Of a stretch of DNA of 64,000 bases, positions 1 to 64,000 are shown piece by piece. The notes under the pieces are model-generated. The model was not told where the DNA came from. It saw only the letters and a program-made list of their open reading frames with translations, and made no database searches. Every line of letters starts with the position of its first letter. Position 1 is the stretch's first letter. The position numbers were made by a program, and so were the translations under genes. Location: positions 1,024,001-1,088,000 of the forward strand of contig CAXXYH010000003.1 of the NCBI GenBank assembly GCA_963677925.2. Reading direction: 5' to 3'. The DNA is from Spirochaetia bacterium (GTDB lineage Bacteria > Spirochaetota > Spirochaetia > UBA9216).

Positions 1-1410
1 ATAATACCAGTCCCTGTATTCCGGATTAAGCTGGTCAAGAAAAGCTTCGGCCTTACCGTATCTTTCATTGGAGAAAAAGTTATAGATGGCATATTCGAGT
101 GCCGGAGCCAGATTATTTTCTTCTGCAAGCGATAGCATTTTTTTCTCATAGCCTGCAAAATTCCCCTCCGCTCTTTCCAGCATTGCCTGCTGCCATTCCA
201 GCAGGATGCTGAAAAATTCAGGCTCAACTTCCGATAAAACCTGCCTGGCCTGTTCATTCCAGCCCTTCTTTTCCAGAGCATAGGTAAGCCAGAATCTCAA
301 TTCCGATGATTCCGGATTATCATCAATACCGGTACATAGTTCATTTAAATACGGATCAAAGATTCTTTCATCTTTAAAAAGTTCAGAATAGAGGACTGAA
401 CGTTCCATCCAGCGGTCGGTAGCCTTATAAAACGAGGCATTGAAAGACGACGACTCTTCCCTGCTGCTGCATTTCACCAGCAGATTATATCTGCCTGCAG
501 GCAGCTCCCGGCGGAGATATATCACATTCTCACCTGAATTATAATCAGTCAATTCTACAATCTTTTCATTATCAAGCCAGGCTTCAAAGCTGCCGCTTCG
601 ACTGAAAACAAGCTCATATTCACCGGGGGCTTCCACTTCAAGGATGCTGAATGCGTATATCGAAGCATAGCCGGGCTCACTGTAATAACTGCTCACAGGA
701 ATTTGAAGAGAAGTATCTGTTAAGAGAGGCTTATACGGTTCCGGTTTCCAGTTATTTTTCCCGGCTGAATATTCTCCGAAACCGAAGTTTTTTTCATCTT
801 CAATCCTAACATAATCATAGCCGATACCGCATCCTGAAACATTGGAAAAGGGTCCCAGGAACTGCCAGCCGGTAACAAGATTCATTTCAGATTTAATCTT
901 CTCACAAACTTCAGCTTCACCGGTCGAATTATATCTGTAGTCAAAAAGCAGGGTCTGATATTCACGGGCAGCCCAGTTCGGAGTATTTCGATCGTGTATG
1001 ACTTTTTCGAGTGCATTCAAATACAGCTGATAGTCTGTATTTGAATACAGACAATAATCACTTAAAAAATTCGCAGCCGGAATAGAAACAGGATCCAGCG
1101 GAGCCTCTTGAATTGATGAAGACAGGTGGGGAAAAGCATTAAAATCATCATTCATGAAGTATTCAGCAAGGCCCCTGCCCCTTAGTGCAGCGGAATCAGG
1201 CAGCATTTCATTATAGGCAGCAGTGAAAGTCCCTGCAGCTCTGCTGAAATTACCTGCATACAGTTCCTCCCAGCCCTGATCTAACTGAAGTTTTATCGAA
1301 TTCTTCAACTGAAGCAGATCTTCGCTGTTTTCCGCGTTCTCCGGAACTCCGGCGCAGCCATACAGCATCAGCATGATAATGATCAGCAGGACAACGAATC
1401 TTTTAGACAT
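1..1410 (-). CDS. Large TPR-containing lipoprotein, N-terminal part (truncated by window edge); N-terminus resembles DUF3857/transglutaminase-associated TPR proteins
   Basis: Not in ORF track. Translated by hand from ATG at 1410: MSKRFVVLLIIIMLMLYGC (lipobox), TPR-like helices, GWQFLGPFSN motif; open through the ~330 codons translated, 3' end runs off the window. Confidence 0.65.
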   Translation of the reverse strand, partial: MSKRFVVLLIIIMLMLYGCAGVPENAENSEDLLQLKNSIKLQLDQGWEELYAGNFSRAAGTFTAAYNEMLPDSAALRGRGLAEYFMNDDFNAFPHLSSSIQEAPLDPVSIPAANFLSDYCLYSNTDYQLYLNALEKVIHDRNTPNWAAREYQTLLFDYRYNSTGEAEVCEKIKSEMNLVTGWQFLGPFSNVSGCGIGYDYVRIEDEKNFGFGEYSAGKNNWKPEPYKPLLTDTSLQIPVSSYYSEPGYASIYAFSILEVEAPGEYELVFSRSGSFEAWLDNEKIVELTDYNSGENVIYLRRELPAGRYNLLVKCSSREESSSFNASFYKATDRWMERSVLYSELFKDERIFDPYLNELCTGIDDNPESSELRFWLTYALEKKGWNEQARQVLSEVEPEFFSILLEWQQAMLERAEGNFAGYEKKMLSLAEENNLAPALEYAIYNFFSNERYGKAEAFLDQLNPEYRDWYY

Positions 1411-1499
1411 ATACTCAACCTTATTTTAATTGAACTTGTTATACTATTATGTTAAAAATATATCATGTAATTAACTATTTAAAGAATAACAGGATCCAT

Positions 1500-2666
1500 A
1501 TGAAAAAAATTTTTTTTACCATTCTTTTGTTTTTTTCTGCTTTGATCTGCTCATCAGCTAAAGATTCAGCCTTTCTGGAAACAGGAGCCTTTCTATTTAT
1601 AAACCCGGGCTGGCCGGGAACAGTTTATATCGATGGAAAAACTGTCGGTGATACTCCGCTTTTCATTTCTGATCTTTCAGCCGGAGCCCGGATGCTTCAG
1701 ATTCACGGAGATAACAGATTTTGTGAGATTAAACTGAAATACAATTCGTCTATCACAGAAACCACGATTTATTCACCTTCTCCTGAAAATTATTATGGAT
1801 ATCTTTCAATTTCATCTCCTGAAAATCCTGATATATATATCGATGGAGAACCGGTTAATGATACTGAATCCTGGCTTATTAAACTTGATTCAGGTCCGCA
1901 TGAAATTACTGCAGGCGGAAAGGATTATCTTTCCCGGACCTTTAACCTTATAATACCAGAACTTGAAACAGCCTACCTGACATTCAGTTTGAAGAAAGCC
2001 CATAAACTGCAGCTTACTCCTTCACTGCCGGAAAACACAACTATCACTCTGTTTAATACAGCAGCGATGGAAAAATACAGCTTTACGGAATCTGATGAGA
2101 TTACTCTAAGCAGCGGAAAGTGGCTTGGGGAAATATATAATCCCGATTATGAGAGGGCTGAATTTTCAGTTATGGTAGCAGATAAAGACTGTGAAATTCA
2201 GGTGGAGCTGGTCCAAAGCACTCCTAAACTGAAACTATCGGGGTTAAAACCCGAAAGCAGGGTTTTTCTCAATGACATGGAAGTCACCTCTTCAGTAAAT
2301 AATGGAATCATATCCATTCAACCGGGTAAGAATCAGGTATCTATATTTCATGAAGAATTTCTTCCGATTGTATTTAGCATTTTAAGTGAAGGAAGTACCA
2401 CGACTGAATCGGTGCTTGAGTATGTCAGGAATCCCGAATACGCCAGAAAAAAAGGAATCAAAGACGGAATCATCATTGGCGGAATAGGCTCGGCTCTTGC
2501 CGCAGCAGGGCTGCTTGCAACAAATAACAGTTTCCTGTCGAGTGTTTCCCCTGACTATGAAACCTACAGGATTTTAAAATATACTACGCTGGGAACAACT
2601 TTCTCCGGCCTGATTGTTGCAGTTACCGGCGGGGTTGTGAGCGGATACACACTCCTGAAATATTAG
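1500..2666 (+). CDS. PEGA domain-containing membrane protein
   Basis: Signal peptide MKKIFFTILLFF; PEGA-like repeats (VYIDGKTVGDTPL, IYIDGEPV, VFLNDMEV); C-terminal hydrophobic hairpin; start moved to second Met. Confidence 0.75.
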   Translation: MKKIFFTILLFFSALICSSAKDSAFLETGAFLFINPGWPGTVYIDGKTVGDTPLFISDLSAGARMLQIHGDNRFCEIKLKYNSSITETTIYSPSPENYYGYLSISSPENPDIYIDGEPVNDTESWLIKLDSGPHEITAGGKDYLSRTFNLIIPELETAYLTFSLKKAHKLQLTPSLPENTTITLFNTAAMEKYSFTESDEITLSSGKWLGEIYNPDYERAEFSVMVADKDCEIQVELVQSTPKLKLSGLKPESRVFLNDMEVTSSVNNGIISIQPGKNQVSIFHEEFLPIVFSILSEGSTTTESVLEYVRNPEYARKKGIKDGIIIGGIGSALAAAGLLATNNSFLSSVSPDYETYRILKYTTLGTTFSGLIVAVTGGVVSGYTLLKY

Positions 2667-2682
2667 GAAGCTGGAGAACCTG

Positions 2683-4338
2683 ATGAATAAAAGAAAAAAA
2701 AGTATATTAATATTTGCTGTAATTACATGCCTGGGCGCATGCGACGGTTTAGGCATTCTGGATGAACAGGGATTTTTCGTAGAAAAATATGATCTTGCAA
2801 CCGATATTGTTTCACCCGGTATAAATAAATATACCTACAGCGCCAGACCTGAAATTAAGTGGCTTGAGTCTGATAATATTATTTCATATGACTTTCAGCT
2901 TTCAGCTTCAGAGTCTTTCGGCACTTCCCTGCTTGCTGACATAAGCGAAAGCACAGCAGGCAGCTATACTCTAAGCCGGGATCTTCCGGACTACGGCAGG
3001 TACTACTGGCGCATCAGAATGACAATGACAGACGGAACAGTAACAAGCTGGTTTAACTACGCCTTTGCCTACCTTGATGAAAGTACTTTCGAACATTTTG
3101 AAGATTTTGAAGAAGACGGATTTTCAACACAGCATTCCTGGTCCTTGTCCGGAGATACCCTCCCGTTTATCACTGATTCTACAGCATATGACGGTTTTCA
3201 CTCTGTAAAGTTTAATGAGGATGAGGCTGGTGATTCTGTTGACAACAAACTGTCGCTTGATTTTACAACTGATGAATACGGTTTCTTTTCTTTCTATTAT
3301 AAAAATATCGGAGAAGATTCCAGTCTTTATTTCTATCCGGGAAATTACACAGACAGCATTACTGTTAATGAGGAAATCACGGAATGGACCCGGTACATGG
3401 TCTATATTGAACCGGATGATTATTATTTTTACTGGAATTATGAGCAAAGCTGGAATGCAGAAGCAGGTAATGCATACCTGGACTGTATTAGACTTGATCC
3501 GGTAGAAGGCCTGAATGATGATGATTTTGAGACAAATGACGGGAAGATGTCTACACTCAATAACTGGCTGATTGACGGTGATGTACTGCCGCACATAACA
3601 TCGTCAGAAAAATATGATGGAAATTACTCGGTCGAACTGGGAGATCCTGATAACTGGGGTGAAACGAACTTAAAAACTATCGCTGATTTTGAAGAAGACA
3701 GTATTCTTGGTTTCTGCATAAAAAACAGCAATTCTTCAGATAGTTTCTATTTCGACCTGGACGGTTCGACCATGTATTCTTTAAATGAAACTTTATCAGA
3801 CTGGACCATGGTATATGTTTACATCACAGCAGGCCGGCACTCTCTGGACTGGAGTTATAATGATTACTCAAGCGTATCAGATGCTAAGGTATGGATAGAT
3901 AGTATATCAGTTATCCCTGTTCCCGGCTTCATTGATGACAGCTTTGAAAACAGCGGCTCAGTGCTTTCATCAGATAACAGGTGGACTATAGGAGGTGATG
4001 GGCTCCCCTTCCTTCAGGCTGCTGAAGCGAGTGACGGAACCCAGTCAGTAGAGTTCGGGGACATCGGGTCCTATGATCAGTGCTGGTTTGAATTACTGGC
4101 CGACTTCTCCGCTGACGGAACGATTTATTTTGATACTCTGAAAGGCGGAACCAGCGGAAGATTATATCTCTACATTGACGGTAGTCAGGAAATTTATATA
4201 TCAACATCCTACAGCAGCTGGACAACACTGAATACCGCTGTCACAGCCGGTGTACATACCGTGAAATGGAGATATTACTCGTACAGTTCAAATCCTGAAG
4301 ACTGCTACATCGATAATATTCGATATGTTCCGGATTGA
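2683..4338 (+). CDS. Acidic surface lipoprotein with an Fn3-like domain and three tandem ~140-aa beta-sandwich repeats
   Basis: Lipobox (CLGAC); YYWRIR motif; three repeats of D-x-FE...W...GD-x-LP...DG..SV...Y/W-(L/I)D. Confidence 0.7.
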   Translation: MNKRKKSILIFAVITCLGACDGLGILDEQGFFVEKYDLATDIVSPGINKYTYSARPEIKWLESDNIISYDFQLSASESFGTSLLADISESTAGSYTLSRDLPDYGRYYWRIRMTMTDGTVTSWFNYAFAYLDESTFEHFEDFEEDGFSTQHSWSLSGDTLPFITDSTAYDGFHSVKFNEDEAGDSVDNKLSLDFTTDEYGFFSFYYKNIGEDSSLYFYPGNYTDSITVNEEITEWTRYMVYIEPDDYYFYWNYEQSWNAEAGNAYLDCIRLDPVEGLNDDDFETNDGKMSTLNNWLIDGDVLPHITSSEKYDGNYSVELGDPDNWGETNLKTIADFEEDSILGFCIKNSNSSDSFYFDLDGSTMYSLNETLSDWTMVYVYITAGRHSLDWSYNDYSSVSDAKVWIDSISVIPVPGFIDDSFENSGSVLSSDNRWTIGGDGLPFLQAAEASDGTQSVEFGDIGSYDQCWFELLADFSADGTIYFDTLKGGTSGRLYLYIDGSQEIYISTSYSSWTTLNTAVTAGVHTVKWRYYSYSSNPEDCYIDNIRYVPD

Positions 4339-4413
4339 CAGGTTATGGTGACAGATTTTAACGGATGATGTGTTATATCTATAGCATAGTTGAATGTATT
4401 CCAAGGAGATAGC

Positions 4414-5118
4414 ATGAAATATAAATTAAAAACATCAGTACTTCTGTTACTTGCAGGACTGACCATAGCCTTCAGTTCCTGTTCAACAATAAATAATCTG
4501 GCCGACTACGATCTTACCGGGACACCGATTGCCCTTGACCTTATGGCCCCAAGCAGACCTGAGGTTGATATCAGCTCAAGCTACTACGATACTGATGATT
4601 CAGTACTCGGTGCGGCTATACAGATTGGTGCAAACCTCATTAAAGCAGACCAGGAGAAGAGAACTCAGCAGAAACTTGAATCGGCTCTTAAGGGAATGTA
4701 CCTTCCGGAAATGGTTGGAGAACTGGTACTTGCACGTACAGTGCAGACGCTGGACGCGGTCAGAGTTGATAAGGTCAAAGAATCAGACGTGGTACTTGAG
4801 GTTGACATAGACCATTACGGCATTGAATCATATTCATCCGGGGCTCATATTGAAATGGTCATAGACATGGAAGTACGTCTGTACCATAAGATGAACCGCG
4901 AGATCATCTGGCAGAGGCATGTTAATACATCAAAGGATGTTACACCCGGCTTCTTCGGACTTGATGCCGTGGTAGGAGATGTTATGACCATTGCCGTCCT
5001 TGATAAACTTGAGGAGGCTGAGCTTGCGGAAGGCTTTGAGCGGCTTATGTACGAATCAATGGATGAAACCCTTGAACTCCTGCAGAAGGACATCAGGGAA
5101 GCAAGACGACGCGATTAA
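4414..5118 (+). CDS. Lipoprotein of unknown function
   Basis: RBS AAGGAG; lipobox AFSSC; 234 aa. Confidence 0.7.
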   Translation: MKYKLKTSVLLLLAGLTIAFSSCSTINNLADYDLTGTPIALDLMAPSRPEVDISSSYYDTDDSVLGAAIQIGANLIKADQEKRTQQKLESALKGMYLPEMVGELVLARTVQTLDAVRVDKVKESDVVLEVDIDHYGIESYSSGAHIEMVIDMEVRLYHKMNREIIWQRHVNTSKDVTPGFFGLDAVVGDVMTIAVLDKLEEAELAEGFERLMYESMDETLELLQKDIREARRRD

Positions 5119-5124
5119 ATATAG

Positions 5125-5165
5125 AAAAAGCCGTTATGCCGCAAAACCGTATAACGGCTTTTTTT
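5125..5165. terminator. Bidirectional intrinsic terminator
   Basis: AAAAAGCCGTTAT...ATAACGGCTTTTTTT between convergent genes. Confidence 0.85.
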
Positions 5166-5790
5166 ACCATATAACTTCCATCACCAGCTCTTCAGTATTT
5201 CCAAGCATATTCATCTCGAGCGTCGGGACAGTATAAGTAACGGTTCTGCCATCGGCGGACAGTTCTCCCATATTGTAGGAAACAATTGTTTTCGGTGCAG
5301 TTACAACAAAACTGATTTCGTATCCTTCAAAGAAGGGTTTCATCTGTGCCAGCTCCTCCTCGCTGACTTGTTCATCCGACGGTTCAGTAGCATCAGCTAT
5401 CTTCTGCCTGAATATCCATCGTTTTCCTTCATGTGTCAGAACAGCGTCCCCCAAAACATCAGTCTCTTCAAGCGCCACAAAGTTTTCAAAATCAATTACA
5501 GCTCTTATCAGATTAAACTCTTCTCCGACTTCCTCACTCACTTCCCTGACAGAGACTCCGGGCTGTTCACCGAGATCTTCCCGCAGCTGATCTGCACTTA
5601 AGGGAATTGAATCACTTTTCCCTCCTTCTGCAGCTCCCATCTGATAGAAAATCTGTGAAATTTTAAACTCCATTAGAATCGATCCGCTTCCGTCACGGTT
5701 GAAACTGGTATGAATCTTTGCACCCAGACAGGAATTAAGCGTAAGTACGACGGCAACTGTAAGAAAAATACCGGCTCTGGTTTTATACAT
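5164..5790 (-). CDS. LppM-like lipoprotein
   Basis: Lipobox LNSC followed by 'FNRDGSG'; RBS GGAGG before MYKTR. Confidence 0.6.
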   Translation of the reverse strand: MYKTRAGIFLTVAVVLTLNSCLGAKIHTSFNRDGSGSILMEFKISQIFYQMGAAEGGKSDSIPLSADQLREDLGEQPGVSVREVSEEVGEEFNLIRAVIDFENFVALEETDVLGDAVLTHEGKRWIFRQKIADATEPSDEQVSEEELAQMKPFFEGYEISFVVTAPKTIVSYNMGELSADGRTVTYTVPTLEMNMLGNTEELVMEVIW

Positions 5791-5841
5791 AGTTTTCCTC
5801 CGTTCCACAGCTCAGGCTGCTTATTTAAACTATATATAAAC

Positions 5842-6726
5842 TCAGTGCAGATTCATAGTTTTAATAAGGTTTTTTAGAACGGGTCTGGAATCATTGCCTC
5901 TCCAGGCAATGCCCAGATATGCAGGAGGAGAATCAGGAATTCCGAAAGTGCATACTTCACTGTTTTTCTCCAGCCTTGTATTGTGATCAAGCAGGGTAAT
6001 TCCCAGCCCGGCTTCAACACAGAGCATCAGACTTTCAAGTGAATTAAGTTTTCTGGTAATTTTGGGAGTGAATCCGGATCGGCTGCACTCACTTATAAAA
6101 CGGCTGTAGCCCTGAGGAGATTCCTCAGGAGATATTACAACAAAGTTTTCATCTTTCAAATCTGCCAAGGTCAGGTTATCTTTTTCAGACAGGGGATTTT
6201 TATGATTGATAGCAATGACTCCGCCGCCCCGGCTAAGCAGAATATTATAATTAAATTCCTGTGTACTGGTTATATCAAAACACATGGTAATTATAGCATC
6301 ATAGCATCCCGTTGCAAGTCCGGCACGCAGTCTGCTGAATCCTGCACGTTCAAGAATAATTTCAATGTGCGGATACTGTATTTCAAAGTCTTCAAGTTTC
6401 TTAAGAAGCGCTGCTGTAAGCTCCTGTCCCTCAAGTATCCCGATTGCGATCCTGCCGTTTTCTCCACGGCCGAGAGCCCTTGCCTGCTCGAATACACTCT
6501 CAATCTGCCGGGGGATTCCGTTCAGCTCATCGAATAACATCTTTCCTGCCTCTGTAAGATTTACGCTGCGCTTGGTCCTTACAAAGAGCTGAACACCGAT
6601 CTCTTCTTCCATCTGGGCAATGTGCTTGCTTAGATTGGGCTGAGCAATAAACAGTTTTTCAGCCGCCTGGGTAAAATTCAGAGTTCGGGCAACTTCTATA
6701 AAATACTTAATTTTGCTTATTGTCAT
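5842..6726 (-). CDS. LysR family transcriptional regulator
   Basis: N-terminal HTH (LNFTQAAEKLFIAQPNLS...LTEAG); substrate-binding domain. Confidence 0.95.
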   Translation of the reverse strand: MTISKIKYFIEVARTLNFTQAAEKLFIAQPNLSKHIAQMEEEIGVQLFVRTKRSVNLTEAGKMLFDELNGIPRQIESVFEQARALGRGENGRIAIGILEGQELTAALLKKLEDFEIQYPHIEIILERAGFSRLRAGLATGCYDAIITMCFDITSTQEFNYNILLSRGGGVIAINHKNPLSEKDNLTLADLKDENFVVISPEESPQGYSRFISECSRSGFTPKITRKLNSLESLMLCVEAGLGITLLDHNTRLEKNSEVCTFGIPDSPPAYLGIAWRGNDSRPVLKNLIKTMNLH

Positions 6727-6756
6727 GTTCTTAAGGTCATAATATCACTCTAATCC

Positions 6757-6772
6757 ATAACTCTCAAGTTAT
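6757..6772. promoter_or_regulatory. Palindromic candidate LysR binding site
   Basis: ATAACT-CTCA-AGTTAT between divergent LysR and flavoprotein genes (spacing one base longer than the canonical T-N11-A). Confidence 0.45.
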
Positions 6773-6904
6773 AAATTAGTCATACTTATTCCGTTTTATA
6801 TATAAAAATTACGGAAACTTATATTTCTCAGATTCAAATTACGATGTTACCCTGAATTTAACATTAAAAGAATAATAAATTATTGATAAAGGAAGGACTA
6901 TTCC

Positions 6905-7840
6905 ATGAAAATACTTGGAATCGCTGCCGGACGTAAAAACGGCAATTCTGAAATACTTATGAAAGAAGCCCTGCTCGCCGCAGAAGCACAGGGAGCAGAG
7001 ACCTCATGGTTCAATCTTCACAATGCAAAGATTATTCCCTGCACAGGATGCGAAGTCTGTACCATGCGCGTAGCAATGAAGCATGAAAGCCCCGACTGTA
7101 TCCACAAGGGTAAAGATGATATGGAAAAAATCATGACAGAACTTGCCGAGGCTGACGGTCTGGTTATATCTGTTCCTTCATTCTGCATGCAGCCCCAGGG
7201 AATCTGGCGTATTTTCACAGACAGATGGCTTCCTTATGAATGGGCCCTGCAGAAACAGGCCGGTCTTGTTGAAAAGGCTCCGGACAGGGTGGCCGGACTT
7301 ATTACCTGCGGCGGATCAACACAGAACTGGATGACAATGACGCTTGCTTCACTGAATGTTTCAATGTTCATGCAGTCAATAAAAGTCGTAGATATGATGA
7401 TGGCTACAGGTGTTGCAAGACCGGGACATGTAGTGCTCAAGGACGATTTTATAACAAAGGCTAAAAAGCTGGGAGAAAATGTTGCCGGCTCCTGCAGCAT
7501 CGAATATGACAAGGTCGAATATCTTGGAGAAGAGGAAGGCTTATGCCCTGTATGCCATCACAACCTGATCATGAAAGGAAAACCTCACTGGAACGGCCTA
7601 AAGTTCAAGTACGAATGTGCAATGTGCGGTGCCGGAGGGGATTTGACAGCTGATTCTACCAGAGAGATAAGCTTTGTACTCGCAGAGAACGGACTTGAAC
7701 ACTGCAGACTGTTCACAGAGGGCAGGGAGAATCATGGTGCAGAAATTGGACTGGTTCAGAAAACATTTTTCGAAAATATCGGCGAAGCAAAGTCAAAAAT
7801 GCCTCGCTATGAAAATTACAAGCCAAGAAAAATTCTTTAA
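6905..7840 (+). CDS. Flavodoxin-fold iron-sulfur flavoprotein (Isf/FMN reductase family) with C-terminal CxxC...CxxC metal ribbon
   Basis: GRKNGNS FMN loop; CTGCEVC...C; DDM; CPVCH and CAMCG. Confidence 0.85.
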   Translation: MKILGIAAGRKNGNSEILMKEALLAAEAQGAETSWFNLHNAKIIPCTGCEVCTMRVAMKHESPDCIHKGKDDMEKIMTELAEADGLVISVPSFCMQPQGIWRIFTDRWLPYEWALQKQAGLVEKAPDRVAGLITCGGSTQNWMTMTLASLNVSMFMQSIKVVDMMMATGVARPGHVVLKDDFITKAKKLGENVAGSCSIEYDKVEYLGEEEGLCPVCHHNLIMKGKPHWNGLKFKYECAMCGAGGDLTADSTREISFVLAENGLEHCRLFTEGRENHGAEIGLVQKTFFENIGEAKSKMPRYENYKPRKIL

Positions 7841-7886
7841 AAGAGTTTGATTTATCTTAAAAAAGACGAAACAGGAGAAGGATAGG

Positions 7887-9230
7887 ATGTCGACAAAAGA
7901 TTTATCACTGACAAAAAGCAATTTCGGTCGGAAGGGCTGGGGTATTCTGGTTCTTGCATTTTTCAGCATTCTTTTGATGAGCTCAATTATTTATGACTCG
8001 CTTAACGTAACCATTGAGGTGTTTGCACAGAAATTCGGAATGAACAATCCGGCACCGCTTTACCTTTTTTCAACGGTTGCCGCGTGGATTTCGGTAATCG
8101 GAGCAGTTATATGGGGTGCTATCTGTACAAAGAAGACAATTAAATTTGCATGGGCGATTGCATTGTTCCTTGGAACTGCAGTATGTATTCTCTGGGGTTT
8201 CGCACCAGGTCCCGTTGTTTATTTCATCAGTATTGCACTTGCAAGTGTTGCCGGTATGGGATTTGCTTATATCGCGAACCTCAATGTAATTTCCAACTGG
8301 TTTCCCCGCAAGAAGGGACTTGCAATGGGATGGGTGACGATCGCCTTCCCTCTTTCTGCTGTTGTAACAGTACCGCTGATGACAAATATTGTCAGAGCCA
8401 GCGGATTGACAAGTGTCTATATGATTTATGCCGTAGCAACATTCATCCTTGGACTTCTGGTTGTTTTCTTCGTAAAAGATTATCCTGAGCAGGCAGGAGC
8501 CTTTCCTGATAATGACAAAAACTTCGATCCTGAAGAAATGCAGAAGCAGCTTCAGGCAGGGCTTGAGTATCAGAAAAAATCGGTATGGCAGCCAAAAAAA
8601 CTTCTGAAAACAGGCAATCTTAAAAAGATTGCACTCTCTCTCGGAATAATGGAGCTGCTGTCACTTGGAATAATGACTAATTTTGTACCCAGAATGATGC
8701 AGATAGGTTTCCAGGAGAATGAAATAATTCCAATGCTGATGATGGCGGGAGTTATAGCAATGTTCGGAAGTTATCTATGCGGTATACTCGATGCAAAGGT
8801 CGGTCCCAAAAAAGCCGTCCTGATAACACTTATACTCGGGCTGTTTTCACTAATTCTAAACCTTGTAGGCGGCTACCTCAAGGTAGGCGGTAACGCAGGG
8901 GCGGCAAAGGCTTTGATGTTTGCGGCACAGCCCTTTCTGGGAGTAATGCTGGGCGGCGCTGCCAACTACCTGGTATCACTCACTACAACTATCTGGGGCA
9001 GATACGACTTTAATATGGCTTATCGGGTTTTAAAACCGCTTGTAGCAATAATCGGAGCCCTTGGTATAACTATAGTAGGCGGGCTCGGAAACACAGTAGG
9101 TTATTCATACGCTTATCTGGTTCTGGCCTTCCTTGCAGTAATTGCAATTGTATTTATTCTGATAGTAGATGATTCATATGTCGGATATTCAGAGAATAAA
9201 ACTGAAAAAGCAGTAATGGCAGAGGCCTGA
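7887..9230 (+). CDS. MFS transporter
   Basis: ~12 TM segments; WFPRKKGLAMG motif. Confidence 0.9.
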   Translation: MSTKDLSLTKSNFGRKGWGILVLAFFSILLMSSIIYDSLNVTIEVFAQKFGMNNPAPLYLFSTVAAWISVIGAVIWGAICTKKTIKFAWAIALFLGTAVCILWGFAPGPVVYFISIALASVAGMGFAYIANLNVISNWFPRKKGLAMGWVTIAFPLSAVVTVPLMTNIVRASGLTSVYMIYAVATFILGLLVVFFVKDYPEQAGAFPDNDKNFDPEEMQKQLQAGLEYQKKSVWQPKKLLKTGNLKKIALSLGIMELLSLGIMTNFVPRMMQIGFQENEIIPMLMMAGVIAMFGSYLCGILDAKVGPKKAVLITLILGLFSLILNLVGGYLKVGGNAGAAKALMFAAQPFLGVMLGGAANYLVSLTTTIWGRYDFNMAYRVLKPLVAIIGALGITIVGGLGNTVGYSYAYLVLAFLAVIAIVFILIVDDSYVGYSENKTEKAVMAEA

Positions 9231-9257
9231 TTATCAGACTCGGTCATAGATTCCCCT

Positions 9258-9287
9258 CCCCCTCTATGTAAGAGGGGGCTTTTTTTT
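9258..9287 (+). terminator. Intrinsic terminator
   Basis: CCCCCTCT-ATGTA-AGAGGGGG followed by T-run. Confidence 0.8.
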
Positions 9288-9496
9288 GATATTTTCAGGA
9301 AAAAGTATCAAAAGAGTTCCATCTGAACAGCCGCCCCCTGTTTTACCGCGCTGAACAGCAGCCCGGCCGGACAATAATCACTCAAAGATCATTTACATCC
9401 GCATCAGCGTATCTTAACCTTTATTAGGAGCACTAATTTACCATCAGCTAAAGAAATAATTCAGCAGTGCCGATCCTGTAATATAAAGGAGCCTCA

Positions 9497-11554
9497 ATGA
9501 AAACCAGTGTAATCGGGAAACTTTTCAGCGGAATGAAGATCTCTACCAAGATCATCCTCAGCAATATATTCTTTCTTATTCCGATGGGAATTATGCTTTT
9601 TATCAGTCTTACCGGAATCAATTACGACATAAGATTCTCAAGCCTTGAGCTTTACGGAAATGAGTATCAGCAGCCGCTTGAGTCGCTGCTTCAGAATATT
9701 CAGGACCACAGAATATACTCATCCGACAGCGGTTTACAAAACAGGCTCTCAGATCTTGAAAGAAAAATAGACTCCGGATTCAATAAACTGGAAGAGGTTC
9801 AGGAAAAACGCGGCGAAGATCTTCAGTTTACCTCCGATGGACTTAGAATACGCAACAGGGAACAGCTTGTCCCTGCCCTTCTGAAAACCAGATGGAATGA
9901 TATAAAGCGATCAGGAAGCAGTGCAGATTATGAATCGCTTGTTTCAGATATACGAGAAATGATTACACATTCAGGTGATACTTCAAACCTTATCCTTGAC
10001 CCGGACCTCGACAGCTACTACCTGATGGATTTAACTCTTCTTGTTCTTCCTCAGACACAGGACAGACTTGGAGAAATACTTGCTTACGGATATGAGCTTC
10101 TGAAAGATATGGAGGCCGGCGGCATAAAAGCACTCCCTGCTTCTGACAAACTTAAATTTTACGTTTACGCAAGAATGCTTGAGGAATCCGACTACAGCAG
10201 GATACTCGGAAGCACAAATACGGCGCTTAACGAAGATCAGAACTTTTACGGTACCTATGAACCCATGCAGTCAACAATACCTTCAGCATTTGAAGCCTAC
10301 AAGGTTCCGACTCTTGAGTTTATAGGCATACTCTATGATCTCGGTACATCTGATGAGATCAATTATTCCTCATCAGAGTTTCTCGATTCCGGAGAGACAG
10401 CCCGGAATCAGAGCTTTGCCTACTGGGATGATACTGTACGGATTCTGAACGATCTTCTTGAAATCAGAATTGACAGTTACCGCAGCACTTTTATTAAATA
10501 TCTGATTGCAGCAATTGCAACCATACTCTGCGCATTCCTGATCTTCCTTGCAATCAGAAAAAACATTCTTTCTTCAATAAGTTCTCTTCAGGCGGGTTTC
10601 AGGCAGGCATCTGAAAACGACCTGACAACAAGAATAGATGTTTACGGAAGGGACGAGATAGCGCTTTGCTCTAATGACTTTAATGATCTTGTAACAAAAT
10701 TTTCAGATCTGATGAATAAACTCCAGAATATGACGGCTATACTTACCGAGTCGGTTCAGAACCTGAACGTCACTTCGCAGGAGGTTTTTGCTACATCAAA
10801 TGAACAGGCTGCCGCTGTCAAGGAAATAGTAACCACAATGGAAGATTCCGACAGCATGTCAAAGTCGGTAGCCACAAGTATTGCGGAGATTTCTGCACTT
10901 GCCTCGGGAACCAACGAATCGGTGAGAAGCGGCTTTGAACTTATCACGACCATCCTTGAGAAAATGAATGAGATTCAGCTCTCCAACGGCCAGACAATAA
11001 AAGGAATAAAATTCCTTTCGGAGAAAATTGAGAATATCTGGGAAATAGTTAACCTTATCAACGGAATCGCCGACCAGACAAAGATAATTGCCTTTAATGC
11101 CGAACTTGAAGCCTCATCTGCCGGAGAAGCCGGAAAGAGTTTTCAGCTTGTTGCTACCGAAATCAGAAGGCTTGCGGACAGTACGGTTTCATCGACTTCA
11201 GAGATAAAAAACAGGATAAACGAAATCCAGCGCTCCTCCGATGCACTTATTGTTTCTTCAGAAGACGGTACAAGAAAGATAGCAGAAGGCAATGATTTGA
11301 CAGGCCGTATGAACAGCGTATTTGAAGGGATACTTTCATCAACCGAAAAGACCTCTACTTCTACAGACTCCATCTCTATCTCAATTAACCAGCAGGTCTC
11401 ATCTTTCGAGCAGATACTGCTTACACTCAGGCAGATTTCAGAGGGAATAGACAACTTTGTTGTAGCAACAAAGGCAAGTGCCACATCTGCCGAAACTCTT
11501 AAGGGCATGGCACAGGAACTTGACAGCAGAATAGAAATGTATAATGTCAATTAA
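9497..11554 (+). CDS. Methyl-accepting chemotaxis protein (ACF-type tip) with helical periplasmic sensor
   Basis: 2 TM, HAMP, MA domain with IADQTKIIAFNAELEA; sensor motif SNLILDPDLDSYYL. Confidence 0.92.
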   Translation: MKTSVIGKLFSGMKISTKIILSNIFFLIPMGIMLFISLTGINYDIRFSSLELYGNEYQQPLESLLQNIQDHRIYSSDSGLQNRLSDLERKIDSGFNKLEEVQEKRGEDLQFTSDGLRIRNREQLVPALLKTRWNDIKRSGSSADYESLVSDIREMITHSGDTSNLILDPDLDSYYLMDLTLLVLPQTQDRLGEILAYGYELLKDMEAGGIKALPASDKLKFYVYARMLEESDYSRILGSTNTALNEDQNFYGTYEPMQSTIPSAFEAYKVPTLEFIGILYDLGTSDEINYSSSEFLDSGETARNQSFAYWDDTVRILNDLLEIRIDSYRSTFIKYLIAAIATILCAFLIFLAIRKNILSSISSLQAGFRQASENDLTTRIDVYGRDEIALCSNDFNDLVTKFSDLMNKLQNMTAILTESVQNLNVTSQEVFATSNEQAAAVKEIVTTMEDSDSMSKSVATSIAEISALASGTNESVRSGFELITTILEKMNEIQLSNGQTIKGIKFLSEKIENIWEIVNLINGIADQTKIIAFNAELEASSAGEAGKSFQLVATEIRRLADSTVSSTSEIKNRINEIQRSSDALIVSSEDGTRKIAEGNDLTGRMNSVFEGILSSTEKTSTSTDSISISINQQVSSFEQILLTLRQISEGIDNFVVATKASATSAETLKGMAQELDSRIEMYNVN

Positions 11555-11602
11555 ACCCGGAAGTAATTTCTAAAAATCAGCAGCAATTATTTGAGTTGAC
11601 TG

Positions 11603-13363
11603 TTATTTAAAATCAAGAGTTGCCGCTCCGTCCCAGTATTCGGGCGGAGATGCAATGTATTCTATGCATCGTTCCAGAAACTGTGACGTCGGAAAATCAT
11701 CCGGTAAGAGTTTCAATGCATTTTCCAGATAATCTTTTGCAGTATACCAGTTCCCTATCAGGTACATTTTTATTCCGTTTTCATAGAACCTGAACCACTC
11801 CTCTGAAAAGTTCTCAGGTTTGATCTCAAGAGAAAAGATTCTGGTCGGTTCAGTTTTACCCTTCACTCTGGCAATATCAACAAGTCTTGCAGTAAAATCA
11901 AGATGCAGACTGTTTTTTAAATTTTCTGAAACAAGTATGGGTGTACGGTAATGCTTTGTGAGACTTTCAAGTCTTGCGGCAAGATTAATTGTATCTCCGA
12001 TGGCGGTGAAATCGAATTTATCCGAACAGCCGATATTTCCGATGATAGCCGGCCCCTCGTTCAGGCCGACACCAATAGTAAACCCGCCCTCAGGAAGCTT
12101 CAGTCCGGAGAGATCGATCCGCTCATATTCACGAATCATTTCCATTGCCGCCTGGGCAGCTCTGTCGGCATTATCAATGTAGCTTACTGCAGCACCGAAA
12201 ATTGCGTAGATTGCATCACCAATGAATTTATCTACAGAACCGCCGTATTTTTTAATTATTGCCACCATGTTTGTGAAATGCTGATTCAGGAAATTAACTA
12301 CTGCATCCGGGGGATTATCAGCCATGATTTCATCAAAATGACGTATGTGGGAAAACATTGCTACAATCGTTCTCTTCTCACCGGTCATCAGATCCTTTTC
12401 TGTATCTTTAATCAGAAGATCATTGATTATCTCTTCGGGCAGGAATCTTGAAAATGCCGAGTAGATGGTTTTCGTCTCATTCTGCTTTCTTTCAAATTCC
12501 CGGGCAAGATAGATCATCTTCTTAATCTGATTTGAGATATTATCTGCTTCGAGGCCCTCAACCGGAACCTGCTCTCTCCGGATACAGCCCGCAACATAAT
12601 AACCGCTTAACCCAAGTTCCTCCGAATCAAGATCTATAAACAGTGTAACAAGTTTCTCAAGTTCAGGATCTCCAATACATCCGGCTTTAACTCCGGATCT
12701 GCATTTCTTCTTAAGTTCAATTTTTTGCTCATCATCAATTTCTTCATGAAACTTCAAAATCTCATATTCACTTTCCGACGAACCAACTGAGATATACGAA
12801 AACTCGGTATTGAGAATTAGAGCGATTCTTTCGAGGATATTTTCTATTACGAGTTCCATTCTTTCCGCGGTAACATCAAGACATCCAAGTTCGCTTTCGA
12901 AATACGCATCATACAGCCTGTCAAGGATCAGGCTTCTGGATGATGAGGCTGTAAAACCGGGTTTAAGCAGATCCTGCGGTTTTGGATGATTATCAGGATT
13001 CAAAAAAAATTCCGATTTACGGTGTTCATACATCAGCCTGCTTATCTTCATTCGGTTTTCCTGAGACATATTCTCGCTTCTTGGAACGACAAGGTCTACA
13101 GGTAAAATGGAAGATCGGTAATGCTCACCTATAAAGACCAAGGGTATCTGATTAATCAATTGAAGACTTTTAATTGAAAAAATAATCTCTTCGAGTTCTG
13201 TACTGAAACTGTCTCCCAGAAAAACAACATTCGGAGGAGAATTGTACATTTCATCAAGAAGTCTGTCCTTGGTACGGACTATTTCTATATCATACTCATC
13301 AAAATCAAGAAGTATAATCTTTGAAAGCAGCTCCGAGGCCTCTGCATAAAGTATCTCAGCCAT
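11603..13363 (-). CDS. Class III adenylate cyclase subunit (pseudo-REC, CHD, TPR); C2-like, lacks first metal Asp
   Basis: FSHIRHFD (D->H), DKFIGD, FTAIGDTINLAARLE, VKGK, C-terminal TPR and PP..WDG; start at MAEIL overlaps upstream stop. Confidence 0.88.
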   Translation of the reverse strand: MAEILYAEASELLSKIILLDFDEYDIEIVRTKDRLLDEMYNSPPNVVFLGDSFSTELEEIIFSIKSLQLINQIPLVFIGEHYRSSILPVDLVVPRSENMSQENRMKISRLMYEHRKSEFFLNPDNHPKPQDLLKPGFTASSSRSLILDRLYDAYFESELGCLDVTAERMELVIENILERIALILNTEFSYISVGSSESEYEILKFHEEIDDEQKIELKKKCRSGVKAGCIGDPELEKLVTLFIDLDSEELGLSGYYVAGCIRREQVPVEGLEADNISNQIKKMIYLAREFERKQNETKTIYSAFSRFLPEEIINDLLIKDTEKDLMTGEKRTIVAMFSHIRHFDEIMADNPPDAVVNFLNQHFTNMVAIIKKYGGSVDKFIGDAIYAIFGAAVSYIDNADRAAQAAMEMIREYERIDLSGLKLPEGGFTIGVGLNEGPAIIGNIGCSDKFDFTAIGDTINLAARLESLTKHYRTPILVSENLKNSLHLDFTARLVDIARVKGKTEPTRIFSLEIKPENFSEEWFRFYENGIKMYLIGNWYTAKDYLENALKLLPDDFPTSQFLERCIEYIASPPEYWDGAATLDFK

Positions 13364-14951
13364 ATACACCCCCGTAGGCATCTTTTCCGGGTGTATACAG
13401 ACCGTCAGGCCATTCATCATCGGTATTCCGGTTCAAAACAGTTTCCATGGATACTTCAGTACGTACATCTTCGAATACTGCTTTTGATACAAGAACCGGT
13501 TTCTGATACTGCTTTGTTATTCCCTCAAGCTCCTCGGCAATACCAACGACATCACCTATCACCGTAAAAGCGCTTTTATCCGGAGAACCAATATTTCCAA
13601 TAATTGCTTCTCCATGATGCAGACCGATCCCTATTCTGTAATGATTGCCGGACAGAACAAGACCGGAGCAGTCAACCTTCTCAATATTGTCTATCATTCC
13701 GATTGCAGCCTTTACCGCATTCTGATTGACCTGGCCGGAATCCCCGTTCAAACCGAAAACTGCAACTATGGCATCACCGATAAATTTATCGATGGTTCCT
13801 CCGTATTTTTTTATGATACCTACCATCATATCAAAATGCCGGTTCAGAAAATCAACAACCTGCTGAGCATTATTTTCTTCGGTTATTGTTGTAAATGATC
13901 TTATATCGGAAAACAGGATTGTCACATTCTTTTTCTGCACACTGTTTTTCTCTCTGTTTATTTCCTGGAAAATAAGGTCGGGAATTATCTCTGGAGGAAC
14001 AAATTTCGAAAAGATGTTGAAGATCTTACCCTGCCTGAGAATGTTCTGGCTTGTTTTAAGAGAAAGATAGAGGGGCGGTTCAATTCTGTTTACAAGTTCA
14101 CTGATAAGCTCCGGGTATATTCCTTCAAAATAATTATTACTCAGATGGCCGAAGTGTATTGTCCCCACAGCATTCCCATCCGGGCTTTTAAGTGGCAGAT
14201 AAAAATAAGAACTTAATTTTCTTGTCCCGATTTTCATCCTGCTGAATTCTTCCGAATCTTCGGTGAAGAATACTTCATGAGGATTTTCCATATCCAGCCC
14301 CTTGAAGTGTGCAAAAAAATCGTTCAGACAGAAATTAAGAAAATCCCTGTAATCTTCCCGGAATATCCCCTTGGAAGGCATGACATAGGATTCAACACTC
14401 TGGTTGTTGTTAATCAGTACAACGGATAAATGAATTTTTATTATCTGGTGAAGATACTGAAGAAGGTATTCAACTGTCTTTGATAAAACTTCAGTTTTCC
14501 CTGATACCGATGCAATATCACGCTTTACTGTCTGCTTTTGAAGATTATCAAGCAGGCGTCTGACGCTCTCCCCCTGTGAGAGACTCATTCTGATTGGAAA
14601 GTTCAAACCTGCTGCCCGGTTCCCGGTTTCAGAGTCGGGTATTTCAGACAATGTGTATACGGTTCCGGTTCCTCCGCAGGCGATAAACAGATTGCGCAGC
14701 CGGATATCATCCTTAGCCAGATAGCCGTAAACCGGAAGAGCCTCCGAATCAAGATGTTCCCTGAGAGCACAGATAATATCAAAACTCTCGGGCTGCAGCA
14801 GGTCAAGCAGTAGACAGTCAGGGACATCACGGATGTCTTTGAAACTGATGCTGTTTTTCCAGCTGATGAACCTCAGTTCAGGATTTTCAGGAGAAAGAAT
14901 TAGTTTTGAGAGTGATGCTGAAACGGCAATATCTTTCAATGATCTATCCAA
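13356..14951 (-). CDS. Class III adenylate cyclase subunit (degenerate REC, GAF-like, CHD); C1-like, lacks Asn/Arg
   Basis: FSDIRSFT, DKFIGD, FTVIGDVVGIAEELE (N->G, R->E), no KGK. Confidence 0.88.
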   Translation of the reverse strand: MDRSLKDIAVSASLSKLILSPENPELRFISWKNSISFKDIRDVPDCLLLDLLQPESFDIICALREHLDSEALPVYGYLAKDDIRLRNLFIACGGTGTVYTLSEIPDSETGNRAAGLNFPIRMSLSQGESVRRLLDNLQKQTVKRDIASVSGKTEVLSKTVEYLLQYLHQIIKIHLSVVLINNNQSVESYVMPSKGIFREDYRDFLNFCLNDFFAHFKGLDMENPHEVFFTEDSEEFSRMKIGTRKLSSYFYLPLKSPDGNAVGTIHFGHLSNNYFEGIYPELISELVNRIEPPLYLSLKTSQNILRQGKIFNIFSKFVPPEIIPDLIFQEINREKNSVQKKNVTILFSDIRSFTTITEENNAQQVVDFLNRHFDMMVGIIKKYGGTIDKFIGDAIVAVFGLNGDSGQVNQNAVKAAIGMIDNIEKVDCSGLVLSGNHYRIGIGLHHGEAIIGNIGSPDKSAFTVIGDVVGIAEELEGITKQYQKPVLVSKAVFEDVRTEVSMETVLNRNTDDEWPDGLYTPGKDAYGGVYG

Positions 14952-17124
14952 TCAGCTCCCGCACCCGTTCGAGCAGGCTGCCCCGGTCAAAATCATTTTT
15001 GTTTATGATTGCATTCCCGCCTGCGGCTTTGACTTTATCTTCGAGTTCGCTTCGCTCATTGGAGCTTATTACGATAACAGGGGTTTTTTTGTATTTCTCC
15101 TGCCTTCTGACATTCTCTATCAGCGTAATACCATCCATTCTGGGCATCTGAACATCGGTGATGATAAGATGAAAGTACTGCTCCTTCATTTTATCAAGAG
15201 CGTCAATACCGTCTACAGCAAGCGAGACATTGAAGTTCTCAAGCTCAAGAATTGATTTTTCTATTTCACGCGTTGATAAAGAGTCATCAACAACAAGAAT
15301 CTGCTTATACTGCTTGTCTTCCGGAGAATACCGTTCCTTGAACTCTATATTTCTTATGCCCTTGAACCTTGATATAAGTTCGGGAACAAACAGAATATTT
15401 ATAATCTCAAAGTTCTCATCAAAAACTATCCCTTGTATAACTTTCAGTTTCGACAGCCGTCCCGGGAGAGGTTTATATATTAACGATGAGAACTGAATTA
15501 CAGAATCAACTGTAATACCGATTATATCTCCGAGAGACTCGACAACAACTACAGAGAGTTTCTCGGATACGGATGTATTCTCTTTTCCAAGAAGGGCTGC
15601 AAGGGGATATACAGGAATTATCATCTCTCGAAGGCGTATGACATTCTTGTTGAGCACTGAAACTATTTCATCTCTTTTGATGATTAAAATTTCCTTCACG
15701 AAAGCAGTTGGAATAAGGAATTTTTTACCCTGAGCCTTAACAAAAAATCCGTCGACAGTAGCAAGGGAAAGAGGCAGTGACATTTCAAACAATGTCCCCT
15801 CACCGGTTTTACTGTCTATGATAATCTTTCCTTTAATTTTCTCAATATTTGTTTTTACAATATCAAGTCCTACCCCTCTGCCTGAAAGGTTGGTTATCTT
15901 CTTTGTGGTGGTAAACCCGGACTGAAAAAGAAAGGAGGAAAGACTTCCGTTATCCATCTTTCGAATCTCGTCCTCCATCTCAGGATTAAGCTCTATTGCC
16001 TTAGCCCGTATAGAATCATAATTTATACCTCGGCCGTCATCCCTTATTCTTATATTTATCCGTCCGCTCTCGGATGTACACTGAATAAGGATGCTTCCCT
16101 GGGAATCCTTGCCGGCTTCAGCCCTTTCCTGCGGACTTTCAATACCGTGATCAACCGCGTTACGGATAAGATGTATGATTGGATCATTAATGTTTTCAAG
16201 GATCGTTTTATCTATCAGCAAATTCGAACCAGTAATCTGAAAATCGATCTCCTTCTCAAGCAGCAGTGAAGTTTCTTCAACCATCTTTTTCAGCGGATTA
16301 AGAACCAGATTAAGAGGCAGCATCTGAAGTCCAAGAATTTCCTCCTGCAGCTCAAAACTGATATGCTCAAGCTGTGCCATTTCATCCGAATAGGTCTTCC
16401 TGATCTTCTGGGTCATCTTGGTCAGTTCCCCGAGTGAATCGGAAACAGGCTCAAGCCCGGGCTGATTGGCTGCAAAGTTTTTTACCTTCGCAAGAACACC
16501 CCGAAGACCTTCTTCAAGTTCGCTTAGAGTCTCATTTTCTCTCTTGAACTGGAACTGCTGTATAATCAGGCTGTTAAGCTGTTTTACTATTTCATCAATT
16601 TTTGTAATCTTAACCCTTATCGATTCATAATTCGACAGAGCTGAAGAGTCTTTCACTGAATCCGGAACAGGGCTGTCGTCAACACCATCCTTTCTGTTCT
16701 GGTTATGATCTCCTTCAAGCTCCTCCACTGTGAAAGCAAGGCCGGACTCCGCTTTTCTGAAGACATTCTGAAGGTTCGTCATTTCAATAGTGTCGGTACC
16801 AAGCGATTTAACCCGGTCCAGACCTTCCTCAAGATACCCGATGGAACTGTAGATCAGCTGAAGGAGATTCCGTGTAAGCGGATACCGCTTTTCCTTGACA
16901 CCCTTGAAAATGTTTTCAAGTTCATGGTTAATGGCTTCAAGATTCCTGAAATCCATCATCCGGGAAGAACCTTTGAGGGTGTGAAGCAGCCTGAGAAGTT
17001 CGGACAATTTCTCGTTGTTGTCCGGTTCCTTTCTCAGGGCAATGATGATATCACCCATGGTGACAATATTCTCTCTTGATTCCACTAAGAAGTTATCAAT
17101 AAATGATTTCTTGTCAATTGCCAT
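14944..17124 (-). CDS. cheA: Hybrid CheA-REC kinase (HPT, dimerisation, HATPase, CheW, REC; no P2)
   Basis: LHTLKGS, HLIRNAVDHGIE, DDGRG, SGRGVGLD, C-terminal VVDDS...ITDVQMP. Confidence 0.95.
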   Translation of the reverse strand: MAIDKKSFIDNFLVESRENIVTMGDIIIALRKEPDNNEKLSELLRLLHTLKGSSRMMDFRNLEAINHELENIFKGVKEKRYPLTRNLLQLIYSSIGYLEEGLDRVKSLGTDTIEMTNLQNVFRKAESGLAFTVEELEGDHNQNRKDGVDDSPVPDSVKDSSALSNYESIRVKITKIDEIVKQLNSLIIQQFQFKRENETLSELEEGLRGVLAKVKNFAANQPGLEPVSDSLGELTKMTQKIRKTYSDEMAQLEHISFELQEEILGLQMLPLNLVLNPLKKMVEETSLLLEKEIDFQITGSNLLIDKTILENINDPIIHLIRNAVDHGIESPQERAEAGKDSQGSILIQCTSESGRINIRIRDDGRGINYDSIRAKAIELNPEMEDEIRKMDNGSLSSFLFQSGFTTTKKITNLSGRGVGLDIVKTNIEKIKGKIIIDSKTGEGTLFEMSLPLSLATVDGFFVKAQGKKFLIPTAFVKEILIIKRDEIVSVLNKNVIRLREMIIPVYPLAALLGKENTSVSEKLSVVVVESLGDIIGITVDSVIQFSSLIYKPLPGRLSKLKVIQGIVFDENFEIINILFVPELISRFKGIRNIEFKERYSPEDKQYKQILVVDDSLSTREIEKSILELENFNVSLAVDGIDALDKMKEQYFHLIITDVQMPRMDGITLIENVRRQEKYKKTPVIVISSNERSELEDKVKAAGGNAIINKNDFDRGSLLERVRELIG

Positions 17125-18520
17125 ACCTGACTCCCTCTTTCAGATTATCTAATCTAGCCCTGCATATCTCCCTGAAATACTTGGCGTTAAACCCTTCAAG
17201 CAGGAACTGGTAATCTATTCTTTTATCACTTATATAACGATCGATATCCCTTGTCAGAATTCCAAGATGTATCTCTTCGCCCGCGGATGAGGTTCCGCAG
17301 CTGAAAGTAATGTAATATCTTGCCGGCCAGAATGCCGGATTGGCATCAAGCACTTTCTGAAAAGCAGAAAGTGCTGCAGATTTGTCCCCCTTCTGCAGAG
17401 GGATAAACCCGCCGAAAAAGCTGTAAAGACTCTGAGGATGTTCATTGGGTTTCAGCTGTGCAAACAGAACTTCGGCTTTTTTAAGGTTGTTTCTGCCAAG
17501 CTCGGAAAGAATATCAGCAAATTTTTCAGCCGATCTCAAGGCCGGGGAATCATCATCTGTAAAAATAGGGTTGTTAAGAATATTTGTGATAAACAGACAA
17601 ACCTGCTTTTCATCAGGAGGAGCCTGAAGCTCGGCTTTATGGATAACTTTTTTTACCGGCTCAGCAGATATGATATGACTGGGCACCGGCTGAATATTTG
17701 CCGGCTCCATATGAAGAGGATCTTTCTTCCTTAAAAAATAACAGTAGTCACTGGAAATAACTTCAAGCTGGGGATGTGATATGTGTGCAACCTCAGAAGC
17801 CGACAGAATCAGAATTCCTCTGTTTTTTAGCTTCTCGGTAATTTTGTTGATAACCTTCTGTTTATTTTCAAGATTCATATAGATCAGTGTATTCCTGAGA
17901 AAAACACAGTCCATCATGGGAAGATCGGCAAGGCTGTCATTATAAAGATTGATTTCCCGGATATCTATTTTATTCATGACATCTTCTTTAATAGATAGTT
18001 CTTCAGAGCCTTCAGATCGGGATGAAACCTCATCAAGCAGTTCATGAAAAAGCTTCCCGTCGGTTCGGAGTGCTCCCTTACGGAATATTCCTTTCCGGAA
18101 TTTATTCAAAATATGAGCGTTAATATCACTCGCATAAACCTTAAACGGCAGCCTGAGCTTTCCGTTCATCAGTGCATATAATGAAACAGGTTCTTCACCT
18201 GATGAACAGCTTGCACTCCAAATATTAATTGAGCCGCCTTCATTGTTCTTTTCAGGTATAAATACATCCCTGAGATATTTGAATTGTTTTTCTTCTCTGA
18301 AAAAATAGGTTTCATTTATAGTAACATGATCAAGTAAGCGTTCGTATTCTTCCTTTACTGTCTTAAGGATATTGAGATATACCTGTGCAGATCCGTTGAA
18401 ATCCTTTAACCGGTCATCAAGGTAGCCGTTGAAACTCATCATGTTTACAGGCTTCAGGTCAATCCCTGTGTGATATTCAATAAACCTTATTATTTCTGCG
18501 TATGAACTCATAGGCCGCAC
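17114..18520 (-). CDS. cheR: CheR methyltransferase with C-terminal TPR (WspC/FrzF-like)
   Basis: INETYFFRE, WSASCSSGEE, ASDIN, RNTLIY; TPR-like tail. Confidence 0.92.
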   Translation of the reverse strand: MRPMSSYAEIIRFIEYHTGIDLKPVNMMSFNGYLDDRLKDFNGSAQVYLNILKTVKEEYERLLDHVTINETYFFREEKQFKYLRDVFIPEKNNEGGSINIWSASCSSGEEPVSLYALMNGKLRLPFKVYASDINAHILNKFRKGIFRKGALRTDGKLFHELLDEVSSRSEGSEELSIKEDVMNKIDIREINLYNDSLADLPMMDCVFLRNTLIYMNLENKQKVINKITEKLKNRGILILSASEVAHISHPQLEVISSDYCYFLRKKDPLHMEPANIQPVPSHIISAEPVKKVIHKAELQAPPDEKQVCLFITNILNNPIFTDDDSPALRSAEKFADILSELGRNNLKKAEVLFAQLKPNEHPQSLYSFFGGFIPLQKGDKSAALSAFQKVLDANPAFWPARYYITFSCGTSSAGEEIHLGILTRDIDRYISDKRIDYQFLLEGFNAKYFREICRARLDNLKEGVRYGN

Positions 18521-19563
18521 ATTTCTTTTAATTCGGATGATATTTTCTGCAGCGGCAGAATTTTTGTTGCTGCATTAAGTTCCGCGGCGGCCTTGGGCAT
18601 TCCGTATATCAGCGATGTTTCACGGTCCTGAACAAGGGTTCGGCCTCCGGACTGTAAAATCTTAAGACAGCCGTCAGCTCCGTCCCGGCCCATTCCCGTA
18701 AGCAGAACACCTATTACGCCGCTGCCGTGACTGGCTGCCGCCGAGAAAAACATTTTGTCAACCGAAGGCTTCTGGTTCTGCAGTTTAGGAGAATCATCCC
18801 AGTATGCCTTCTGTTTCGTACAGCAGAGATGATAGGTTGACGGAGCCACAAGTACAGTACCAGGCTGAATTGTGTCATTTTCCTCTGAGATTCTGACGGT
18901 AAGCTCGGTGCCCTCATCCAGCCAGCGTGCGTAGCCCTCATCATAGCCCTCTTCTATATGCTGGCTCAGCAGTATGCCGACAGGGAAATTCCCCGGCAGT
19001 CCTTTTAAGACCTCACGTACAGCCGACGGTCCTCCGGTAGAGGCCCCTATTACAACGAGGGTGCAGGCCTTCCCTCCTGATAAACCTGGAGACGGTTTTA
19101 CGGACAAAGATGAAAAATCTCCTGCGGGGGGGGTAAGTTCCGTCTTCTCAATAATCATTTTTTTATTAAGTCTGAAACTTCCGAACCGTCCGGTATTTTC
19201 AAGAACTGTTTTGAAGGAAGCAGCAAACTCAGGGTCATTCATTTTACTTACTGCCGGCTTCGGAATAACTTCAAGTGCGCCCTTATTAAGGGCATTGAAT
19301 CCGACCTCGGAAATATCTTCACTTGTAAGAATCACTATCGGCAGAGGAGTGTTCTGCATAATTATCTCTGTGGCTGTAATGCCGTCCATAAGCGGCATAT
19401 TGACATCCATCAGAAGAAGGTCGGGCTTGAGTGATTTAACAAGCTCAATGGCCTGCTGACCGTTACTGCCTTCTCCTACTACTTCAAAACCGCCTAGTGA
19501 CTCAAGCAGCTGCTTTATAATTGAGCGTACCAGGTATGAATCATCAACCAATACTATTTTCAT
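18508..19563 (-). CDS. cheB: CheB response regulator methylesterase
   Basis: REC (VDD, LLMDVNMP, KP); GASTGG, QH, TGMGRDG. Confidence 0.95.
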   Translation of the reverse strand: MKIVLVDDSYLVRSIIKQLLESLGGFEVVGEGSNGQQAIELVKSLKPDLLLMDVNMPLMDGITATEIIMQNTPLPIVILTSEDISEVGFNALNKGALEVIPKPAVSKMNDPEFAASFKTVLENTGRFGSFRLNKKMIIEKTELTPPAGDFSSLSVKPSPGLSGGKACTLVVIGASTGGPSAVREVLKGLPGNFPVGILLSQHIEEGYDEGYARWLDEGTELTVRISEENDTIQPGTVLVAPSTYHLCCTKQKAYWDDSPKLQNQKPSVDKMFFSAAASHGSGVIGVLLTGMGRDGADGCLKILQSGGRTLVQDRETSLIYGMPKAAAELNAATKILPLQKISSELKEMCGL

Positions 19564-20098
19564 TGTTTTTTCCTGTAAGAATATTCCTGATATTTGTTTC
19601 AATATCTATGAAGAACTGGATACGTGATTCATTGCTGAAACGGCAGCCAAGCAGTCCGTTTCGAAGAAGAAGACCATCAAGTCCGGGGGGATTAACATAA
19701 AATTCGTTCAAAGACAGTGTCTTTATCTCGACCTGGCTTGAAACAATCAGACCGATACTGTCTATATGGACATCCTCATGCAGATCGGTAATCTTCATTA
19801 CCCGCTGAATTGTTTCATTGTTATAATCCGCTATATTCACTATGAGGCAGAGTTTGAGCCGTGAAGGATTTTTACATTTATAATTGTCCATCAGGAACTG
19901 ATCAAAATCACAGAGGACAAGATTTCTGCTGTTATAATCAGTGTATTTATCAAAATAGTCAGGACAGCCTGAATGAACTTCATAAAGTTCATTCAGGGAG
20001 GAGCTGCCTGTAAACTGGCTGCGATGGATTAGAAAATCAATTTCACGGTACTGCAGAACCAGAAAATCAGCACTGCTTCCATCGGAATTAATAGGCAC
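19544..20098 (-). CDS. Divergent CheW-like protein
   Basis: Position between cheW and cheB; beta-rich pattern (IGLIV..., FFIDI) like CheW; overlapping stop/start. Confidence 0.55.
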   Translation of the reverse strand: MPINSDGSSADFLVLQYREIDFLIHRSQFTGSSSLNELYEVHSGCPDYFDKYTDYNSRNLVLCDFDQFLMDNYKCKNPSRLKLCLIVNIADYNNETIQRVMKITDLHEDVHIDSIGLIVSSQVEIKTLSLNEFYVNPPGLDGLLLRNGLLGCRFSNESRIQFFIDIETNIRNILTGKNNENSIG

Positions 20099-20627
20099 TG
20101 ATATCGCCCTCCATCTTCTTTATCAGTGTGTTAAGATCAAATACAAAGATTTCTTCTGTATCAGTCGGGTTTATAGTGCCTATAAAATAGTCCTCATCCG
20201 GAATGGTGGATGTTATCCTGTGCAGTTCACTTTCCGGCAGATTTACAATCTCGACTACATCCGAAATAAGAATGGCAAGCTGATCATCCGCCCTGTTTAA
20301 AATCAGAAAGGTTGAAGAATCAAGCTTCTCTCCCTCCAGTATCACAGTCATGTCAATAACAGTATAGGGTTCACCATGCCGGTTAATAAAACCGCTGATA
20401 TACGGAGGTGTAAAGGGGACATAGAATACCGGCGTATTTCCGATTATCTCCTTTACTTCATCTGCAAACAATGCAAATTTTTTATCCTTGATTCCAATAA
20501 TCATATACTTGTTGTATTTCTGCGAGATTATAGCGGCTTTACCGTCTTTTTCGCTTCTAATCCGGCTTATCCTGTTCAGGATTTCCCTGGTCTCATTCGT
20601 CCGGCTGCTTTCTTCATTCTGCATCAT
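20088..20627 (-). CDS. cheW: CheW scaffold protein
   Basis: FALFADEVKEI, VPFTPPYISGFINRHGEPYTVID. Confidence 0.92.
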   Translation of the reverse strand: MMQNEESSRTNETREILNRISRIRSEKDGKAAIISQKYNKYMIIGIKDKKFALFADEVKEIIGNTPVFYVPFTPPYISGFINRHGEPYTVIDMTVILEGEKLDSSTFLILNRADDQLAILISDVVEIVNLPESELHRITSTIPDEDYFIGTINPTDTEEIFVFDLNTLIKKMEGDISAY

Positions 20628-20646
20628 TCACCTCCAGTCAGGGTTC

Positions 20647-21030
20647 TCAATAAAAATCTTCACTGAAAAGTCCGCGCCGTGCCTTCTTTTCACCATCACT
20701 GAACCCAATCTTGGCAATAAGAACCGCTACAGCCTTTTCAAGCTCGAGTGTTTTTCCAGTAAATTCCATTCCATAGTAATGATGTCCGGTCTTTCTATCC
20801 TGTTTATTCCATCTTGTTTCTACTGTTATCGGAGGCAGAGGCACACTTATAAATCCTTCAAAGGGTATCTTTATCTCTATCGTTCCCTTAAAGCCGGAAT
20901 CGATAGGCTGCTCAGCCAGAAGAAGGACTCCATTGGAACTGATGTCTGCCAGCTTACCGATCATATTCCCGGTTTCGGTATCCTCTATATCAAGATAGTA
21001 AACAAGATTTCTTCTTTTTATTTCGCGCAC
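20647..21030 (-). CDS. Stand-alone PilZ domain protein
   Basis: RxxxR (REIKR) and DxSxxG (DISSNG); likely GTG start after AAGGTG. Confidence 0.85.
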   Translation of the reverse strand: MREIKRRNLVYYLDIEDTETGNMIGKLADISSNGVLLLAEQPIDSGFKGTIEIKIPFEGFISVPLPPITVETRWNKQDRKTGHHYYGMEFTGKTLELEKAVAVLIAKIGFSDGEKKARRGLFSEDFY

Positions 21031-21056
21031 TGTATCACCTTTATCTGCATGCAATT

Positions 21057-23051
21057 TTATTCGATGTCACTTACATTATACTTATCAACCAGTTCCTTAA
21101 GTCCGTCGGCCATGGCTTTCAGATTTTCGGTTGATGCTGATGTTGACCTGGTGGAAACAACAAAATTATCTATACCGCCTGATATCTGCCTTAATGTCAG
21201 AAGAATCTGCTCAAACGCAGAAACCTGCTGATTGATAGATACGTTTATCTGCTGTGCCGATTCCGCTGATATTTCCGCAGAGCTTAAAACATCCTCGAAT
21301 ATTTTTCGGAGAGCACCTGAAAGCTCACCGCCTTCCCTGATATGTTCAGTTCCCTCTTCAGAAGCAATAATGAGGTTATCTGAAGAATGCTGAATTTCGT
21401 TAATCTTTCCCTTTATTTCACTTGTGGAAGACATCGTAATATCAGCAAGACGTCTGATTTCTGTTGCAACTATCTGAAAATTCTTTCCTGCTTCACCTGC
21501 GGCAGAAGCCTCCAGTTCCGCATTGAATGCAATAATTTTAGTCTGATCGGCAATCCCGTTAATTATATTTACAATCTCCCAGATGCTGTCTATCTTTTCG
21601 CTTAGTGCTTTTATTCCGTCGATAGTCTCCGAGTTTGATTTTTTAATTTCATCCATCTTTTCCAGGGTGCCCTGAACTGTTGAAAAGCCTGTCTGCACGA
21701 CCTCTCTTGTATTATCAGAAATTCTGGTCACCTCTTCGATCCTGTTTGCTATATTCTTTGACAGCTGATCAGAATCCTCCATGGTCGTAACTATTTCTTT
21801 TACTGCTGCAGCCTGCTCATTTGATGTTGCAGTAATCTGCTGGGATGATACCGAGAGATTCTGAACCGATTCAAAAAGCTCTGCAGAGGTAGATTTTATC
21901 CTTCTGAGCATATCCTCAACTGTATCAATCAAAGCGTTAAAATGAATTGATACTGTTCCTATTTCATCATGGCTTTTCTGCTCTACCCGTCCGGTCAAAT
22001 CGCCGGCGGCAATATTCTCAGTAAGTATTTTAATCTGTATCAGAGGCTTCAGGATACGTTTGAGAATAAGGGCAATAAGGTAATTGGCAAAAATAAAGGC
22101 GACAAAAAGAATAATTACACTGATAATTTTTATTTTATTCAGAAGACCGAACATATCGCTTGTATATGCCTTGGTAACAATGATTAGATCCAGGTCGGGA
22201 TAGGCTCTGAAAATTGCGATAGAATCTGAATCAATTTTATCACCAAGCATTCTGTAGGTTATCGAACCGTTCTGCTTCTTGATGATATCCCTTATAAAAT
22301 AGCTTCCATCTTCAGCCTGGTTATCATAAAGGCTTTCACCCTTAAGTGTTGGATGAATAAGAAGTTTGCCCTCATTATTCATGATATACGGATATCCGTT
22401 TTCACCTATTTTTATGCTCAGAATCCTTTTTTCAAGCTCGCCCAGATCAACCAGTTTATGGAATTCCGATTTATAAGATGAGGCCCAAATTATAAGATCC
22501 CAGGGTTTAAAATATGCCATACCGCCCGCTTTTGAGCGTGGTTTATCTTCATTCTTGTTCTGCCACTCATATTCCAGATACCCTTCCTTCATTGAAGTAG
22601 CTCTTTTCATAAAATCATAACCGCTTGCATCCGCCCCTTCCGAAAGAGGATGTATTACAAGAACACCCTTTCCGTCCACTCCGGCAAGATACCCGGTTTC
22701 ACCGATCTTTCCGATATCAGGATCAAGGATGATATTTTTTACATTCTGCCATGCCCGGGCTTCTGTCTGCCGTCCGGCTTTAAATTGATCATATTCATGT
22801 TCCACCAGCCGTTTTACCATTTCAGCTGTGCTGATAAGATAATTCTGAACGCTGGCATCCACATAGCTGTCGGTAAGCTGGTAAATCAATTCCGTTGTAT
22901 TTGAAAGCTCGTTCCGGTACTGCTTATCAAGACCGGATGTAAGATTTACAAAAATTCCAACCCCAAGCCCTGCCAGAACTATAACGAAAAGAACTCCGAA
23001 CACAGCCTGGATTTTTACACTGACACTTGAAAGTAATCTCCTAATATCCAT
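21057..23051 (-). CDS. Methyl-accepting chemotaxis protein with tandem Cache_2-type sensors (ACF-type tip)
   Basis: IGETGY..HP / IGENGYPY..HP Cache motifs; HAMP; IADQTKIIAFNAELEA. Confidence 0.93.
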   Translation of the reverse strand: MDIRRLLSSVSVKIQAVFGVLFVIVLAGLGVGIFVNLTSGLDKQYRNELSNTTELIYQLTDSYVDASVQNYLISTAEMVKRLVEHEYDQFKAGRQTEARAWQNVKNIILDPDIGKIGETGYLAGVDGKGVLVIHPLSEGADASGYDFMKRATSMKEGYLEYEWQNKNEDKPRSKAGGMAYFKPWDLIIWASSYKSEFHKLVDLGELEKRILSIKIGENGYPYIMNNEGKLLIHPTLKGESLYDNQAEDGSYFIRDIIKKQNGSITYRMLGDKIDSDSIAIFRAYPDLDLIIVTKAYTSDMFGLLNKIKIISVIILFVAFIFANYLIALILKRILKPLIQIKILTENIAAGDLTGRVEQKSHDEIGTVSIHFNALIDTVEDMLRRIKSTSAELFESVQNLSVSSQQITATSNEQAAAVKEIVTTMEDSDQLSKNIANRIEEVTRISDNTREVVQTGFSTVQGTLEKMDEIKKSNSETIDGIKALSEKIDSIWEIVNIINGIADQTKIIAFNAELEASAAGEAGKNFQIVATEIRRLADITMSSTSEIKGKINEIQHSSDNLIIASEEGTEHIREGGELSGALRKIFEDVLSSAEISAESAQQINVSINQQVSAFEQILLTLRQISGGIDNFVVSTRSTSASTENLKAMADGLKELVDKYNVSDIE

Positions 23052-23162
23052 CCTTGTATCTCCTACATTTAATTTTCGGCAAAATCAGAGGCAATTTCCA
23101 ATCATTATTCAAGTATCCGGAAAACCTGTACAAAAAGAGTCAAAAGTAGTAATTTCTGGAGT

Positions 23163-23366
23163 ATGGAAGATAGAATAATATCTCTTGAAACTAAACTTGC
23201 TTTTGCAGAAGACAGCATTCAGGAATTGAACAAAACGGTACTTTCCCAGGAGAAGGATATACAGAAGCTTCGGGCTTTCTGTCTGGAGCTGCAGAAGAAA
23301 TTAAACGATCTGGCAGAATCTGATAACTCAGATTTCAGTGCTGATCAGAGACCGCCGCATTATTAA
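23163..23366 (+). CDS. slyX: SlyX family protein
   Basis: MEDRIISLETKLAF...ELN...C-terminal RPPHY. Confidence 0.9.
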   Translation: MEDRIISLETKLAFAEDSIQELNKTVLSQEKDIQKLRAFCLELQKKLNDLAESDNSDFSADQRPPHY

Positions 23367-23371
23367 TACTA

Positions 23372-23421
23372 AAAGACCTGCAGAAAATAGTTGAAATACT
23401 CCAATTATCACTGCAGGTCTT
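23372..23421. terminator. Inverted repeat / terminator between convergent genes
   Basis: AAGACCTGCAG...CTGCAGGTCTT. Confidence 0.65.
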
Positions 23422-23459
23422 AATCTTTAAACTGTTTTAATAAACAATGTATGGTCTTT

Positions 23460-24170
23460 CTACTCGCTCCAGGTTCCGCTTCTGGATTCTCCTGTTAATG
23501 AAGGAATTTCAAGCTTCATGCCGGGAATTATCAAATCTGGATTGTCGGGATCCGGCATTGAAGATTTATTCTTTTCGTAGATAAGCCTCCAGAGAGTCGG
23601 ATCTCCGTATATGAAGCTGTAGCCTGCAATATTCCACAAACAGTCTGCATTTCCGGGAAGCAGCCTAACAGTATAGTATCGCGGTTTTGATACTGTTTTT
23701 TCAGGTTCAGCCTCCGGCGCTGCTCCGCTTCCGATATAATGGATGACTTTCATGACCTCAAGAGCCTGTTTTGAGCTGTCAATACTTCCTTCATAGTCCT
23801 CGGTTTTATACTGCTCAACAGCAGTATTATAAAGATTCTTTCCTTCCGCAAACTCTGCAGGGAAGTTCTTTTCAGCCTGCCAGAGTGAGGCAGTCTGTAT
23901 TCTGTCTTTTGTCAGTACAATATAGCTGTTTGCCCTGTACTGAAGCAGCTTTTTCTGTACATATTCATCGGCTAATTCAGCGTAATGACGCGACTCTTCC
24001 GCAAGCTGTCTGGCAAGATCGTAATCGCCCTCATCGAAGGCTGCTTCACTCTGCTTTTTCAGCTGCACCGAGCGGTTATAATCCGGATTATCCCGCAGGG
24101 ACTGGGAAAACAAGGTTTCCCCTGAAATTAAAACCAGTATCGTAAGAAGAAAAATTATCTTTTTGATCAT
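23460..24170 (-). CDS. LysM peptidoglycan-binding protein (spirochaete type)
   Basis: Signal peptide; helical region; C-terminal DCLWNIA...YGDPTLWRLIY..N...PDLIIPG. Confidence 0.85.
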   Translation of the reverse strand: MIKKIIFLLTILVLISGETLFSQSLRDNPDYNRSVQLKKQSEAAFDEGDYDLARQLAEESRHYAELADEYVQKKLLQYRANSYIVLTKDRIQTASLWQAEKNFPAEFAEGKNLYNTAVEQYKTEDYEGSIDSSKQALEVMKVIHYIGSGAAPEAEPEKTVSKPRYYTVRLLPGNADCLWNIAGYSFIYGDPTLWRLIYEKNKSSMPDPDNPDLIIPGMKLEIPSLTGESRSGTWSE

Positions 24171-24631
24171 TCATCTCCTCCGGTTTCCTCAAGAGCATCC
24201 TCACTGTTTTTTTCTGTTTTGGATATAGCATCATCTGCTGCCTTCATTGCAGCAAGGGCTTCTTCCCTCTTTTTGAGAGCAATATCGGCCGATTCATCAA
24301 ACTTCTCAGAGGCAAGACTGTACAGTTCAAAAGCATCGGAATAATTTTCATCGGCAAAGGCATCATCGGCATGTTCATAGTACTCCATAGCCTTGATGTA
24401 TTCATCAGGTGCAGCTTTTGGAGCCTTTAGTTCAACGGCCTTCTCCTGCGAGGTTCCAGCCAGTTTTTTTGCATCTTCGGCCTCGGTTTTTCCTGCTTTT
24501 ACGGTAACGACAGGAGTTTCAGACCGCCCGGATTCCGGGTCAGGACTTATCGTTTCTTCCGGCGTAGTAGCACATGAAAATGAAATAAGTAGAATTAATG
24601 TAATTAAAATTGGAAATAATAACTTACGCAT
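24167..24631 (-). CDS. Helical lipoprotein coupled to the LysM gene
   Basis: Lipobox SFSC; Ala/Glu-rich helices; ATGA overlap with LysM gene. Confidence 0.75.
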   Translation of the reverse strand: MRKLLFPILITLILLISFSCATTPEETISPDPESGRSETPVVTVKAGKTEAEDAKKLAGTSQEKAVELKAPKAAPDEYIKAMEYYEHADDAFADENYSDAFELYSLASEKFDESADIALKKREEALAAMKAADDAISKTEKNSEDALEETGGDE

Positions 24632-24734
24632 ATTTTACCTTCTCCAGAAAGAATAATATCTCAAATTCCGCATAATTCATATACTAACTGATATTTCATT
24701 GCAATTGAGAACTGTTTCACTATATTATCCTTGT

Positions 24735-26243
24735 ATGAGGCTTAATTACTACCTTAGCATCATGATAATCATTGTTTCATCCCTGATGCTCTTTATTGGC
24801 ATCTGGTGTGCAAGAAAAAGAGAAGTAAAAGGTGCACGGACTTTTTCATTACTGATACTTGCAATGGTTATTCATTCCTTCGGTTATGCCTTTGAGCTTA
24901 TTGGCAGCAGTCTGAGCCGGATGTTTCTCTGTATCAGAATTGAGTATATAGGAGTTGCATTCTACCCCTATCTTCTGCTGCTGTTTACAAGCGAATACAC
25001 TGATGAAAGAAAGATAGCAAACAGGGTGGTCAGGGCAATAATTCTATCCCTCAATATCGCCACATTCTTTATTGTCCAGACAAACAGCGCACACCTTCTT
25101 TACTATCGATCAGTAACTGCCGGCAGTCCATATGGATTTCCGCTTCTTATTCTTGAACCCGGTCCATGGTATGCAGTACAAACGCTGCTGCTGTTTTCTA
25201 CCGCCCTGTACAGTGTAATTATATTCATCTACCGGATGAGGCGGCTCGACAGAAATGCACGTAAGCGCGCCGGGTTTCTTTTGATAGGAATTCTCATTCC
25301 CTGTATTGCAACAGTTCTCGCGATTACAGGTGTACTCCCAAGTCATATTGATTTTTCACCAATCAGCTATTTTCTGCTTGTTATTAATTATATAACCGGG
25401 CTGTTCAGGTACAGGCTGTTTCTGGTCAGTGAACTGTCGCACGAAATGATTCTTGATACTATCGAGGAAGCTGTCATAGTAATTTCGGATGACGGAATCG
25501 TGATAAATACAAATTCAGCTGTTACGGAGTATTTTCCGCCTCTTAACAATATATCAGTAGGTGATCGGCTGGCTGATTATCCGGAACTCTCAGGAATTCT
25601 TGAAAAAGAAAGGACTGATGAGATCAGCATTGGAGAAGACTTCTACCAGCTGAAAGTAATCCCCTATCAGAAACAGCATTGTACATTATACGTATTCAGC
25701 AATATTACACAGCGTACCGCAGCCAGGATCAAACTTGAAAAACTGGCGGTTACAGACCCGCTTACAGGGGTCTATAATAGAAGATACTTTATGACTGAAT
25801 GTGAAAAGGAAATAAAGGAAGCTCTGCGTTATCATTATCCTGTTTCAGCGATAATGCTTGATATTGATGATTTTAAAATTATTAATGACCAATACGGACA
25901 TAAATCAGGTGATGAGGCACTATGCCGGCTGACGGAAATATGCCTGAACCAACTGAGAGAAATTGATATTCTTGCCAGATACGGGGGTGAGGAATTTGTG
26001 ATTATGCTGCCTCATACTGAATGCCGTGAAGCCGTTGAAATAGCGGAAAGACTAAGGGAAGCCGTTGCAGGCGATAATGCCACGAATTTCACGATCAGTC
26101 TGGGAGTAAGCTGTCTCAGCGACAGTGAGATAAGTGATGTAGATCATCTTATAAACAACTCTGACACAGCCATGTATTTCTCAAAAAGAACCGGAAAAAA
26201 CAAAACCTCAGCCTTCAGCAATTTACCGCAATCTGCAGAATAA
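24735..26243 (+). CDS. Diguanylate cyclase (HisKA_7TM, PAS-like, GGDEF)
   Basis: 7 TM N-terminus; DPLTGVYNRR, DIDDFKIINDQYGH..GD, RxxD I-site (REID), RYGGEEF. Confidence 0.92.
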   Translation: MRLNYYLSIMIIIVSSLMLFIGIWCARKREVKGARTFSLLILAMVIHSFGYAFELIGSSLSRMFLCIRIEYIGVAFYPYLLLLFTSEYTDERKIANRVVRAIILSLNIATFFIVQTNSAHLLYYRSVTAGSPYGFPLLILEPGPWYAVQTLLLFSTALYSVIIFIYRMRRLDRNARKRAGFLLIGILIPCIATVLAITGVLPSHIDFSPISYFLLVINYITGLFRYRLFLVSELSHEMILDTIEEAVIVISDDGIVINTNSAVTEYFPPLNNISVGDRLADYPELSGILEKERTDEISIGEDFYQLKVIPYQKQHCTLYVFSNITQRTAARIKLEKLAVTDPLTGVYNRRYFMTECEKEIKEALRYHYPVSAIMLDIDDFKIINDQYGHKSGDEALCRLTEICLNQLREIDILARYGGEEFVIMLPHTECREAVEIAERLREAVAGDNATNFTISLGVSCLSDSEISDVDHLINNSDTAMYFSKRTGKNKTSAFSNLPQSAE

Positions 26244-26283
26244 TTATTTGACTCACAGATAGAACTGATTCATAATTATCTGT

Positions 26284-26673
26284 ATGCACAGGTTATCGTA
26301 TAAACTGATGCTGCTTGCATCCCTGCTGATTACTGCTGGGGGAATTTTCACCCTGATTCCGAGGGCTGCCGCCGGCTATCCGAATATTCTGGGTTACAGG
26401 TCTGTATGCACTTTTGCTCCTTCTGCAACATTATTCTGCTTTTTTACAGCCGGCACCATCTGCTTCTTCAGAGCCGCGTTTATCAAAGACCAGTCCGGTA
26501 CAGCTGCAGAAAGATTTAAAAAACACCGGAAATTTCTTTTTCTGCCGGGTATAGTACTTGGCGCGGCGATAATCACTGCAATATATTTTGCAGATATCAA
26601 ATCAGAATACACTGACGGAACAACATCCGCAACAGTGATGGAGAGTACAGATGAGCCAGAGAGAACAGATTGA
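26284..26673 (+). CDS. Small 3-TM membrane protein with C-terminal flavinylation-like motif
   Basis: Three hydrophobic segments; LGYRSVCTFAP; DGTTSAT. Confidence 0.6.
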   Translation: MHRLSYKLMLLASLLITAGGIFTLIPRAAAGYPNILGYRSVCTFAPSATLFCFFTAGTICFFRAAFIKDQSGTAAERFKKHRKFLFLPGIVLGAAIITAIYFADIKSEYTDGTTSATVMESTDEPERTD

Positions 26674-27103
26674 TCAAGTAATAGGTTCTGAGACTATAGC
26701 CGTTGCAGGGGTTTCGAAAAACCCTAATAAATTCGGCAGTGCGGTATACAGGGATCTGAAATCAAAGGGGTATAAGGTAGTCGGACTGAATCCGGTTATG
26801 GATAGTTTTGAGGGAGATCCCTGCTATAAGGCTCTCGCAGATATTCCCGAAAAACCTTCAGCCTTAATTTGTGTTGTGAAACCTGAAGTAACAGAAGTAC
26901 TTGTTCGTGAAGCTCACGGGCTGGGAATAGACAAGGTTTGGATGCAGCAGGGAGCTGAATCTGAAGAAGCGGTTAAATTCTGCAGAGATAACGGGATGAG
27001 TGTTGTATCAAATGCCTGTGTTATGATGTACGCAGAGCCGGTCAATTCAATACACAAATTTCACCGGGGACTTTCAAAACTTTTCGGAAAATACCAGAAA
27101 TAA
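26651..27103 (+). CDS. CoA-binding protein (YccU family)
   Basis: IAVAGVSKNPNK, VWMQQG, ACVM. Confidence 0.9.
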   Translation: MSQREQIDQVIGSETIAVAGVSKNPNKFGSAVYRDLKSKGYKVVGLNPVMDSFEGDPCYKALADIPEKPSALICVVKPEVTEVLVREAHGLGIDKVWMQQGAESEEAVKFCRDNGMSVVSNACVMMYAEPVNSIHKFHRGLSKLFGKYQK

Positions 27104-27108
27104 ACAAA

Positions 27109-27136
27109 GCCCTTTGAAACCAAGGCGTCAAAGGGC
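27109..27136. terminator. Hairpin between convergent genes
   Basis: GCCCTTTGA-N10-TCAAAGGGC. Confidence 0.65.
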
Positions 27137-27166
27137 CGCTTAAATATTTTGTAATCGTAAATATTA

Positions 27167-27973
27167 TTAGCTTCTATAGTTCTCCGGCAGCCAGTATCCG
27201 CTCATATCTTCAGTTGATCTGAAGGCAGTCTGTACTTCAAAACCGTTTTCACTGCTGCTGATTGTTCCTTCGAGAACCGCACCTGTAGCATACAGCTGCT
27301 TCCCGTCAAAACTGTAGGTAACAGTTTCAGTATAGCTGATATCACTGTTATTATTATTCAGTTCAAGTTTTCTCATGATACCTTCATCATCAAGCCATAC
27401 TCTGCCTGATAATTTGGCATAAGCATCTGTGGTTGATGAATCTACATCACTTACTGAAAGTCCAAGACTCTTCTCGAAACTGTATTCAAGTGAGGAGGCA
27501 GGGCAGTACATAACATATTCATATACTGTACATTCGTTTCCATTTACCGTTTCTGTAATCCCGGTATTATTAATCTTTGTATCTGCATAACTGTCAAATG
27601 GTGTGGTTCCGAGACTGTTATTTACTGACAATCTCTTCATAAGTGCATCAGAACTGCCGGCATAGCTTAACGCTAGAGCCTTTCCTTTAACAAGGTTTCC
27701 GCTTGCATTATCGATCGCCATTGAATCATTTTCATCATACCAGATGGTCAGAACCTCAGAGCTTACTGTATCACCGGAAGGACTCAGCTCTTCCCATACT
27801 ATCTTTTTTTCTTCAGGAAGGATTCCCGAACTTGCTTTTACGATTTCAGAAGCTTTCACCCATATATCATCACTTCCGGCAGAAGTATATTCGCCGCTGC
27901 CGGCTGCGAACACCTGCATTCCTGAAATCACGGTCATTACTACAGCTGCTGCTGCAATCATCTTTCTTTTCAT
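27167..27973 (-). CDS. Exported protein of unknown function (LolA/DUF4412-like beta fold possible)
   Basis: Signal ...VFAAGSGE; GITETVNGNECTVYEY and VWLD motifs. Confidence 0.6.
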   Translation of the reverse strand: MKRKMIAAAAVVMTVISGMQVFAAGSGEYTSAGSDDIWVKASEIVKASSGILPEEKKIVWEELSPSGDTVSSEVLTIWYDENDSMAIDNASGNLVKGKALALSYAGSSDALMKRLSVNNSLGTTPFDSYADTKINNTGITETVNGNECTVYEYVMYCPASSLEYSFEKSLGLSVSDVDSSTTDAYAKLSGRVWLDDEGIMRKLELNNNNSDISYTETVTYSFDGKQLYATGAVLEGTISSSENGFEVQTAFRSTEDMSGYWLPENYRS

Positions 27974-28160
27974 TTTAGAACTCCTGTTCAATAAGTTATG
28001 TAAATAACATAAGCCTCTATTGTCAGGATTATAAATTCGGGGAATGAAAGCTTGGTGGATTTATGCACACATGAAATTCATATTAGAGCTGAATTTGTGC
28101 AGGGGATATAATTTGTTGCTGCAGTGTAAACCGGTTGTAAACTGTTTAAGGCAGCGGATA

Positions 28161-29824
<1,664 letters not shown>

Positions 29825-30721
29825 TTATCCCTTTAATGCTTCCTTGCCGGAGACTATCTCTATCAGCTCATTGGTTATGGTTGCCTGTCTGGCATGGTTC
29901 TGCATTGTCACATACTTGTTAATAAGATCTTCCGAATTGTTTGTTGCATTTTCCATTGCAGTCATTCTTGATGAATGCTCGCTTAAAAGAGAATGCAGCA
30001 GATATGAATTGAGCCTGTATTTAAACATCAGATAACCCGCTGATACGGCCAGTTCATCACCGGAGGGTTCAATCTGTATCGGGCCTGCAGAGGCTTCTGA
30101 TTCTGCACCATCTGCACCATCTCCTGACTCAGACTTCTCCATAATTACCGGAAATACCTGTTTAAGCTCTGTCTCCTGCTGGAGAGCAGAATAGAAAATA
30201 TTACCTATAATATAGATCTTCTGAACATCACCTTTCATGAAACGTTCAAAAATATCCGACGCCATCTTATTGAGACGATCTTTTGTAAAGGTCTTCTCGG
30301 CTATCTCTGATTTTTGATAAACATCGTATTCTTTCCTGCGGCAGAAGGCAGTCCCCTTATTACCGATACTGGTCAACTCGACTTCGATGTCCTGCTCCTG
30401 CTTTTCACTGACAAATCTTTCTACGGCCTTTGTTACTGAACTGTTATGAGTTCCGCACAGGCCCTTATCTGCTGTAAACATTATTAAATGCACACGCTTT
30501 ACTTCCGGATATCCGCTAACAACAGGATGCACCAGCCCCTGCAGTGAAGCCATGAGTTCATTTGAGAATTCTCCTGCCTTTGCATGGAAGGTATTCAGGG
30601 CTGACTGAAGTCCATAGAGTTTCCGAAGCTTGATAGAGGAGATCATATTCATGGCCTTGGTGACCTTCTGCATATTCTGCAGCGAGCCGATTTTCCTTCC
30701 CAGGTCTCTTACATTACTCAT
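29825..30721 (-). CDS. atpG: ATP synthase F1 gamma
   Basis: KVTKAM, DKGLCG, EHSSRMTAM, RQATITNELIEIVSG. Confidence 0.98.
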   Translation of the reverse strand: MSNVRDLGRKIGSLQNMQKVTKAMNMISSIKLRKLYGLQSALNTFHAKAGEFSNELMASLQGLVHPVVSGYPEVKRVHLIMFTADKGLCGTHNSSVTKAVERFVSEKQEQDIEVELTSIGNKGTAFCRRKEYDVYQKSEIAEKTFTKDRLNKMASDIFERFMKGDVQKIYIIGNIFYSALQQETELKQVFPVIMEKSESGDGADGAESEASAGPIQIEPSGDELAVSAGYLMFKYRLNSYLLHSLLSEHSSRMTAMENATNNSEDLINKYVTMQNHARQATITNELIEIVSGKEALKG

Positions 30722-30731
30722 AATAAACCGT

Positions 30732-32915
30732 TTACTTGCCTATGCTTCTTTTAATATCAATAATCAGTTTTCTGATATCATCAGCACCGTCTACTTCCAG
30801 CCAGTTCTTCTCAAATGCCGGATTCTGAACTATTTGAGCAAGAGAAGATATTACAACCAGGTGAAAGTGCCGCTGGTCCTGCGAGCCCGCAAGGAAAAAG
30901 ATTGAATGAACCTCAGACATCTGATCGTTAAACTTTATGCCCTTCTTTGAGCGGACAATCAGCATCTTGAAGATATTCTCGCCCTCAACAACAATGTGAG
31001 GTATTGCAAAGTAAGGACTTAGGGCAGTAGAGGAAGATTCTTCGCGTGCTATGAGTTTCTTATTAATATCAGACTTACTCATCTGCTCATATTGAAGGTG
31101 TTCTGAAGCGGTAGCGAACAGCTTCTTGAGATCATTGTTCCTATCATAATCGATAATCTCACAGGAAAGCACAAGGTCTTCAAAACGATCAGTCTCAACC
31201 TGATCTTTTCCGGTCATAATTTCTTCAAGTTCAGTTTCAAGCGAAGGTGATGCAAGCTCCCTTGCTGTAAGCCTCTCTACAAGCTTGAACATATCTCTGC
31301 TGATTCTGGAAGTACGCTGACTCAGGGCCATAGAGAGGTTAAGTGTATAACCGGAATCAATGTCGCTGTCAGCGGAATCCTCTCTGAATTTCTCTTCAAA
31401 TTTATCAAAGATCTTTTCAACCTCAGTTTCAAGTTCTTTTGAAAACGCCTTTTCACTCCGGAGTTTCTCCATAAAATCCGAGCCTTCGGAATCCAGAAAA
31501 TCAAAGAGCTCAGCCTGATAATTAAGAAGCTTCGCAGTCTTGTATTTATCAAGCCTGCCGGATGTACCGGCTTTCAGTATCATAATCTGTTTAAATACAT
31601 CAATAGGTGCGTACTGGTGCTGCTTGAGGATCTCGGTCAGTCTTTCACCGCGGTTAAGCTGCTGCTTTGTTGAGGCATCGAGGTCTGATGAAAACTGCAT
31701 GAAGGCTGCAAGTTCTCTGAACTGAGCAAGATCTATACGAAGCGAACTGGCAGTCTGCTTCATGGCCTTAAGCTGAGCATCACCGCCGACACGGGAAACC
31801 GAGATTCCAACGTTAATTGCCGGACGGAGTCCCGAGTTAAACAGATCCGCTTCAAGAAAGATCTGTCCGTCAGTGATTGAAATAATATTGGTAGGAATGT
31901 ATGCCGAAACATCGCCTTCCTGTGTTTCAACGATTGGAAGCGCTGTAAGTGAACCGCCGCCGAGTTCATCGCTCATCTTTGCCGCTCGTTCAAGAAGTCT
32001 TGAGTGCAGGTAAAAGATATCACCAGGATAGGCTTCACGCCCCGGTGAACGCCTCATTAGAAGCGAGAGCTCTCTGTAAGCCTGTGAATGCTTGGTTAGA
32101 TCATCGAATACAACAAGGGCATGCATTCCGTTGTCGCGAAAGTATTCCGCCATTGCGGTTGCCGCATAGGGAGCAAGATACTGCAGCGATGCGGGATCGG
32201 AGCTGGTTGCAGCTACAATAATGGTATTCTGCATAACATTATGCTTCTTGAAGGTTTCAGCAAGCTGAACAACCGATGAGCGCTTCTGACCGATTGCAAC
32301 ATAGACACAGTAAACCCTGTCTGAGCCCTCGGTATTGGACTGGTTGATAATTGTATCAACTGCGATTGTTGTCTTTCCGGTTCTGCGGTCGCCGATTATC
32401 AGTTCACGCTGACCACGGCCGATGGGAATCATAGCATCAATAGCCTTGATACCGGTCTGCAGAGGCTCTTCAACGTTACGCCTGGCAACAATTCCGGGGC
32501 CTTTCACTTCTACCCTGTTCATAGTATCGGTTTTTATTGCCCCCAGGCCGTCGAGTGCATTGCCGAGGGGATCTACAACCCTGCCCAGCAGTTCCATTCC
32601 TGCCGGAACTTCAGCTACCCTCTTTGTCCGGCGGACATTGCAGCCTTCAACAACTTTCTCATAATCGGAAAACAGGATTACTCCGACGGTTTCCTCTTCG
32701 AGGTTCATAACCATGCCGTGAACGATGCTGCCGTCCTCTATATCAATTTCTACCAGCTCTCCCGAAAGGATGTTATCAAGTCCCCAGACCTGGGCAATAC
32801 CGTCACCGGCCTGAATTACTCTTCCGATTTCAGTTTCACCTGTCGACGGGGAAAATCCGGATATCCTGCTTTTAAGGATCTCAAGAATTTCAGCCGGTTT
32901 AATATCTTCTCTCAT
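30732..32915 (-). CDS. atpA: ATP synthase F1 alpha fused to a C-terminal PTS EIIA (Ntr/Fru-type) domain
   Basis: [25 protein letters not shown]; ~215 extra aa with RE..SSTAL...AIPH...HL..IS.LA. Confidence 0.95.
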
Positions 32916-32926
32916 ATCTTTTCCTG

Positions 32927-33457
32927 CTATTTCAGTAATGTTTTCAAGGTTTTCAGACGCCCTTTCAGCGATATATCTATCCGCCTGTTCTGCCAGGTAA
33001 GCCTGAAGCCGCCGATGAGGCCCTTATTAATCCGGATTTCAGATCTGATTTTCTTTCCCGTTCTGGCACTCATCTTTTTCTCTATCTCTGATACAGTCTC
33101 TTCAGAGAGCTGATTCACGGTCTCAATTATCAGCGGGGTAAGGCCGTTCTCTATGTCTTCCTGAGACCTGAAAGCTTCAGGAAGAAAGGGAATTGCTGAC
33201 AGCCTTCCGTTTTCACAGATAGCATCCATCAGTCTTGATGTTGCTTCACTGACATACGGATTTATTGCCGTATTGATAAATTCCCTTTCGCTGTTTATGC
33301 TGTGACGATTCATACAGAACGATCTTATCTCCGGGACTTCCGAAACAAGTTTCGCGATAAACTCCATATCGGATTTTGCTACATCCAGTATCCCTTCTTC
33401 CGCGGATGACTCATACAGAGCACGGGCATAGCGCCTTACGACTTTAACTCCGCTCAT
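32927..33457 (-). CDS. atpH: ATP synthase F1 delta
   Basis: [14 protein letters not shown]...IDISL. Confidence 0.93.
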
Positions 33458-33936
33458 AAGGCCTTAACAGTCTCCCTTGCCCAGGATTTTTCCTTCTCAC
33501 CTGTAACAGCCATTCCGACCACAGTATCGGAGGCTTCGCAGATCAGATCTGCAATTTCCTCCTGCAGAGACTGGAGGGCTGCAGCTCTTTCCTCTACAGC
33601 CGACTGTTTTGCCTGCTCTATTATGGAAGCAGCTTCATCCTCCGCTTTTTTTACAAGGTTTTTACGGAGAGCCTCGGCATCATCCCTTGTTCGGTGGAGT
33701 ATTTCATCGGCTTCCTTATTCGCCGCGTTAATTATAGCCTCACGTTCATCCTGGACTTCTTTCAGACGGTTCTCAATCTTTGAAGCATTATCCACAGCTG
33801 ATGAAATATATTCTTCGCGTTTGGATATATTACCGAGTATAATCGGCAGGACAAATTTCCAGAGAATGAAAAAAAGGATTCCGAATGTTATCCAGGTCCA
33901 TATCGCAAGACCGGGTTCCAGTTTAAATAAATCCAT
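33454..33936 (-). CDS. atpF: ATP synthase Fo b
   Basis: N-terminal TM, then coiled coil (REEYI...A.EI). Confidence 0.93.
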   Translation of the reverse strand: MDLFKLEPGLAIWTWITFGILFFILWKFVLPIILGNISKREEYISSAVDNASKIENRLKEVQDEREAIINAANKEADEILHRTRDDAEALRKNLVKKAEDEAASIIEQAKQSAVEERAAALQSLQEEIADLICEASDTVVGMAVTGEKEKSWARETVKAL

Positions 33937-33942
33937 CGTTTA

Positions 33943-34173
33943 CTAGTTCATGAAGACAACAAGAAGCGCGATAATTGCACCGAAAAACGCAAGACCTTCG
34001 ATAAGCGCTGCAGCCAGAATCATATTTGATCTGAGATCCTTCTTCTCCTGCGGCTGCCTGGCGATAGCATCAAGTGCTTTTGATCCTACCAGACCAATTC
34101 CAATACTGCCTCCGGCTATACCAATACCGGCACCGAGAATAGCAATTGCGCGTGCTAACATTGTAAGATCCAT
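33943..34173 (-). CDS. atpE: ATP synthase Fo c (probably H+-coupled)
   Basis: GxGxG helix, ARQP loop, IEG carboxylate. Confidence 0.97.
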   Translation of the reverse strand: MDLTMLARAIAILGAGIGIAGGSIGIGLVGSKALDAIARQPQEKKDLRSNMILAAALIEGLAFFGAIIALLVVFMN

Positions 34174-34259
34174 ATTTACTCCTTAGATTTTACTATCAAA
34201 TTATTCAAAACCGCTGAAAATAAAATAACAGCAGTTATTTTCAAAAGAATTACCCCGGC

Positions 34260-35111
34260 TTAATGCGAGCCGGCCATACCGATAAAGATACAGCTCAGCA
34301 GGGTAAAAACATAGGCCTGAAGAAAGGCCACCAGAACCTCAAGCACATATGTAAATACTGCAAAGGGAACCGATACCATACTGAAAAAAGGGCTGATTAC
34401 AAAAATAAGAACAAGAAAAGAAAGAATGGCCAGATGACCGGCAAACATGTTTGCAAAAAGCCTCAGCGCCAGAACAATAGCCTTTGTAAAAAGACTTATA
34501 AACTCAAGAAGCGCAACAAAGATCCCAATCGGAAGAGGAGCTCCCTCGGGAAGCAGATTTTTAAAGAAATGGAAAAAACCAACTTCTTTGAATCCGACTG
34601 CGAAGGTAAGTATAAAAATTATTACAGCTAAAGCTCCGGTCACATTGATATTGCCTGTAGCGCTTTTGAAGGCCGGGATAAGTCCCAGAAAATTAATAAA
34701 AAGAAGGTAAAAAAAGATACTGGTAAAAAAGGGCATCCATTTTTTACCCTTTTCCTCACCCATAACCGGATACACTACATCATCACGGACAAAAAGCACT
34801 ATGCTTTCCACTCCGATAAGCAGTTTCCCGGGCTTTATAATTCCCTTTCTGGTGACGACAGCAAACACAGCAAGAATTAACACGGTGGCAAACACAAGCA
34901 TAAACTGGTGAACACTCATCCATTCAGGAAGCTCTATTGCAGGTAAAAAAGGAAATAGGTCAAGTTCCTGCCCGTCAAGGACATGGTTGAAAAGTGTTCC
35001 TGAAACATCCTCTCCTTCTGCAAACAGGGAGGCATTGGGAAGCAGAAACATTAAAAAGAATATAACTATGCCTGATAACCGGGTTTTAAGATGTTTATGC
35101 ACATTTGTCAT
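34260..35111 (-). CDS. atpB: ATP synthase Fo a
   Basis: LALRLFANMFAGH, LQAYVFTLL. Confidence 0.97.
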   Translation of the reverse strand: MTNVHKHLKTRLSGIVIFFLMFLLPNASLFAEGEDVSGTLFNHVLDGQELDLFPFLPAIELPEWMSVHQFMLVFATVLILAVFAVVTRKGIIKPGKLLIGVESIVLFVRDDVVYPVMGEEKGKKWMPFFTSIFFYLLFINFLGLIPAFKSATGNINVTGALAVIIFILTFAVGFKEVGFFHFFKNLLPEGAPLPIGIFVALLEFISLFTKAIVLALRLFANMFAGHLAILSFLVLIFVISPFFSMVSVPFAVFTYVLEVLVAFLQAYVFTLLSCIFIGMAGSH

Positions 35112-35268
35112 GAATTTAAACTCCGAACAATGGAAAGCAACAAATATCCGCTGTCTTATAACATCATAGTAATTTTTGAATTAAGGATCCATAAGTCCCG
35201 GGAAGATTTTTTCATTTTAAATGATCATTTAGTTAATGATTCGTTATAAGATTTAAAAATTCACTGTA

Positions 35269-36066
35269 TCAGCGCCATAGAAAGGCAACTGATCGCTTCC
35301 CGGCTATGTAGTCATGGAATACAAGCTCAGCCTTTGTACCGGCCATAGCCTGGCAGACGTGGAGCGGCAGCAGATGCTCTTCCCTTGGATGACAGTACCG
35401 CGCGCCGGGTGCATTCTGCCACTGACTCAGCATTGATTCACGTTCATCAGCCGGGTGCTCACCTGTGCATACATTTATTAACCAATTCTGAAACGAGTCA
35501 TTCCGCTCATCAATCTCACCGTCGATTGAAAAAGTAAATGCACCCATGTTATGAAAGGAGAATCCGGAGCCTATGATTAAAATATCTTCATCGAGCAGGG
35601 GTTTAAGAGCCTTACCCAATGCAAGATGCTTTTCTGCATCAAGCCCCTTAATCAGCGAGAGCTGAATTGACGGGATATCCGCATCGGGATACATCATCAA
35701 TAATGGAATAAACAGGCCGTGATCGAAACCCCGCTCAGTGTTGATATCAGCGCCAAGGCCTGCACTCTGCAGCAGAGCTGAGGTTCTTTCTGCAAGCTCA
35801 GGATTGCCAGGAGCCGGATACTGGACGGAGTAGGTTTCTGCCGGAAAGCCGTAGTAATCGTAGAACATGGAGGGGGCTTCACCGCCGAGAAGGGTTGGAA
35901 CACGTTCCTCCCAGTGAGCACTGATTACAATAATGGCTTTTGGCTTTCGGATAATTTCGGGAAGCTTCTGCATAAAATCAACCATATTCTGATGAGACGG
36001 CTCACCGATAATAGGCATTGGACCGCCGCCGTGCGAAAAATATATAATCTGTGCTTTATTTTCCAT
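35269..36066 (-). CDS. Class III extradiol dioxygenase (DODA/YgiD, LigB family)
   Basis: SHGGGP, SAHW, YDYYGFP, RGFDHG, GSG..FHN, HPREEH. Confidence 0.92.
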   Translation of the reverse strand: MENKAQIIYFSHGGGPMPIIGEPSHQNMVDFMQKLPEIIRKPKAIIVISAHWEERVPTLLGGEAPSMFYDYYGFPAETYSVQYPAPGNPELAERTSALLQSAGLGADINTERGFDHGLFIPLLMMYPDADIPSIQLSLIKGLDAEKHLALGKALKPLLDEDILIIGSGFSFHNMGAFTFSIDGEIDERNDSFQNWLINVCTGEHPADERESMLSQWQNAPGARYCHPREEHLLPLHVCQAMAGTKAELVFHDYIAGKRSVAFLWR

Positions 36067-36128
36067 AATTAAACTGCTCCTGATTTGAAGTATGCAGTAT
36101 AGAATTAGTTAAGTCAAACTGTCTGTGA

Positions 36129-36347
36129 TTAAAGCTTCTCATGTCCGAAAACATCGGTTACAGGTACATTAAAAACATCAGATATCCTGAATGCCAGCTC
36201 GAGGGAGGGAGAATACTTCCCTGCCTCTAAAGCCACTATTGTCTGCCTTGAAACCCCTGCAGCCTCTGCAAGAGAGGCCTGGGTCATTTCACCGTTGAAA
36301 AATCGAAGCTGCCTAATATTATTTGAGAGGATGATTTTTTCAGGCAT
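36129..36347 (-). CDS. XRE/Cro family HTH regulator
   Basis: MTQASLAEAAGVSRQTIVALEAGKYSPSLELAF. Confidence 0.92.
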   Translation of the reverse strand: MPEKIILSNNIRQLRFFNGEMTQASLAEAAGVSRQTIVALEAGKYSPSLELAFRISDVFNVPVTDVFGHEKL

Positions 36348-36846
36348 GGACATTACCCTTCCTGTAATAAACAAGTTTTGCAATTCCTTCAACAATGCTT
36401 CCGGTAAAAAAAGCAAGGAACATGATATTCATCATCACAGCAGGCGAATAGTTAAGGACAATCGAAAAGAGTGCCGCAATAAAGCCGACTCCGGATATCA
36501 CAAAACTGATTCTAACTGATTTAAGATCAATCAGTTTGTCACGTTCATCTTCAGTCATTTCAATCTTGATGTTTCTCTCAATTTCTTTTTCATCACATAC
36601 ATTGTCCCTGACCGCACTTACTGCAGCCATCCCTATGGACATGAATATATGAAACAGAATCTGACTGATAATTATTAGCACAACACTTATCCCGGTGAAT
36701 TTCAGCATTGAAATTGCCAGGCCCCTGTAATCATCAGGAGCCAGCATTCCGCTGCTGTACTTACCGGTGATATAGAATAGATAGATAATTATAAAAGCAA
36801 TTCCGGTAATAAGACCCATGACTGTTCTTTTTTCCTGATATGACAT
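36340..36846 (-). CDS. 4-TM membrane protein paired with XRE regulator
   Basis: MSYQEKR, DERDKLI motif, C-terminal YYRKG; overlaps XRE start. Confidence 0.75.
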   Translation of the reverse strand: MSYQEKRTVMGLITGIAFIIIYLFYITGKYSSGMLAPDDYRGLAISMLKFTGISVVLIIISQILFHIFMSIGMAAVSAVRDNVCDEKEIERNIKIEMTEDERDKLIDLKSVRISFVISGVGFIAALFSIVLNYSPAVMMNIMFLAFFTGSIVEGIAKLVYYRKGNVHA

Positions 36847-36865
36847 AAATTGTACCCCCTGTACG

Positions 36866-36908
36866 TTAGTAACTTATTTCTTACTAAATGTAATATATTT
36901 CTTACATT
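36866..36908. promoter_or_regulatory. Two tandem palindromic operators (candidate XRE autoregulation)
   Basis: TTAGTAA-N8-TTACTAA and AATGTAA-N8-TTACATT immediately upstream of the membrane protein/XRE pair. Confidence 0.6.
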
Positions 36909-36946
36909 TTGTCAAATTTATATTACGATAAATCATTCAAAAAGGC

Positions 36947-36980
36947 AAAAAAACAGCCCGCCCTAAGGCAGGCTGATAAA
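36947..36980 (-). terminator. Intrinsic terminator
   Basis: CAGCCCGCC-CTAA-GGCAGGCTG preceded by an A-run (U-tail on - strand). Confidence 0.75.
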
Positions 36981-36996
36981 AGAATTCAGAAGATAT

Positions 36997-38670
36997 TTAA
37001 TAATTCAGGTATTCAGGCATCTTCCCCGGATATCTATCAACAAGTGATTGCCAGTCTGAAGGCAGAACAGCCTTCTTACAGCAGGGACCGCCGTGGTCGC
37101 CTCCGCCAAGGTATACAGTGCCCCAGTCCGCCCCGCCTACAATCACAAACATATGCTCGGTATTCCAGAACAGGCGGGCATGATGCTTGAGGCCGGGTGA
37201 AGGAAAAACAAGCCCCTTTCGGGGATGATTGTTTCCGATAGCAGCCCTGGGGATTTCGGTTGAGGGTCTATGGTTGTATTCAACAACGTACTCAAGGATG
37301 TCCTGTTTTGTGAAACCGGCGTCCTTAAACTGTTTCGCATTCTCAGGAGGCAGTATAAACAGCGCACCGACATCAAATCCGCCGTGCCAGAGAGTGCACA
37401 TTCGGTCCAGGGTTGCGTTTACATTTACTGTCGGCAGCTGGGTATGCTCACTCGGCCAGAACAGAGTTATTGTAGAATCTTCATCAGAATAACCATAATC
37501 GGTCTGAAGCGGTGTCCATGGTGAATCTTCCTCGTTCTCGGCTATACAGACACCGAAGCGCCCGTCACTTCCCGGACCGCTCATATCTTCTATTCCCGAA
37601 CGGCAGCCGCTTATATTCATAATCATATATGTCACTGCCCGTGAGATGCAGGCTGCAGGTCTTGTATAGGGTGAAAGGATATTCCGGCCTGTGTTGATGC
37701 CGAGAGCTTCTCTTATAGGACCGTTTATGACCATAACCGGATACCAGCTGGCATTGCTGCAGGTCCAGCCTTCAAGCTTGATGATATCATCACCCATAGC
37801 CTCAACAGCTGCAATCAGCAGGGGCATATGGGTAGGCAGGCATCCGGCCATTACACCGTTGATCGCTATCTTTTCAACCGTTGCTTTACCGAGCATCGGC
37901 GGCAGTTCTGCTACGACATGGGAAGCCGGAAGATCCGTACCATTAAGCATTTCATTTACAGCTTCCCGGGTTGGAGGAACGACCGGGGTGCCGTTAGTCC
38001 AACCGTGCTGATAGAAAATATCATTGATTTCCTGAAGTGAACCGGTAAATGTCAGTTCTGAAAAATCATCAACCTTTCCAGGATTTTTCTCTTTATCAGA
38101 GAGAGGCGAAGTCAGTCCATCGATAATTTTATCAAGCATCCCTGAAATAACATCATGGTAGGTTGTTAATGTCCATTCGTTACAGTCTACACCGTTCGGG
38201 ACAAATCCGGGGCCGTCATAGGTAACCATACGGAGCCCCGGATATGAGCGGGCAGTTGAACCGTTTCTTGCGGAAGGTTCATACTGCCATTTGGACAGCA
38301 GAAGGGCAGGTTTTCCAAGACTCTCTATATGAGCAAATATGTATCCCATAAAAAGTGCGCATGATCCCATGTCGGCACCGACTCCGACAACGGCATCAAC
38401 ACCGGAGAGCCAGTTCTGAAATTCCGGATAATGCTCAGGATCCTGATCTATTTCACAGGTATCGGTAATATATGTGTAATGTGAGAAATTCACTCCTGAT
38501 ACTTTTTCATTTAACTGCCTCTCTACTTCCTGCATGAAAAAGGGATGATATTCCTTGAAAGAGGCATAGAGGCCGATTGTTTTTCCTTCGAGTGTTTCAA
38601 GTCTGGGCTGAATTGGTTTTTTTGACAGATAATCACTGCCGGCCCAGGGGGATAGAACCGTGTATTCCAT
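36997..38670 (-). CDS. UGSC-family domain fused to its usual partner domain (DGLP/NGTP-VVPPT family); unknown function
   Basis: RLETLEGKTIG, ADMGSC, GWTNGTPVVPPT, TVEKIAINGVMAGC, AENEEDSPW. Confidence 0.7.
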   Translation of the reverse strand: MEYTVLSPWAGSDYLSKKPIQPRLETLEGKTIGLYASFKEYHPFFMQEVERQLNEKVSGVNFSHYTYITDTCEIDQDPEHYPEFQNWLSGVDAVVGVGADMGSCALFMGYIFAHIESLGKPALLLSKWQYEPSARNGSTARSYPGLRMVTYDGPGFVPNGVDCNEWTLTTYHDVISGMLDKIIDGLTSPLSDKEKNPGKVDDFSELTFTGSLQEINDIFYQHGWTNGTPVVPPTREAVNEMLNGTDLPASHVVAELPPMLGKATVEKIAINGVMAGCLPTHMPLLIAAVEAMGDDIIKLEGWTCSNASWYPVMVINGPIREALGINTGRNILSPYTRPAACISRAVTYMIMNISGCRSGIEDMSGPGSDGRFGVCIAENEEDSPWTPLQTDYGYSDEDSTITLFWPSEHTQLPTVNVNATLDRMCTLWHGGFDVGALFILPPENAKQFKDAGFTKQDILEYVVEYNHRPSTEIPRAAIGNNHPRKGLVFPSPGLKHHARLFWNTEHMFVIVGGADWGTVYLGGGDHGGPCCKKAVLPSDWQSLVDRYPGKMPEYLNY

Positions 38671-38796
38671 GTTAATACTCCAATGGTGCATTCAATATAA
38701 AACATAAGTTTCACGGTTATTATATTTTCGGGGAGGAGGGATCGTCCAATATTATATATTCATCAAAATAATAAGCGAAAGCTATAAGTCAGTGCA

Positions 38797-39219
38797 TTAT
38801 CTTCTTGTGAGTTTGATTACCCTGTAATCCTCTTTTTCAGATGAGTCATCTGCCATCCTGCTGATTTCAATACTTTTACTGTTCTTATTGATAATCTGCA
38901 TTTCAACCGTCCAGGGAACATCTGCTTCAGGACTCTGTCCGAGAATCCGGCTTGTTTCCTCGGTTATCGTAAAAGTAATTATATCATCTTCAATAAGGAA
39001 AGAACCCTTCATAAAGATATCGAGATCGTACTCTTCTTCGGTTTCGAGCCCGGGAACCTTCCAGTTAAAGGTAAAACTGCCGTCATCCATGAATATATAT
39101 TGATAGACACTGCCGGGTATTTCATTTTCAGTTGCAAGATCCGCATAAGTACCTTTGAGACTGCTGCTGCAGCTGCTGATTAGAATAACCAGGACTGTAA
39201 GTATTGCAAGTTTTTTCAT
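38797..39219 (-). CDS. Lipoprotein of unknown function
   Basis: Lipobox ISSC; RBS GAGGAG. Confidence 0.7.
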   Translation of the reverse strand: MKKLAILTVLVILISSCSSSLKGTYADLATENEIPGSVYQYIFMDDGSFTFNWKVPGLETEEEYDLDIFMKGSFLIEDDIITFTITEETSRILGQSPEADVPWTVEMQIINKNSKSIEISRMADDSSEKEDYRVIKLTRR

Positions 39220-39253
39220 AATTTCTCCTCTTGTAAGCCGGGGAATTATATCA

Positions 39254-40048
39254 TTAAGCCGGGAGAAAGGGAATGAGCGGATAATGTTCCAGAACTATCA
39301 GTAAACCAAGCAGGATTAATGTGAAAACAGGCAGCAGAATATCACGTCCATGAAAGAATACATCTTTGACATAGGTCCGTTCTGTATGATGGCCGAAGGC
39401 TCTGCAGTCAAGTGCGTCGGCCGTGATTTCCGCTTTCCTAAGACCGTTTACAAGAATGGTAAAGACATAGCGCTGCCATAGGGCAAAACGGTGACCGAGG
39501 CCCGAGCCTGATGCTTTTCCCCTGATGGCATGAGCCGATCGTACAGCATTAACCTCACGCTGTATAAGGGGCAGAAAGCGAAGTGCCAGAAAGATGGTAA
39601 ATGCATAGCGGTAGGGCATACGGGCCTTTACCAGTGAACGCATCAGATCCCTGGTATCTGTGGTCCAGATAAGAACAAAACTTGCAAGTACAATAACAGA
39701 GAGCCGGAAAAAGAATATAGGCCCCTGAAAGAGTCCGTTATCTGTAATGGTAATAAAACCGATTTTCATCAGGGGTTCACCCGGATCGGCAAACATATGG
39801 AAAATCATCAGAAGTATCCCCAAACCGAAGACTATCAGACCGCTGCGGAGAATCTCCAATATGGAAATTCTCCCTGCTGAAACAGCCAGTGCAACCATAA
39901 AAACAAACATCACAGCTCCACTGTAGGGTGTTTTAAAAATGAAGAGTCCGACTGCAACAAGAAAAACCCAGATAAGCTTAACCAGAGGATATGTACGGTT
40001 AAGTGCCGAGCCGCGCTCTTTAAACTGAAGAAAATTACTGTCAGCCAT
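39254..40048 (-). CDS. ECF transporter T component
   Basis: P..KL, ALRFLP, IRG and CRAF Arg motifs. Confidence 0.92.
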   Translation of the reverse strand: MADSNFLQFKERGSALNRTYPLVKLIWVFLVAVGLFIFKTPYSGAVMFVFMVALAVSAGRISILEILRSGLIVFGLGILLMIFHMFADPGEPLMKIGFITITDNGLFQGPIFFFRLSVIVLASFVLIWTTDTRDLMRSLVKARMPYRYAFTIFLALRFLPLIQREVNAVRSAHAIRGKASGSGLGHRFALWQRYVFTILVNGLRKAEITADALDCRAFGHHTERTYVKDVFFHGRDILLPVFTLILLGLLIVLEHYPLIPFLPA

Positions 40049-41805
40049 TACATCTTTCCTCCTGCGCTCAGCAGTTCAAGAAACATCCCGCTGCCCGGAA
40101 TGCTTCCGTTAATCTCAAGTCCTTTCTGCTCGAGTTTTTTCAGAATTTCGCTCAGCAGGGTCGGCTGAAGATTCGACTGCTGCAGTATCTCAGGCTTCCT
40201 GAAGAGCTCTGAGGGTATTCCGTCATAATATTTTTTACCCTCACTAAGGACAATCACCCTGTCGGCATACTCCTCAACAAGCCTCATATCATGACTTATC
40301 ATAATCACGGCTACTCCGCGGCTCTGAATGTCTTTCATAAGCTTCATTAGATTGCGGGTCATCTCACGGTCCTGCCCGTATGTCGGTTCATCGACAATCA
40401 GGACTGAGGGATTACCTACAAGCATCGTAGCAACGCCCAGTCTGCGTTTTTTTCCGGCACTCAGTGCAAAGGGATGAGAATCCGCAGAATCTGTAAGCTC
40501 AAGCTCCTCGAGAAGCCGTTTCAGTTCAGCAGCCATCTCATCCTTGTTAAACACACCCTTGGACTTCAGACTGTACTCAATTTCCTCTGATACTGTATCT
40601 GTAAGAAACTGATGCTCCGGATTCTGAAAAACCAGAGCAATATGATTTGCAAGCTTCGGAATTTTCCATTTTACAGAGGGTTTGCCCATCAGCATCAGGC
40701 TGCCTTCTGTGCATTTGTTAAGACCAATCAGAAGTTTGGCAAGGGTGCTCTTCCCCGCTCCGTTTCTGCCGACAACTGCAAGCATCTCACCTGCCCTTAC
40801 ATCAAAAGAGACTCCTTTTAAAGCGTACAGCCCCGCGCCGTAGGAGTAGCGAAGATCTTCGGCCTTTATCAGGATATCTTCCGAAACAGAACCAGTATGC
40901 AACTGTGAAGATTCATCATTTTTAGATGGCCGTCCGGTCAGACTCTTTACTGATGCAGTCAGCCCGGAATCATCAAGCAGTTTAAGGGTTTCATCTATAC
41001 GTATGGGAATTATCGGAACTGAATACCCGAGCTTCTTAAGGCCCAGACCTATCTCAACTGTTTCGGGAAGCCAGATGCCAAGAGAATTGATATACTCGCC
41101 TTTTTCAGACAATAGACTGCAGGGCTCACCTGATGCAGCAAGTTGTCCGTCTTCGAGGACAAGAATCTGATCCGCTTCGGCCATAAAATCATCGAGCTCC
41201 CTTGTAACAAGAAGTACTGTGATACCCTCACTTCGAAGACTGAGTATCAGCTCATGCACCTGTCTTGAGGCTGCAGGATCAAGGTTTGCCGTAGGTTCAT
41301 CAAGGACGATGATTTTGGGTTTCATTGCAAGAACTGAAGCCAGGCCGAGCTTCTGAATCTGTCCGCCGGAAAGATTCCAGACAAGATTCTTTCTGTAAGG
41401 TGCAAGCTCGGTTAATTCAAGAAGTTCATCAACTGAGCTCTTGATCTGCTCCGCCGGATGAATCAGGTTCTCGGGACCGAAGGCTATCTCATCTTCAACC
41501 GACAAGGTAGCGAACATGTTCTCGGGATCCTGAAACACATATCCAACTGAGCATGAGAGCTCTTTCATTTCAGTATCCGCGCTGTTCATAGAGTCGATCA
41601 GCACGGATCCTTCAAGCCTGCCGGGAATAAGATGGGGAATTCGTCCGTTAAGAAGGTTACAGAGTGTAGATTTACCGCTTCCTCCAGGGCCGACAAGTAT
41701 TGAGAAACTTCCGGCCGGAAGTGAAAAACTAAGATCGCTTAATACAGGCTTTTCCTCCCCGTCAAAGGTGAAAGTTACATTATTAAGTTCTATTATACCC
41801 GGCAT
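40048..41805 (-). CDS. ECF transporter fused double ATPase (YkoD-like)
   Basis: Two Walker A (GPGGSGKS, GRNGAGKS), FQDP/FQNP, DEPT x2. Confidence 0.93.
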   Translation of the reverse strand: MPGIIELNNVTFTFDGEEKPVLSDLSFSLPAGSFSILVGPGGSGKSTLCNLLNGRIPHLIPGRLEGSVLIDSMNSADTEMKELSCSVGYVFQDPENMFATLSVEDEIAFGPENLIHPAEQIKSSVDELLELTELAPYRKNLVWNLSGGQIQKLGLASVLAMKPKIIVLDEPTANLDPAASRQVHELILSLRSEGITVLLVTRELDDFMAEADQILVLEDGQLAASGEPCSLLSEKGEYINSLGIWLPETVEIGLGLKKLGYSVPIIPIRIDETLKLLDDSGLTASVKSLTGRPSKNDESSQLHTGSVSEDILIKAEDLRYSYGAGLYALKGVSFDVRAGEMLAVVGRNGAGKSTLAKLLIGLNKCTEGSLMLMGKPSVKWKIPKLANHIALVFQNPEHQFLTDTVSEEIEYSLKSKGVFNKDEMAAELKRLLEELELTDSADSHPFALSAGKKRRLGVATMLVGNPSVLIVDEPTYGQDREMTRNLMKLMKDIQSRGVAVIMISHDMRLVEEYADRVIVLSEGKKYYDGIPSELFRKPEILQQSNLQPTLLSEILKKLEQKGLEINGSIPGSGMFLELLSAGGKM

Positions 41806-41812
41806 ATTTCAA

Positions 41813-42454
41813 TTATTTCTTTGCTGATCTTATAAGACCGGTCTTTGCGATTCGTCCTGCAAGGAAATAGCCGAGTAGACCGCTGAATACAGCACCTGAA
41901 ATCATATTGACAGGAACGGCAATCCAGACATCCTTTGAATAGGCGGGATCCCATCCGTAGAAAACAGAACTCCACAGTGTACCGAACTGTGAGGATGCAA
42001 TACCTGCCATCAGTGCTGTCATAAGGCCGAAGCGTGAATAAGCGGTAATAATAAGTATGACCTCAATAGCAAGGCCCTGTGAGATACCCCATCCGAGGGT
42101 TCCGATTCCGGCAGCATTGCCCAGAAGAACTTCTGTGGCAGCTTCGATAATACCGAAAGCAAGTGCAACACCGGGCTTTCTTACCATAAATACAGCAAGT
42201 ATATATGCCCACATGAACATTCCCTGAATCAGGGCTCCGCCCAGAGGTCCGAGTGAAGTGTTGGCAAGATACCAGATGTTGCCGACACCAGTATTGATTA
42301 CACCCGCAATTGCAGCAAGTACCGCAACTACAACAAGGTTCCGTGTGGAATATCCACCCTTCTCTTTTTCAAAGACATTCTTGTCCGTGAGTCTGGCAAC
42401 CAGCCCAAGGACAACCAGGACCGCAACGTTAAAAACCGTGTACAGAGCCATCAT
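41813..42454 (-). CDS. ECF S component (YkoE-like)
   Basis: VVAVLAA, VRKPG.A, QGL..E; highly hydrophobic. Confidence 0.8.
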   Translation of the reverse strand: MMALYTVFNVAVLVVLGLVARLTDKNVFEKEKGGYSTRNLVVVAVLAAIAGVINTGVGNIWYLANTSLGPLGGALIQGMFMWAYILAVFMVRKPGVALAFGIIEAATEVLLGNAAGIGTLGWGISQGLAIEVILIITAYSRFGLMTALMAGIASSQFGTLWSSVFYGWDPAYSKDVWIAVPVNMISGAVFSGLLGYFLAGRIAKTGLIRSAKK

Positions 42455-42465
42455 TTTCTCCTGTT

Positions 42466-43833
42466 CTATAATTTTAAGCCGATATCGGCTAATTCTGCCT
42501 TTACTTCTTCATAGATGGAAAGCCATTCGGCTTTCGGCTCGCAGGTATCCATATCATAAGCTTCATCGAACGGGAGCCCGGGATTTCCGCCTTTTTTTTC
42601 AAATACAAACTCGTACCTTGAAAGAAGTTCCAGAATAATCCTGTTGCCTTCCTTAAAGTCTATCCGCTGCCCTGTAACCGCATGACCGGTTTCTCCCATC
42701 ACACGAACTTCAATACCCGTTCCGTGAGGAACACTGCCGTCAGCGGAACCGACACCTTCCAGATGCCCTCCAGCCACTGTAAGGGTAACGGCATTGGCGG
42801 CAACCTCATACAGAACTTCTTTTGTCATTGCTCCGCTCTTGGGATATATATCACCGACAATAATTGCAGGGGCGTTCCGAGCAAAGGCCTGGCAGACCAT
42901 GCTCTGAAGCCACATGCAGCCGCGGGCGGATGTAGCCACATACCTGATATGTATGGGGTGGCAGAGATGGTAGTCTGCAAGACAGATTATATTGGCTGCA
43001 AGAAAGGATGCTATCTGCACGACCGCAGCACCCGGAGCATCACCGGCAAGTCCGCCTACCATTACGGTAGCAAGCGAGGCATTAGCCATGCCGTAGTGCA
43101 CTGAATTTGCAGCCCGCAGCATATTACCGCGGTCTATCATAAGCTCATTGTACATTGCAACGAGGTGTGAATCGCAGGGTCTGAGAAGTTCAGGATGCGC
43201 TGATGCCAGGTCGCCTATTTCGGTGACACTGCTTTCAGCACCGAGCATTCCGATACCGGGGCGGCCGCATTCCTCGCGGACTTCCTTCAGAATTGAAAGT
43301 TCCCGTTTGGAGGCGTAGAGTTCGCTGACTTCGCCTGAACGCACCTGGACTCCGTCTACATCGATGAGGGAGCCGCAGGTAATCAGATCTACAACAGGCT
43401 CCTTTGTCCAGCTTTTCACAGTTGCCTTGAAAACGCGTTCGGGAGTCGGCGCACCGGGATTTCCGGCCCACACTGCGGGCGGACGCTCATCAAGGGGTTT
43501 TCTCGGGTGCAGTGTATATGCCTGTTCGCCCTCACCCATCACAAAAGATTTGTTCATAGCCTTCGCAGCAGAGTCTATTTCTTCCGCGGAAAGCTCCAGC
43601 ACAGTACCTTCTGACAGGTAGTATATTCCGGTATCAAGCAGGAGTTCCCGACCGGCATTATAAAGTCTGTCGGCAAGTTCCGGGTTGTCTTCAAGAATTA
43701 ACTCGGGGTTCCAGCTTAAGCTGTACTTGTCTACAAGCTTCATAGCCTTTTCGACAATAAGAAAATCCCAGTCATTTTTTGACATCTTTCTGCCTTTTAA
43801 GGCACGTTCAGATATTTCAAGGTAATTAATCAT
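42466..43833 (-). CDS. MtmB-family corrinoid methyltransferase, pyrrolysine-free
   Basis: GRPGIGMLGAESS aligns to the MtmB GRPGMGxOGPETS motif; GGLAGDAPGAA; HPIH; no in-frame TAG. Confidence 0.82.
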   Translation of the reverse strand: MINYLEISERALKGRKMSKNDWDFLIVEKAMKLVDKYSLSWNPELILEDNPELADRLYNAGRELLLDTGIYYLSEGTVLELSAEEIDSAAKAMNKSFVMGEGEQAYTLHPRKPLDERPPAVWAGNPGAPTPERVFKATVKSWTKEPVVDLITCGSLIDVDGVQVRSGEVSELYASKRELSILKEVREECGRPGIGMLGAESSVTEIGDLASAHPELLRPCDSHLVAMYNELMIDRGNMLRAANSVHYGMANASLATVMVGGLAGDAPGAAVVQIASFLAANIICLADYHLCHPIHIRYVATSARGCMWLQSMVCQAFARNAPAIIVGDIYPKSGAMTKEVLYEVAANAVTLTVAGGHLEGVGSADGSVPHGTGIEVRVMGETGHAVTGQRIDFKEGNRIILELLSRYEFVFEKKGGNPGLPFDEAYDMDTCEPKAEWLSIYEEVKAELADIGLKL

Positions 43834-44042
43834 AATTCCACCGTACAGGCTGGTACGGATTAAAGAAAGGAAAGAACAAGAAGATAATTCCACCGCAGCA
43901 GCCTAAAAATAAATTTATTTTACAGCTTGCGCGACCGCGGCACCTCACAGATTTTTTCTGAATCGGTACGAACAGGCTTCCCGTCCTCAATGTCTGCGCA
44001 TGGAATTTTCTGCACCCGCAATTATTTCAATAAATAATTGCG
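43834..44042 (-). promoter_or_regulatory. Candidate structured cis-regulatory leader RNA (family unassigned)
   Basis: AAUUCCAUGCGCAG can pair with CUGCGGUGGAAUU enclosing ~100 nt with sub-hairpins; 12-nt CGGUGGAAUUAU repeated at the RBS; 11-bp perfect IR at 44017-44042. Confidence 0.5.
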
Positions 44043-44131
44043 AAACCAAAGTATAAATAGCAGATTAATTGTTTTTATTCAATAGTCGCACCTTATATTC
44101 AGCTTAAAAAAACTTAACATACCCGAAACTT

Positions 44132-44335
44132 TCAGATGTCGATGCTGATAACATGGGATTTTTTGGGAATCGGATAGCGCTTATCAGGACTTAGATAGAT
44201 TTCTACAGCTTCTTTTATTTTTTTACATACGGCTTCTTCGGAATCAGCATAACAAATACATCCCGGAAGCTCCGGGCAGACGGCATCGTATGAACCTGTT
44301 TTCTCATCAAACTTTACTACTACACGAATTTGCAT
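44132..44335 (-). CDS. Short HicB-family protein (no adjacent hicA seen)
   Basis: Y.AVCPELPGC.....EEA...IKEAVEIYL. Confidence 0.8.
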   Translation of the reverse strand: MQIRVVVKFDEKTGSYDAVCPELPGCICYADSEEAVCKKIKEAVEIYLSPDKRYPIPKKSHVISIDI

Positions 44336-44439
44336 AAGTTTCCCTGACCAAAATCATTAAGTAAAATGAGTACCTTGCTTTTGTACCTTTAATTCTATGG
44401 ATTTTTATCAGGTATGCAAATTTCTGCAGTGAAAAGTTC

Positions 44440-44664
44440 TCACCCCCCTCCGACAGGAGGGAAGAGAGACACAATATCTGTTGAAGTGAGCGCCCTGTCC
44501 ATAGTTCCGGTTCTTCCATTAATCAGAAGAATCGCAACCTCCTCTTTCGGAATATCCAGTTTTTCAATGATATCCCGGACAGTAGCTCTTTCTTCAAAAT
44601 CCAGCTTTAGCTCTTTGCCCCGCCCATTTCGGAGTGTGGCAAAGAGCCTTACCGTTACAGTCAT
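44440..44664 (-). CDS. MoaD/ThiS sulfur carrier
   Basis: VRLFATLR...LINGR...FPPVGGG. Confidence 0.92.
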   Translation of the reverse strand: MTVTVRLFATLRNGRGKELKLDFEERATVRDIIEKLDIPKEEVAILLINGRTGTMDRALTSTDIVSLFPPVGGG

Positions 44665-46469
44665 AGGACTGCAGAAAGCTTAATACCCAGAGACTCAACT
44701 CTTTCAGCAGTAGGTATTCCGTCAGAGCCCCAGCCCCGAAGATTATAATATTCGGGAAGAAGATCAGATAACTTGTGTGTCCATCCCTTCGATGGGCCGT
44801 CCGGGATTTCTTCTGTTAGCAGTCTTTTCGGAAGAGTATCCTGTGAGGGCTCGATTCCCGCCTTAAGATTGTATATTCTTTCTATATTATATATGCGTTC
44901 ACCGGCTGCAAGTATATCCTCGGCAGACCAGCCGGTCCCGAGAACTGCATTCAGCATATCCGCATAGTCACCGGCACCCATTGCAAATGAAGTAAACAGA
45001 CAGAGTCCTGATGAATCAATCAGGGCAGTAAGGTCCTGGAAGATCTTTGCCCAGGAAGCCTTGCCCTCAAGCTTGAAACGGTCCAGAGCCTCCGGCAGTC
45101 CGAGTATCTCCGGAGAAATAAGGTAGCCGCGGACATGGCAGCCGCCTCTGTTTGATGTTGCATACTGCAGACCCTGGCCCTGGATACCGCGTGGATCATA
45201 TGCAGGAATCTCCTGCTTCTTAACAGACATGGAAAGTTCCGGGACTCCGTATGATTCGGTCAGTCTGTAGGAACCCAGAGCCATCCTGGCTCCAAAGCCT
45301 TTTCCTCTACCCATGCGTTTAGTCCACTCAACAACAGCCTCTGCATCACCGAATTTTAAGGAAACACCATCAAGCTCGGATTCATCAATATATCCCTTCT
45401 GGTAAAGTTCCATAGCCGCAGCTATTGTAGCACCGGCAGAAATTGTATCCATACCTGTTTCATTGCACCAGTAGTTGGCCTTGATTACCGCACCCATATC
45501 CGAAACCCCACAGTCTCCGCCGAAGGCCCAGACGGTTTCATATTCCGGTCCGCCGCCCTCAATATCATCAGCCTTGCAGTATCTGCCGCAGGCAATCGGA
45601 CATCGGTAGCAGGGGTCTTTCTTGACCAGGTAGCTTTCAGACATTGTTTCACCGCTGATTTCTTCAGCTTCAGCAAACTGTGATGTCTGAAAATTGTTCG
45701 TAGGAAATACCCCGTTTTCATTAATAATATTTACAAGAACAGCTGTCCCGTAGGTCGGAAGGCCCTGACCGGTAACACCGTTTTCCTTTATCTGCTTCAT
45801 GCATCTTTTATTAACTTCTTTTAGAGCAGCTTCATCGGCTACAGAGGGTTTAGCTGAGCCTTTCACAGTTATTGCTTTAAGATTTTTGGAACCCATTACA
45901 GCCCCGACACCTGAGCGGCCCGCAGCCCTCCAGAGGTCATTCATGATTGCGGCGATTGGTGAAAGGTTCTCACCAGCAGGTCCTATTGTCATGACCTTTG
46001 CTTTTGCAGGTATTTCCTTCTGCAGCGCTTCGGTCGTTTCAGATACCAGCTTTCCCCAGAGATGTCCGGCATCCCTTATCTCAACACTATCATCTTCAAT
46101 AGCAATATAAACAGGCTTTTCAGCTTTTCCTTCAATTATGATGGCATCATAACCGGCAAACTTAAGCTCGGCACCCCAGTACCCTCCGGAATTGGATGAT
46201 GCTATAGTTCCTGTAAGCGGTGATTTAGTTACAACCATATAGCGGCCGCCGGTTGGTGTAGGTGTGCCTGTGAGCGGTCCGGTAACAACCATCAGTTTGT
46301 TTTCAGCTGAGAGGGCATCAACTTCCGGAGAAGTCTCCTTTGTCATCAGGTATGTACCCAGCCCCCTGCCGCCTATATATTTCAAGGCGGCCTCATGATC
46401 AAGTTTTTCAGTTGATACTGCCCCGGTACTGAGATCTATCCGAAGAATCTTTCCTGTATATCCGTTCAT
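44661..46469 (-). CDS. aor: Tungsten-dependent aldehyde:ferredoxin oxidoreductase
   Basis: GYTGKILRIDL, KSPLTG, GRSGVGAVMGSKNLKA, CYRCPIAC, EYET, DTIS, YDPR, RGGCH. Confidence 0.95.
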   Translation of the reverse strand: MNGYTGKILRIDLSTGAVSTEKLDHEAALKYIGGRGLGTYLMTKETSPEVDALSAENKLMVVTGPLTGTPTPTGGRYMVVTKSPLTGTIASSNSGGYWGAELKFAGYDAIIIEGKAEKPVYIAIEDDSVEIRDAGHLWGKLVSETTEALQKEIPAKAKVMTIGPAGENLSPIAAIMNDLWRAAGRSGVGAVMGSKNLKAITVKGSAKPSVADEAALKEVNKRCMKQIKENGVTGQGLPTYGTAVLVNIINENGVFPTNNFQTSQFAEAEEISGETMSESYLVKKDPCYRCPIACGRYCKADDIEGGGPEYETVWAFGGDCGVSDMGAVIKANYWCNETGMDTISAGATIAAAMELYQKGYIDESELDGVSLKFGDAEAVVEWTKRMGRGKGFGARMALGSYRLTESYGVPELSMSVKKQEIPAYDPRGIQGQGLQYATSNRGGCHVRGYLISPEILGLPEALDRFKLEGKASWAKIFQDLTALIDSSGLCLFTSFAMGAGDYADMLNAVLGTGWSAEDILAAGERIYNIERIYNLKAGIEPSQDTLPKRLLTEEIPDGPSKGWTHKLSDLLPEYYNLRGWGSDGIPTAERVESLGIKLSAVL

Positions 46470-46503
46470 AATCTCTCCTCTTTAGTTTTATCAGCAGATA
46501 TAT

Positions 46504-46520
46504 CGCAATTATCATGCCAA
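46504..46520 (-). promoter_or_regulatory. Sigma54 (-24/-12) promoter of aor
   Basis: TTGGCATGATAATTGCG = GG-N10-GC, ~35 nt upstream of aor ATG. Confidence 0.88.
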
Positions 46521-46612
46521 TTGCGAATTAAGGCCTGATTCTGGTGGGATACAGTAATTCTTATCAGAGTTTGTGTGATATAAAGTGTGTATTACGGGAT
46601 TATTTACGTATG

Positions 46613-46706
46613 TGTTCCAAAAGAGGACATACAGAGGCTGTAATCAAAGAATTTATCTGTTCCTGCATGGAACAGATAAAAAGCGGAAGTGTTCCATATC
46701 AGAACA
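46613..46706. promoter_or_regulatory. Three upstream activator sites (TGTTCC-N5-RGRACA)
   Basis: TGTTCCAAAAGAGGACA 46613-46629, TGTTCCTGCATGGAACA 46658-46674, TGTTCCATATCAGAACA 46690-46706. Confidence 0.7.
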
Positions 46707-46717
46707 CCCGGGCTTTT

Positions 46718-48616
46718 TCAGACGTATCTGATTCCGTAGTTTTTCATCTTCCGATAGAGAGTATTTCTTCCGATTCTGAGATATCTGGCGGAAACCGAGA
46801 TGTTATAGTCATTTTCCTCAAGAACTTTCTCAATATGGTTTTTCTCAATTGCCTCCAGGGCTTCGGGACCGTGCCCTTCCTGCGGGGTTTCAATTTCAGA
46901 ACAGGAACCTCCCTGCATCAGAGGGAATGAGGCAGGAACCTTTTCATAGTTGATAATAAGCTCTACAAGGTTTTCAAGTTCGCGTATATTTCCCGGCCAG
47001 TCATAACTGCACAGGAGCTGAAGATTATCTCCTGCAAGCTTGACCTCGCGTTTGTTCAGTTTTTTGGAGATCTTTCTGCTGTAATGCTCGATGAGCAGTG
47101 GAATGTCCTCACGGCGCCGACGCAGAGACGGAAGAGTGATCGGCAGAACATTCAATCTGTAAAACAGATCCTTCCGGAACGCGCCGTCATTAACTTCATC
47201 AATCAGATTTTTATTGGTTGCTGCAATAATTCTTACATCAACAGGTGTATAATTATTGCTGCCGACCCTGCTTACAACCCTGTCTTCCAGAACCCGCAGC
47301 AGTTTGACCTGCATATCAAGCGGCATCTCGCCGATTTCATCAAGAAAAAGGGTTCCTCCGTCTGCAATTTCAAACTTGCCGGCCTGCCCGCCTTTCTTGG
47401 CACCGGTAAACGCTCCTTCATTGTATCCGAAAAGTTCAGACTCGATCAGGGTTCTTGGTATGGCACCGCAGTTAAGAACAACAAAAGCTTCATCTCTTCG
47501 ACTGCTTTCATTATGGATAGACTGGGCAAATATCTCTTTACCGGTACCGCTTTCGCCGGTTATTAGAATGGTAGAGTTGCTGTCTGCCACCTGCCTTGCA
47601 AAAGATACAGCTTCCGTAAAAGCCTTTGAACAGCCTATCATCTTATCGAAGGTATACACCGCCTTTCGCCCGATTATTTCATTCGCATGCCTGCGAACAC
47701 GTTTTATATCTTTAACAACAATAATCAGAGCACTCAGCGTCCCGTCATTGTAGCTGACTGGATATACATTCAGATTAAAGTAGACCTTGTTTGCTTTGAC
47801 ATTAAAAACGACATCACGGTTCTGAAACTCTTCATCAGCCATGACTGCCTTAAAAACTTCGTTCCATGACGGAATCAGGTTACGCACATTTGATGAGAGT
47901 AAACCCCGCTTATCCATTCCGAGCAGCTCTACTACCCTGCTGTTTACCGTAAGAACCCGGCCGTCTAAACCGCATGAAAGGATTCCGGCATCTATTGAAT
48001 CGATCAGTTTTTCACTGAAAAGCTTGCTCTGCATAAGCTGGGCATTAGTACTGTTAAGACGGAGGTTTTTTTCAATAGCATTAACAGCGGCGACAACCAT
48101 CCCAAGTGTGTGCTTATGCACATTCTCAATAGCACCCGTCAGGTCAAGCGCTCCGATGACACGGCCGTGCTGATCATGGATGGGAGCGCCTGAGCAGGTC
48201 CATCGAAAGTACTGTTCGATATAATGCTCATCTCCTGAAACCTGAACCGGAAGATCCTCGGCAAGAGCGGTTCCCATGGCATTTGTACCTATGTTACGCT
48301 CATTCATAAAGGCCCCGGGAACCATCTTCAGGGAGAAAGCATCCTGCATGATATCATCATCACCTATCACTTTTAAAATACAGCCTTCAGAATCAGTCAA
48401 GATTGAGAAAAAGCTGGTACCTTTCAGAAAATTGCATAGCTGGTCTACAAAGGGTTCCGCGATGGAAATCAGTTCCCTGTTCTCATACAGACGCTCTTCC
48501 AGTTCAGAGTCTGTGATGAATTTTCTGCTGTAAATCTGAGAGGTTTCCAGCCCGTAACTTCTGCATCGTTCTTTTGATCGGTGAATATAATCTTTTGCCA
48601 TGGTGACTAAAATCAT
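46718..48616 (-). CDS. Sigma54-dependent activator, AcoR/AorR type (GAF-PAS-AAA+-Fis HTH)
   Basis: [43 protein letters not shown]; start uncertain (48601-48640). Confidence 0.95.
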
Positions 48617-48721
48617 ACTACCAGATTTCCAAAAAAACAATCTTTGATTCTATACATCTTAATAAGTTCTTTTTTTATCTATTTATGATGATAAATACTT
48701 GTCAATTTTAATAATCTATAA

Positions 48722-48751
48722 TAAATTGTACATGCATGCATGTACAATTTA
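48722..48751. promoter_or_regulatory. 30-bp perfect palindrome, candidate repressor operator
   Basis: TAAATTGTACATGCA|TGCATGTACAATTTA directly upstream of the RBS of the FMN-binding gene. Confidence 0.7.
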
Positions 48752-48765
48752 ATCAGGAGAAACTC

Positions 48766-49155
48766 ATGAAAGTGAAAACTTTACACGCCCTGTCAGGGCT
48801 GGCTATAGCTGCGCTTCTGCTCATAGCCGGATGTACCAGCCTTAATCAAACTAAATCCATATGGGCTGACGGCAGTTATAAAGGGTCCGGAGAAGGTATA
48901 CACGGAACAATAGAGCTTACGGTTGTAATCTCAGACGGAAGTATATCTGAAATCACCATCGATCAGCAGCATGAAACCGAAGGAGTCTCGGAACTGGCTC
49001 TTGAAGAAATTCCGGCGGCAATTATTGATGCTCAGTCAGTTGAAGTAGATACGGTAGCCGGAGCATCTGTCACTTCGGGAGCTGTTATCGATGCAGTTTC
49101 ACAGGCACTCGCAGAAGCTGAAAAAGTGAAAAAAGAAGAACAGGAGATAAAATAA
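48766..49155 (+). CDS. FMN-binding (ApbE-flavinylated) lipoprotein
   Basis: Lipobox IAGC; DGSYKGSGEG; VDTVAGASVTS. Confidence 0.88.
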   Translation: MKVKTLHALSGLAIAALLLIAGCTSLNQTKSIWADGSYKGSGEGIHGTIELTVVISDGSISEITIDQQHETEGVSELALEEIPAAIIDAQSVEVDTVAGASVTSGAVIDAVSQALAEAEKVKKEEQEIK

Positions 49156-50576
49156 TGAAAAAAGCTTTGACAATATTATTAATTCTGGCCGCTATGGTAT
49201 CAGCCTGTACCAGCAGCAGTAATTCAGAAAAAGCAGTAACTGCAGGCAGTTACGATGTAATAGTTATAGGCGGAGGTGCAGCAGGACTGGCCGCTTCAAT
49301 TGAGGCTGCTGAAGCAGGAGCCACTGTCGCACTTCTTGAAAAGATGCCCATGGTTGGAGGCAGCACAGTGCTGTCAGGCGGAATAGTTTATGCAACCGGC
49401 TCAAGTATGCAGAAGGCGGCAGGTGTAGAGGACAATGTCGATGCACTTGTAAACTACTGGACAGAGAGAGCTGATGGACTAAATGATCCTGACTTTCTGA
49501 GATATGTGGCTGAGAGGTCCGGGCAGACTATCGACTGGCTCATAGATATGGGTGTGGAGTTTACCGGCCCTACCCCGTCAGGTACAAGCCCTGTGCTGAG
49601 GGCACATAACTCAACTACCCACGGAGCCGGACTCATAAATCCAATGAAAGCAAAAGCTGAATCGTTAGGAGTAGAGTTTTACACAAGGACTCCGGCTCAG
49701 CAGCTTTTAACCGAAGACGGCAGAATATCCGGAGTAACAGCAACAGACAAGGAAGGCAAAAAGCTCCTTTTTAAAACAAAATCTGTTGTACTTGCAACCG
49801 GAGGATTTGACCGGAATCCGGAGCTTGTAAAAAAATACGCACCGATTGCTGAAGGTCAGCCGAGTTTCGCAGGTTCAGGAAATAAGGGCGACGGTCTTAC
49901 AATGGCTCTGGAGCTTGATGCCGATGTTATTTCAAAAGGCGGTGTTATCGGATTCAGAGCCGTAGAGGGTGAACCGGCCTATACTACCGACATCTGTATG
50001 CTGATGTGGATGCCCTACCTTTATGTGAATATCCATGGAGAAAGATTTGTAAATGAAATGATTGACTACCCCCTGTTCTATGAAGAACTGGTGAAACAGG
50101 ATGAACAGGTTTCATATCTAATTTTTGACGGTAACACATATACCGAAACCCTCGATGCTGCAGTTGCCAAGGGTTCAGCATTTAAAGCAGACAGCCTTGA
50201 AGAGCTTGCAATGCAGGCAGGAATAGAACCTGAGGGTTTCATGAACACTGTAAACAATTACAATAGAATGATTGATGAAGGAATTGATACCGAATTCGGT
50301 AAGCCTGTGACCGGTTTTCCAAAAGTCGATAAACCGGGCTATTATGCTGTTAAAATCGTTCCTGCTATCCTGGGAACAATGTCCGGCATAAAGACTGATT
50401 TGGATACACGGGTGATTGATAAATCAGGAGATGCTATCCCTGGATTGTATGCAGCCGGTGAAGTGGCTAACGGAAGTTTTTTCAATAAAGTATATCCGGC
50501 AAGCGGAACATCCATCCAGATGTCTCTTACATTCGGACGAACTGCAGGCAGAAACGCCACAAAAAACAGTATTTAA
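49155..50576 (+). CDS. Lipoprotein flavin reductase (FAD_binding_2; flavocytochrome c/UrdA/KstD superfamily)
   Basis: Lipobox VSAC; GGGAAGL, LEK, LATGG, GDG, GERF.NE, GLYAAGE. Confidence 0.88.
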   Translation: MKKALTILLILAAMVSACTSSSNSEKAVTAGSYDVIVIGGGAAGLAASIEAAEAGATVALLEKMPMVGGSTVLSGGIVYATGSSMQKAAGVEDNVDALVNYWTERADGLNDPDFLRYVAERSGQTIDWLIDMGVEFTGPTPSGTSPVLRAHNSTTHGAGLINPMKAKAESLGVEFYTRTPAQQLLTEDGRISGVTATDKEGKKLLFKTKSVVLATGGFDRNPELVKKYAPIAEGQPSFAGSGNKGDGLTMALELDADVISKGGVIGFRAVEGEPAYTTDICMLMWMPYLYVNIHGERFVNEMIDYPLFYEELVKQDEQVSYLIFDGNTYTETLDAAVAKGSAFKADSLEELAMQAGIEPEGFMNTVNNYNRMIDEGIDTEFGKPVTGFPKVDKPGYYAVKIVPAILGTMSGIKTDLDTRVIDKSGDAIPGLYAAGEVANGSFFNKVYPASGTSIQMSLTFGRTAGRNATKNSI

Positions 50577-50581
50577 TTTAT

Positions 50582-50620
50582 AAAGATGCCCGGTGGAATA
50601 ATATTTTACCGGGCATCTTT
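50582..50620 (+). terminator. Intrinsic terminator
   Basis: AAAGATGCCCGGT...ACCGGGCATCTTT. Confidence 0.8.
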
Positions 50621-50667
50621 ATTCTATTCTCATCAGCTTATTTTTAAGTTATTATATATATAAAGTT

Positions 50668-51297
50668 ATGTCAGATAAATCAGAAAAAGAAAGCACCAGA
50701 GAACGGGTTATAGAAAAAGCAATTGAAATCTTTTCTCAGAAAGGCTACGACACTGCAAACCTCACGGATATTACCGAGGCTCTGGGAGTTACCAGAAGCC
50801 CGATTTATTATCATTTCAAGGACAAATACGGACTTTATCAAGCGGCATATCTGCGCTGGGAAGACGAATTCATATCTGCGATGGAGGTAATCCTCGGCAG
50901 CGAAAAGGACATTCTCAGCATATTCAGGGATATACTTGACTGCTGCATATGGTCCTATAAACGTTTCGCCCCGAACTTCTTTGTTGGACTGGAATCATCA
51001 CCCGATCTTGCAGAATTAAAACAGCGTTACTGTGTGCTTGTTGAGGATATTTTCAGCAGGGAAAAGGCAATCACCCAGGCCGCAATTGATAAGGGGGAAT
51101 TATGCAGCAACACAGATCCGGACCTTGTTGTCGGACTTCTCTTTGCCATTTATGACGGTCTCCGAATCGGGCTTGAAAGACCTGTTTCCGGCCTTAAAAG
51201 TTCTGATATTACCACTTTAATCGAGATTCAATTGTCCGGGATTAGAAATTATTTCTGTAATCCAGGCGATAAAAACGGACCGGGCGGCAAAACTTGA
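50668..51297 (+). CDS. TetR/AcrR family regulator
   Basis: F..KGY.....I...LGVTR..IYYHFKDK. Confidence 0.93.
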   Translation: MSDKSEKESTRERVIEKAIEIFSQKGYDTANLTDITEALGVTRSPIYYHFKDKYGLYQAAYLRWEDEFISAMEVILGSEKDILSIFRDILDCCIWSYKRFAPNFFVGLESSPDLAELKQRYCVLVEDIFSREKAITQAAIDKGELCSNTDPDLVVGLLFAIYDGLRIGLERPVSGLKSSDITTLIEIQLSGIRNYFCNPGDKNGPGGKT

Positions 51298-51347
51298 CGG
51301 CCTATATGGGCCGTGGTATAAATATTTAAGGTCAAAGAGCTTATTAA

Positions 51348-52262
51348 ATGAAAGACAGCCAGTCATTGTTCAGTGAAGTTTCTCTTAACGGCTACCAGGA
51401 CACCGGTGGTGCGGGCGTGCAGGATGACTGCGTAATAATAAAATCAGGGTTCAGACCTCTGATTGAAGATTTCCGAATGACTTTTGATGTAAGAATTTCA
51501 CTTTATTCGCCGTCGGATCATCTACTTCTTCAGAGTCCTGCAGGTGCCATGAATGATTTCTGCAAGGCTGTAGGTTCCACAGTATCGAACCCTAAAAAAT
51601 GTATTGCCCAGGTAACCAGGATGAGACATGTAGCTGCGGACAGGATGGTCCCGCTGTTTTTCACCTGTCATGCAGGAATGAGATACTGTATTTATCCTAT
51701 CGTATCGGGTACCCATCTTATTGCAGTTGCCGATATAGGTAATTTCCGTTCAGGAAATTCTCCAAGCAAAGAGGTGCTTGGAAAACTTCGCAAACAGCTT
51801 GATGATACCAATGAACTTGTAAATAAATTTGATTCACTTGCTAAATTTGACATTACAGCGGAGGAACGGCTGGCGCGGATGTTCAGCCTGGTAGCAGATT
51901 ATTCTGTAAATAAGGGGCTGATTGCATTGAGACTGAATCCGATATTCGAGAAGGTTGTCGAGTATATACGGGAACGGATAACCCTTCCAAAAATCGGCCT
52001 TGAAGATGTCGCCCATTACGTGCATCGCAGCCAGTCCACTGTTTCTCATGTAATAAAAAAAGAAGCCAATATGAGCTTCTCTCAGCTTGTAATAGAAGAA
52101 AAGCTTAAAGCAGCAGAAACCATGCTTGCAACTAATCCGGTCATAACTATCGGCGAGATAGCGGATGAACTTGGATATTCGGATCAGTTCTACTTTTCCA
52201 AGCTTTTCAAAAAATACAGAGGGGTTTCACCCAGCGAATATATGCGGGCTTTCTCGCATTAA
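51348..52262 (+). CDS. PocR-sensor AraC family regulator
   Basis: FC...C...CHAGM PocR domain; C-terminal IADELGYSDQFYFSKLFKK. Confidence 0.9.
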   Translation: MKDSQSLFSEVSLNGYQDTGGAGVQDDCVIIKSGFRPLIEDFRMTFDVRISLYSPSDHLLLQSPAGAMNDFCKAVGSTVSNPKKCIAQVTRMRHVAADRMVPLFFTCHAGMRYCIYPIVSGTHLIAVADIGNFRSGNSPSKEVLGKLRKQLDDTNELVNKFDSLAKFDITAEERLARMFSLVADYSVNKGLIALRLNPIFEKVVEYIRERITLPKIGLEDVAHYVHRSQSTVSHVIKKEANMSFSQLVIEEKLKAAETMLATNPVITIGEIADELGYSDQFYFSKLFKKYRGVSPSEYMRAFSH

Positions 52263-52273
52263 TATACAGAGCA

Positions 52274-52312
52274 TAAAAAAAGCCTGCATCATAATAGCTG
52301 CAGGCTTTTTTT
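52274..52312. terminator. Bidirectional intrinsic terminator
   Basis: AAAAAAAGCCTGCA...TGCAGGCTTTTTT. Confidence 0.85.
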
Positions 52313-52378
52313 GGAAATATCGAATCAGTACGATAGGATATCGAAATGACTGTAAGTCATATGATTAGAAATCAACGA

Positions 52379-53386
52379 TTAAAAATCGTACTGGTCGATG
52401 TTTTCAGGTGTGAAGATGAGGGGTCGGCCGTAAACGATCTCTCCATCTTCACCCACTGTAAACTCGCCGAGTTCACCGGCAGAAACCTTGGTTCCCGGAG
52501 TCTTGCTGAGTGTTCCGTCAAGAGCAGCTTTTGCTACATAAACTGACATGTAACCGAGCATTGCGGGATCCCAGATAAAGAAAGCTTTCTGTGAGCCGTC
52601 TTTAAGATATGATCTGATTGATGAAGGAAGTGCTACACCGGTTGCATATACCTGACCTTCCTTACCTGCACTCTTGATAGCACGTGCTGCAGCCGGAGCT
52701 GAAACTGCTGAAGAAGAGATGATAACTTTAAGGTCAGGATAAGCCTGCATGAGGTTCATTGCAACTTCAATACTTTTTGCTTCATCATCAGCGGCAAACT
52801 GAGTAGCTACAGGAGTAAACATCTTGTATTTATCTTCTGTTGCACAAAGTTCAGTCATAATGCGGATATGAGCCATGTGGTTGGGACTTGTAGGAGATGC
52901 AGCGATAAATGCGATTTCTCCGCCTTCAGGTGCATCAAGCAGAGCACAGTCAAGCATTGCCCGGGCAGCGCCTTCGTATGACATCTGGTTACAGAAATAG
53001 TCACGGGCATCTACAGCTGTATCAGCATCATAGGAAACAACAGTAATTCCCTGAGCCATTGCATTTTTCAGCGGGGGAGCAACTGCATTAAGGTCGATTG
53101 CTGAAACGATGATTGCGTCCGGTCGCTGGGAAACAATGTTCTCAAGTGACTGAACCTGAAGCTGGACATCTGCCTGCTCTGAACCTGTGTAAACAAAATC
53201 TACACCGAGTTCCTCTGCAGCTTTCTTTGCGCCGTCGGCACAAACCTCAAAGTAAGAAAGACCTGTAAACTTAGGGTTCATAAAGATTCTGTAAGTATCT
53301 GAACCTTTTGCTTCAGTCTGACCACCGGCAAAAACTGTTCCTGCAAGAACCAGCACCAGTGCGATCGCTATGATCGTTCTTTTCAT
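52379..53386 (-). CDS. Sugar ABC substrate-binding protein (RhaS/LsrB clade)
   Basis: PK..G..YF, YDAD, WDP..LG, FT.ENIDQYDF; signal VFAGGQTE. Confidence 0.88.
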   Translation of the reverse strand: MKRTIIAIALVLVLAGTVFAGGQTEAKGSDTYRIFMNPKFTGLSYFEVCADGAKKAAEELGVDFVYTGSEQADVQLQVQSLENIVSQRPDAIIVSAIDLNAVAPPLKNAMAQGITVVSYDADTAVDARDYFCNQMSYEGAARAMLDCALLDAPEGGEIAFIAASPTSPNHMAHIRIMTELCATEDKYKMFTPVATQFAADDEAKSIEVAMNLMQAYPDLKVIISSSAVSAPAAARAIKSAGKEGQVYATGVALPSSIRSYLKDGSQKAFFIWDPAMLGYMSVYVAKAALDGTLSKTPGTKVSAGELGEFTVGEDGEIVYGRPLIFTPENIDQYDF

Positions 53387-53452
53387 AGGAAACCTCCAAA
53401 ATTTTTTTATTGAGATATGGTCTTTAAAAAGCCGCATCTCATAAATACCTTT

Positions 53453-54439
53453 TTAATCTCCGAATCTCTTAAGAGATCCGGTAAAGTTGGAAACAAGGAC
53501 TGCGGAAACAAGCAGCAGACCGATTATCAGCTGCTGGATAGGACCTGCAATATTGGCAATTCCCATTCCGTTTCTTAATGTCCACAGAAAGAGTATTGAA
53601 GTCACGACTCCGAAAACATTACCCTTTCCGCCGTTAATATCCACACCGCCTAAAACAACCGAGGTAATAACGGCAAGAATTACTCCGTTGGCATTATCGC
53701 CTCTGGCTGAACCATACTGCCCGATGAATATCCAGGCACCCATTGCTGCAGTGAGACCGCCGACCATATAGGCAGCCATCTTTGTTTTTACAACTGATAT
53801 CCCGGAGTATGAAACGGCTGACGAATTATTTCCAATCGCAAAGATTCTACGACCGTAGGTTGTGTAGTGAAAAATCACAGCAAATACAGCAACAATCACA
53901 AAAAAGACAGGGAGCATCAGCGGCACGGCAAATGGACCAAGCGTCTTGCTGCCGAGAAACATGTATGTTGCATCAAAACCTGTATATCCCACTTCCGAGC
54001 CGATTATAAAAGCAAGACCGCGGTAAGCTCCCATGGTTCCCAAAGTTACCGCAAGTGAGGGAAGTCTGAGCTTTGCAACCAGGAATCCGTTTAATGCACC
54101 GAGACAGGCTGCAACTATAAAAATCATTGGTATTGCTGCGCCAAGCGGCATCTGTGCAGCCGAGGCCTTTGACAGAAGCACCGTGCATACCGCAAGTATG
54201 GATGGAAGTGAAAGATCCATTTCACCGGTTATTATTACTCCCATGAGGCCGAGGGCCATTATTCCGGTGAATACGAAGTTACGTGATGAATAAAGCAGCT
54301 GAAATGCATTCAGGTAGTAGGGAGACATTCTGCTGAACCAGAATACGGCGACAGCAATCAGTCCCCAGAGAATCAGCTCCCATCTGTAATGTTTAGCCCA
54401 TATTTTTAGTGAAAACATCTTCTTACTTCCTTTATTCAT
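53453..54439 (-). CDS. Sugar ABC permease
   Basis: GEMDLS, VTLGT, ITSVVLGGV...GGKG. Confidence 0.9.
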   Translation of the reverse strand: MNKGSKKMFSLKIWAKHYRWELILWGLIAVAVFWFSRMSPYYLNAFQLLYSSRNFVFTGIMALGLMGVIITGEMDLSLPSILAVCTVLLSKASAAQMPLGAAIPMIFIVAACLGALNGFLVAKLRLPSLAVTLGTMGAYRGLAFIIGSEVGYTGFDATYMFLGSKTLGPFAVPLMLPVFFVIVAVFAVIFHYTTYGRRIFAIGNNSSAVSYSGISVVKTKMAAYMVGGLTAAMGAWIFIGQYGSARGDNANGVILAVITSVVLGGVDINGGKGNVFGVVTSILFLWTLRNGMGIANIAGPIQQLIIGLLLVSAVLVSNFTGSLKRFGD

Positions 54440-55460
54440 GTTTAAACATCTTCTGTATTCTTCTTTCAATTCCGGCATCAAGGGCAATCGCAACAACTAT
54501 TGCTGTACCCTGGATAAACATTCTCCAGAATTCCGGAGCACGGGCCAGAACCAGACCGTTATCTATAGAAGAAAGAATAAGAGCGCCGAAGAGGACTCCG
54601 AAAAGACTGCCGCTTCCGCCGGTGGTACTCACCCCGCCAAGAACTACTGCAGCCAGTGCCGTCATTTCCCAGTCACGCCCGAGGTTGACAGTAATGGTTC
54701 CGACCCTGGATATATAGAGGAAAGCTGCAAGACCGACCAGCGCGCCTGCGAAACTGTAGGCAAGCAGAATCACACGGTTTGCCCTGAGTCCGTAGAAGAT
54801 AGCGGCATCAGGATTTGAACCGATAGCATAGATCCTTCTGAACAGTGGGATGTTGCTCAGCAGATAACTGAGAACAATGACTATTGCTATTGCAATGAGA
54901 ACTATAAAGGGAATACCCAGTATCGTTGCGTCGGCACTTTTTATCATCCACTGGGGAAGATCGCCTGACGGGACTTCTACACCATGCCCGATGATGTATG
55001 TGATGCCGCGGAAAATGGAAAGCGTACCCAAAGTAGCAACAATCGATGGAACCCTTCCGTAGGCAACAATCAGACCGTTGATAATTCCCATAGCCAGACC
55101 AATCAGTACCGCAAAAAGAATGATGATGATACCGGAATGAGGAAAGGCCTGGGCAAGCTTTGCTGCAGCATAACCGGCGAGGCCGATTATTGACCCGACC
55201 GAAACATCAAGGTTTCTTGTCAGAACAACAAGAGCCTCTGCGCAGGCAATTATCGTCAGAAGCGCTGCATTGAATGCAATAATCTTCATGTTCTGGAGTG
55301 TAAAAAAGTTGTCTGTGGTAAAACCGAAAATGGCTATAACAATCAAAAAAGAAAGAAATACCGATACAACACGAAGACGCAGAGTGTTTCGTGATATATT
55401 TGATGCAATATTTGATCTGAGACCGGGTTTTCCGGATGTCTGTGTATCTTTGATGCCCAT
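54432..55460 (-). CDS. Sugar ABC permease
   Basis: RNLDVSVGS, ATLGT, AAVVLGGV...GGSG. Confidence 0.9.
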   Translation of the reverse strand: MGIKDTQTSGKPGLRSNIASNISRNTLRLRVVSVFLSFLIVIAIFGFTTDNFFTLQNMKIIAFNAALLTIIACAEALVVLTRNLDVSVGSIIGLAGYAAAKLAQAFPHSGIIIILFAVLIGLAMGIINGLIVAYGRVPSIVATLGTLSIFRGITYIIGHGVEVPSGDLPQWMIKSADATILGIPFIVLIAIAIVIVLSYLLSNIPLFRRIYAIGSNPDAAIFYGLRANRVILLAYSFAGALVGLAAFLYISRVGTITVNLGRDWEMTALAAVVLGGVSTTGGSGSLFGVLFGALILSSIDNGLVLARAPEFWRMFIQGTAIVVAIALDAGIERRIQKMFKHE

Positions 55461-56977
55461 TATTCATCCCCTCCGGCTGAAATATTACTGCTTCCAAGTG
55501 AAGCGGCTTCCATTATTTTTTCCTGGGTAGCCTCTTCCTTTGAAAACTCGGCAACTATCTTTCCGTTGGCTACAACAAGAACCCTGTCCGACATTCCAAG
55601 GATTTCCGGTAGATCGGATGATATAAGAAGTACCGGATATCCCGCTGAGGCGAGTTCGGAAACACGCTGGTGCACCTGAGATTTAGTGCCTACATCAATG
55701 CCGTGGGTAGGTTCATCAAGAATTAGAACCTTCGGCACAGTAGCCATCCACTTGGCAAGTACAACCTTCTGTCGGTTCCCGCCTGAAAGGCTTGAAACAG
55801 GAGCCGCCAGTCCGGCGGTTTTTATCTCAAAATCCTCTGCGTAGCGTCCGGCAAAATCCTCTTCCTTATCGCGTTTTGTAAATCCGGCCTTTGCAACCCT
55901 CTTAAATGCAGCAATGCAGATATTATCCGAAACACCCAATGAGGTAATTGCACCGTTAAGATCGCGATCTTCGGGAATATATGCAATACCAAGATCCATC
56001 ATCTGCTTCGGAGTCCTTGGAACAGCCTCGGTCCCGTGAACTGTAACACTGCCTGATGTAGGCTTGCGGATACCGAATATTGTTTCAGCAATCTCTGTTC
56101 TGCCTGCTCCGATAAGTCCGGCCATACCTACAACCTCACCGCCCTTTATGGAAAAGTTAACATCGCTGAAAACTCCGTCAAGCGAAAGATTGTTTACTTC
56201 AAACAGAGGTTCATCGGTTACAGGAGCTTCAACCCTTACAAATAGTGAGGAGAGATCGCGGCCTACCATCAGCTGAACCATATCGTGCTCACTCAAATCC
56301 TGAGCAGGACCGGTATGAATATGCTCACCGTCACGCAGAACCGTGACCGAGTCGCAGACTTCACGTATTTCCTGCAGTCTGTGTGAAATAAAAACTACCG
56401 AAACGCCCTTCTCTGTCAGAGAGCGTACGATTTTAAAGAATCTGTCCGCTTCTGTCGGAGTTAACGATGCAGTAGGCTCATCAAGGAAAAGAACCTTTAA
56501 ATCCGCATACATTGCTCTGACTATCTCCACAAACTGTATTTCCGCTACGGTCTTTCCCGCAAGCGGAGAGTGCGGATCAATATCAACACCCAGTTCCCGG
56601 AGGCTTTTTCCCGCCTCCCTGTACATCACTGCCTTATCTATCATACCTGATTTTGTTCGAGGATAGATGCCCATGAAAATATTTTCAGCCACATCGAGAT
56701 GCGGAAAAAGTTTAGGGTCCTGATATACTGCTGTAATACCCGCACGACGGGCATCGATGGGAGTTTCAAAACGGCATGGAACACCATCCAGGAGTATTTC
56801 TCCTGTGTCAGGCTGCTGCATACCTGTGATCATTTTTACAAGCGTCGATTTGCCGGCTCCATTCTCACCGATAAGGGCATGCGCCGAGCCGGGAGCAACA
56901 GAGAATGAGACATTCCTGACAGCTTTAACCGGGCCGAAACTTTTGCTCACCCCGTTCAGTGTCAATCTGCTTTCCAT
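55460..56977 (-). CDS. Sugar ABC ATPase (CUT2, double domain)
   Basis: GENGAGKS, DEPT, LSGGNRQK, SSDLPE. Confidence 0.95.
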   Translation of the reverse strand: MESRLTLNGVSKSFGPVKAVRNVSFSVAPGSAHALIGENGAGKSTLVKMITGMQQPDTGEILLDGVPCRFETPIDARRAGITAVYQDPKLFPHLDVAENIFMGIYPRTKSGMIDKAVMYREAGKSLRELGVDIDPHSPLAGKTVAEIQFVEIVRAMYADLKVLFLDEPTASLTPTEADRFFKIVRSLTEKGVSVVFISHRLQEIREVCDSVTVLRDGEHIHTGPAQDLSEHDMVQLMVGRDLSSLFVRVEAPVTDEPLFEVNNLSLDGVFSDVNFSIKGGEVVGMAGLIGAGRTEIAETIFGIRKPTSGSVTVHGTEAVPRTPKQMMDLGIAYIPEDRDLNGAITSLGVSDNICIAAFKRVAKAGFTKRDKEEDFAGRYAEDFEIKTAGLAAPVSSLSGGNRQKVVLAKWMATVPKVLILDEPTHGIDVGTKSQVHQRVSELASAGYPVLLISSDLPEILGMSDRVLVVANGKIVAEFSKEEATQEKIMEAASLGSSNISAGGDE

Positions 56978-57122
56978 AAACCATCCTGTGTCTTTCTTAC
57001 TGTTAATTACATAAATATTTTCACACGGGATCCGGCAGAAGTACATGTAGTCAATCTGCAATTTTTATGGACTATTCTGCAGTTTATGGACAAATTTGCA
57101 CTTTTTTGATGTTGGAGAGCTT

Positions 57123-57155
57123 AAAAAAAGCCTGCTGAATATTTTTCAGCAGGCT
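57123..57155 (-). terminator. Intrinsic terminator after MCP
   Basis: AAAAAAAGCCTGCTGAA-N6-TTCAGCAGGCT. Confidence 0.8.
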
Positions 57156-57174
57156 GTGTTATTTGTTCGGATTT

Positions 57175-59034
57175 TTATTCATTCTTCACTTTAAAAAATG
57201 ATATAACATCCTTCATAGTTTCAGCCTGGGAACTAAGCTCTTCCGCCATTGATGCCATCTTCTCTGAAATTGAAGCATTACCCTGAATTACCTTGTTCAG
57301 CTCAAGAATTCCCCGGTTTACCTGCTCTGCCCCTGTATTCTGTTCTGAGCCGGCATGAAAGATTTCCTGAACGAGGTCCGAAGTTTTTGTAATATCCGGA
57401 ACAAGCTTCTCTATCAGCTCTCCGGCTTTTCTGGCCCTGCCTACACTCGACATAGAAATTTCAGAGATTTCTGTTGAGGCCTCCTGGCTTCTGCCTGCAA
57501 GCTTTCTTACTTCATCAGCAACCACTGCAAAGCCCTTTCCTGATTCTCCGGCTCTTGCCGCTTCAATTGCAGCATTAAGAGCAAGCAGATTTGTATTCCG
57601 GGCAATCTCCTCGATAATCGTAATCTTCTCAGTTATCGTGTTCATTGCATCAACCATTTCTGAAACCGCAGAACCGCCTTCCGATGCATCAGCTGCGGCT
57701 TTGGAAGCGATCTTATTTGAGTGGCTTGCATTTTCAGTATTCTGTTCAATATTTGCAACAAGCTGCTCCATACTGGCTGAAATTTCCTCAGTGCTTGCCG
57801 CCTGTTCACTGGATCCGGCAGACAGAGCCTGCGCGGTATCACTGATTTCGGAACTTCCGCTTGTAACTTCATTCGCGGCAATTGTTATCTGCAGAATTGT
57901 CTGATTTATATTTGCCGTCATTTTAAAAAGAGATTCAGCAAGCAGCCCGATTTCATCTTTTCTTTTTATCAGTTTTGAGTCAATTTCGACATCAAGATAT
58001 CCTTCTGAAATTCTGGCGATTTCACTTGAAATGATGGAGACGGGACTGGAGATACTTCTGCCCAAAAAGACACTGACGATAAGGAATATCACAAGTGATG
58101 CTATAAAAACTATAATAAATCTGCGTACAAGCGCCCTTATTCCTGAATTAAGTTCTGTCATTGACGGAACCGCCAGAAGGATCCACCCTGTTGAAAGTTT
58201 TGAAAAACCAATAACCTGATCGCCTGAGTATATAACACCATCCCGCATTCCATCATCCAAAAGGATCTGTTTATTTATTTCAAAATCTTCGGAATAAATA
58301 TCAGAAAAATCCTTTCCTTCTAATTCATTTTCAGGATGACCGATAAAAAGGAGATCTGTATTAAGAAGAGCAAAATATCCTTCATTCTGAAAACTCTGCG
58401 AGAGAAGCTGGTCTTTAAGTTGACCAATATAACTGTCGGTTCCGACAACACCTACAGTACGTCCTTCAATTTCAACTGCACGGCAGATCGAAACTATAAA
58501 AGAATTGAATTCTTCCCAGTAATAGGGATCGGTTATATAAGTGCCTAACTCTTCTGTCTTATAAAACCATTTCCAGTCATCATTTATGATATCCTGCCGC
58601 GTATAAGTGGAATCAGTATTAAAAGTCAGATTTCCATCATTCTTTAAATCTCTGATTGAAAGGATTTGTTTCGAGCCTGTATATTCAGGAGCCAGCCAGG
58701 TATACAGCGTCGTAAGCTTATTACCAGTCAGGATAGGGCTGCCGATTCCTTTCATTTTATCAACAAAATCGGCAAAAAGCTCATCATCTCCAATATTTTC
58801 GAAATTCAGGTTTGCCTCAATTATCGCCTTATAACTGTCTACAATAGCAAGCTGCTGCGAAAAAAAGCTCTCAAACTCCGTCGCCCATAAATCGGTAGAG
58901 GTTATCAGCATTTCCCTTGTGCTTGAGTTAAGTGAACTAGTTGAGCTGCTGATGGTTATGATCACAAACACTGAAATTATAATAATAAACGGTATTGTTA
59001 TTGAAAAAATAATACGGTAAACCATTCGTTTCAT
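57175..59034 (-). CDS. Methyl-accepting chemotaxis protein (dCache_1-type sensor, canonical tip)
   Basis: WFY...TDPY, VGVVGTD; HAMP; [21 protein letters not shown]. Confidence 0.93.
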
Positions 59035-59092
59035 GACTTGCCCTCCATATAAAAATATTCGTATATGAAGAAGGCAAAATCAATCTAACAAT

Positions 59093-59131
59093 AAAAAAAG
59101 CCTGCTGAAAATATTTCAGCAGGCTTTTTTT
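59093..59131 (-). terminator. Intrinsic terminator after deoC
   Basis: AAAAAAAGCCTGCTGAAA-ATA-TTTCAGCAGGCTTTTTTT. Confidence 0.85.
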
Positions 59132-59151
59132 ATTTATTCAGTTTTGGAGAT

Positions 59152-59949
59152 TTAATATCCTGATTCTATGGTCTGTCCCTGCACTATTTTCACCCCGCCG
59201 CTTGTTCCAAGCCTGGTTGCTCCGGCGTTGATCATAGCAACTGCATCATCAAAGGTCCGGACTCCGCCGGCAGCCTTTACTCCCATATCAGGACCGACAG
59301 TCCTTCTCATAAGAGCGACATGCTCGGGAGTTGCACCGTGAGTTGAAAATCCGGTTGAAGTCTTTACAAAGTCAGCCCCGGCTTTTTTAGTAATTTCTGA
59401 AGCAAGAACAATTTCCTCGGTTGTAAGCAGGGCTGTTTCAATAATAACCTTCAGCAGGGCACGCTGTCCGCAGGCGCGTCTTACCCATTTGATATCCTCT
59501 TCAACAAGTTTCAGATCACGGTCTTTCATGGCTCCGATATTCATAACCATATCAATCTCGGTGGCTCCGTCTTCAATGGCATGCCTTGTCTCAAAGTTTT
59601 TAGCTCTTGAGCTCATGGCGCCAAGCGGAAAACCGACAACACAGCAGACTTTAACATCAGTACCCTGAAGATTTTTCGCACAGCGGGCTACCCAGGTAGT
59701 ATTAACACATACCGAGCAGAAGTTGTACTGTTTTGCCTCAGCACAGAGTTTATCAATCTGTTCAGCAGTTGCATCAGCTTTAAGCAGGGTGTGATCAATA
59801 TATTTAGCGATGTCAGAAGGAATTAATACCTTGCTGCTCTCCGACGGGGCTGCTGCCGCAGACTGCGGAGCCAAAGCGGTTGCGCCTTCGTTTTTAAGTT
59901 TCTCTACTATCTCTCTGGTTATTTTATCGATTAGTTCTTTGTCGTCCAT
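59152..59949 (-). CDS. deoC: Deoxyribose-phosphate aldolase with N-terminal encapsulation peptide
   Basis: IDHTLLK, VGFPLG, EIDMV, KVIIE, FVKTSTG, VKAAGG, RLGTS; N-terminal amphipathic helix plus Ala/Pro/Ser linker. Confidence 0.95.
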
Positions 59950-59952
59950 GAG

Positions 59953-60447
59953 TTAACCATTACCTCTCTCTATTGCCATTATTTTATTGATTCTGGGCCA
60001 GTGTCTTCCGCCCTCAAACCTTGTCTCAAGCCATACCTTGCACATCTCACACAGCTCTTCCGGGCTGTGCAGAGGACCTCCAAGGGTCAGCACGTTTGCA
60101 TTGTTATGCACCCTGCTGTTTTCTATTGTACGCATGTTATAGCATAAGGCGGCTCTGATTCCCTTCACCTTGTTGCAGGCCATGGAGGAGCCTATTCCCG
60201 CTCCGTCTATCATAATACCGCGCTCGGCTTCCCCGCTGGCAACGCTCTTTGCCACCTTAAGTGCGTAGTCGGGATAGTCTACACTATCTGTTGAATATGT
60301 TCCAACATCTATGACCCTGTACCCGAGAACTTCAAGATATTTTTTCAGGATTTCTTTTGACATATATCCGCCGTGATCTCCGCCTATTGCGACACGGGAC
60401 ACATTCTCTTTCCTGTTTGCAGCTGTAAAATCTGTTTCACCGTACAT
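59953..60447 (-). CDS. rpiB: RpiB/LacA/LacB family sugar-phosphate isomerase
   Basis: DHGG, DYPD, DGAGIG, NKVKGIRAA, HNNAN, FEGGRH. Confidence 0.9.
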   Translation of the reverse strand: MYGETDFTAANRKENVSRVAIGGDHGGYMSKEILKKYLEVLGYRVIDVGTYSTDSVDYPDYALKVAKSVASGEAERGIMIDGAGIGSSMACNKVKGIRAALCYNMRTIENSRVHNNANVLTLGGPLHSPEELCEMCKVWLETRFEGGRHWPRINKIMAIERGNG

Positions 60448-60728
60448 TACTTACCTTCTTTTACCATATCTACGCGATCTACGATTGCCGCTGTTACAGT
60501 CCTGATAGGCTGAGAGCTCATCCCGAGCATAATACCCGCTGATCCGCCTTCATCTATAATCAAAACTGTATCACCCGCTCCGGCCTGAACAGTGTCAACA
60601 GCAACAATTTCCTTACCAATGATATTTCCTTCAGGGTCAATCTGCCTGAGAATCAGAAGCTTCTGACTTTCAAGTTTCCTGCTTTTCTGGGTTGAAACAA
60701 CCGTGCCGGTAACCTTTGCAAGTATCAT
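60447..60728 (-). CDS. BMC pentamer (EutN/CcmL)
   Basis: V.GTVVSTQK, VAVDTVQAGAGD.VL. Confidence 0.92.
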   Translation of the reverse strand: MILAKVTGTVVSTQKSRKLESQKLLILRQIDPEGNIIGKEIVAVDTVQAGAGDTVLIIDEGGSAGIMLGMSSQPIRTVTAAIVDRVDMVKEGK

Positions 60729-60997
60729 GATTCCGCCCTGTCTATTCTGTCAATAATTCCAAGTACAGCCGCATCAGAAGGGTTAAACCAGTTATCCAGT
60801 GCAAGAGCAGCTTCGCGTCCGCCCTCATAGATAACAGTATCACCGGGCCCAGCCTGAACTGTATCACAGGCAACAACGGGGCTTCCGCTTTCTTTCATTT
60901 GATCATCAAGCGGCTGAACAAGCAGAAATTTTATCCCTTCAAGCGATTCATCCTTTCTGGTGCATATCACCGTACCGGTGACTCTTCCTATTTTCAT
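60725..60997 (-). CDS. BMC pentamer (EutN/CcmL)
   Basis: V.GTVICTRK, DTVQAGPGD, DAAVLGIID. Confidence 0.92.
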   Translation of the reverse strand: MKIGRVTGTVICTRKDESLEGIKFLLVQPLDDQMKESGSPVVACDTVQAGPGDTVIYEGGREAALALDNWFNPSDAAVLGIIDRIDRAES

Positions 60998-61009
60998 GTC
61001 CCGGCTCCC

Positions 61010-62431
61010 TTATACTATTCTGAAATAATCAATAAGCGCACATCGTCTTTCCCGGGTAAATGTTCTGGCCCTTGTAAAGCCTTCCCCGGTTGGACTTGCA
61101 ATGGTAAAGGAGGTGTATCCTGCACCGCCGGTTCCCATTCCGTTGAAATTGGAACCGTTTTTCACAAACAGTGAGCAGTTGATTACCCTTGCCATCTTTG
61201 AAAGTTTTGCAATATTCATTGAGTGCATTGATGCCGAATGCCGGAAACCGTGTTCAACCTCAACAGCAAATGATATTGCTTCATCAACATCATCAACCCG
61301 CACAAGAGGCATTACCGGCATAAGCTGTTCGGTCCATACCAGAGGATGGGATCTATCAACTTCACAGAGAAGCAGCTTTGTCTCAGGCGGAACAGTGATT
61401 CCGGCAGCTGCAGCGATGACCGAAGCGTTCCTGCCTACAAACTTCTTGTTTGCAGCGCCCTCATCACCCTTTCGCCCCGGCTTATCTATAACATTGGCAG
61501 TTACGGCTTTGATCTGGTCGCTGTTTAATTCATAGGCGCCGTTTTTAACCATCTCAGCCTTAAGCCTGTCGGCTATAGACCGAACGGCAATAACTTCCTT
61601 CTCGCATATGCAGACTATGTTGTTATCAAAGCTCGCACCGGCAACGATATCCTTTCCCGCCTTTACAAGATCCGCGGTCTCATCGACTATACATGGAGGG
61701 TTGCCCGGACCTGCAGCAATAACCTTCTTGGTTGACTGCATTGCCTGCTTTACAACACCGGGACCGCCGGTAACTGTGAGAAGGTTTATATAGGGATGGG
61801 TCATCAGAACCTGAGCGCTTTCTATAGTAGGATTTGCAACAGTAACTATGATATTATCCGGTCCGCCGGCCTTTTTTACGGCTTCATTGAGAAGCCCCAC
61901 CGCAAAGACTGAGACATTCCTGGCACCCGGATGGGCGTTGAATACAACAGTGTTTCCGGCGGACAGCATGCTTATTGAGTTGTTGATTATGGTTTCGGTC
62001 GGATTTGTGCTTGGTGCAATTGCCCCTATAACTCCGTAGGGAGCCCTTTCAGTCAGGGTGAGGCCGTGATCATCGGTAAAGGTATGCGGCTGCACATCCT
62101 CCACTCCGGGAGTCATTGTCGCTGCAAGGATATTTTTCTTTATCTTATCCTCATAGCGGCCCATTCCGGTTTCTTCAACAGCCATCCGGGCGAATTCTTG
62201 TGCATTGGCAGATGCGGTATCACGAATTGATTGAATCACTGCCCGCCGTATTTCAAGAGATGTCTCCTGAAATACCTGAAATGCCTTATGAGATTCATAA
62301 ATTGCTGTGTTTATATCATCGAAGACACCGGGAACCGGTTTCATTGAATAGGAAACCGTCTTCTCTTTTCCTGAATATCCGCTGACTATTGATGTCACCA
62401 TTTCACGAATGGCTGATTCATTAATTTCCAC
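61010..62431 (-). CDS. CoA-acylating aldehyde dehydrogenase (EutE/PduP type) with encapsulation peptide
   Basis: ETGMG, PSTNPT, TGGPGVV, AGPGNPP, SFDNN..CICEKE, TGEG.T; GTG start. Confidence 0.93.
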   Translation of the reverse strand: MEINESAIREMVTSIVSGYSGKEKTVSYSMKPVPGVFDDINTAIYESHKAFQVFQETSLEIRRAVIQSIRDTASANAQEFARMAVEETGMGRYEDKIKKNILAATMTPGVEDVQPHTFTDDHGLTLTERAPYGVIGAIAPSTNPTETIINNSISMLSAGNTVVFNAHPGARNVSVFAVGLLNEAVKKAGGPDNIIVTVANPTIESAQVLMTHPYINLLTVTGGPGVVKQAMQSTKKVIAAGPGNPPCIVDETADLVKAGKDIVAGASFDNNIVCICEKEVIAVRSIADRLKAEMVKNGAYELNSDQIKAVTANVIDKPGRKGDEGAANKKFVGRNASVIAAAAGITVPPETKLLLCEVDRSHPLVWTEQLMPVMPLVRVDDVDEAISFAVEVEHGFRHSASMHSMNIAKLSKMARVINCSLFVKNGSNFNGMGTGGAGYTSFTIASPTGEGFTRARTFTRERRCALIDYFRIV

Positions 62432-62978
62432 TTACATACCCCTTGATATCACTGTGCGGCACCGGTATTACTACGCTTCGGAAAAGTCTTTCCTTGCCTC
62501 GAAGAACAGCGCATGCGGTTTCAACCGCGTATTCCATATCACCGACAGGACCATTGAGTTTCAACAGACTTTTTCCGCCGGTTTCATTCCCGGCATTTAT
62601 TTCGACAACCTCGACTCCGGCGGCTTTCACCGCGGTATCAGCTGCTTCTATAGCCGATACAATTGAAGTTGTTTCAATCAGGCCCAGAGCATCCCAGTCT
62701 TCAGGCTCCCTCACCTGCTGTACGCAGCCGAGAACAGAATCATCAAGATTTCTAAGGACTGCCCGGTCATATATGGTATCTTCACCCGCTCCATATGCTT
62801 CATTCATAGCAGACTCTACCGAGGCAACATCACCGCATATAATTATCAGAAACTTTCCCGGATTTATAGTTTCAGCACGAAGAATCTCAACCGGGGCCTG
62901 TTTAACCATTGCATCAAGGGCAAAATATCCGTCGGCTATACTCTGGTACTCAAGCAGTCCTACTATTTCTATACTCAT
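62421..62978 (-). CDS. BMC trimer, PduT-like
   Basis: Two tandem BMC domains; TINPGKF; ALGLIET. Confidence 0.88.
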   Translation of the reverse strand: MSIEIVGLLEYQSIADGYFALDAMVKQAPVEILRAETINPGKFLIIICGDVASVESAMNEAYGAGEDTIYDRAVLRNLDDSVLGCVQQVREPEDWDALGLIETTSIVSAIEAADTAVKAAGVEVVEINAGNETGGKSLLKLNGPVGDMEYAVETACAVLRGKERLFRSVVIPVPHSDIKGYVSGN

Positions 62979-63262
62979 TTGCGGAACACAACCTTATCTT
63001 TTTCTTCCACCTGATCAACAATCCCGATAATTATCGCATCTACAGGTTTATCCTTGCTGATTTTAGTCTGCCTGGTTGAGCTGCCCTGAGATAGAAGTAC
63101 AAGCTCACCGGCCGAGGCTCCCAGAGGATCCAGGGCGACAATACCGCCGCTTCCTTCTTTTCCGGAAGTATCACAGGGAATCACCAGCAGGTACCGGGCT
63201 TCATCTATTCCATCGGAACGTATAGCGGACACCACTGTTCCGGCCACCTTTGCAAGCATCAT
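62975..63262 (-). CDS. BMC pentamer (EutN/CcmL)
   Basis: VAGTVVS, VALDPLGA..GE.VL..QGSS.R, DAIIIGIVD. Confidence 0.92.
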   Translation of the reverse strand: MMLAKVAGTVVSAIRSDGIDEARYLLVIPCDTSGKEGSGGIVALDPLGASAGELVLLSQGSSTRQTKISKDKPVDAIIIGIVDQVEEKDKVVFRK

Positions 63263-63564
63263 CCGGCTGCCCCGCCTTTTTTATAGACTATTTTTCCCGA
63301 CATATCATAACTGTCCACTATACCGATGATAGTAGCGTCACTCGGTTTTCCTGCAGTTATATCTGTCTGCCGGCTGCTGCTGCCTCCGACAAAGAAAACG
63401 ATCTCGCCTTCACCGGCGCCGACAGCGTCCATAGCCACCACATAATCTTTTTTGCCTTCAAGAGTCTTTACATCTATCTTTTCAAGAAGGAGCAGTTTTA
63501 TCCCTTCAAGACGGGCTTCCTTTGCAGTCGAAACTACTGAGCCCACTACTCTTGCAAGTACCAT
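63259..63564 (-). CDS. BMC pentamer (EutN/CcmL)
   Basis: VVGSVVSTAK, VAMDAVGAGEGE, GSSSR, DATIIGIVD. Confidence 0.93.
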   Translation of the reverse strand: MVLARVVGSVVSTAKEARLEGIKLLLLEKIDVKTLEGKKDYVVAMDAVGAGEGEIVFFVGGSSSRQTDITAGKPSDATIIGIVDSYDMSGKIVYKKGGAAG

Positions 63565-63566
63565 AA

Positions 63567-63869
63567 TTATTTTTTCCCTTTAGTGTTTCTTCCAAGCGGC
63601 AGAACTTCATCGACACTGGCATGAGGTCTGGGGATAATATGCACGCTGATTACCTCACCGACCCTTTCGGCTGCCCTGCTGCCCGCGTCAAGAGCGGCTC
63701 TTACTGCAGCAACTTCACCGCGGCAGATTGATGTAATAAAACCGCCGCCGATTCTCTTGCATCCTATGAAATCAATATTGGCCGCCTTGGCCATTGCATC
63801 AGAGGCCTCTACCATCGCGGCAAATCCTCTTGTTTCTATCATGCCAAGCGCATTGTTTGTTGTAGACAT
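63567..63869 (-). CDS. BMC hexamer shell protein
   Basis: ALGMIETRG...EASDAMAKAA...RGEVAAV...HIIPRPH. Confidence 0.95.
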   Translation of the reverse strand: MSTTNNALGMIETRGFAAMVEASDAMAKAANIDFIGCKRIGGGFITSICRGEVAAVRAALDAGSRAAERVGEVISVHIIPRPHASVDEVLPLGRNTKGKK

Positions 63870-63882
63870 TTATAAACTCTCC

Positions 63883-64000
63883 TTATAGTGCTTTTCCGCT
63901 GATATCAGCGAGCTTAGACTCTACGGTATCTTTACTTACAAGTACTTCCGATTCTTCACCGGCTATATAGATTCTTCCAAACTTTCCTATGCCCGATACA
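63883..64000 (-). CDS. C-terminus of a CcmP-like (BMC-Tdp) shell trimer, truncated by window edge
   Basis: Hand translation ...VSGIGKFGRIYIAGEESEVLVSKDTVESKLADISGKAL*; matches the FGR.Y..GEE motif of double-stacking trimers. Confidence 0.65.
   Translation of the reverse strand, partial: VSGIGKFGRIYIAGEESEVLVSKDTVESKLADISGKAL

What the first reader, a model, noticed from the sequence alone, without database searches (positions are those of the whole stretch)
11603..14951. Two adjacent class III cyclases with reciprocal catalytic losses: a predicted obligate heterodimeric (C1/C2-like) bacterial adenylate cyclase
Seen: gene 13356-14951 keeps both metal-binding Asp (FSDIRSFT, IGD) but has VVGIAEELE instead of VNxAxRLE (Asn->Gly, Arg->Glu) and no KGK. 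Gene 11603-13363 keeps Lys (DKFIG), Thr (FTAIG), Asn/Arg (INLAARLE) and VKGK, but its first metal Asp is His and its phosphate loop is degenerate (FSHIRHFD; His codon 12347-12349). The genes are coupled by an 8-nt overlap. Established: class III active sites form at the dimer interface, with metal Asp from one subunit and K/T(D)/N/R/K from the other; mammalian tmAC (C1/C2) and sGC (alpha/beta) divide these roles, whereas characterised bacterial enzymes are mostly homodimers. Inference: neither homodimer is active, and the heterodimer has one ATP-specific (K+T, class IIIb) site plus one degenerate, possibly allosteric pocket.
Basis: partly seen in the sequence, partly recalled or inferred. Interest (0 to 1): 0.92.

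Follow-up and report, generated by a model that had tools for sequence, protein, structure and literature searches.

The report
Split two-gene adenylate cyclase in spirochaetes
Two neighbouring cyclase genes each keep only half of the catalytic residues, in a complementary way conserved in many spirochaetes, so they most likely work only as a mixed pair that makes cAMP at the end of a chemotaxis-like signalling operon.

Summary
cycA (13356-14951, minus strand) keeps both metal Asp (D349, D393) but has Gly470 and Glu474 for the Asn and Arg, and no KGK. cycB (11603-13363) has His339 (CAC, 12347-12349) for the first metal Asp but keeps K379, D383, T453, N460, R464 and K501/K503. The genes overlap by 8 nt.

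The His is not an error. Of 222 homologues typed, 37 carry His at that position and keep every C2-type residue. Another 35 keep both Asp but lack the Arg. The other 150 are canonical.

The pair sits in the order A then B, after a CheA-REC gene, in 9 of 9 other complete loci examined. The A-stop/B-start distance is -11 to +10 nt in 9 of 10 loci.

[quoted passage not shown] They derive from REC-GAF-cyclase response regulators.

Best reading: an obligate C1/C2-like heterodimer with one ATP site and a rebuilt pseudo-site. That pseudo-site carries an invariant His in B and an invariant Glu473 in A. The pair would be the output of a Che-like pathway.

I found no open-access report of such a natural bacterial pair.

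The parts
13356..14951 (-). cycA, the C1-like subunit (531 aa from TTG 14951; the likely true start is TTG 14939, giving 527 aa). It has a degenerate receiver, a GAF-like domain, a long helix and a cyclase domain.
14652..14951 (-). cycA N-terminal receiver-like domain. Only the phospho-acceptor position Asp50 (14802-14804) is kept; the acidic pair, the Thr/Ser and the Lys are missing.
   Evidence: BLASTP to the REC-GAF-cyclase protein P0158; REC alignment; D50 invariant in 22 of 22
14142..14489 (-). cycA GAF-like middle domain, strongly conserved (EDYxDFxNFCLNDFF, KISSY, HLGHLxNNYF).
   Evidence: invariant columns; weak GAF_2 Pfam hits in the relatives P0140 and P0158; beta-sheet at 175-269 in the AF2 model
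13389..13937 (-). cycA cyclase homology domain. Kept: D349 (13905-13907), D393 (13773-13775), K389, T463. Changed: Gly470 for Asn (13542-13544), Glu473 (13533-13535), Glu474 for Arg (13530-13532). No KGK.
13356..13363 (-). 8-nt overlap ATGGCTGA between the cycA stop and the cycB start (translational coupling), with GGGGG 6 nt upstream of the ATG.
11603..13363 (-). cycB, the C2-like subunit (586 aa). It has a degenerate receiver, a poorly conserved GAF-like region, a cyclase domain and a conserved C-terminal TPR-like tail.
11846..12373 (-). cycB cyclase homology domain. Changed: His339 (12347-12349) for metal Asp 1 and Asp344 for the P-loop Thr. Kept: K379, D383 (12215-12217), T453, N460 (11984-11986), R464 (11972-11974), K501/K503 (11855-11863).
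11606..11806 (-). cycB C-terminal tail (GNWxxA ... RC ... PPExWDGxxxLxFK). It is conserved in B orthologues and absent from cycA; canonical relatives give weak TPR hits here.
14944..17124 (-). Hybrid CheA (Hpt, HATPase_c, CheW-like and a C-terminal receiver), directly upstream of cycA.
17114..18520 (-). CheR methyltransferase with a C-terminal extension of about 215 aa.
18508..19602 (-). CheB methylesterase (REC plus CheB_methylest).
19544..20098 (-). Conserved 184-aa protein with no recognised family, lying between CheW and CheB.
   Evidence: no family; conserved in 7 of 9 other loci by tblastn
20088..20627 (-). CheW.
20647..21054 (-). PilZ-domain protein.
   Evidence: 23.3 bits against a cut-off of 22.5; a homologue sits in the operon of L112-L116
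21057..23051 (-). Cache-HAMP methyl-accepting chemoreceptor, first gene of the cluster.

Best explanation
cycA and cycB are full-length paralogues derived from a REC-GAF-cyclase(-TPR) response-regulator adenylate cyclase, and they have divided the catalytic residues between them. They are made in equal amounts from translationally coupled genes and assemble head-to-tail into a heterodimer with one complete active site. In that site cycA supplies the two metal-binding Asp (D349, D393) and the phosphate loop. cycB supplies the adenine-selecting Lys379 and Thr453, the transition-state Asn460 and Arg464, and the phosphate Lys (K501/K503). The product should be cAMP. The symmetry-related site cannot catalyse. 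It has His339 and Asp344 from cycB and Gly470, Glu473 and Glu474 from cycA, but it carries invariant gained residues, so it probably serves as a heterodimer-specific latch or a regulatory pocket. An A:A dimer would put acid against acid at both sites and would lack Asn, Arg and Lys. A B:B dimer would lack one metal ligand. The pair is the dedicated output of a Che-like pathway (Cache-MCP, PilZ, CheW, unknown protein, CheB, CheR, CheA-REC). Shown here: the sequence pattern, its conservation, the co-occurrence, the gene order and coupling, and the common descent. Inferred: physical heterodimerisation, inactivity of the homodimers, cAMP as product, the role of the pseudo-site, and how CheA-REC controls the enzyme. 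On that last point, both receiver domains in this clade are degenerate, whereas the B-like partner in a more distant clade keeps a near-intact receiver.
For: Both proteins are class III cyclase domains. They are paralogous over 509 aligned profile columns.

Conservation in close orthologues: H339, K379, D383, T453, N460, R464, K501 and K503 are invariant in 21 of 21 B orthologues at 39-69% identity. D349, D393, T463, E473 and E474 are invariant in 22 of 22 A orthologues.

I defined the groups by His at metal-1 (B) and by non-Arg at the Arg position (A). All 37 B-type proteins keep K, D, T, N and R, and 36 keep Lys503 (one has Arg). All 35 A-type proteins keep both Asp and the Thr, and 34 of 35 keep the Lys. 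Metal-1 is Asp in 185 and His in 37, and nothing else occurs. Glu at the A473 position occurs in 35 of 35 A-type proteins and in 0 of the 187 others.

Census: among the best 150 representatives of an exhaustive profile search, 24 are His-type.

Co-occurrence: in 401 genomes of the class, full-length A N-termini occur in G000, G008, G155, G249, G257, G273 and G336, and the B N-terminus occurs in those same seven genomes.

Synteny: the order CheW-...-CheB-CheR-CheA-REC-A-B holds in 5 of 5 close and 4 of 4 distant complete loci. The A-stop/B-start distance is -11 to +10 nt in 9 of 10 loci.

Phylogeny: B-type proteins form one clade (support 96), also after I removed the key columns. A-type proteins form one clade (98) with all columns.

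Mapping to solved enzymes: profile alignment to the solved adenylate cyclase 5x4t (OaPAC) places His339 on the metal Asp and aligns K, T, N, R and KGK. The A profile matches the C1 region of type 5 cyclase and the VC1 chains, and the B profile matches the type 5 C2 region.

Established rule: C1 gives the metal Asp, C2 gives the substrate and transition-state residues, and the pseudo-site binds forskolin (passage read in PMC4174876).

Effectors: the genome has 16 cNMP-binding domain matches.
Against: No binding, structure or activity data exist.

His can ligate Mn, Fe, Co or Zn, and cycB keeps the second Asp, so a B homodimer with altered metal use is not excluded.

cycA keeps Lys389 and Thr463, and cycB keeps Asp383. 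All three serve only the 'dead' site, so that site is not simply decaying and may do something unforeseen.

With the key columns removed, the A-type proteins split into two groups in the FastTree tree, although no strongly supported branch forces more than one origin.

A and B types were defined by the very residues then counted, so only the other positions count as independent.

Both receiver domains in this clade lack the Thr/Ser and the Lys, so the link from CheA to the cyclase is unexplained.

The system is patchy. It was not found in the same-genus genome G001 with these queries.

No RNA run was listed, so co-transcription is not shown.
Confidence: 0.7

Rival explanations
1. cycB is active by itself as a homodimer that uses His339 plus Asp383 as an unusual metal site (for example Mn, Fe, Co or Zn). 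cycA is a non-catalytic regulatory or inhibitory partner.
For: cycB keeps every residue except the first Asp, including the second metal Asp. His is a competent metal ligand (general chemistry). The His is invariant rather than variable (37 of 37 by definition of the group, and no residue other than D or H occurs at this position among 222 proteins).
Against: The phosphate-loop Thr next to the metal site is also lost in all 37 B-type proteins (D 24, S 6, N 3, E 2, G 1, H 1). cycA keeps exactly the residues cycB lacks, both Asp and the loop Thr in 35 of 35, which this reading does not explain. The strict co-occurrence and coupling point to a 1:1 complex.
Confidence: 0.1
2. Both proteins are catalytically dead pseudo-cyclases. 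They act as a nucleotide-binding or scaffolding output of the Che pathway, alone or together.
For: Each protein on its own lacks essential residues. Both receiver domains are degenerate. No activity data exist.
Against: Pseudo-enzymes normally lose catalytic residues without a pattern. Here the complementary half-sites are invariant across 35 and 37 proteins, down to about 32-35% identity of the neighbouring CheA. That is what selection on one composite active site would produce.
Confidence: 0.08
3. cycA homodimers keep low basal activity without Asn, Arg and Lys, and cycB merely boosts them. The heterodimer would then be facultative rather than obligate.
For: cycA has both metal Asp, Lys389 and Thr463. 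From recall: point mutants of the Asn or Arg in other class III enzymes keep residual activity.
Against: Three residues are missing at once (Asn, Arg and the phosphate Lys), and two Glu are introduced at the site. An A:A dimer would face acid against acid at both sites (inference).
Confidence: 0.08
4. The His codon or the degenerate motifs are assembly or sequencing errors, or the genes are decaying pseudogenes.
For: None were found. Only one public run holds the stretch, and it may be the source of the assembly.
Against: Both frames are intact. The same residues occur in tens of independent assemblies. The Logan contig is identical over 11603-14951 (not independent).
Confidence: 0.01

Closest known systems
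Mammalian membrane adenylate cyclase C1/C2 catalytic core (for example the VC1/IIC2 structures)
   Same: There are two different class III domains. One gives the metal Asp pair and the other gives the substrate-selecting and transition-state residues, so there is one active site and one pseudo-site (passage in PMC4174876). The A profile matches C1 chains and the B profile matches the C2 region of type 5.
   Different: Here the two domains are separate genes rather than one chain, and the proteins are soluble with receiver-like and GAF-like domains. The origin is independent, within bacterial REC-GAF-cyclases. The adenine-selecting pair is Lys/Thr, whereas as I recall it is Lys/Asp in the mammalian enzyme. 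The C2-like subunit keeps the second Asp and has His at the first. No forskolin-type ligand is known.
Soluble guanylate cyclase alpha/beta heterodimer
   Same: Two separate polypeptides with homologous cyclase domains act as a heterodimer, and the beta homodimer is inactive (abstract of PMC3591389 as listed). Sensor domains and a helical linker precede the catalytic domain.
   Different: sGC makes cGMP, uses H-NOX/PAS sensors and is eukaryotic. The pair here has Lys/Thr, aligned with adenylate cyclases, and sits in a Che operon.
Bacterial homodimeric class III cyclases closest in sequence: REC-GAF-cyclase-TPR response regulators of about 615 aa. Closest solved ones are Cya2 (2w01), OaPAC (4yus/5x4t), CyaB (3r5g), bPAC (5m27) and CyaC (1wc0).
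   Same: They share the fold, and the response regulators share the domain order. A aligns with P0158 from the receiver Asp to the end of the cyclase domain. B's sister group consists of such proteins.
   Different: All 150 canonical relatives typed carry the metal-1 Asp, the Lys, the second Asp, the Asn and the Arg in one chain, so they can form two symmetric sites. [quoted passage not shown]
Engineered complementing mutants of Rv1625c and CyaB1 (recalled, not seen in any call)
   Same: A metal-Asp mutant mixed with an Asn/Arg mutant restores activity through a heterodimer with one site. That is the laboratory version of what these genes appear to do naturally.
   Different: Those are artificial point mutants of a single gene. 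Here the split is natural, fixed and ancient, and the pseudo-site has gained residues.
Che-like pathways with enzymatic outputs (Wsp/WspR for c-di-GMP; Pil-Chp and CyaB for cAMP)
   Same: A full MCP/CheW/CheA/CheB/CheR set is linked to second-messenger synthesis. Mononucleotidyl-cyclase response regulators have been catalogued in CheR-TPR clusters (passage in PMC3447774).
   Different: The output here is a two-subunit cyclase whose receiver domains are degenerate. CheA carries its own receiver, and no separate CheY is in the cluster.

Membership tests
Class III nucleotidyl cyclase (Pfam PF00211) | Cyclase homology domain recognised by the family profile | tested here: met
   A scores 75.5 bits and B 77.8 bits against a cut-off of 21.9. 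Profile hits to solved class III cyclases reach E 1e-36 to 1e-38.
Class III nucleotidyl cyclase (catalytically self-sufficient homodimer) | Two metal-binding Asp in the same chain | tested here: not met
   A has both (D349, D393). B has His339 at the first position.
Class III nucleotidyl cyclase (catalytically self-sufficient homodimer) | Transition-state Asn and Arg, and the phosphate Lys (KGK), in the same chain as the Asp pair | tested here: not met
   B has N460, R464 and K501/K503. A has Gly470 and Glu474 and no KGK. Neither chain has the full set.
Adenylate-specific class III cyclase, Lys/Thr type (called 'class IIIb' from recall) | Substrate-selecting Lys, with Thr in place of Asp | tested here: met
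   K379/T453 in B and K389/T463 in A align with the KFIGD and DYT motifs of the photoactivated adenylyl cyclase 5x4t. The subclass label is recalled and comes from no call.
C1/C2-type heterodimeric cyclase (functional class) | Two different cyclase domains with complementary half-sites | tested here: met
C1/C2-type heterodimeric cyclase (functional class) | Physical heterodimer, with activity only in the mixed pair | not testable with these tools
An enzyme assay is needed.
Eukaryotic tmAC or sGC lineage (homology membership) | Descent from the eukaryotic C1/C2 or alpha/beta duplication | tested here: not met
   A and B nest among bacterial REC-GAF-cyclases, and B's sister group is 15 canonical bacterial proteins. 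The best solved matches are bacterial or cyanobacterial enzymes.
Response regulator (receiver domain) | Acidic pair, phospho-acceptor Asp, Thr/Ser and Lys | tested here: not met
   A keeps only Asp50. B keeps Glu8 and Asp51 but has Gly for Thr/Ser and no Lys. There is no Pfam REC hit. The distant B-like clade keeps D, D, S and K, with PF00072 hits.
Che-like chemosensory pathway (non-motility type) | MCP, CheW, CheA, CheB and CheR in one cluster with a non-flagellar output | tested here: met
   Pfam hits for all five. The same cluster ends in the cyclase pair in 9 of 9 other loci. Formal class assignment (ACF or another) was not tested.

The most novel reading that the evidence does not exclude
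This is an independent bacterial re-invention of the C1/C2 principle, in which the dead site was not merely lost but rebuilt. An invariant His339 (with Asp383) on cycB would face an invariant Glu473 (with Glu474) on cycA. Together they would form an inter-subunit His/Asp/Glu/Glu site that works as a heterodimer-specific latch, or as a metal-, pH- or adenine-nucleotide-sensing allosteric pocket. That would make it a prokaryotic counterpart of the forskolin site. The whole enzyme would be switched by a chemoreceptor array through CheA-REC acting on pseudo-receiver domains.
Probability: 0.3. Interest if true: 0.85.

Novelty: new variant of a known kind. Interest (0 to 1): 0.72.

Why it matters
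A passage in PMC5699072 contrasts bacterial homodimeric cyclases, which can process two nucleotide molecules, with the heterodimeric mammalian catalytic domain, in which one site takes an allosteric ligand. A natural two-gene bacterial heterodimer that arose independently would show that the same division of labour evolves repeatedly. It would also give a simple soluble system in which to ask what a pseudo-site is for and what makes a heterodimer obligate. The half-sites, the conserved His/Glu pair and intermediate forms (a distant clade with an intact receiver on the C2-like subunit) are all available as natural variants, so the steps of sub-functionalisation can be tested directly. It would also define a chemoreceptor-to-cAMP pathway in free-living spirochaetes, the cAMP analogue of Wsp.

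Tried and rejected
Sequencing error or pseudogene: rejected, because the residues are conserved in tens of assemblies. The one public run holding the stretch has an identical contig, but it may be the source of the assembly and is not independent. No RNA holder was listed, so nothing can be said about expression.

The search for related loci on genome contigs with the B alignment picked generic cyclase patterns ([IV]DKFIGDA, AIIGNIGC). I replaced it with the genome search using the N-terminal 330 residues of each protein.

Promoter and terminator scan of 11000-24500: 35 promoter-like sites against 28.2 +/- 5.1 in shuffles, and 14 terminator-like sites against 11.2 +/- 3.6. This is not informative for operon boundaries.

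The 184-aa ORF at 19544-20098 has no family in Pfam (E up to 1) or NCBIfam (E up to 1). The Atlas did not hold it.

A CheR TPR extension is not supported by Pfam (TPR_19, E 0.22).

Rhodospirillum centenum gcyB/gcyC as a precedent: rejected. The passages I read call them putative or non-catalytic guanylyl cyclase subunits, annotated as hypothetical proteins (PMC4681086; PMC10187061).

Chloroflexus sAC-like cyclase: the passage I read (PMC11006738) shows only bicarbonate activation. That it has a tandem C1-C2 in one chain is recalled, not verified.

Literature: nine searches of the open-access library found no description of a natural bacterial two-gene class III heterodimer. Subscription reviews (Linder and Schultz 2003; Linder 2006; Bassler, Schultz and Lupas 2018; all recalled, none seen) could not be searched and may mention one. 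Supplements were closed, and Table S2 of PMC3447774 may list cyclase-output Che clusters. PMC2447327 returned no occurrence of 'heterodimer' in the 20,587 characters held.

Homo- against heterodimer modelling and any His-Glu distance are therefore untested. The AF2 monomer of cycA (pLDDT 79.7, pTM 0.46) could not be compared with structure libraries because fold search was off. The cycB model could not be made.

Full report
WHAT IS THERE. On the minus strand, ORF 13356-14951 (531 aa, cycA) is followed by ORF 11603-13363 (586 aa, cycB). Both match the class III cyclase domain PF00211: A at residues 339-493, where the match stops at profile position 152 of 183, and B at residues 331-506. The two catalytic domains are 43% identical. 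The family profiles align over 509 columns, from the N-terminus to the end of the cyclase domain, with hhalign probability 100. They are therefore full-length paralogues.

cycA has FSDIRSFT (D349), KFIGDA (K389, D393), FTVIG (T463) and GDVVGIAEELE (Gly470, Glu473, Glu474), and it has no KGK. cycB has FSHIRHFD (His339, codon CAC at 12349-12347; Asp344 in place of the loop Thr), KFIGDA (K379, D383), FTAIG (T453), INLAARLE (N460, R464) and VKGK (K501, K503).

The cycA stop and the cycB start share ATGGCTGA, an 8-nt overlap. A profile search of solved structures aligns cycB's His with the Asp of 'FFSDIVSF' in the photoactivated adenylyl cyclase 5x4t, and aligns K, T, N, R and KGK with their counterparts.

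There are two refinements. cycA most likely starts at the second TTG (14939), which reproduces the orthologues' MK[ND]IAVSAS start. For cycB, orthologues support the 13363 start and not the longer ORF from 13420 that a gene caller used for the 604-aa database entry P0003.

IS IT REAL AND CONSERVED. A word-indexed search with cycB returned full-length relatives at 39-69% identity. In an alignment of 21 of them, H339, K379, D383, T453, N460, R464, K501 and K503 are invariant. The search with cycA gave the matching set. In 22 aligned sequences D349, R351, T354, D393, T463, A472, E473, E474 and E476 are invariant, and K389 is nearly so.

I then typed all 222 distinct proteins from the two result lists, that is the best 120 of each with the two copies of the window's own proteins dropped. 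Groups were defined by the residue at the first metal position and at the Arg position. Thirty-seven have His at metal-1, 35 lack the Arg, and 150 are canonical.

Positions not used for the definition tell the story:
- All 37 His-type proteins keep K, the second Asp, T, N and R. Lys503 is kept in 36, and one has Arg.
- None of the 37 keeps the loop Thr (D 24, S 6, N 3, E 2, G 1, H 1).
- All 35 A-type proteins keep both Asp and the loop Thr, and 34 of 35 keep the Lys.
- All 35 A-type proteins have Glu at the position of Glu473. That position is Ser or Ala in all 150 canonical proteins and Ala in all 37 B-type proteins.
- Across the 222 proteins the first metal position is Asp (185) or His (37), and never anything else.

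An exhaustive profile search of 1.84 billion cluster representatives gave 104,005 hits at E up to 0.001. Among the best 150, 24 are His-type, made up of 15 seen before and 9 new. Four are A-type, one (P0226) has Lys at that position, three are fragments without the position, and the rest are canonical. Sources' names for these proteins, where given, are all spirochaetal.

ARE THEY PARTNERS. The A-type and B-type clusters report the same longest-contig length in 17 cases, which suggested co-location. I tested this in genomes.

With cycB's N-terminal 330 residues, 10 of 401 genomes of the class matched at E up to 1e-5. Matches covering most of the query are in G000, G155, G249, G257, G273 and G336. 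Contig-end fragments are in G008 and G384. G001 and G006 match only the linker of canonical proteins.

With cycA's N-terminal 330 residues, 35 of 401 matched. Matches reaching back to residue 59 or earlier are in G000, G008, G155, G249, G257, G273 and G336. These are the genomes that also hold cycB. G384 (74% complete) holds only the 2-kb cycB fragment. The other 28 matches cover only the GAF-like part, mostly in ORFs of about 620 aa, which are the canonical relatives. ORFs of about 520 aa turned up in G342, G360, G114 and G169.

I fetched five complete close loci and those four distant ones. In 9 of 9, tblastn finds CheW, CheB, CheR, CheA-REC, an A-type gene and then a B-type gene in that order, with a Cache chemoreceptor at one end or the other. 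In the four distant loci CheA is only 32-35% identical, yet the motifs repeat: the A-like gene has F[ST]DIR plus xAEELE or TAELLE and no KGK, and the B-like gene has FSH[IV][KR] plus NLAARLE plus KGK.

The distance from the A stop to the best-placed B start is -11 to +10 nt in 9 of 10 loci, the window included. One locus was not resolved by my script.

In a FastTree tree of the catalytic domains, the 37 B-type proteins form one clade (support 96), and they still do after I removed the key columns and their neighbours. The 35 A-type proteins form one clade (98) with all columns. Without the key columns they form two groups, a core of 24 at support 98 and the rest, with no strongly supported branch forcing two origins. 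B's sister group is 15 canonical proteins of about 615 aa.

WHAT THE PROTEINS ARE MADE OF. The canonical relatives are response regulators with REC, a weak GAF_2 match, Guanylate_cyc and weak TPR hits. cycA aligns with one of them (P0158) from the receiver's phospho-acceptor Asp to the end of the cyclase domain.

In cycA orthologues only that Asp (D50) survives. The acidic pair, the Thr/Ser and the Lys are gone. In cycB orthologues Glu8 and Asp51 survive, Gly replaces the Thr/Ser and the Lys is lost. Neither protein gives a Pfam REC hit. In the distant clade the B-like subunit keeps D, D, S and K and scores as REC, while its A-like partner is degenerate.

The middle domain of cycA is strongly conserved, whereas that of cycB is not. 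The AlphaFold2 model of cycA (pLDDT 79.7, pTM 0.46) shows four parts: an alpha/beta N-domain, a helical segment followed by a beta-sheet domain (175-269), a helix of about 55 residues (279-334), and the cyclase domain. It could not be compared with structure libraries. cycB alone has a conserved C-terminal tail.

CONTEXT. Upstream on the same strand, with overlaps or tiny gaps, lie a Cache-HAMP chemoreceptor, a PilZ protein, CheW, a conserved 184-aa protein with no family, CheB, CheR with a long C-terminal extension, and a hybrid CheA with its own receiver. No separate CheY is in the cluster. A second chemoreceptor converges on cycB. The genome holds 10 cyclase domains and 16 cNMP-binding domain matches.

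HOW IT MOST LIKELY WORKS. Class III active sites form at the dimer interface. In the mammalian enzyme C1 gives the metal Asp, C2 gives the substrate-selecting and transition-state residues, and the second site is a pseudo-site that binds forskolin (passage read in PMC4174876). [quoted passage not shown]

Mapped onto that rule, cycA is C1-like and cycB is C2-like. An A:B dimer has one complete site: D349, D393 and the loop Thr354 from A, and K379, T453, N460, R464 and K503 from B. Lys plus Thr align with solved adenylate cyclases, so cAMP is the expected product.

The mirror site has His339, Asp344 and Asp383 from B, and Lys389, Thr463, Gly470, Glu473 and Glu474 from A. It cannot hold the triphosphate or stabilise the transition state. 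But its hallmark residues, His in B and Glu473 in A, are invariant gains. I therefore infer that they pair across the interface, directly or through a metal. That would lock the heterodimer and disfavour A:A (acid facing acid) and B:B. Because Lys389 and Thr463 persist, the pocket might alternatively still bind an adenine compound as a regulator.

The coupling of the genes would give 1:1 synthesis. The Che array presumably controls the enzyme through CheA-REC. How it does so is open, since the cyclases' own receivers look unable to be phosphorylated in this clade.

Shown: pattern, conservation, co-occurrence, order, coupling and descent. Inferred: everything about binding, activity, product and control.

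RIVALS. The rivals I considered are these: a B homodimer using a His/Asp metal site with A as regulator, two dead pseudo-enzymes, a weakly active A homodimer boosted by B, and sequencing error. The first three are not excluded, but none explains why each partner keeps exactly what the other has lost. The last is refuted by conservation.

COMPARISON AND NOVELTY. Functionally the pair resembles the tmAC C1/C2 core and sGC alpha/beta. By descent it belongs to neither, because both subunits nest among bacterial REC-GAF-cyclases. Cyclase-type response regulators in Che clusters have been catalogued before (passage in PMC3447774). R. centenum gcyB/gcyC are described as putative or non-catalytic subunits and are not a parallel.

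Nine searches of the open-access library found no natural bacterial two-gene class III heterodimer with complementary half-sites. Subscription reviews and supplements could not be checked. I rate it a new variant of a known kind.

LIMITS. No RNA data were listed. The one DNA run that holds the stretch is probably its source.

Noticed in passing
window 19544-20098 (-): A 184-aa protein between CheW and CheB has no Pfam or NCBIfam family. tblastn finds it at the same place in 7 of 9 other loci, so it may be an undescribed component of this Che pathway. It overlaps the predicted CheB start by 59 nt, so one of the two starts may be wrong.
   Followed up: partly
window 20647-21054 (-) and 24699-26243 (+): A PilZ-domain gene sits inside the Che-cyclase operon, and a 7TM-GGDEF diguanylate cyclase lies about 3.6 kb upstream on the other strand. 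This hints at cross-talk between c-di-GMP and this cAMP output.
   Followed up: no
window 14937-14951 (-): cycA has two in-frame TTG codons. The second (14939) gives an N-terminus matching the orthologues and leaves a 4-nt gap after the CheA stop. The first would give an 8-nt overlap instead.
   Followed up: partly
window 13364-13420 (-): The database copy of cycB (P0003, 604 aa) starts at an upstream ATG inside cycA. Orthologue alignments support the 586-aa start at 13363.
   Followed up: yes
P0226 (626 aa): This B-like representative has Lys instead of His at the first metal position and Lys at the loop position, and it keeps K, D, T, N, R and K. It is a second way of disabling the same residue. 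Its partner and context were not examined.
   Followed up: no
L118-L121 and proteins P0043, P0044, P0051, P0054, P0048, P0057, P0065: In a distant clade of the same operon type, the C2-like (His) subunit keeps a near-intact receiver domain (D, D, S, K; Pfam REC hits) while the C1-like partner's receiver is degenerate. This looks like an intermediate stage in which phosphorylation could still control the pair.
   Followed up: partly
window 17114-18520 (-): CheR carries a C-terminal extension of about 215 aa with only a faint TPR_19 match (E 0.22). CheR-TPR fusions are reported to mark non-motility Che clusters (PMC3447774, title and passages read).
   Followed up: no
G001 (same genus) and other genomes of family f1: The pair is patchy. 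It was not found with these queries in the 98%-complete same-genus genome. That genome has only a canonical REC-cyclase of about 622 aa as its best match.
   Followed up: partly
window 9497-11554 (+) against L112-L116: The chemoreceptor converging on cycB in the window lacks a Cache hit (HAMP plus MCPsignal only). In five related loci the convergent downstream receptor is similar to the window's Cache receptor at 21057-23051, so the receptor genes have been rearranged around a fixed core.
   Followed up: no

Follow-up and report, generated by a model that had tools for sequence, protein, structure and literature searches.

The window analysed here, a stretch of 64,000 nucleotides from a Spirochaetia bacterium (GCA_963677925.2 CAXXYH010000003.1:1024001-1088000), probably encodes a non-motility, ACF-type and Wsp-like chemosensory module whose dedicated output would be a heterodimeric adenylate cyclase coupled to CheA by protein contact, a reading to which we give a probability of about 60%. 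The analysis shows the gene content, conserved linkage, residue patterns and folds on which this reading draws.

ORF calls and Pfam place nine minus-strand ORFs, tightly packed or overlapping, between positions 11603 and 23051, in the order MCP, PilZ, CheW, a second CheW-fold protein (CheW'), CheB, CheR with a TPR-like tail, CheA with a C-terminal receiver, and two cyclases, CycA and CycB. They are listed here from the upstream end, together with two flanking features:

23104..23132, minus strand: promoter-like hexamer pair, weak (consensus scan, 9 of 12 positions matching)
21057..23051, minus strand: MCP, 664 aa, transmembrane, first gene of the predicted operon (Pfam dCache/Cache_3-Cache_2 sensor, HAMP, MCPsignal)
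20647..21054, minus strand: PilZ-domain protein, 135 aa (Pfam PilZ, E=8e-5, 23.3 bits against a cut-off of 22.5)
20088..20627, minus strand: CheW, 179 aa (Pfam CheW, 57 bits)
19544..20098, minus strand: CheW', divergent CheW-fold protein, 184 aa (AlphaFold model and Foldseek)
18508..19602, minus strand: CheB with N-terminal receiver (Pfam CheB_methylest, 187 bits, and Response_reg, 83 bits; NCBIfam PRK12555, 319 bits)
17114..18520, minus strand: CheR, its C-terminal ~200 aa forming a TPR-like extension (Pfam CheR, 122 bits; tail profile)
14944..17124, minus strand: CheA, 726 aa (Pfam Hpt, HATPase, CheW (P5), Response_reg)
13356..14951, minus strand: CycA, 531 aa (Pfam Guanylate_cyc, PF00211, 75.5 bits, profile positions 5-152 of 183)
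11603..13420, minus strand: CycB, 605-aa ORF (Pfam Guanylate_cyc, PF00211, 77.7 bits)
9497..11554, plus strand: second MCP, 685 aa, convergent (Pfam HAMP and MCPsignal)

From the MCP to CycB, the successive junctions measure 2, 19, -11, -59, -13, -11, -8 and -8 nt, the stop and start codons overlapping by 8 nt at both CheA/CycA and CycA/CycB. Pfam found no CheY, CheX, CheD, CheC, CheZ or CheV domain in the nine genes and their flanks, where the only receivers it recognises are those of CheB and CheA, and no output gene besides the cyclases in the cluster. An earlier note on this DNA had described one tight minus-strand run, MCP-PilZ-cheW-cheW'-cheB-cheR(TPR)-cheA-cyclase-cyclase, with no free CheY, CheX or CheD; the domain searches, the fold search, the tail profile and the junctions (-59 to 19 nt) all agree with that description. 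The promoter-like hexamers lie in the 111-nt gap that separates the MCP start from its divergent upstream neighbour, slyX. Neither the promoter scan of the region (37 in total against 28.2, sd 5.8, in shuffles) nor the terminator scan (14 against 11.6, sd 3.9) was clearly above the shuffled sequences, and no Rfam family reached its gathering score anywhere in the window.

CheW has orthologues in all complete clusters of relatives. CheW' had no match by sequence in Pfam, NCBIfam or the PDB, and a profile comparison (hhalign) with the neighbouring CheW family reached a probability of only 16.5%. In contrast, its AlphaFold model (pLDDT 83) retrieved exclusively CheW or CheA-P5 structures as the 16 best matches in the Foldseek listing (ranks 1-17), headed by 6s1k_C (E=6e-8), and an ORF of similar size occupies this position in all nine relatives aligned; the cheW' label of the earlier note is thus upheld by the fold search, although not by sequence searches alone. 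The longest ORF of CheB starts from a TTG at 19602, Met14 at 19563 being the likelier start. For the CheR tail, earlier labelled TPR, the Pfam TPR matches stay under the cut-off, both for the window protein and for 8 of 11 orthologues, but a profile of 12 orthologous tails matches TPR proteins of the PDB (YrrB, 3e-7; Cdc27, 2e-6; consensus TPR, 6e-14) and upholds the label.

CheA carries the Hpt histidine in an HTLKG motif, keeps its kinase boxes and ends in a canonical receiver (DD, D, S, K in an alignment of 31 orthologues), while Pfam gives no match to a P2 or CheY-binding domain, just as had been described for it earlier (REC, no P2). The gene content called Wsp-like in the earlier note is also present, with two CheW-type proteins, the CheA-receiver, CheB, CheR-TPR and a membrane MCP. 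The locus has features of the ACF class of Wuichet and Zhulin, as that scheme is summarised in PMC10782961: the MCP, CheW and CheA core lies in one cluster without motility-type output or auxiliary genes, and CheR is fused to TPR. PMC3447774 describes the CheR-TPR fusion as predominantly ACF-associated, and among 60 of 115 rows of a published CheA table the eight Spirochaetia CheAs of the same architecture as that of the window all carry the ACF label. A CheA receiver and an absent P2 are common outside ACF too, according to PMC10782961.

CycA and CycB both score above the PF00211 cut-off of 21.9 bits. CycA consists of a degenerate receiver, a GAF domain, a long helix and a class III cyclase domain; it has no TPR tail and the last ~30 residues of its cyclase domain are missing. 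CycB consists of a degenerate receiver, a reduced middle domain, a class III cyclase domain and a TPR-like tail (...LDFK), and its alignment to orthologues indicates Met20 at 13363 as the probable start, which leaves 586 aa. At the six catalytic positions CycA reads D-K-D-T-G-E: both metal-binding Asp, the Lys and the Thr are kept, and the transition-state Asn is replaced by Gly and the Arg by Glu (GDVVGIAEELE versus GDAVNVAARLE in the PDB alignment to solved cyclases). CycB reads H-K-D-T-N-R, with His at the first metal Asp (FSHIRHF versus FSDIVSF in its own PDB alignment) and Lys, Thr, Asn and Arg kept, as is the VKGK strand. Neither chain holds the full class III set, which is complete only across both. 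CycA is thus probably the C1-like half and CycB the C2-like half of one predicted heterodimer, and the residues imply an obligate C1/C2-like enzyme predicted to have a single active site and Lys/Thr (ATP) specificity. Two independent homodimeric outputs were rejected, each cyclase lacking essential residues (Asn and Arg in CycA, the first metal Asp in CycB), and the two receiver-cyclase outputs of the earlier note become the halves of a single predicted heterodimer.

Modelled as a complex, the two catalytic regions reached an ipSAE of 0.61 (best control, 0.00); of 157 solved complexes 116 attained this mark, as did 2 of 215 mismatched pairs. The model does not tell the heterodimer from homodimers and possibly passes through likeness to solved cyclase dimers. 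Partners have a pLDDT of 80 or more, at least 95% of contacts are common to the runs, and the modelled interface takes in the KFIGD and IGD..N segments. Other pairings are conceivable because the genome has 10 cyclase domains.

The linkage between CheA and cyclase is conserved across the class. With CycA residues 1-313 as query, matches were found in 31 of 401 sampled Spirochaetia genomes, one in each, and in all 30 genomes examined, from many families, a cyclase directly follows the CheA-receiver gene, which answers the synteny check proposed in the earlier note. That note had placed the cyclases in the WspR position, and 20 of the 30 genomes indeed have there one receiver-GAF-cyclase-TPR gene with a complete D-K-D-T-N-R set, 17 of them with a canonical DD-D-T-K receiver. 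The other ten, window genome included, have an A/B pair. Without exception the A copies have lost the Asn (to G, A, S, T or E) and the Arg (to E or L) and the B copies have His in place of the first metal Asp, substitutions that persist at 37-76% identity. In a maximum-likelihood tree of 40 cyclase domains the A copies form one branch (99/98) and the B copies another (94/93), which fits a single duplication as their likely origin. A scan of genome contigs with CycA alone confirmed none of 92 pattern matches; a second, with an alignment as query, retrieved mostly generic cyclases, 8 of 80 loci having an adjoining CheA, CheR or CheW match (a long CheA match in six of the eight). Flank synteny was not found with the same-genus genome G001, which carries the single-gene form.

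Could the pair be catalytically dead, two pseudo-enzymes acting as scaffolds or as nucleotide-binding regulators of the array? Each protein alone does lack essential residues and the CycA cyclase domain lacks its C-terminal part, but the losses are exactly complementary in ten of ten pairs, all residues for one composite site are kept, and random decay would not keep such a pattern over this range of identity; we consider this highly improbable. As to the product, Lys/Thr, as opposed to Glu/Cys, is the ATP-specific, subclass IIIb pattern. Lys and Thr occupy the specificity positions of CycB and of all 20 single-gene forms found, and the best PDB relatives of CycA and CycB are adenylate cyclases. 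These residues predict cAMP, the output that the earlier note had named, and a cGMP product was rejected on them. Some other nucleotide (cGMP or another cyclic NMP) is very unlikely to be made: class III includes guanylate cyclases and sequence cannot prove specificity, but both the residues and the best PDB relatives are of the adenylate type.

How the array would reach the cyclases is less evident. Pfam finds no PF00072 receiver in the N-terminus of CycA or CycB. These regions nevertheless align to orthologues bearing a Pfam receiver, and the model of CycA 1-313 shows a receiver-like alpha/beta fold (pLDDT 55-80), then the GAF domain, then the long helix, with Foldseek matches to the REC-GAF kinase 6oaq (E=1e-6), WspR 3bre (E=6e-5) and GAF domains. 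At the five positions where a receiver has an acidic pair, an acceptor Asp, a Thr/Ser and a Lys, CycA has gap/gap-D-L-T and CycB E-A-G-G-R; judged by these residues, both N-termini are pseudo-receivers. The 'REC-like' description of the earlier note therefore holds for the fold, by alignment and by the CycA model, and fails for the degenerate pocket. The phosphotransfer from CheA that it had also suggested is doubtful in this genome because the N-termini lack the acidic pocket, the Thr and the Lys, and a WspR-type activation step therefore cannot simply be assumed.

A WspR-like phosphorelay, in which CheA phosphorylates the acceptor-position Asp of CycA and thereby activates the heterodimer through an atypical yet functional receiver, is accordingly unlikely. 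In its favour, eight of nine A-type proteins of the residue table retain this Asp, CheA has its histidine and kinase boxes, and the ancestral single-gene form has a canonical receiver. However, A-type proteins do not conserve the Mg-binding acidic pair, the Thr or the Lys, L118 has Val at the acceptor position, B-type proteins have Gly or Asn there, neither cyclase has a Pfam receiver, and in some relatives the linkage persists although both the CheA histidine and the Asp of the cyclase are gone. In the distant loci L117, L118, L024 and L025 the CheA Hpt motif has no His, and these systems may be decaying instead of rewired.

The lack of a phosphorylatable receiver would also suit a cyclase pair that is co-located and uncoupled, answering only to GAF or other inputs, with the Che proteins acting on some other target, for instance via the CheA receiver or a response regulator encoded far away. 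A-type and single-gene forms show good conservation of the GAF domain, and the genome has many orphan receivers. We regard this arrangement as improbable, given that the cyclase stands behind CheA in every genome examined, that stop and start codons overlap, that the cluster has no other output gene, and that the length of the pseudo-receiver is retained in ten of ten pairs.

On the input side, the arms on either side of the hairpin tip of the operon MCP number about 140 and 144 residues, which fits a 40-heptad length, and its orthologues in relatives are full-length, 45-78% identical, and found at the cluster head or convergent to the cluster. The second MCP has no Pfam family match in its sensor region (residues 1-368), but its signalling domain is near-identical to that of the operon MCP, with the tip sequence common to both, and a full-length orthologue (70% identity) adjoins the cluster in genome G155; it is probably a second input of the same array. 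The PilZ protein has intact c-di-GMP-binding motifs, RxxxR (REIKR) and DxSxxG (DISSNG), both kept across an alignment of 15 orthologues, and a family-specific C-terminal IGFSDG motif. It has a homologue in 14 of the 28 relative loci examined and is probably a c-di-GMP-sensing accessory of the array.

From these observations we infer the activity and product of the heterodimer, its possible control by CheA and the part played by PilZ, within a mechanism that would run as follows. The two chemoreceptors, of which one has a dCache sensor and the other a sensor with no Pfam match, would form the array together with CheW, CheW' and the CheA-receiver; CheR-TPR and CheB would adapt it by methylation, and the PilZ protein, with its intact motifs, would serve as an accessory. 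The ancestral output, still found in most relatives, would have been the single receiver-GAF-cyclase-TPR regulator, homodimeric and presumably phosphorylated by CheA. In the lineage of the window, a single duplication would have produced copies that split the active site, CycA giving the two metal-binding Asp and CycB the Lys, Thr, Asn and Arg, so that only a head-to-tail CycA:CycB heterodimer would form a complete site and the second would be dead, an arrangement also found in mammalian C1/C2; the product would be cAMP, on the class IIIb Lys/Thr pattern. We propose contact in place of phosphotransfer because the phospho-acceptor pocket is gone from both receiver domains. The coupling step itself is our guess: the CheA signal would most likely pass through protein contact, for example of the pseudo-receivers with CheA P1 or with the phosphorylated C-terminal receiver. 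It is tempting to go further and to suppose that the array has abandoned phosphotransfer, ligand state and PilZ-read c-di-GMP being passed by CheA:pseudo-receiver contact into cAMP, with the degenerate second site as a regulatory pocket like the forskolin site of animal cyclases; this extension we hold to be rather unlikely.

What is known of non-motility chemosensory pathways comes mainly from Wsp (c-di-GMP), Frz, Che3 and Pil-Chp. Wsp of Pseudomonas aeruginosa comprises WspA-F and WspR, the receiver-GGDEF output encoded by the last gene. The window module has in common with it a membrane MCP, two CheW-type proteins, CheR-TPR, CheB, CheA-receiver, the lack of CheY and a second-messenger enzyme in last place; it differs in that the output is a class III cyclase split into two genes with pseudo-receivers, that a PilZ gene lies inside the cluster and that a GAF domain stands between receiver and catalytic domain. 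The terminal genes belong to PF00211 and no GGDEF is present: the module would work like Wsp and is not a Wsp member. Frz of Myxococcus xanthus, with FrzE (CheA-receiver), FrzF (CheR-TPR), FrzA and the divergent FrzB, resembles it in these two fusions and in one orthodox and one strongly divergent CheW; unlike the window module, Frz governs motility reversals via receiver proteins and has a cytoplasmic receptor and no cyclase. Pil-Chp, the type IV pilus chemosensory system of P. aeruginosa, raises cAMP via the class III cyclase CyaB. CyaB (3r5g) is among the PDB relatives of CycA and CycB, but it is encoded elsewhere and indirectly controlled, whereas here the cyclase is the terminal gene pair.

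The single-gene relatives, at the same position of the same cluster, are 33-54% identical to CycA and CycB and have the same Lys/Thr, and they end in the same ...LDFK tail as CycB; their set of six catalytic residues is complete and most have a canonical receiver, in contrast to the complementary half-enzymes and degenerate receivers of the window. Mammalian adenylate cyclase C1/C2 and soluble guanylate cyclase alpha/beta show the same split, the metal Asp pair on one side and the Lys, specificity residue, Asn and Arg on the other, with one active and one degenerate site per dimer, as predicted for the window pair; 1azs, 1cjk and others are among the PDB sequence matches of CycA and CycB. Unlike the mammalian enzymes, these are separate bacterial class IIIb genes with receiver-like and GAF N-termini, of independent origin by duplication inside a spirochaete family. 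A 2022 review states in its Introduction that bacterial class III cyclases homodimerise (PMC9552081), and a 2012 survey lists a 'REC - CHD' regulator once among cheR-TPR clusters, in row 107 of its supplementary file 3 (PMC3447774). The passages searched in PMC9239204 and PMC2447327 hold nothing on Che-cyclase wiring or bacterial heterodimers. A chemosensory pathway whose own last gene makes cAMP has been catalogued, with no experimental test found in the literature searched; the novelty lies in how the parts are combined, with a heterodimeric cyclase bearing pseudo-receivers as array output.

One class of bacteria thus offers a natural experiment, with an orthodox form that has canonical receivers on complete cyclases, a derived form of half-cyclases with pseudo-receivers, and still further derived forms whose CheA has lost the phospho-histidine. 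Comparing these forms could reveal how a receptor array drives an enzyme without phosphotransfer, and how an asymmetry of the C1/C2 type, usually presented as eukaryotic, can develop out of a homodimer through a single duplication; the PilZ gene within the cluster provides a testable link between c-di-GMP and cAMP. The complementary catalytic defects, the second MCP, slyX and the CycB start at Met20 had gone unmentioned in the earlier note. The genome has 16 cNMP-binding domain matches, and cAMP readers therefore exist in this bacterium.

Nine minus-strand ORFs occupy 11603-23051, with a divergent gene on one side and a convergent one on the other:

21057-23051 (-), chemoreceptor (MCP) with dCache/HAMP (Pfam)
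20647-21054 (-), PilZ protein (Pfam)
20088-20627 (-), CheW (Pfam)
19544-20098 (-), CheW', a divergent second CheW-fold protein; 184-aa ORF without Pfam assignment
18508-19602 (-), CheB with receiver (Pfam)
17114-18520 (-), CheR (Pfam)
14944-17124 (-), CheA with Hpt, kinase, P5 and C-terminal receiver, P2 match absent (Pfam)
13356-14951 (-), CycA, class III cyclase domain (Pfam)
11603-13420 (-), CycB, class III cyclase domain (Pfam)
23163-23366 (+), slyX, 67-aa SlyX-family gene divergent to the che operon (Pfam, 78.6 bits)
9497-11554 (+), second chemoreceptor, convergent, its signalling domain nearly identical to that of the operon MCP

The junctions along the run measure 2, 19, -11, -59, -13, -11, -8 and -8 nt. 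The earlier note had described this run as MCP-PilZ-cheW-cheW'-cheB-cheR(TPR)-cheA(REC, no P2)-cyclase-cyclase with no free CheY, CheX or CheD, and the Pfam content, the CheW' fold and a profile of the CheR tail confirm that description; its list omitted the convergent second receptor, an orthologue of which (70% identical) adjoins the cluster in the genome G155. Pfam finds no CheY, CheX, CheD, CheC, CheZ or CheV domain in the nine genes. A profile comparison of CheW' with the neighbouring CheW family gave a probability of only 16.5% and a sequence search of the PDB returned no match, while its AlphaFold model (pLDDT 83) retrieves CheW or CheA-P5 structures in all 16 best matches listed by Foldseek (ranks 1-17, best E=6e-8). 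Pfam TPR matches in the CheR tail are all sub-threshold; a profile built from twelve orthologous tails matches TPR proteins in the PDB. With slyX occupying part of the 408 nt upstream of the MCP gene, 111 nt remain for a promoter. By eye, an inverted repeat of 10 bp with a T run behind it can be seen at about 23365-23420, downstream of the LysM gene, and an additional dCache_1 chemoreceptor gene lies at 57175-59034 (-), beside a sugar ABC transporter operon.

P2 loss and an added receiver are frequent in CheAs generally (PMC10782961). Within 60 of the 115 Spirochaetia rows of Table S2 of that work, the 8 CheAs with the architecture found here are labelled ACF and the remaining 52 are F2, without receiver. 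The same genome encodes three to four other CheA paralogues, at 31-35% identity.

The catalytic domains of CycA and CycB are altered in complementary ways. Aligned to solved cyclases, CycA reads GDVVGIAEELE where active enzymes have GDxVNxAxRLE: it retains the two metal-binding Asp, the Lys and the Thr, its transition-state Asn and Arg are gone, and it lacks the last ~30 residues of the cyclase domain (Pfam positions 5-152 of 183) as well as a C-terminal tail. CycB retains Lys, Thr, Asn, Arg and the tail, and reads FSHIRHF instead of FSDIxxF, the first Asp being replaced by His. In the head-to-tail dimers of class III cyclases, as in the C1/C2 structures, each site combines the Asp pair of one chain with the four remaining residues, contributed by the partner. 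Given these losses, a single complete site would form in an A:B dimer and none in an A:A or B:B dimer. We therefore predict from the active-site residues that CycA and CycB form one heterodimeric enzyme. Lys and Thr at the specificity positions, which we take to mark class IIIb, predict ATP as the substrate. A model of the CycA:CycB catalytic regions scored 0.61 against 0.00 for the best control, with partner pLDDT of at least 80, contact agreement between runs of at least 95% and an interface on the catalytic segments; this mark, attained by 116 of 157 solved complexes and, among mismatched pairs, by 2 of 215, does not discriminate the heterodimer from homodimers, and since cyclase dimers have already been solved the pass may reflect likeness to known structures only.

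The linkage of cyclase to CheA recurs in relatives. The N-terminal part of CycA (residues 1-313), searched against 401 genomes of the class at E<=1e-10, was matched once each in 31. Surroundings were fetched for 30 (the match in G031 lies on a 2.3-kb contig), and in all 30 a CheA homologue stands directly upstream of the cyclase; MCP, CheW, CheW', CheB and CheR are likewise present where contigs allow. Twenty genomes carry a single gene of ~615 aa, encoding receiver, GAF, cyclase and TPR tail, with the six catalytic residues (D-K-D-T-N-R) complete. In 17 of them the receiver reads DD-D-T-K, loci L013 and L014 being examples of the canonical single-gene form; in the other 3 it is degenerate. 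Ten, the genome studied here among them, carry the pair (G000, G008 on two contigs, G155, G273, G249, G257, G336, G342, G360 and G169), and in all ten Asn and Arg are missing from the CycA-like copy and His stands in place of the first Asp in the CycB-like copy. A tree of 40 catalytic regions, from which a motif filter removed L115-B, L116-A, L116-B, L117-B, L026, L027 and L101, places the A copies on one branch (99/98) and the B copies on another (94/93), among the single forms. These patterns fit one duplication after which the active site would have been divided between the copies. In a large protein database the A type forms a family of proteins of ~515-545 aa that carry ...AEELE and are without a Pfam receiver, with one member annotated in Spirochaeta isovalerica. 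Named contigs of Sediminispirochaeta, Treponema and Spirochaetales MAGs also show the CheA-cyclase linkage (two duplicate loci already tallied, each counted once), and a Nitrospinota MAG encodes a receiver-GAF-PAS-cyclase after a CheA-receiver.

The CheA studied here is 82% identical to that of G008 and 67% to that of G155, against ~51% for G001, a genome of the same genus with the single-gene form (locus L014). The distribution of the pair-type cluster thus departs from species grouping, which suggests exchange of the cluster between lineages. The pair form also occurs, at 60-67% identity, in genomes belonging to another family, versus the ~51% CheA identity of G001.

An experimental study of a Che-to-cyclase operon was not found in the literature searched, nor was a bacterial two-gene heterodimeric class III cyclase. 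Among cheR-TPR clusters, PMC3447774 records a single regulator of the type 'REC - CHD' (supplementary file 3, row 107), and a passage of PMC9552081 says that bacterial class III cyclases homodimerise. What is new is the combination of a Che operon with a split, complementary cyclase pair, and a series, inside one family, that runs from orthodox forms to derived ones.

Pfam detects no receiver in CycA or CycB. Along their length, both can be aligned to orthologues that bear a Pfam receiver at 73 bits, and a model of CycA 1-313 shows an alpha/beta part resembling a receiver (pLDDT 55-80), then a GAF domain (75-90) and a long helix toward the catalytic domain; its best Foldseek matches are the receiver-GAF sensor kinase 6oaq (E=1e-6), WspR (3bre), GAF domains and receivers. 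At the acidic pair, phospho-acceptor Asp, Thr/Ser and Lys, CycA has gap/gap-D-L-T and CycB E-A-G-G-R, so that an acceptor-position Asp is present in CycA only. We consider both N-termini, on sequence grounds, to be pseudo-receivers. The receptor-array-to-cyclase wiring proposed in the earlier note is supported at the genomic level, with two corrections: the pair is predicted to be one heterodimeric enzyme, and the receivers it carries are degenerate.

The CheA of the operon has the Hpt His (HTLKG), the kinase boxes and a canonical receiver (the latter found in 31/31 CheA C-termini caught by the filter), so that it can phosphorylate CheB and its own receiver; CycA and CycB are probably not among its targets. 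Elsewhere, three Treponema loci encode a single complete cyclase whose receiver acceptor is Asn, and the CheA Hpt motif is without His in four distant loci (L117, L118, L024 and L025; L119 is ambiguous) that still contain cheB and cheR. The adjacent cyclase lacks the acceptor Asp in L118, L024 and L025; the A copy of L117 retains it, its B copy lying outside the acceptor-residue table. Linkage therefore outlasts possible phosphotransfer, which either points to contact-based coupling or marks decaying systems. Contact-based coupling, in which the CheA signal would reach CycA/CycB by contact instead of phosphotransfer, is with low confidence the likeliest route here.

The PilZ protein carries RxxxR (REIKR) and DxSxxG (DISSNG), both kept in fifteen orthologues together with a common C-terminal IGFSDG. 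A homologue occurs, at variable position, in 14 of 28 fetched loci, many of them interrupted by contig ends. The gene at 24699-26243 (+), some 1.6 kb upstream of the che operon, encodes a 7TM-receptor diguanylate cyclase (HisKA_7TM and GGDEF) that may supply c-di-GMP locally; in L118 and L121, too, the cluster is flanked by GGDEF genes.

Elsewhere in the window, the F-type ATP synthase alpha subunit gene (30732-32915, -, 727 aa) carries a C-terminal PTS EIIA-2 domain (PF00359, 76 bits, residues 588-719), an unusual fusion in an otherwise ordinary atp operon (28409-35111). At 42466-43893 (-), a 475-aa ORF of the MtmB family (monomethylamine methyltransferase-like), free of internal stops, adjoins an aldehyde ferredoxin oxidoreductase and transporter genes of the ECF/cobalt type.
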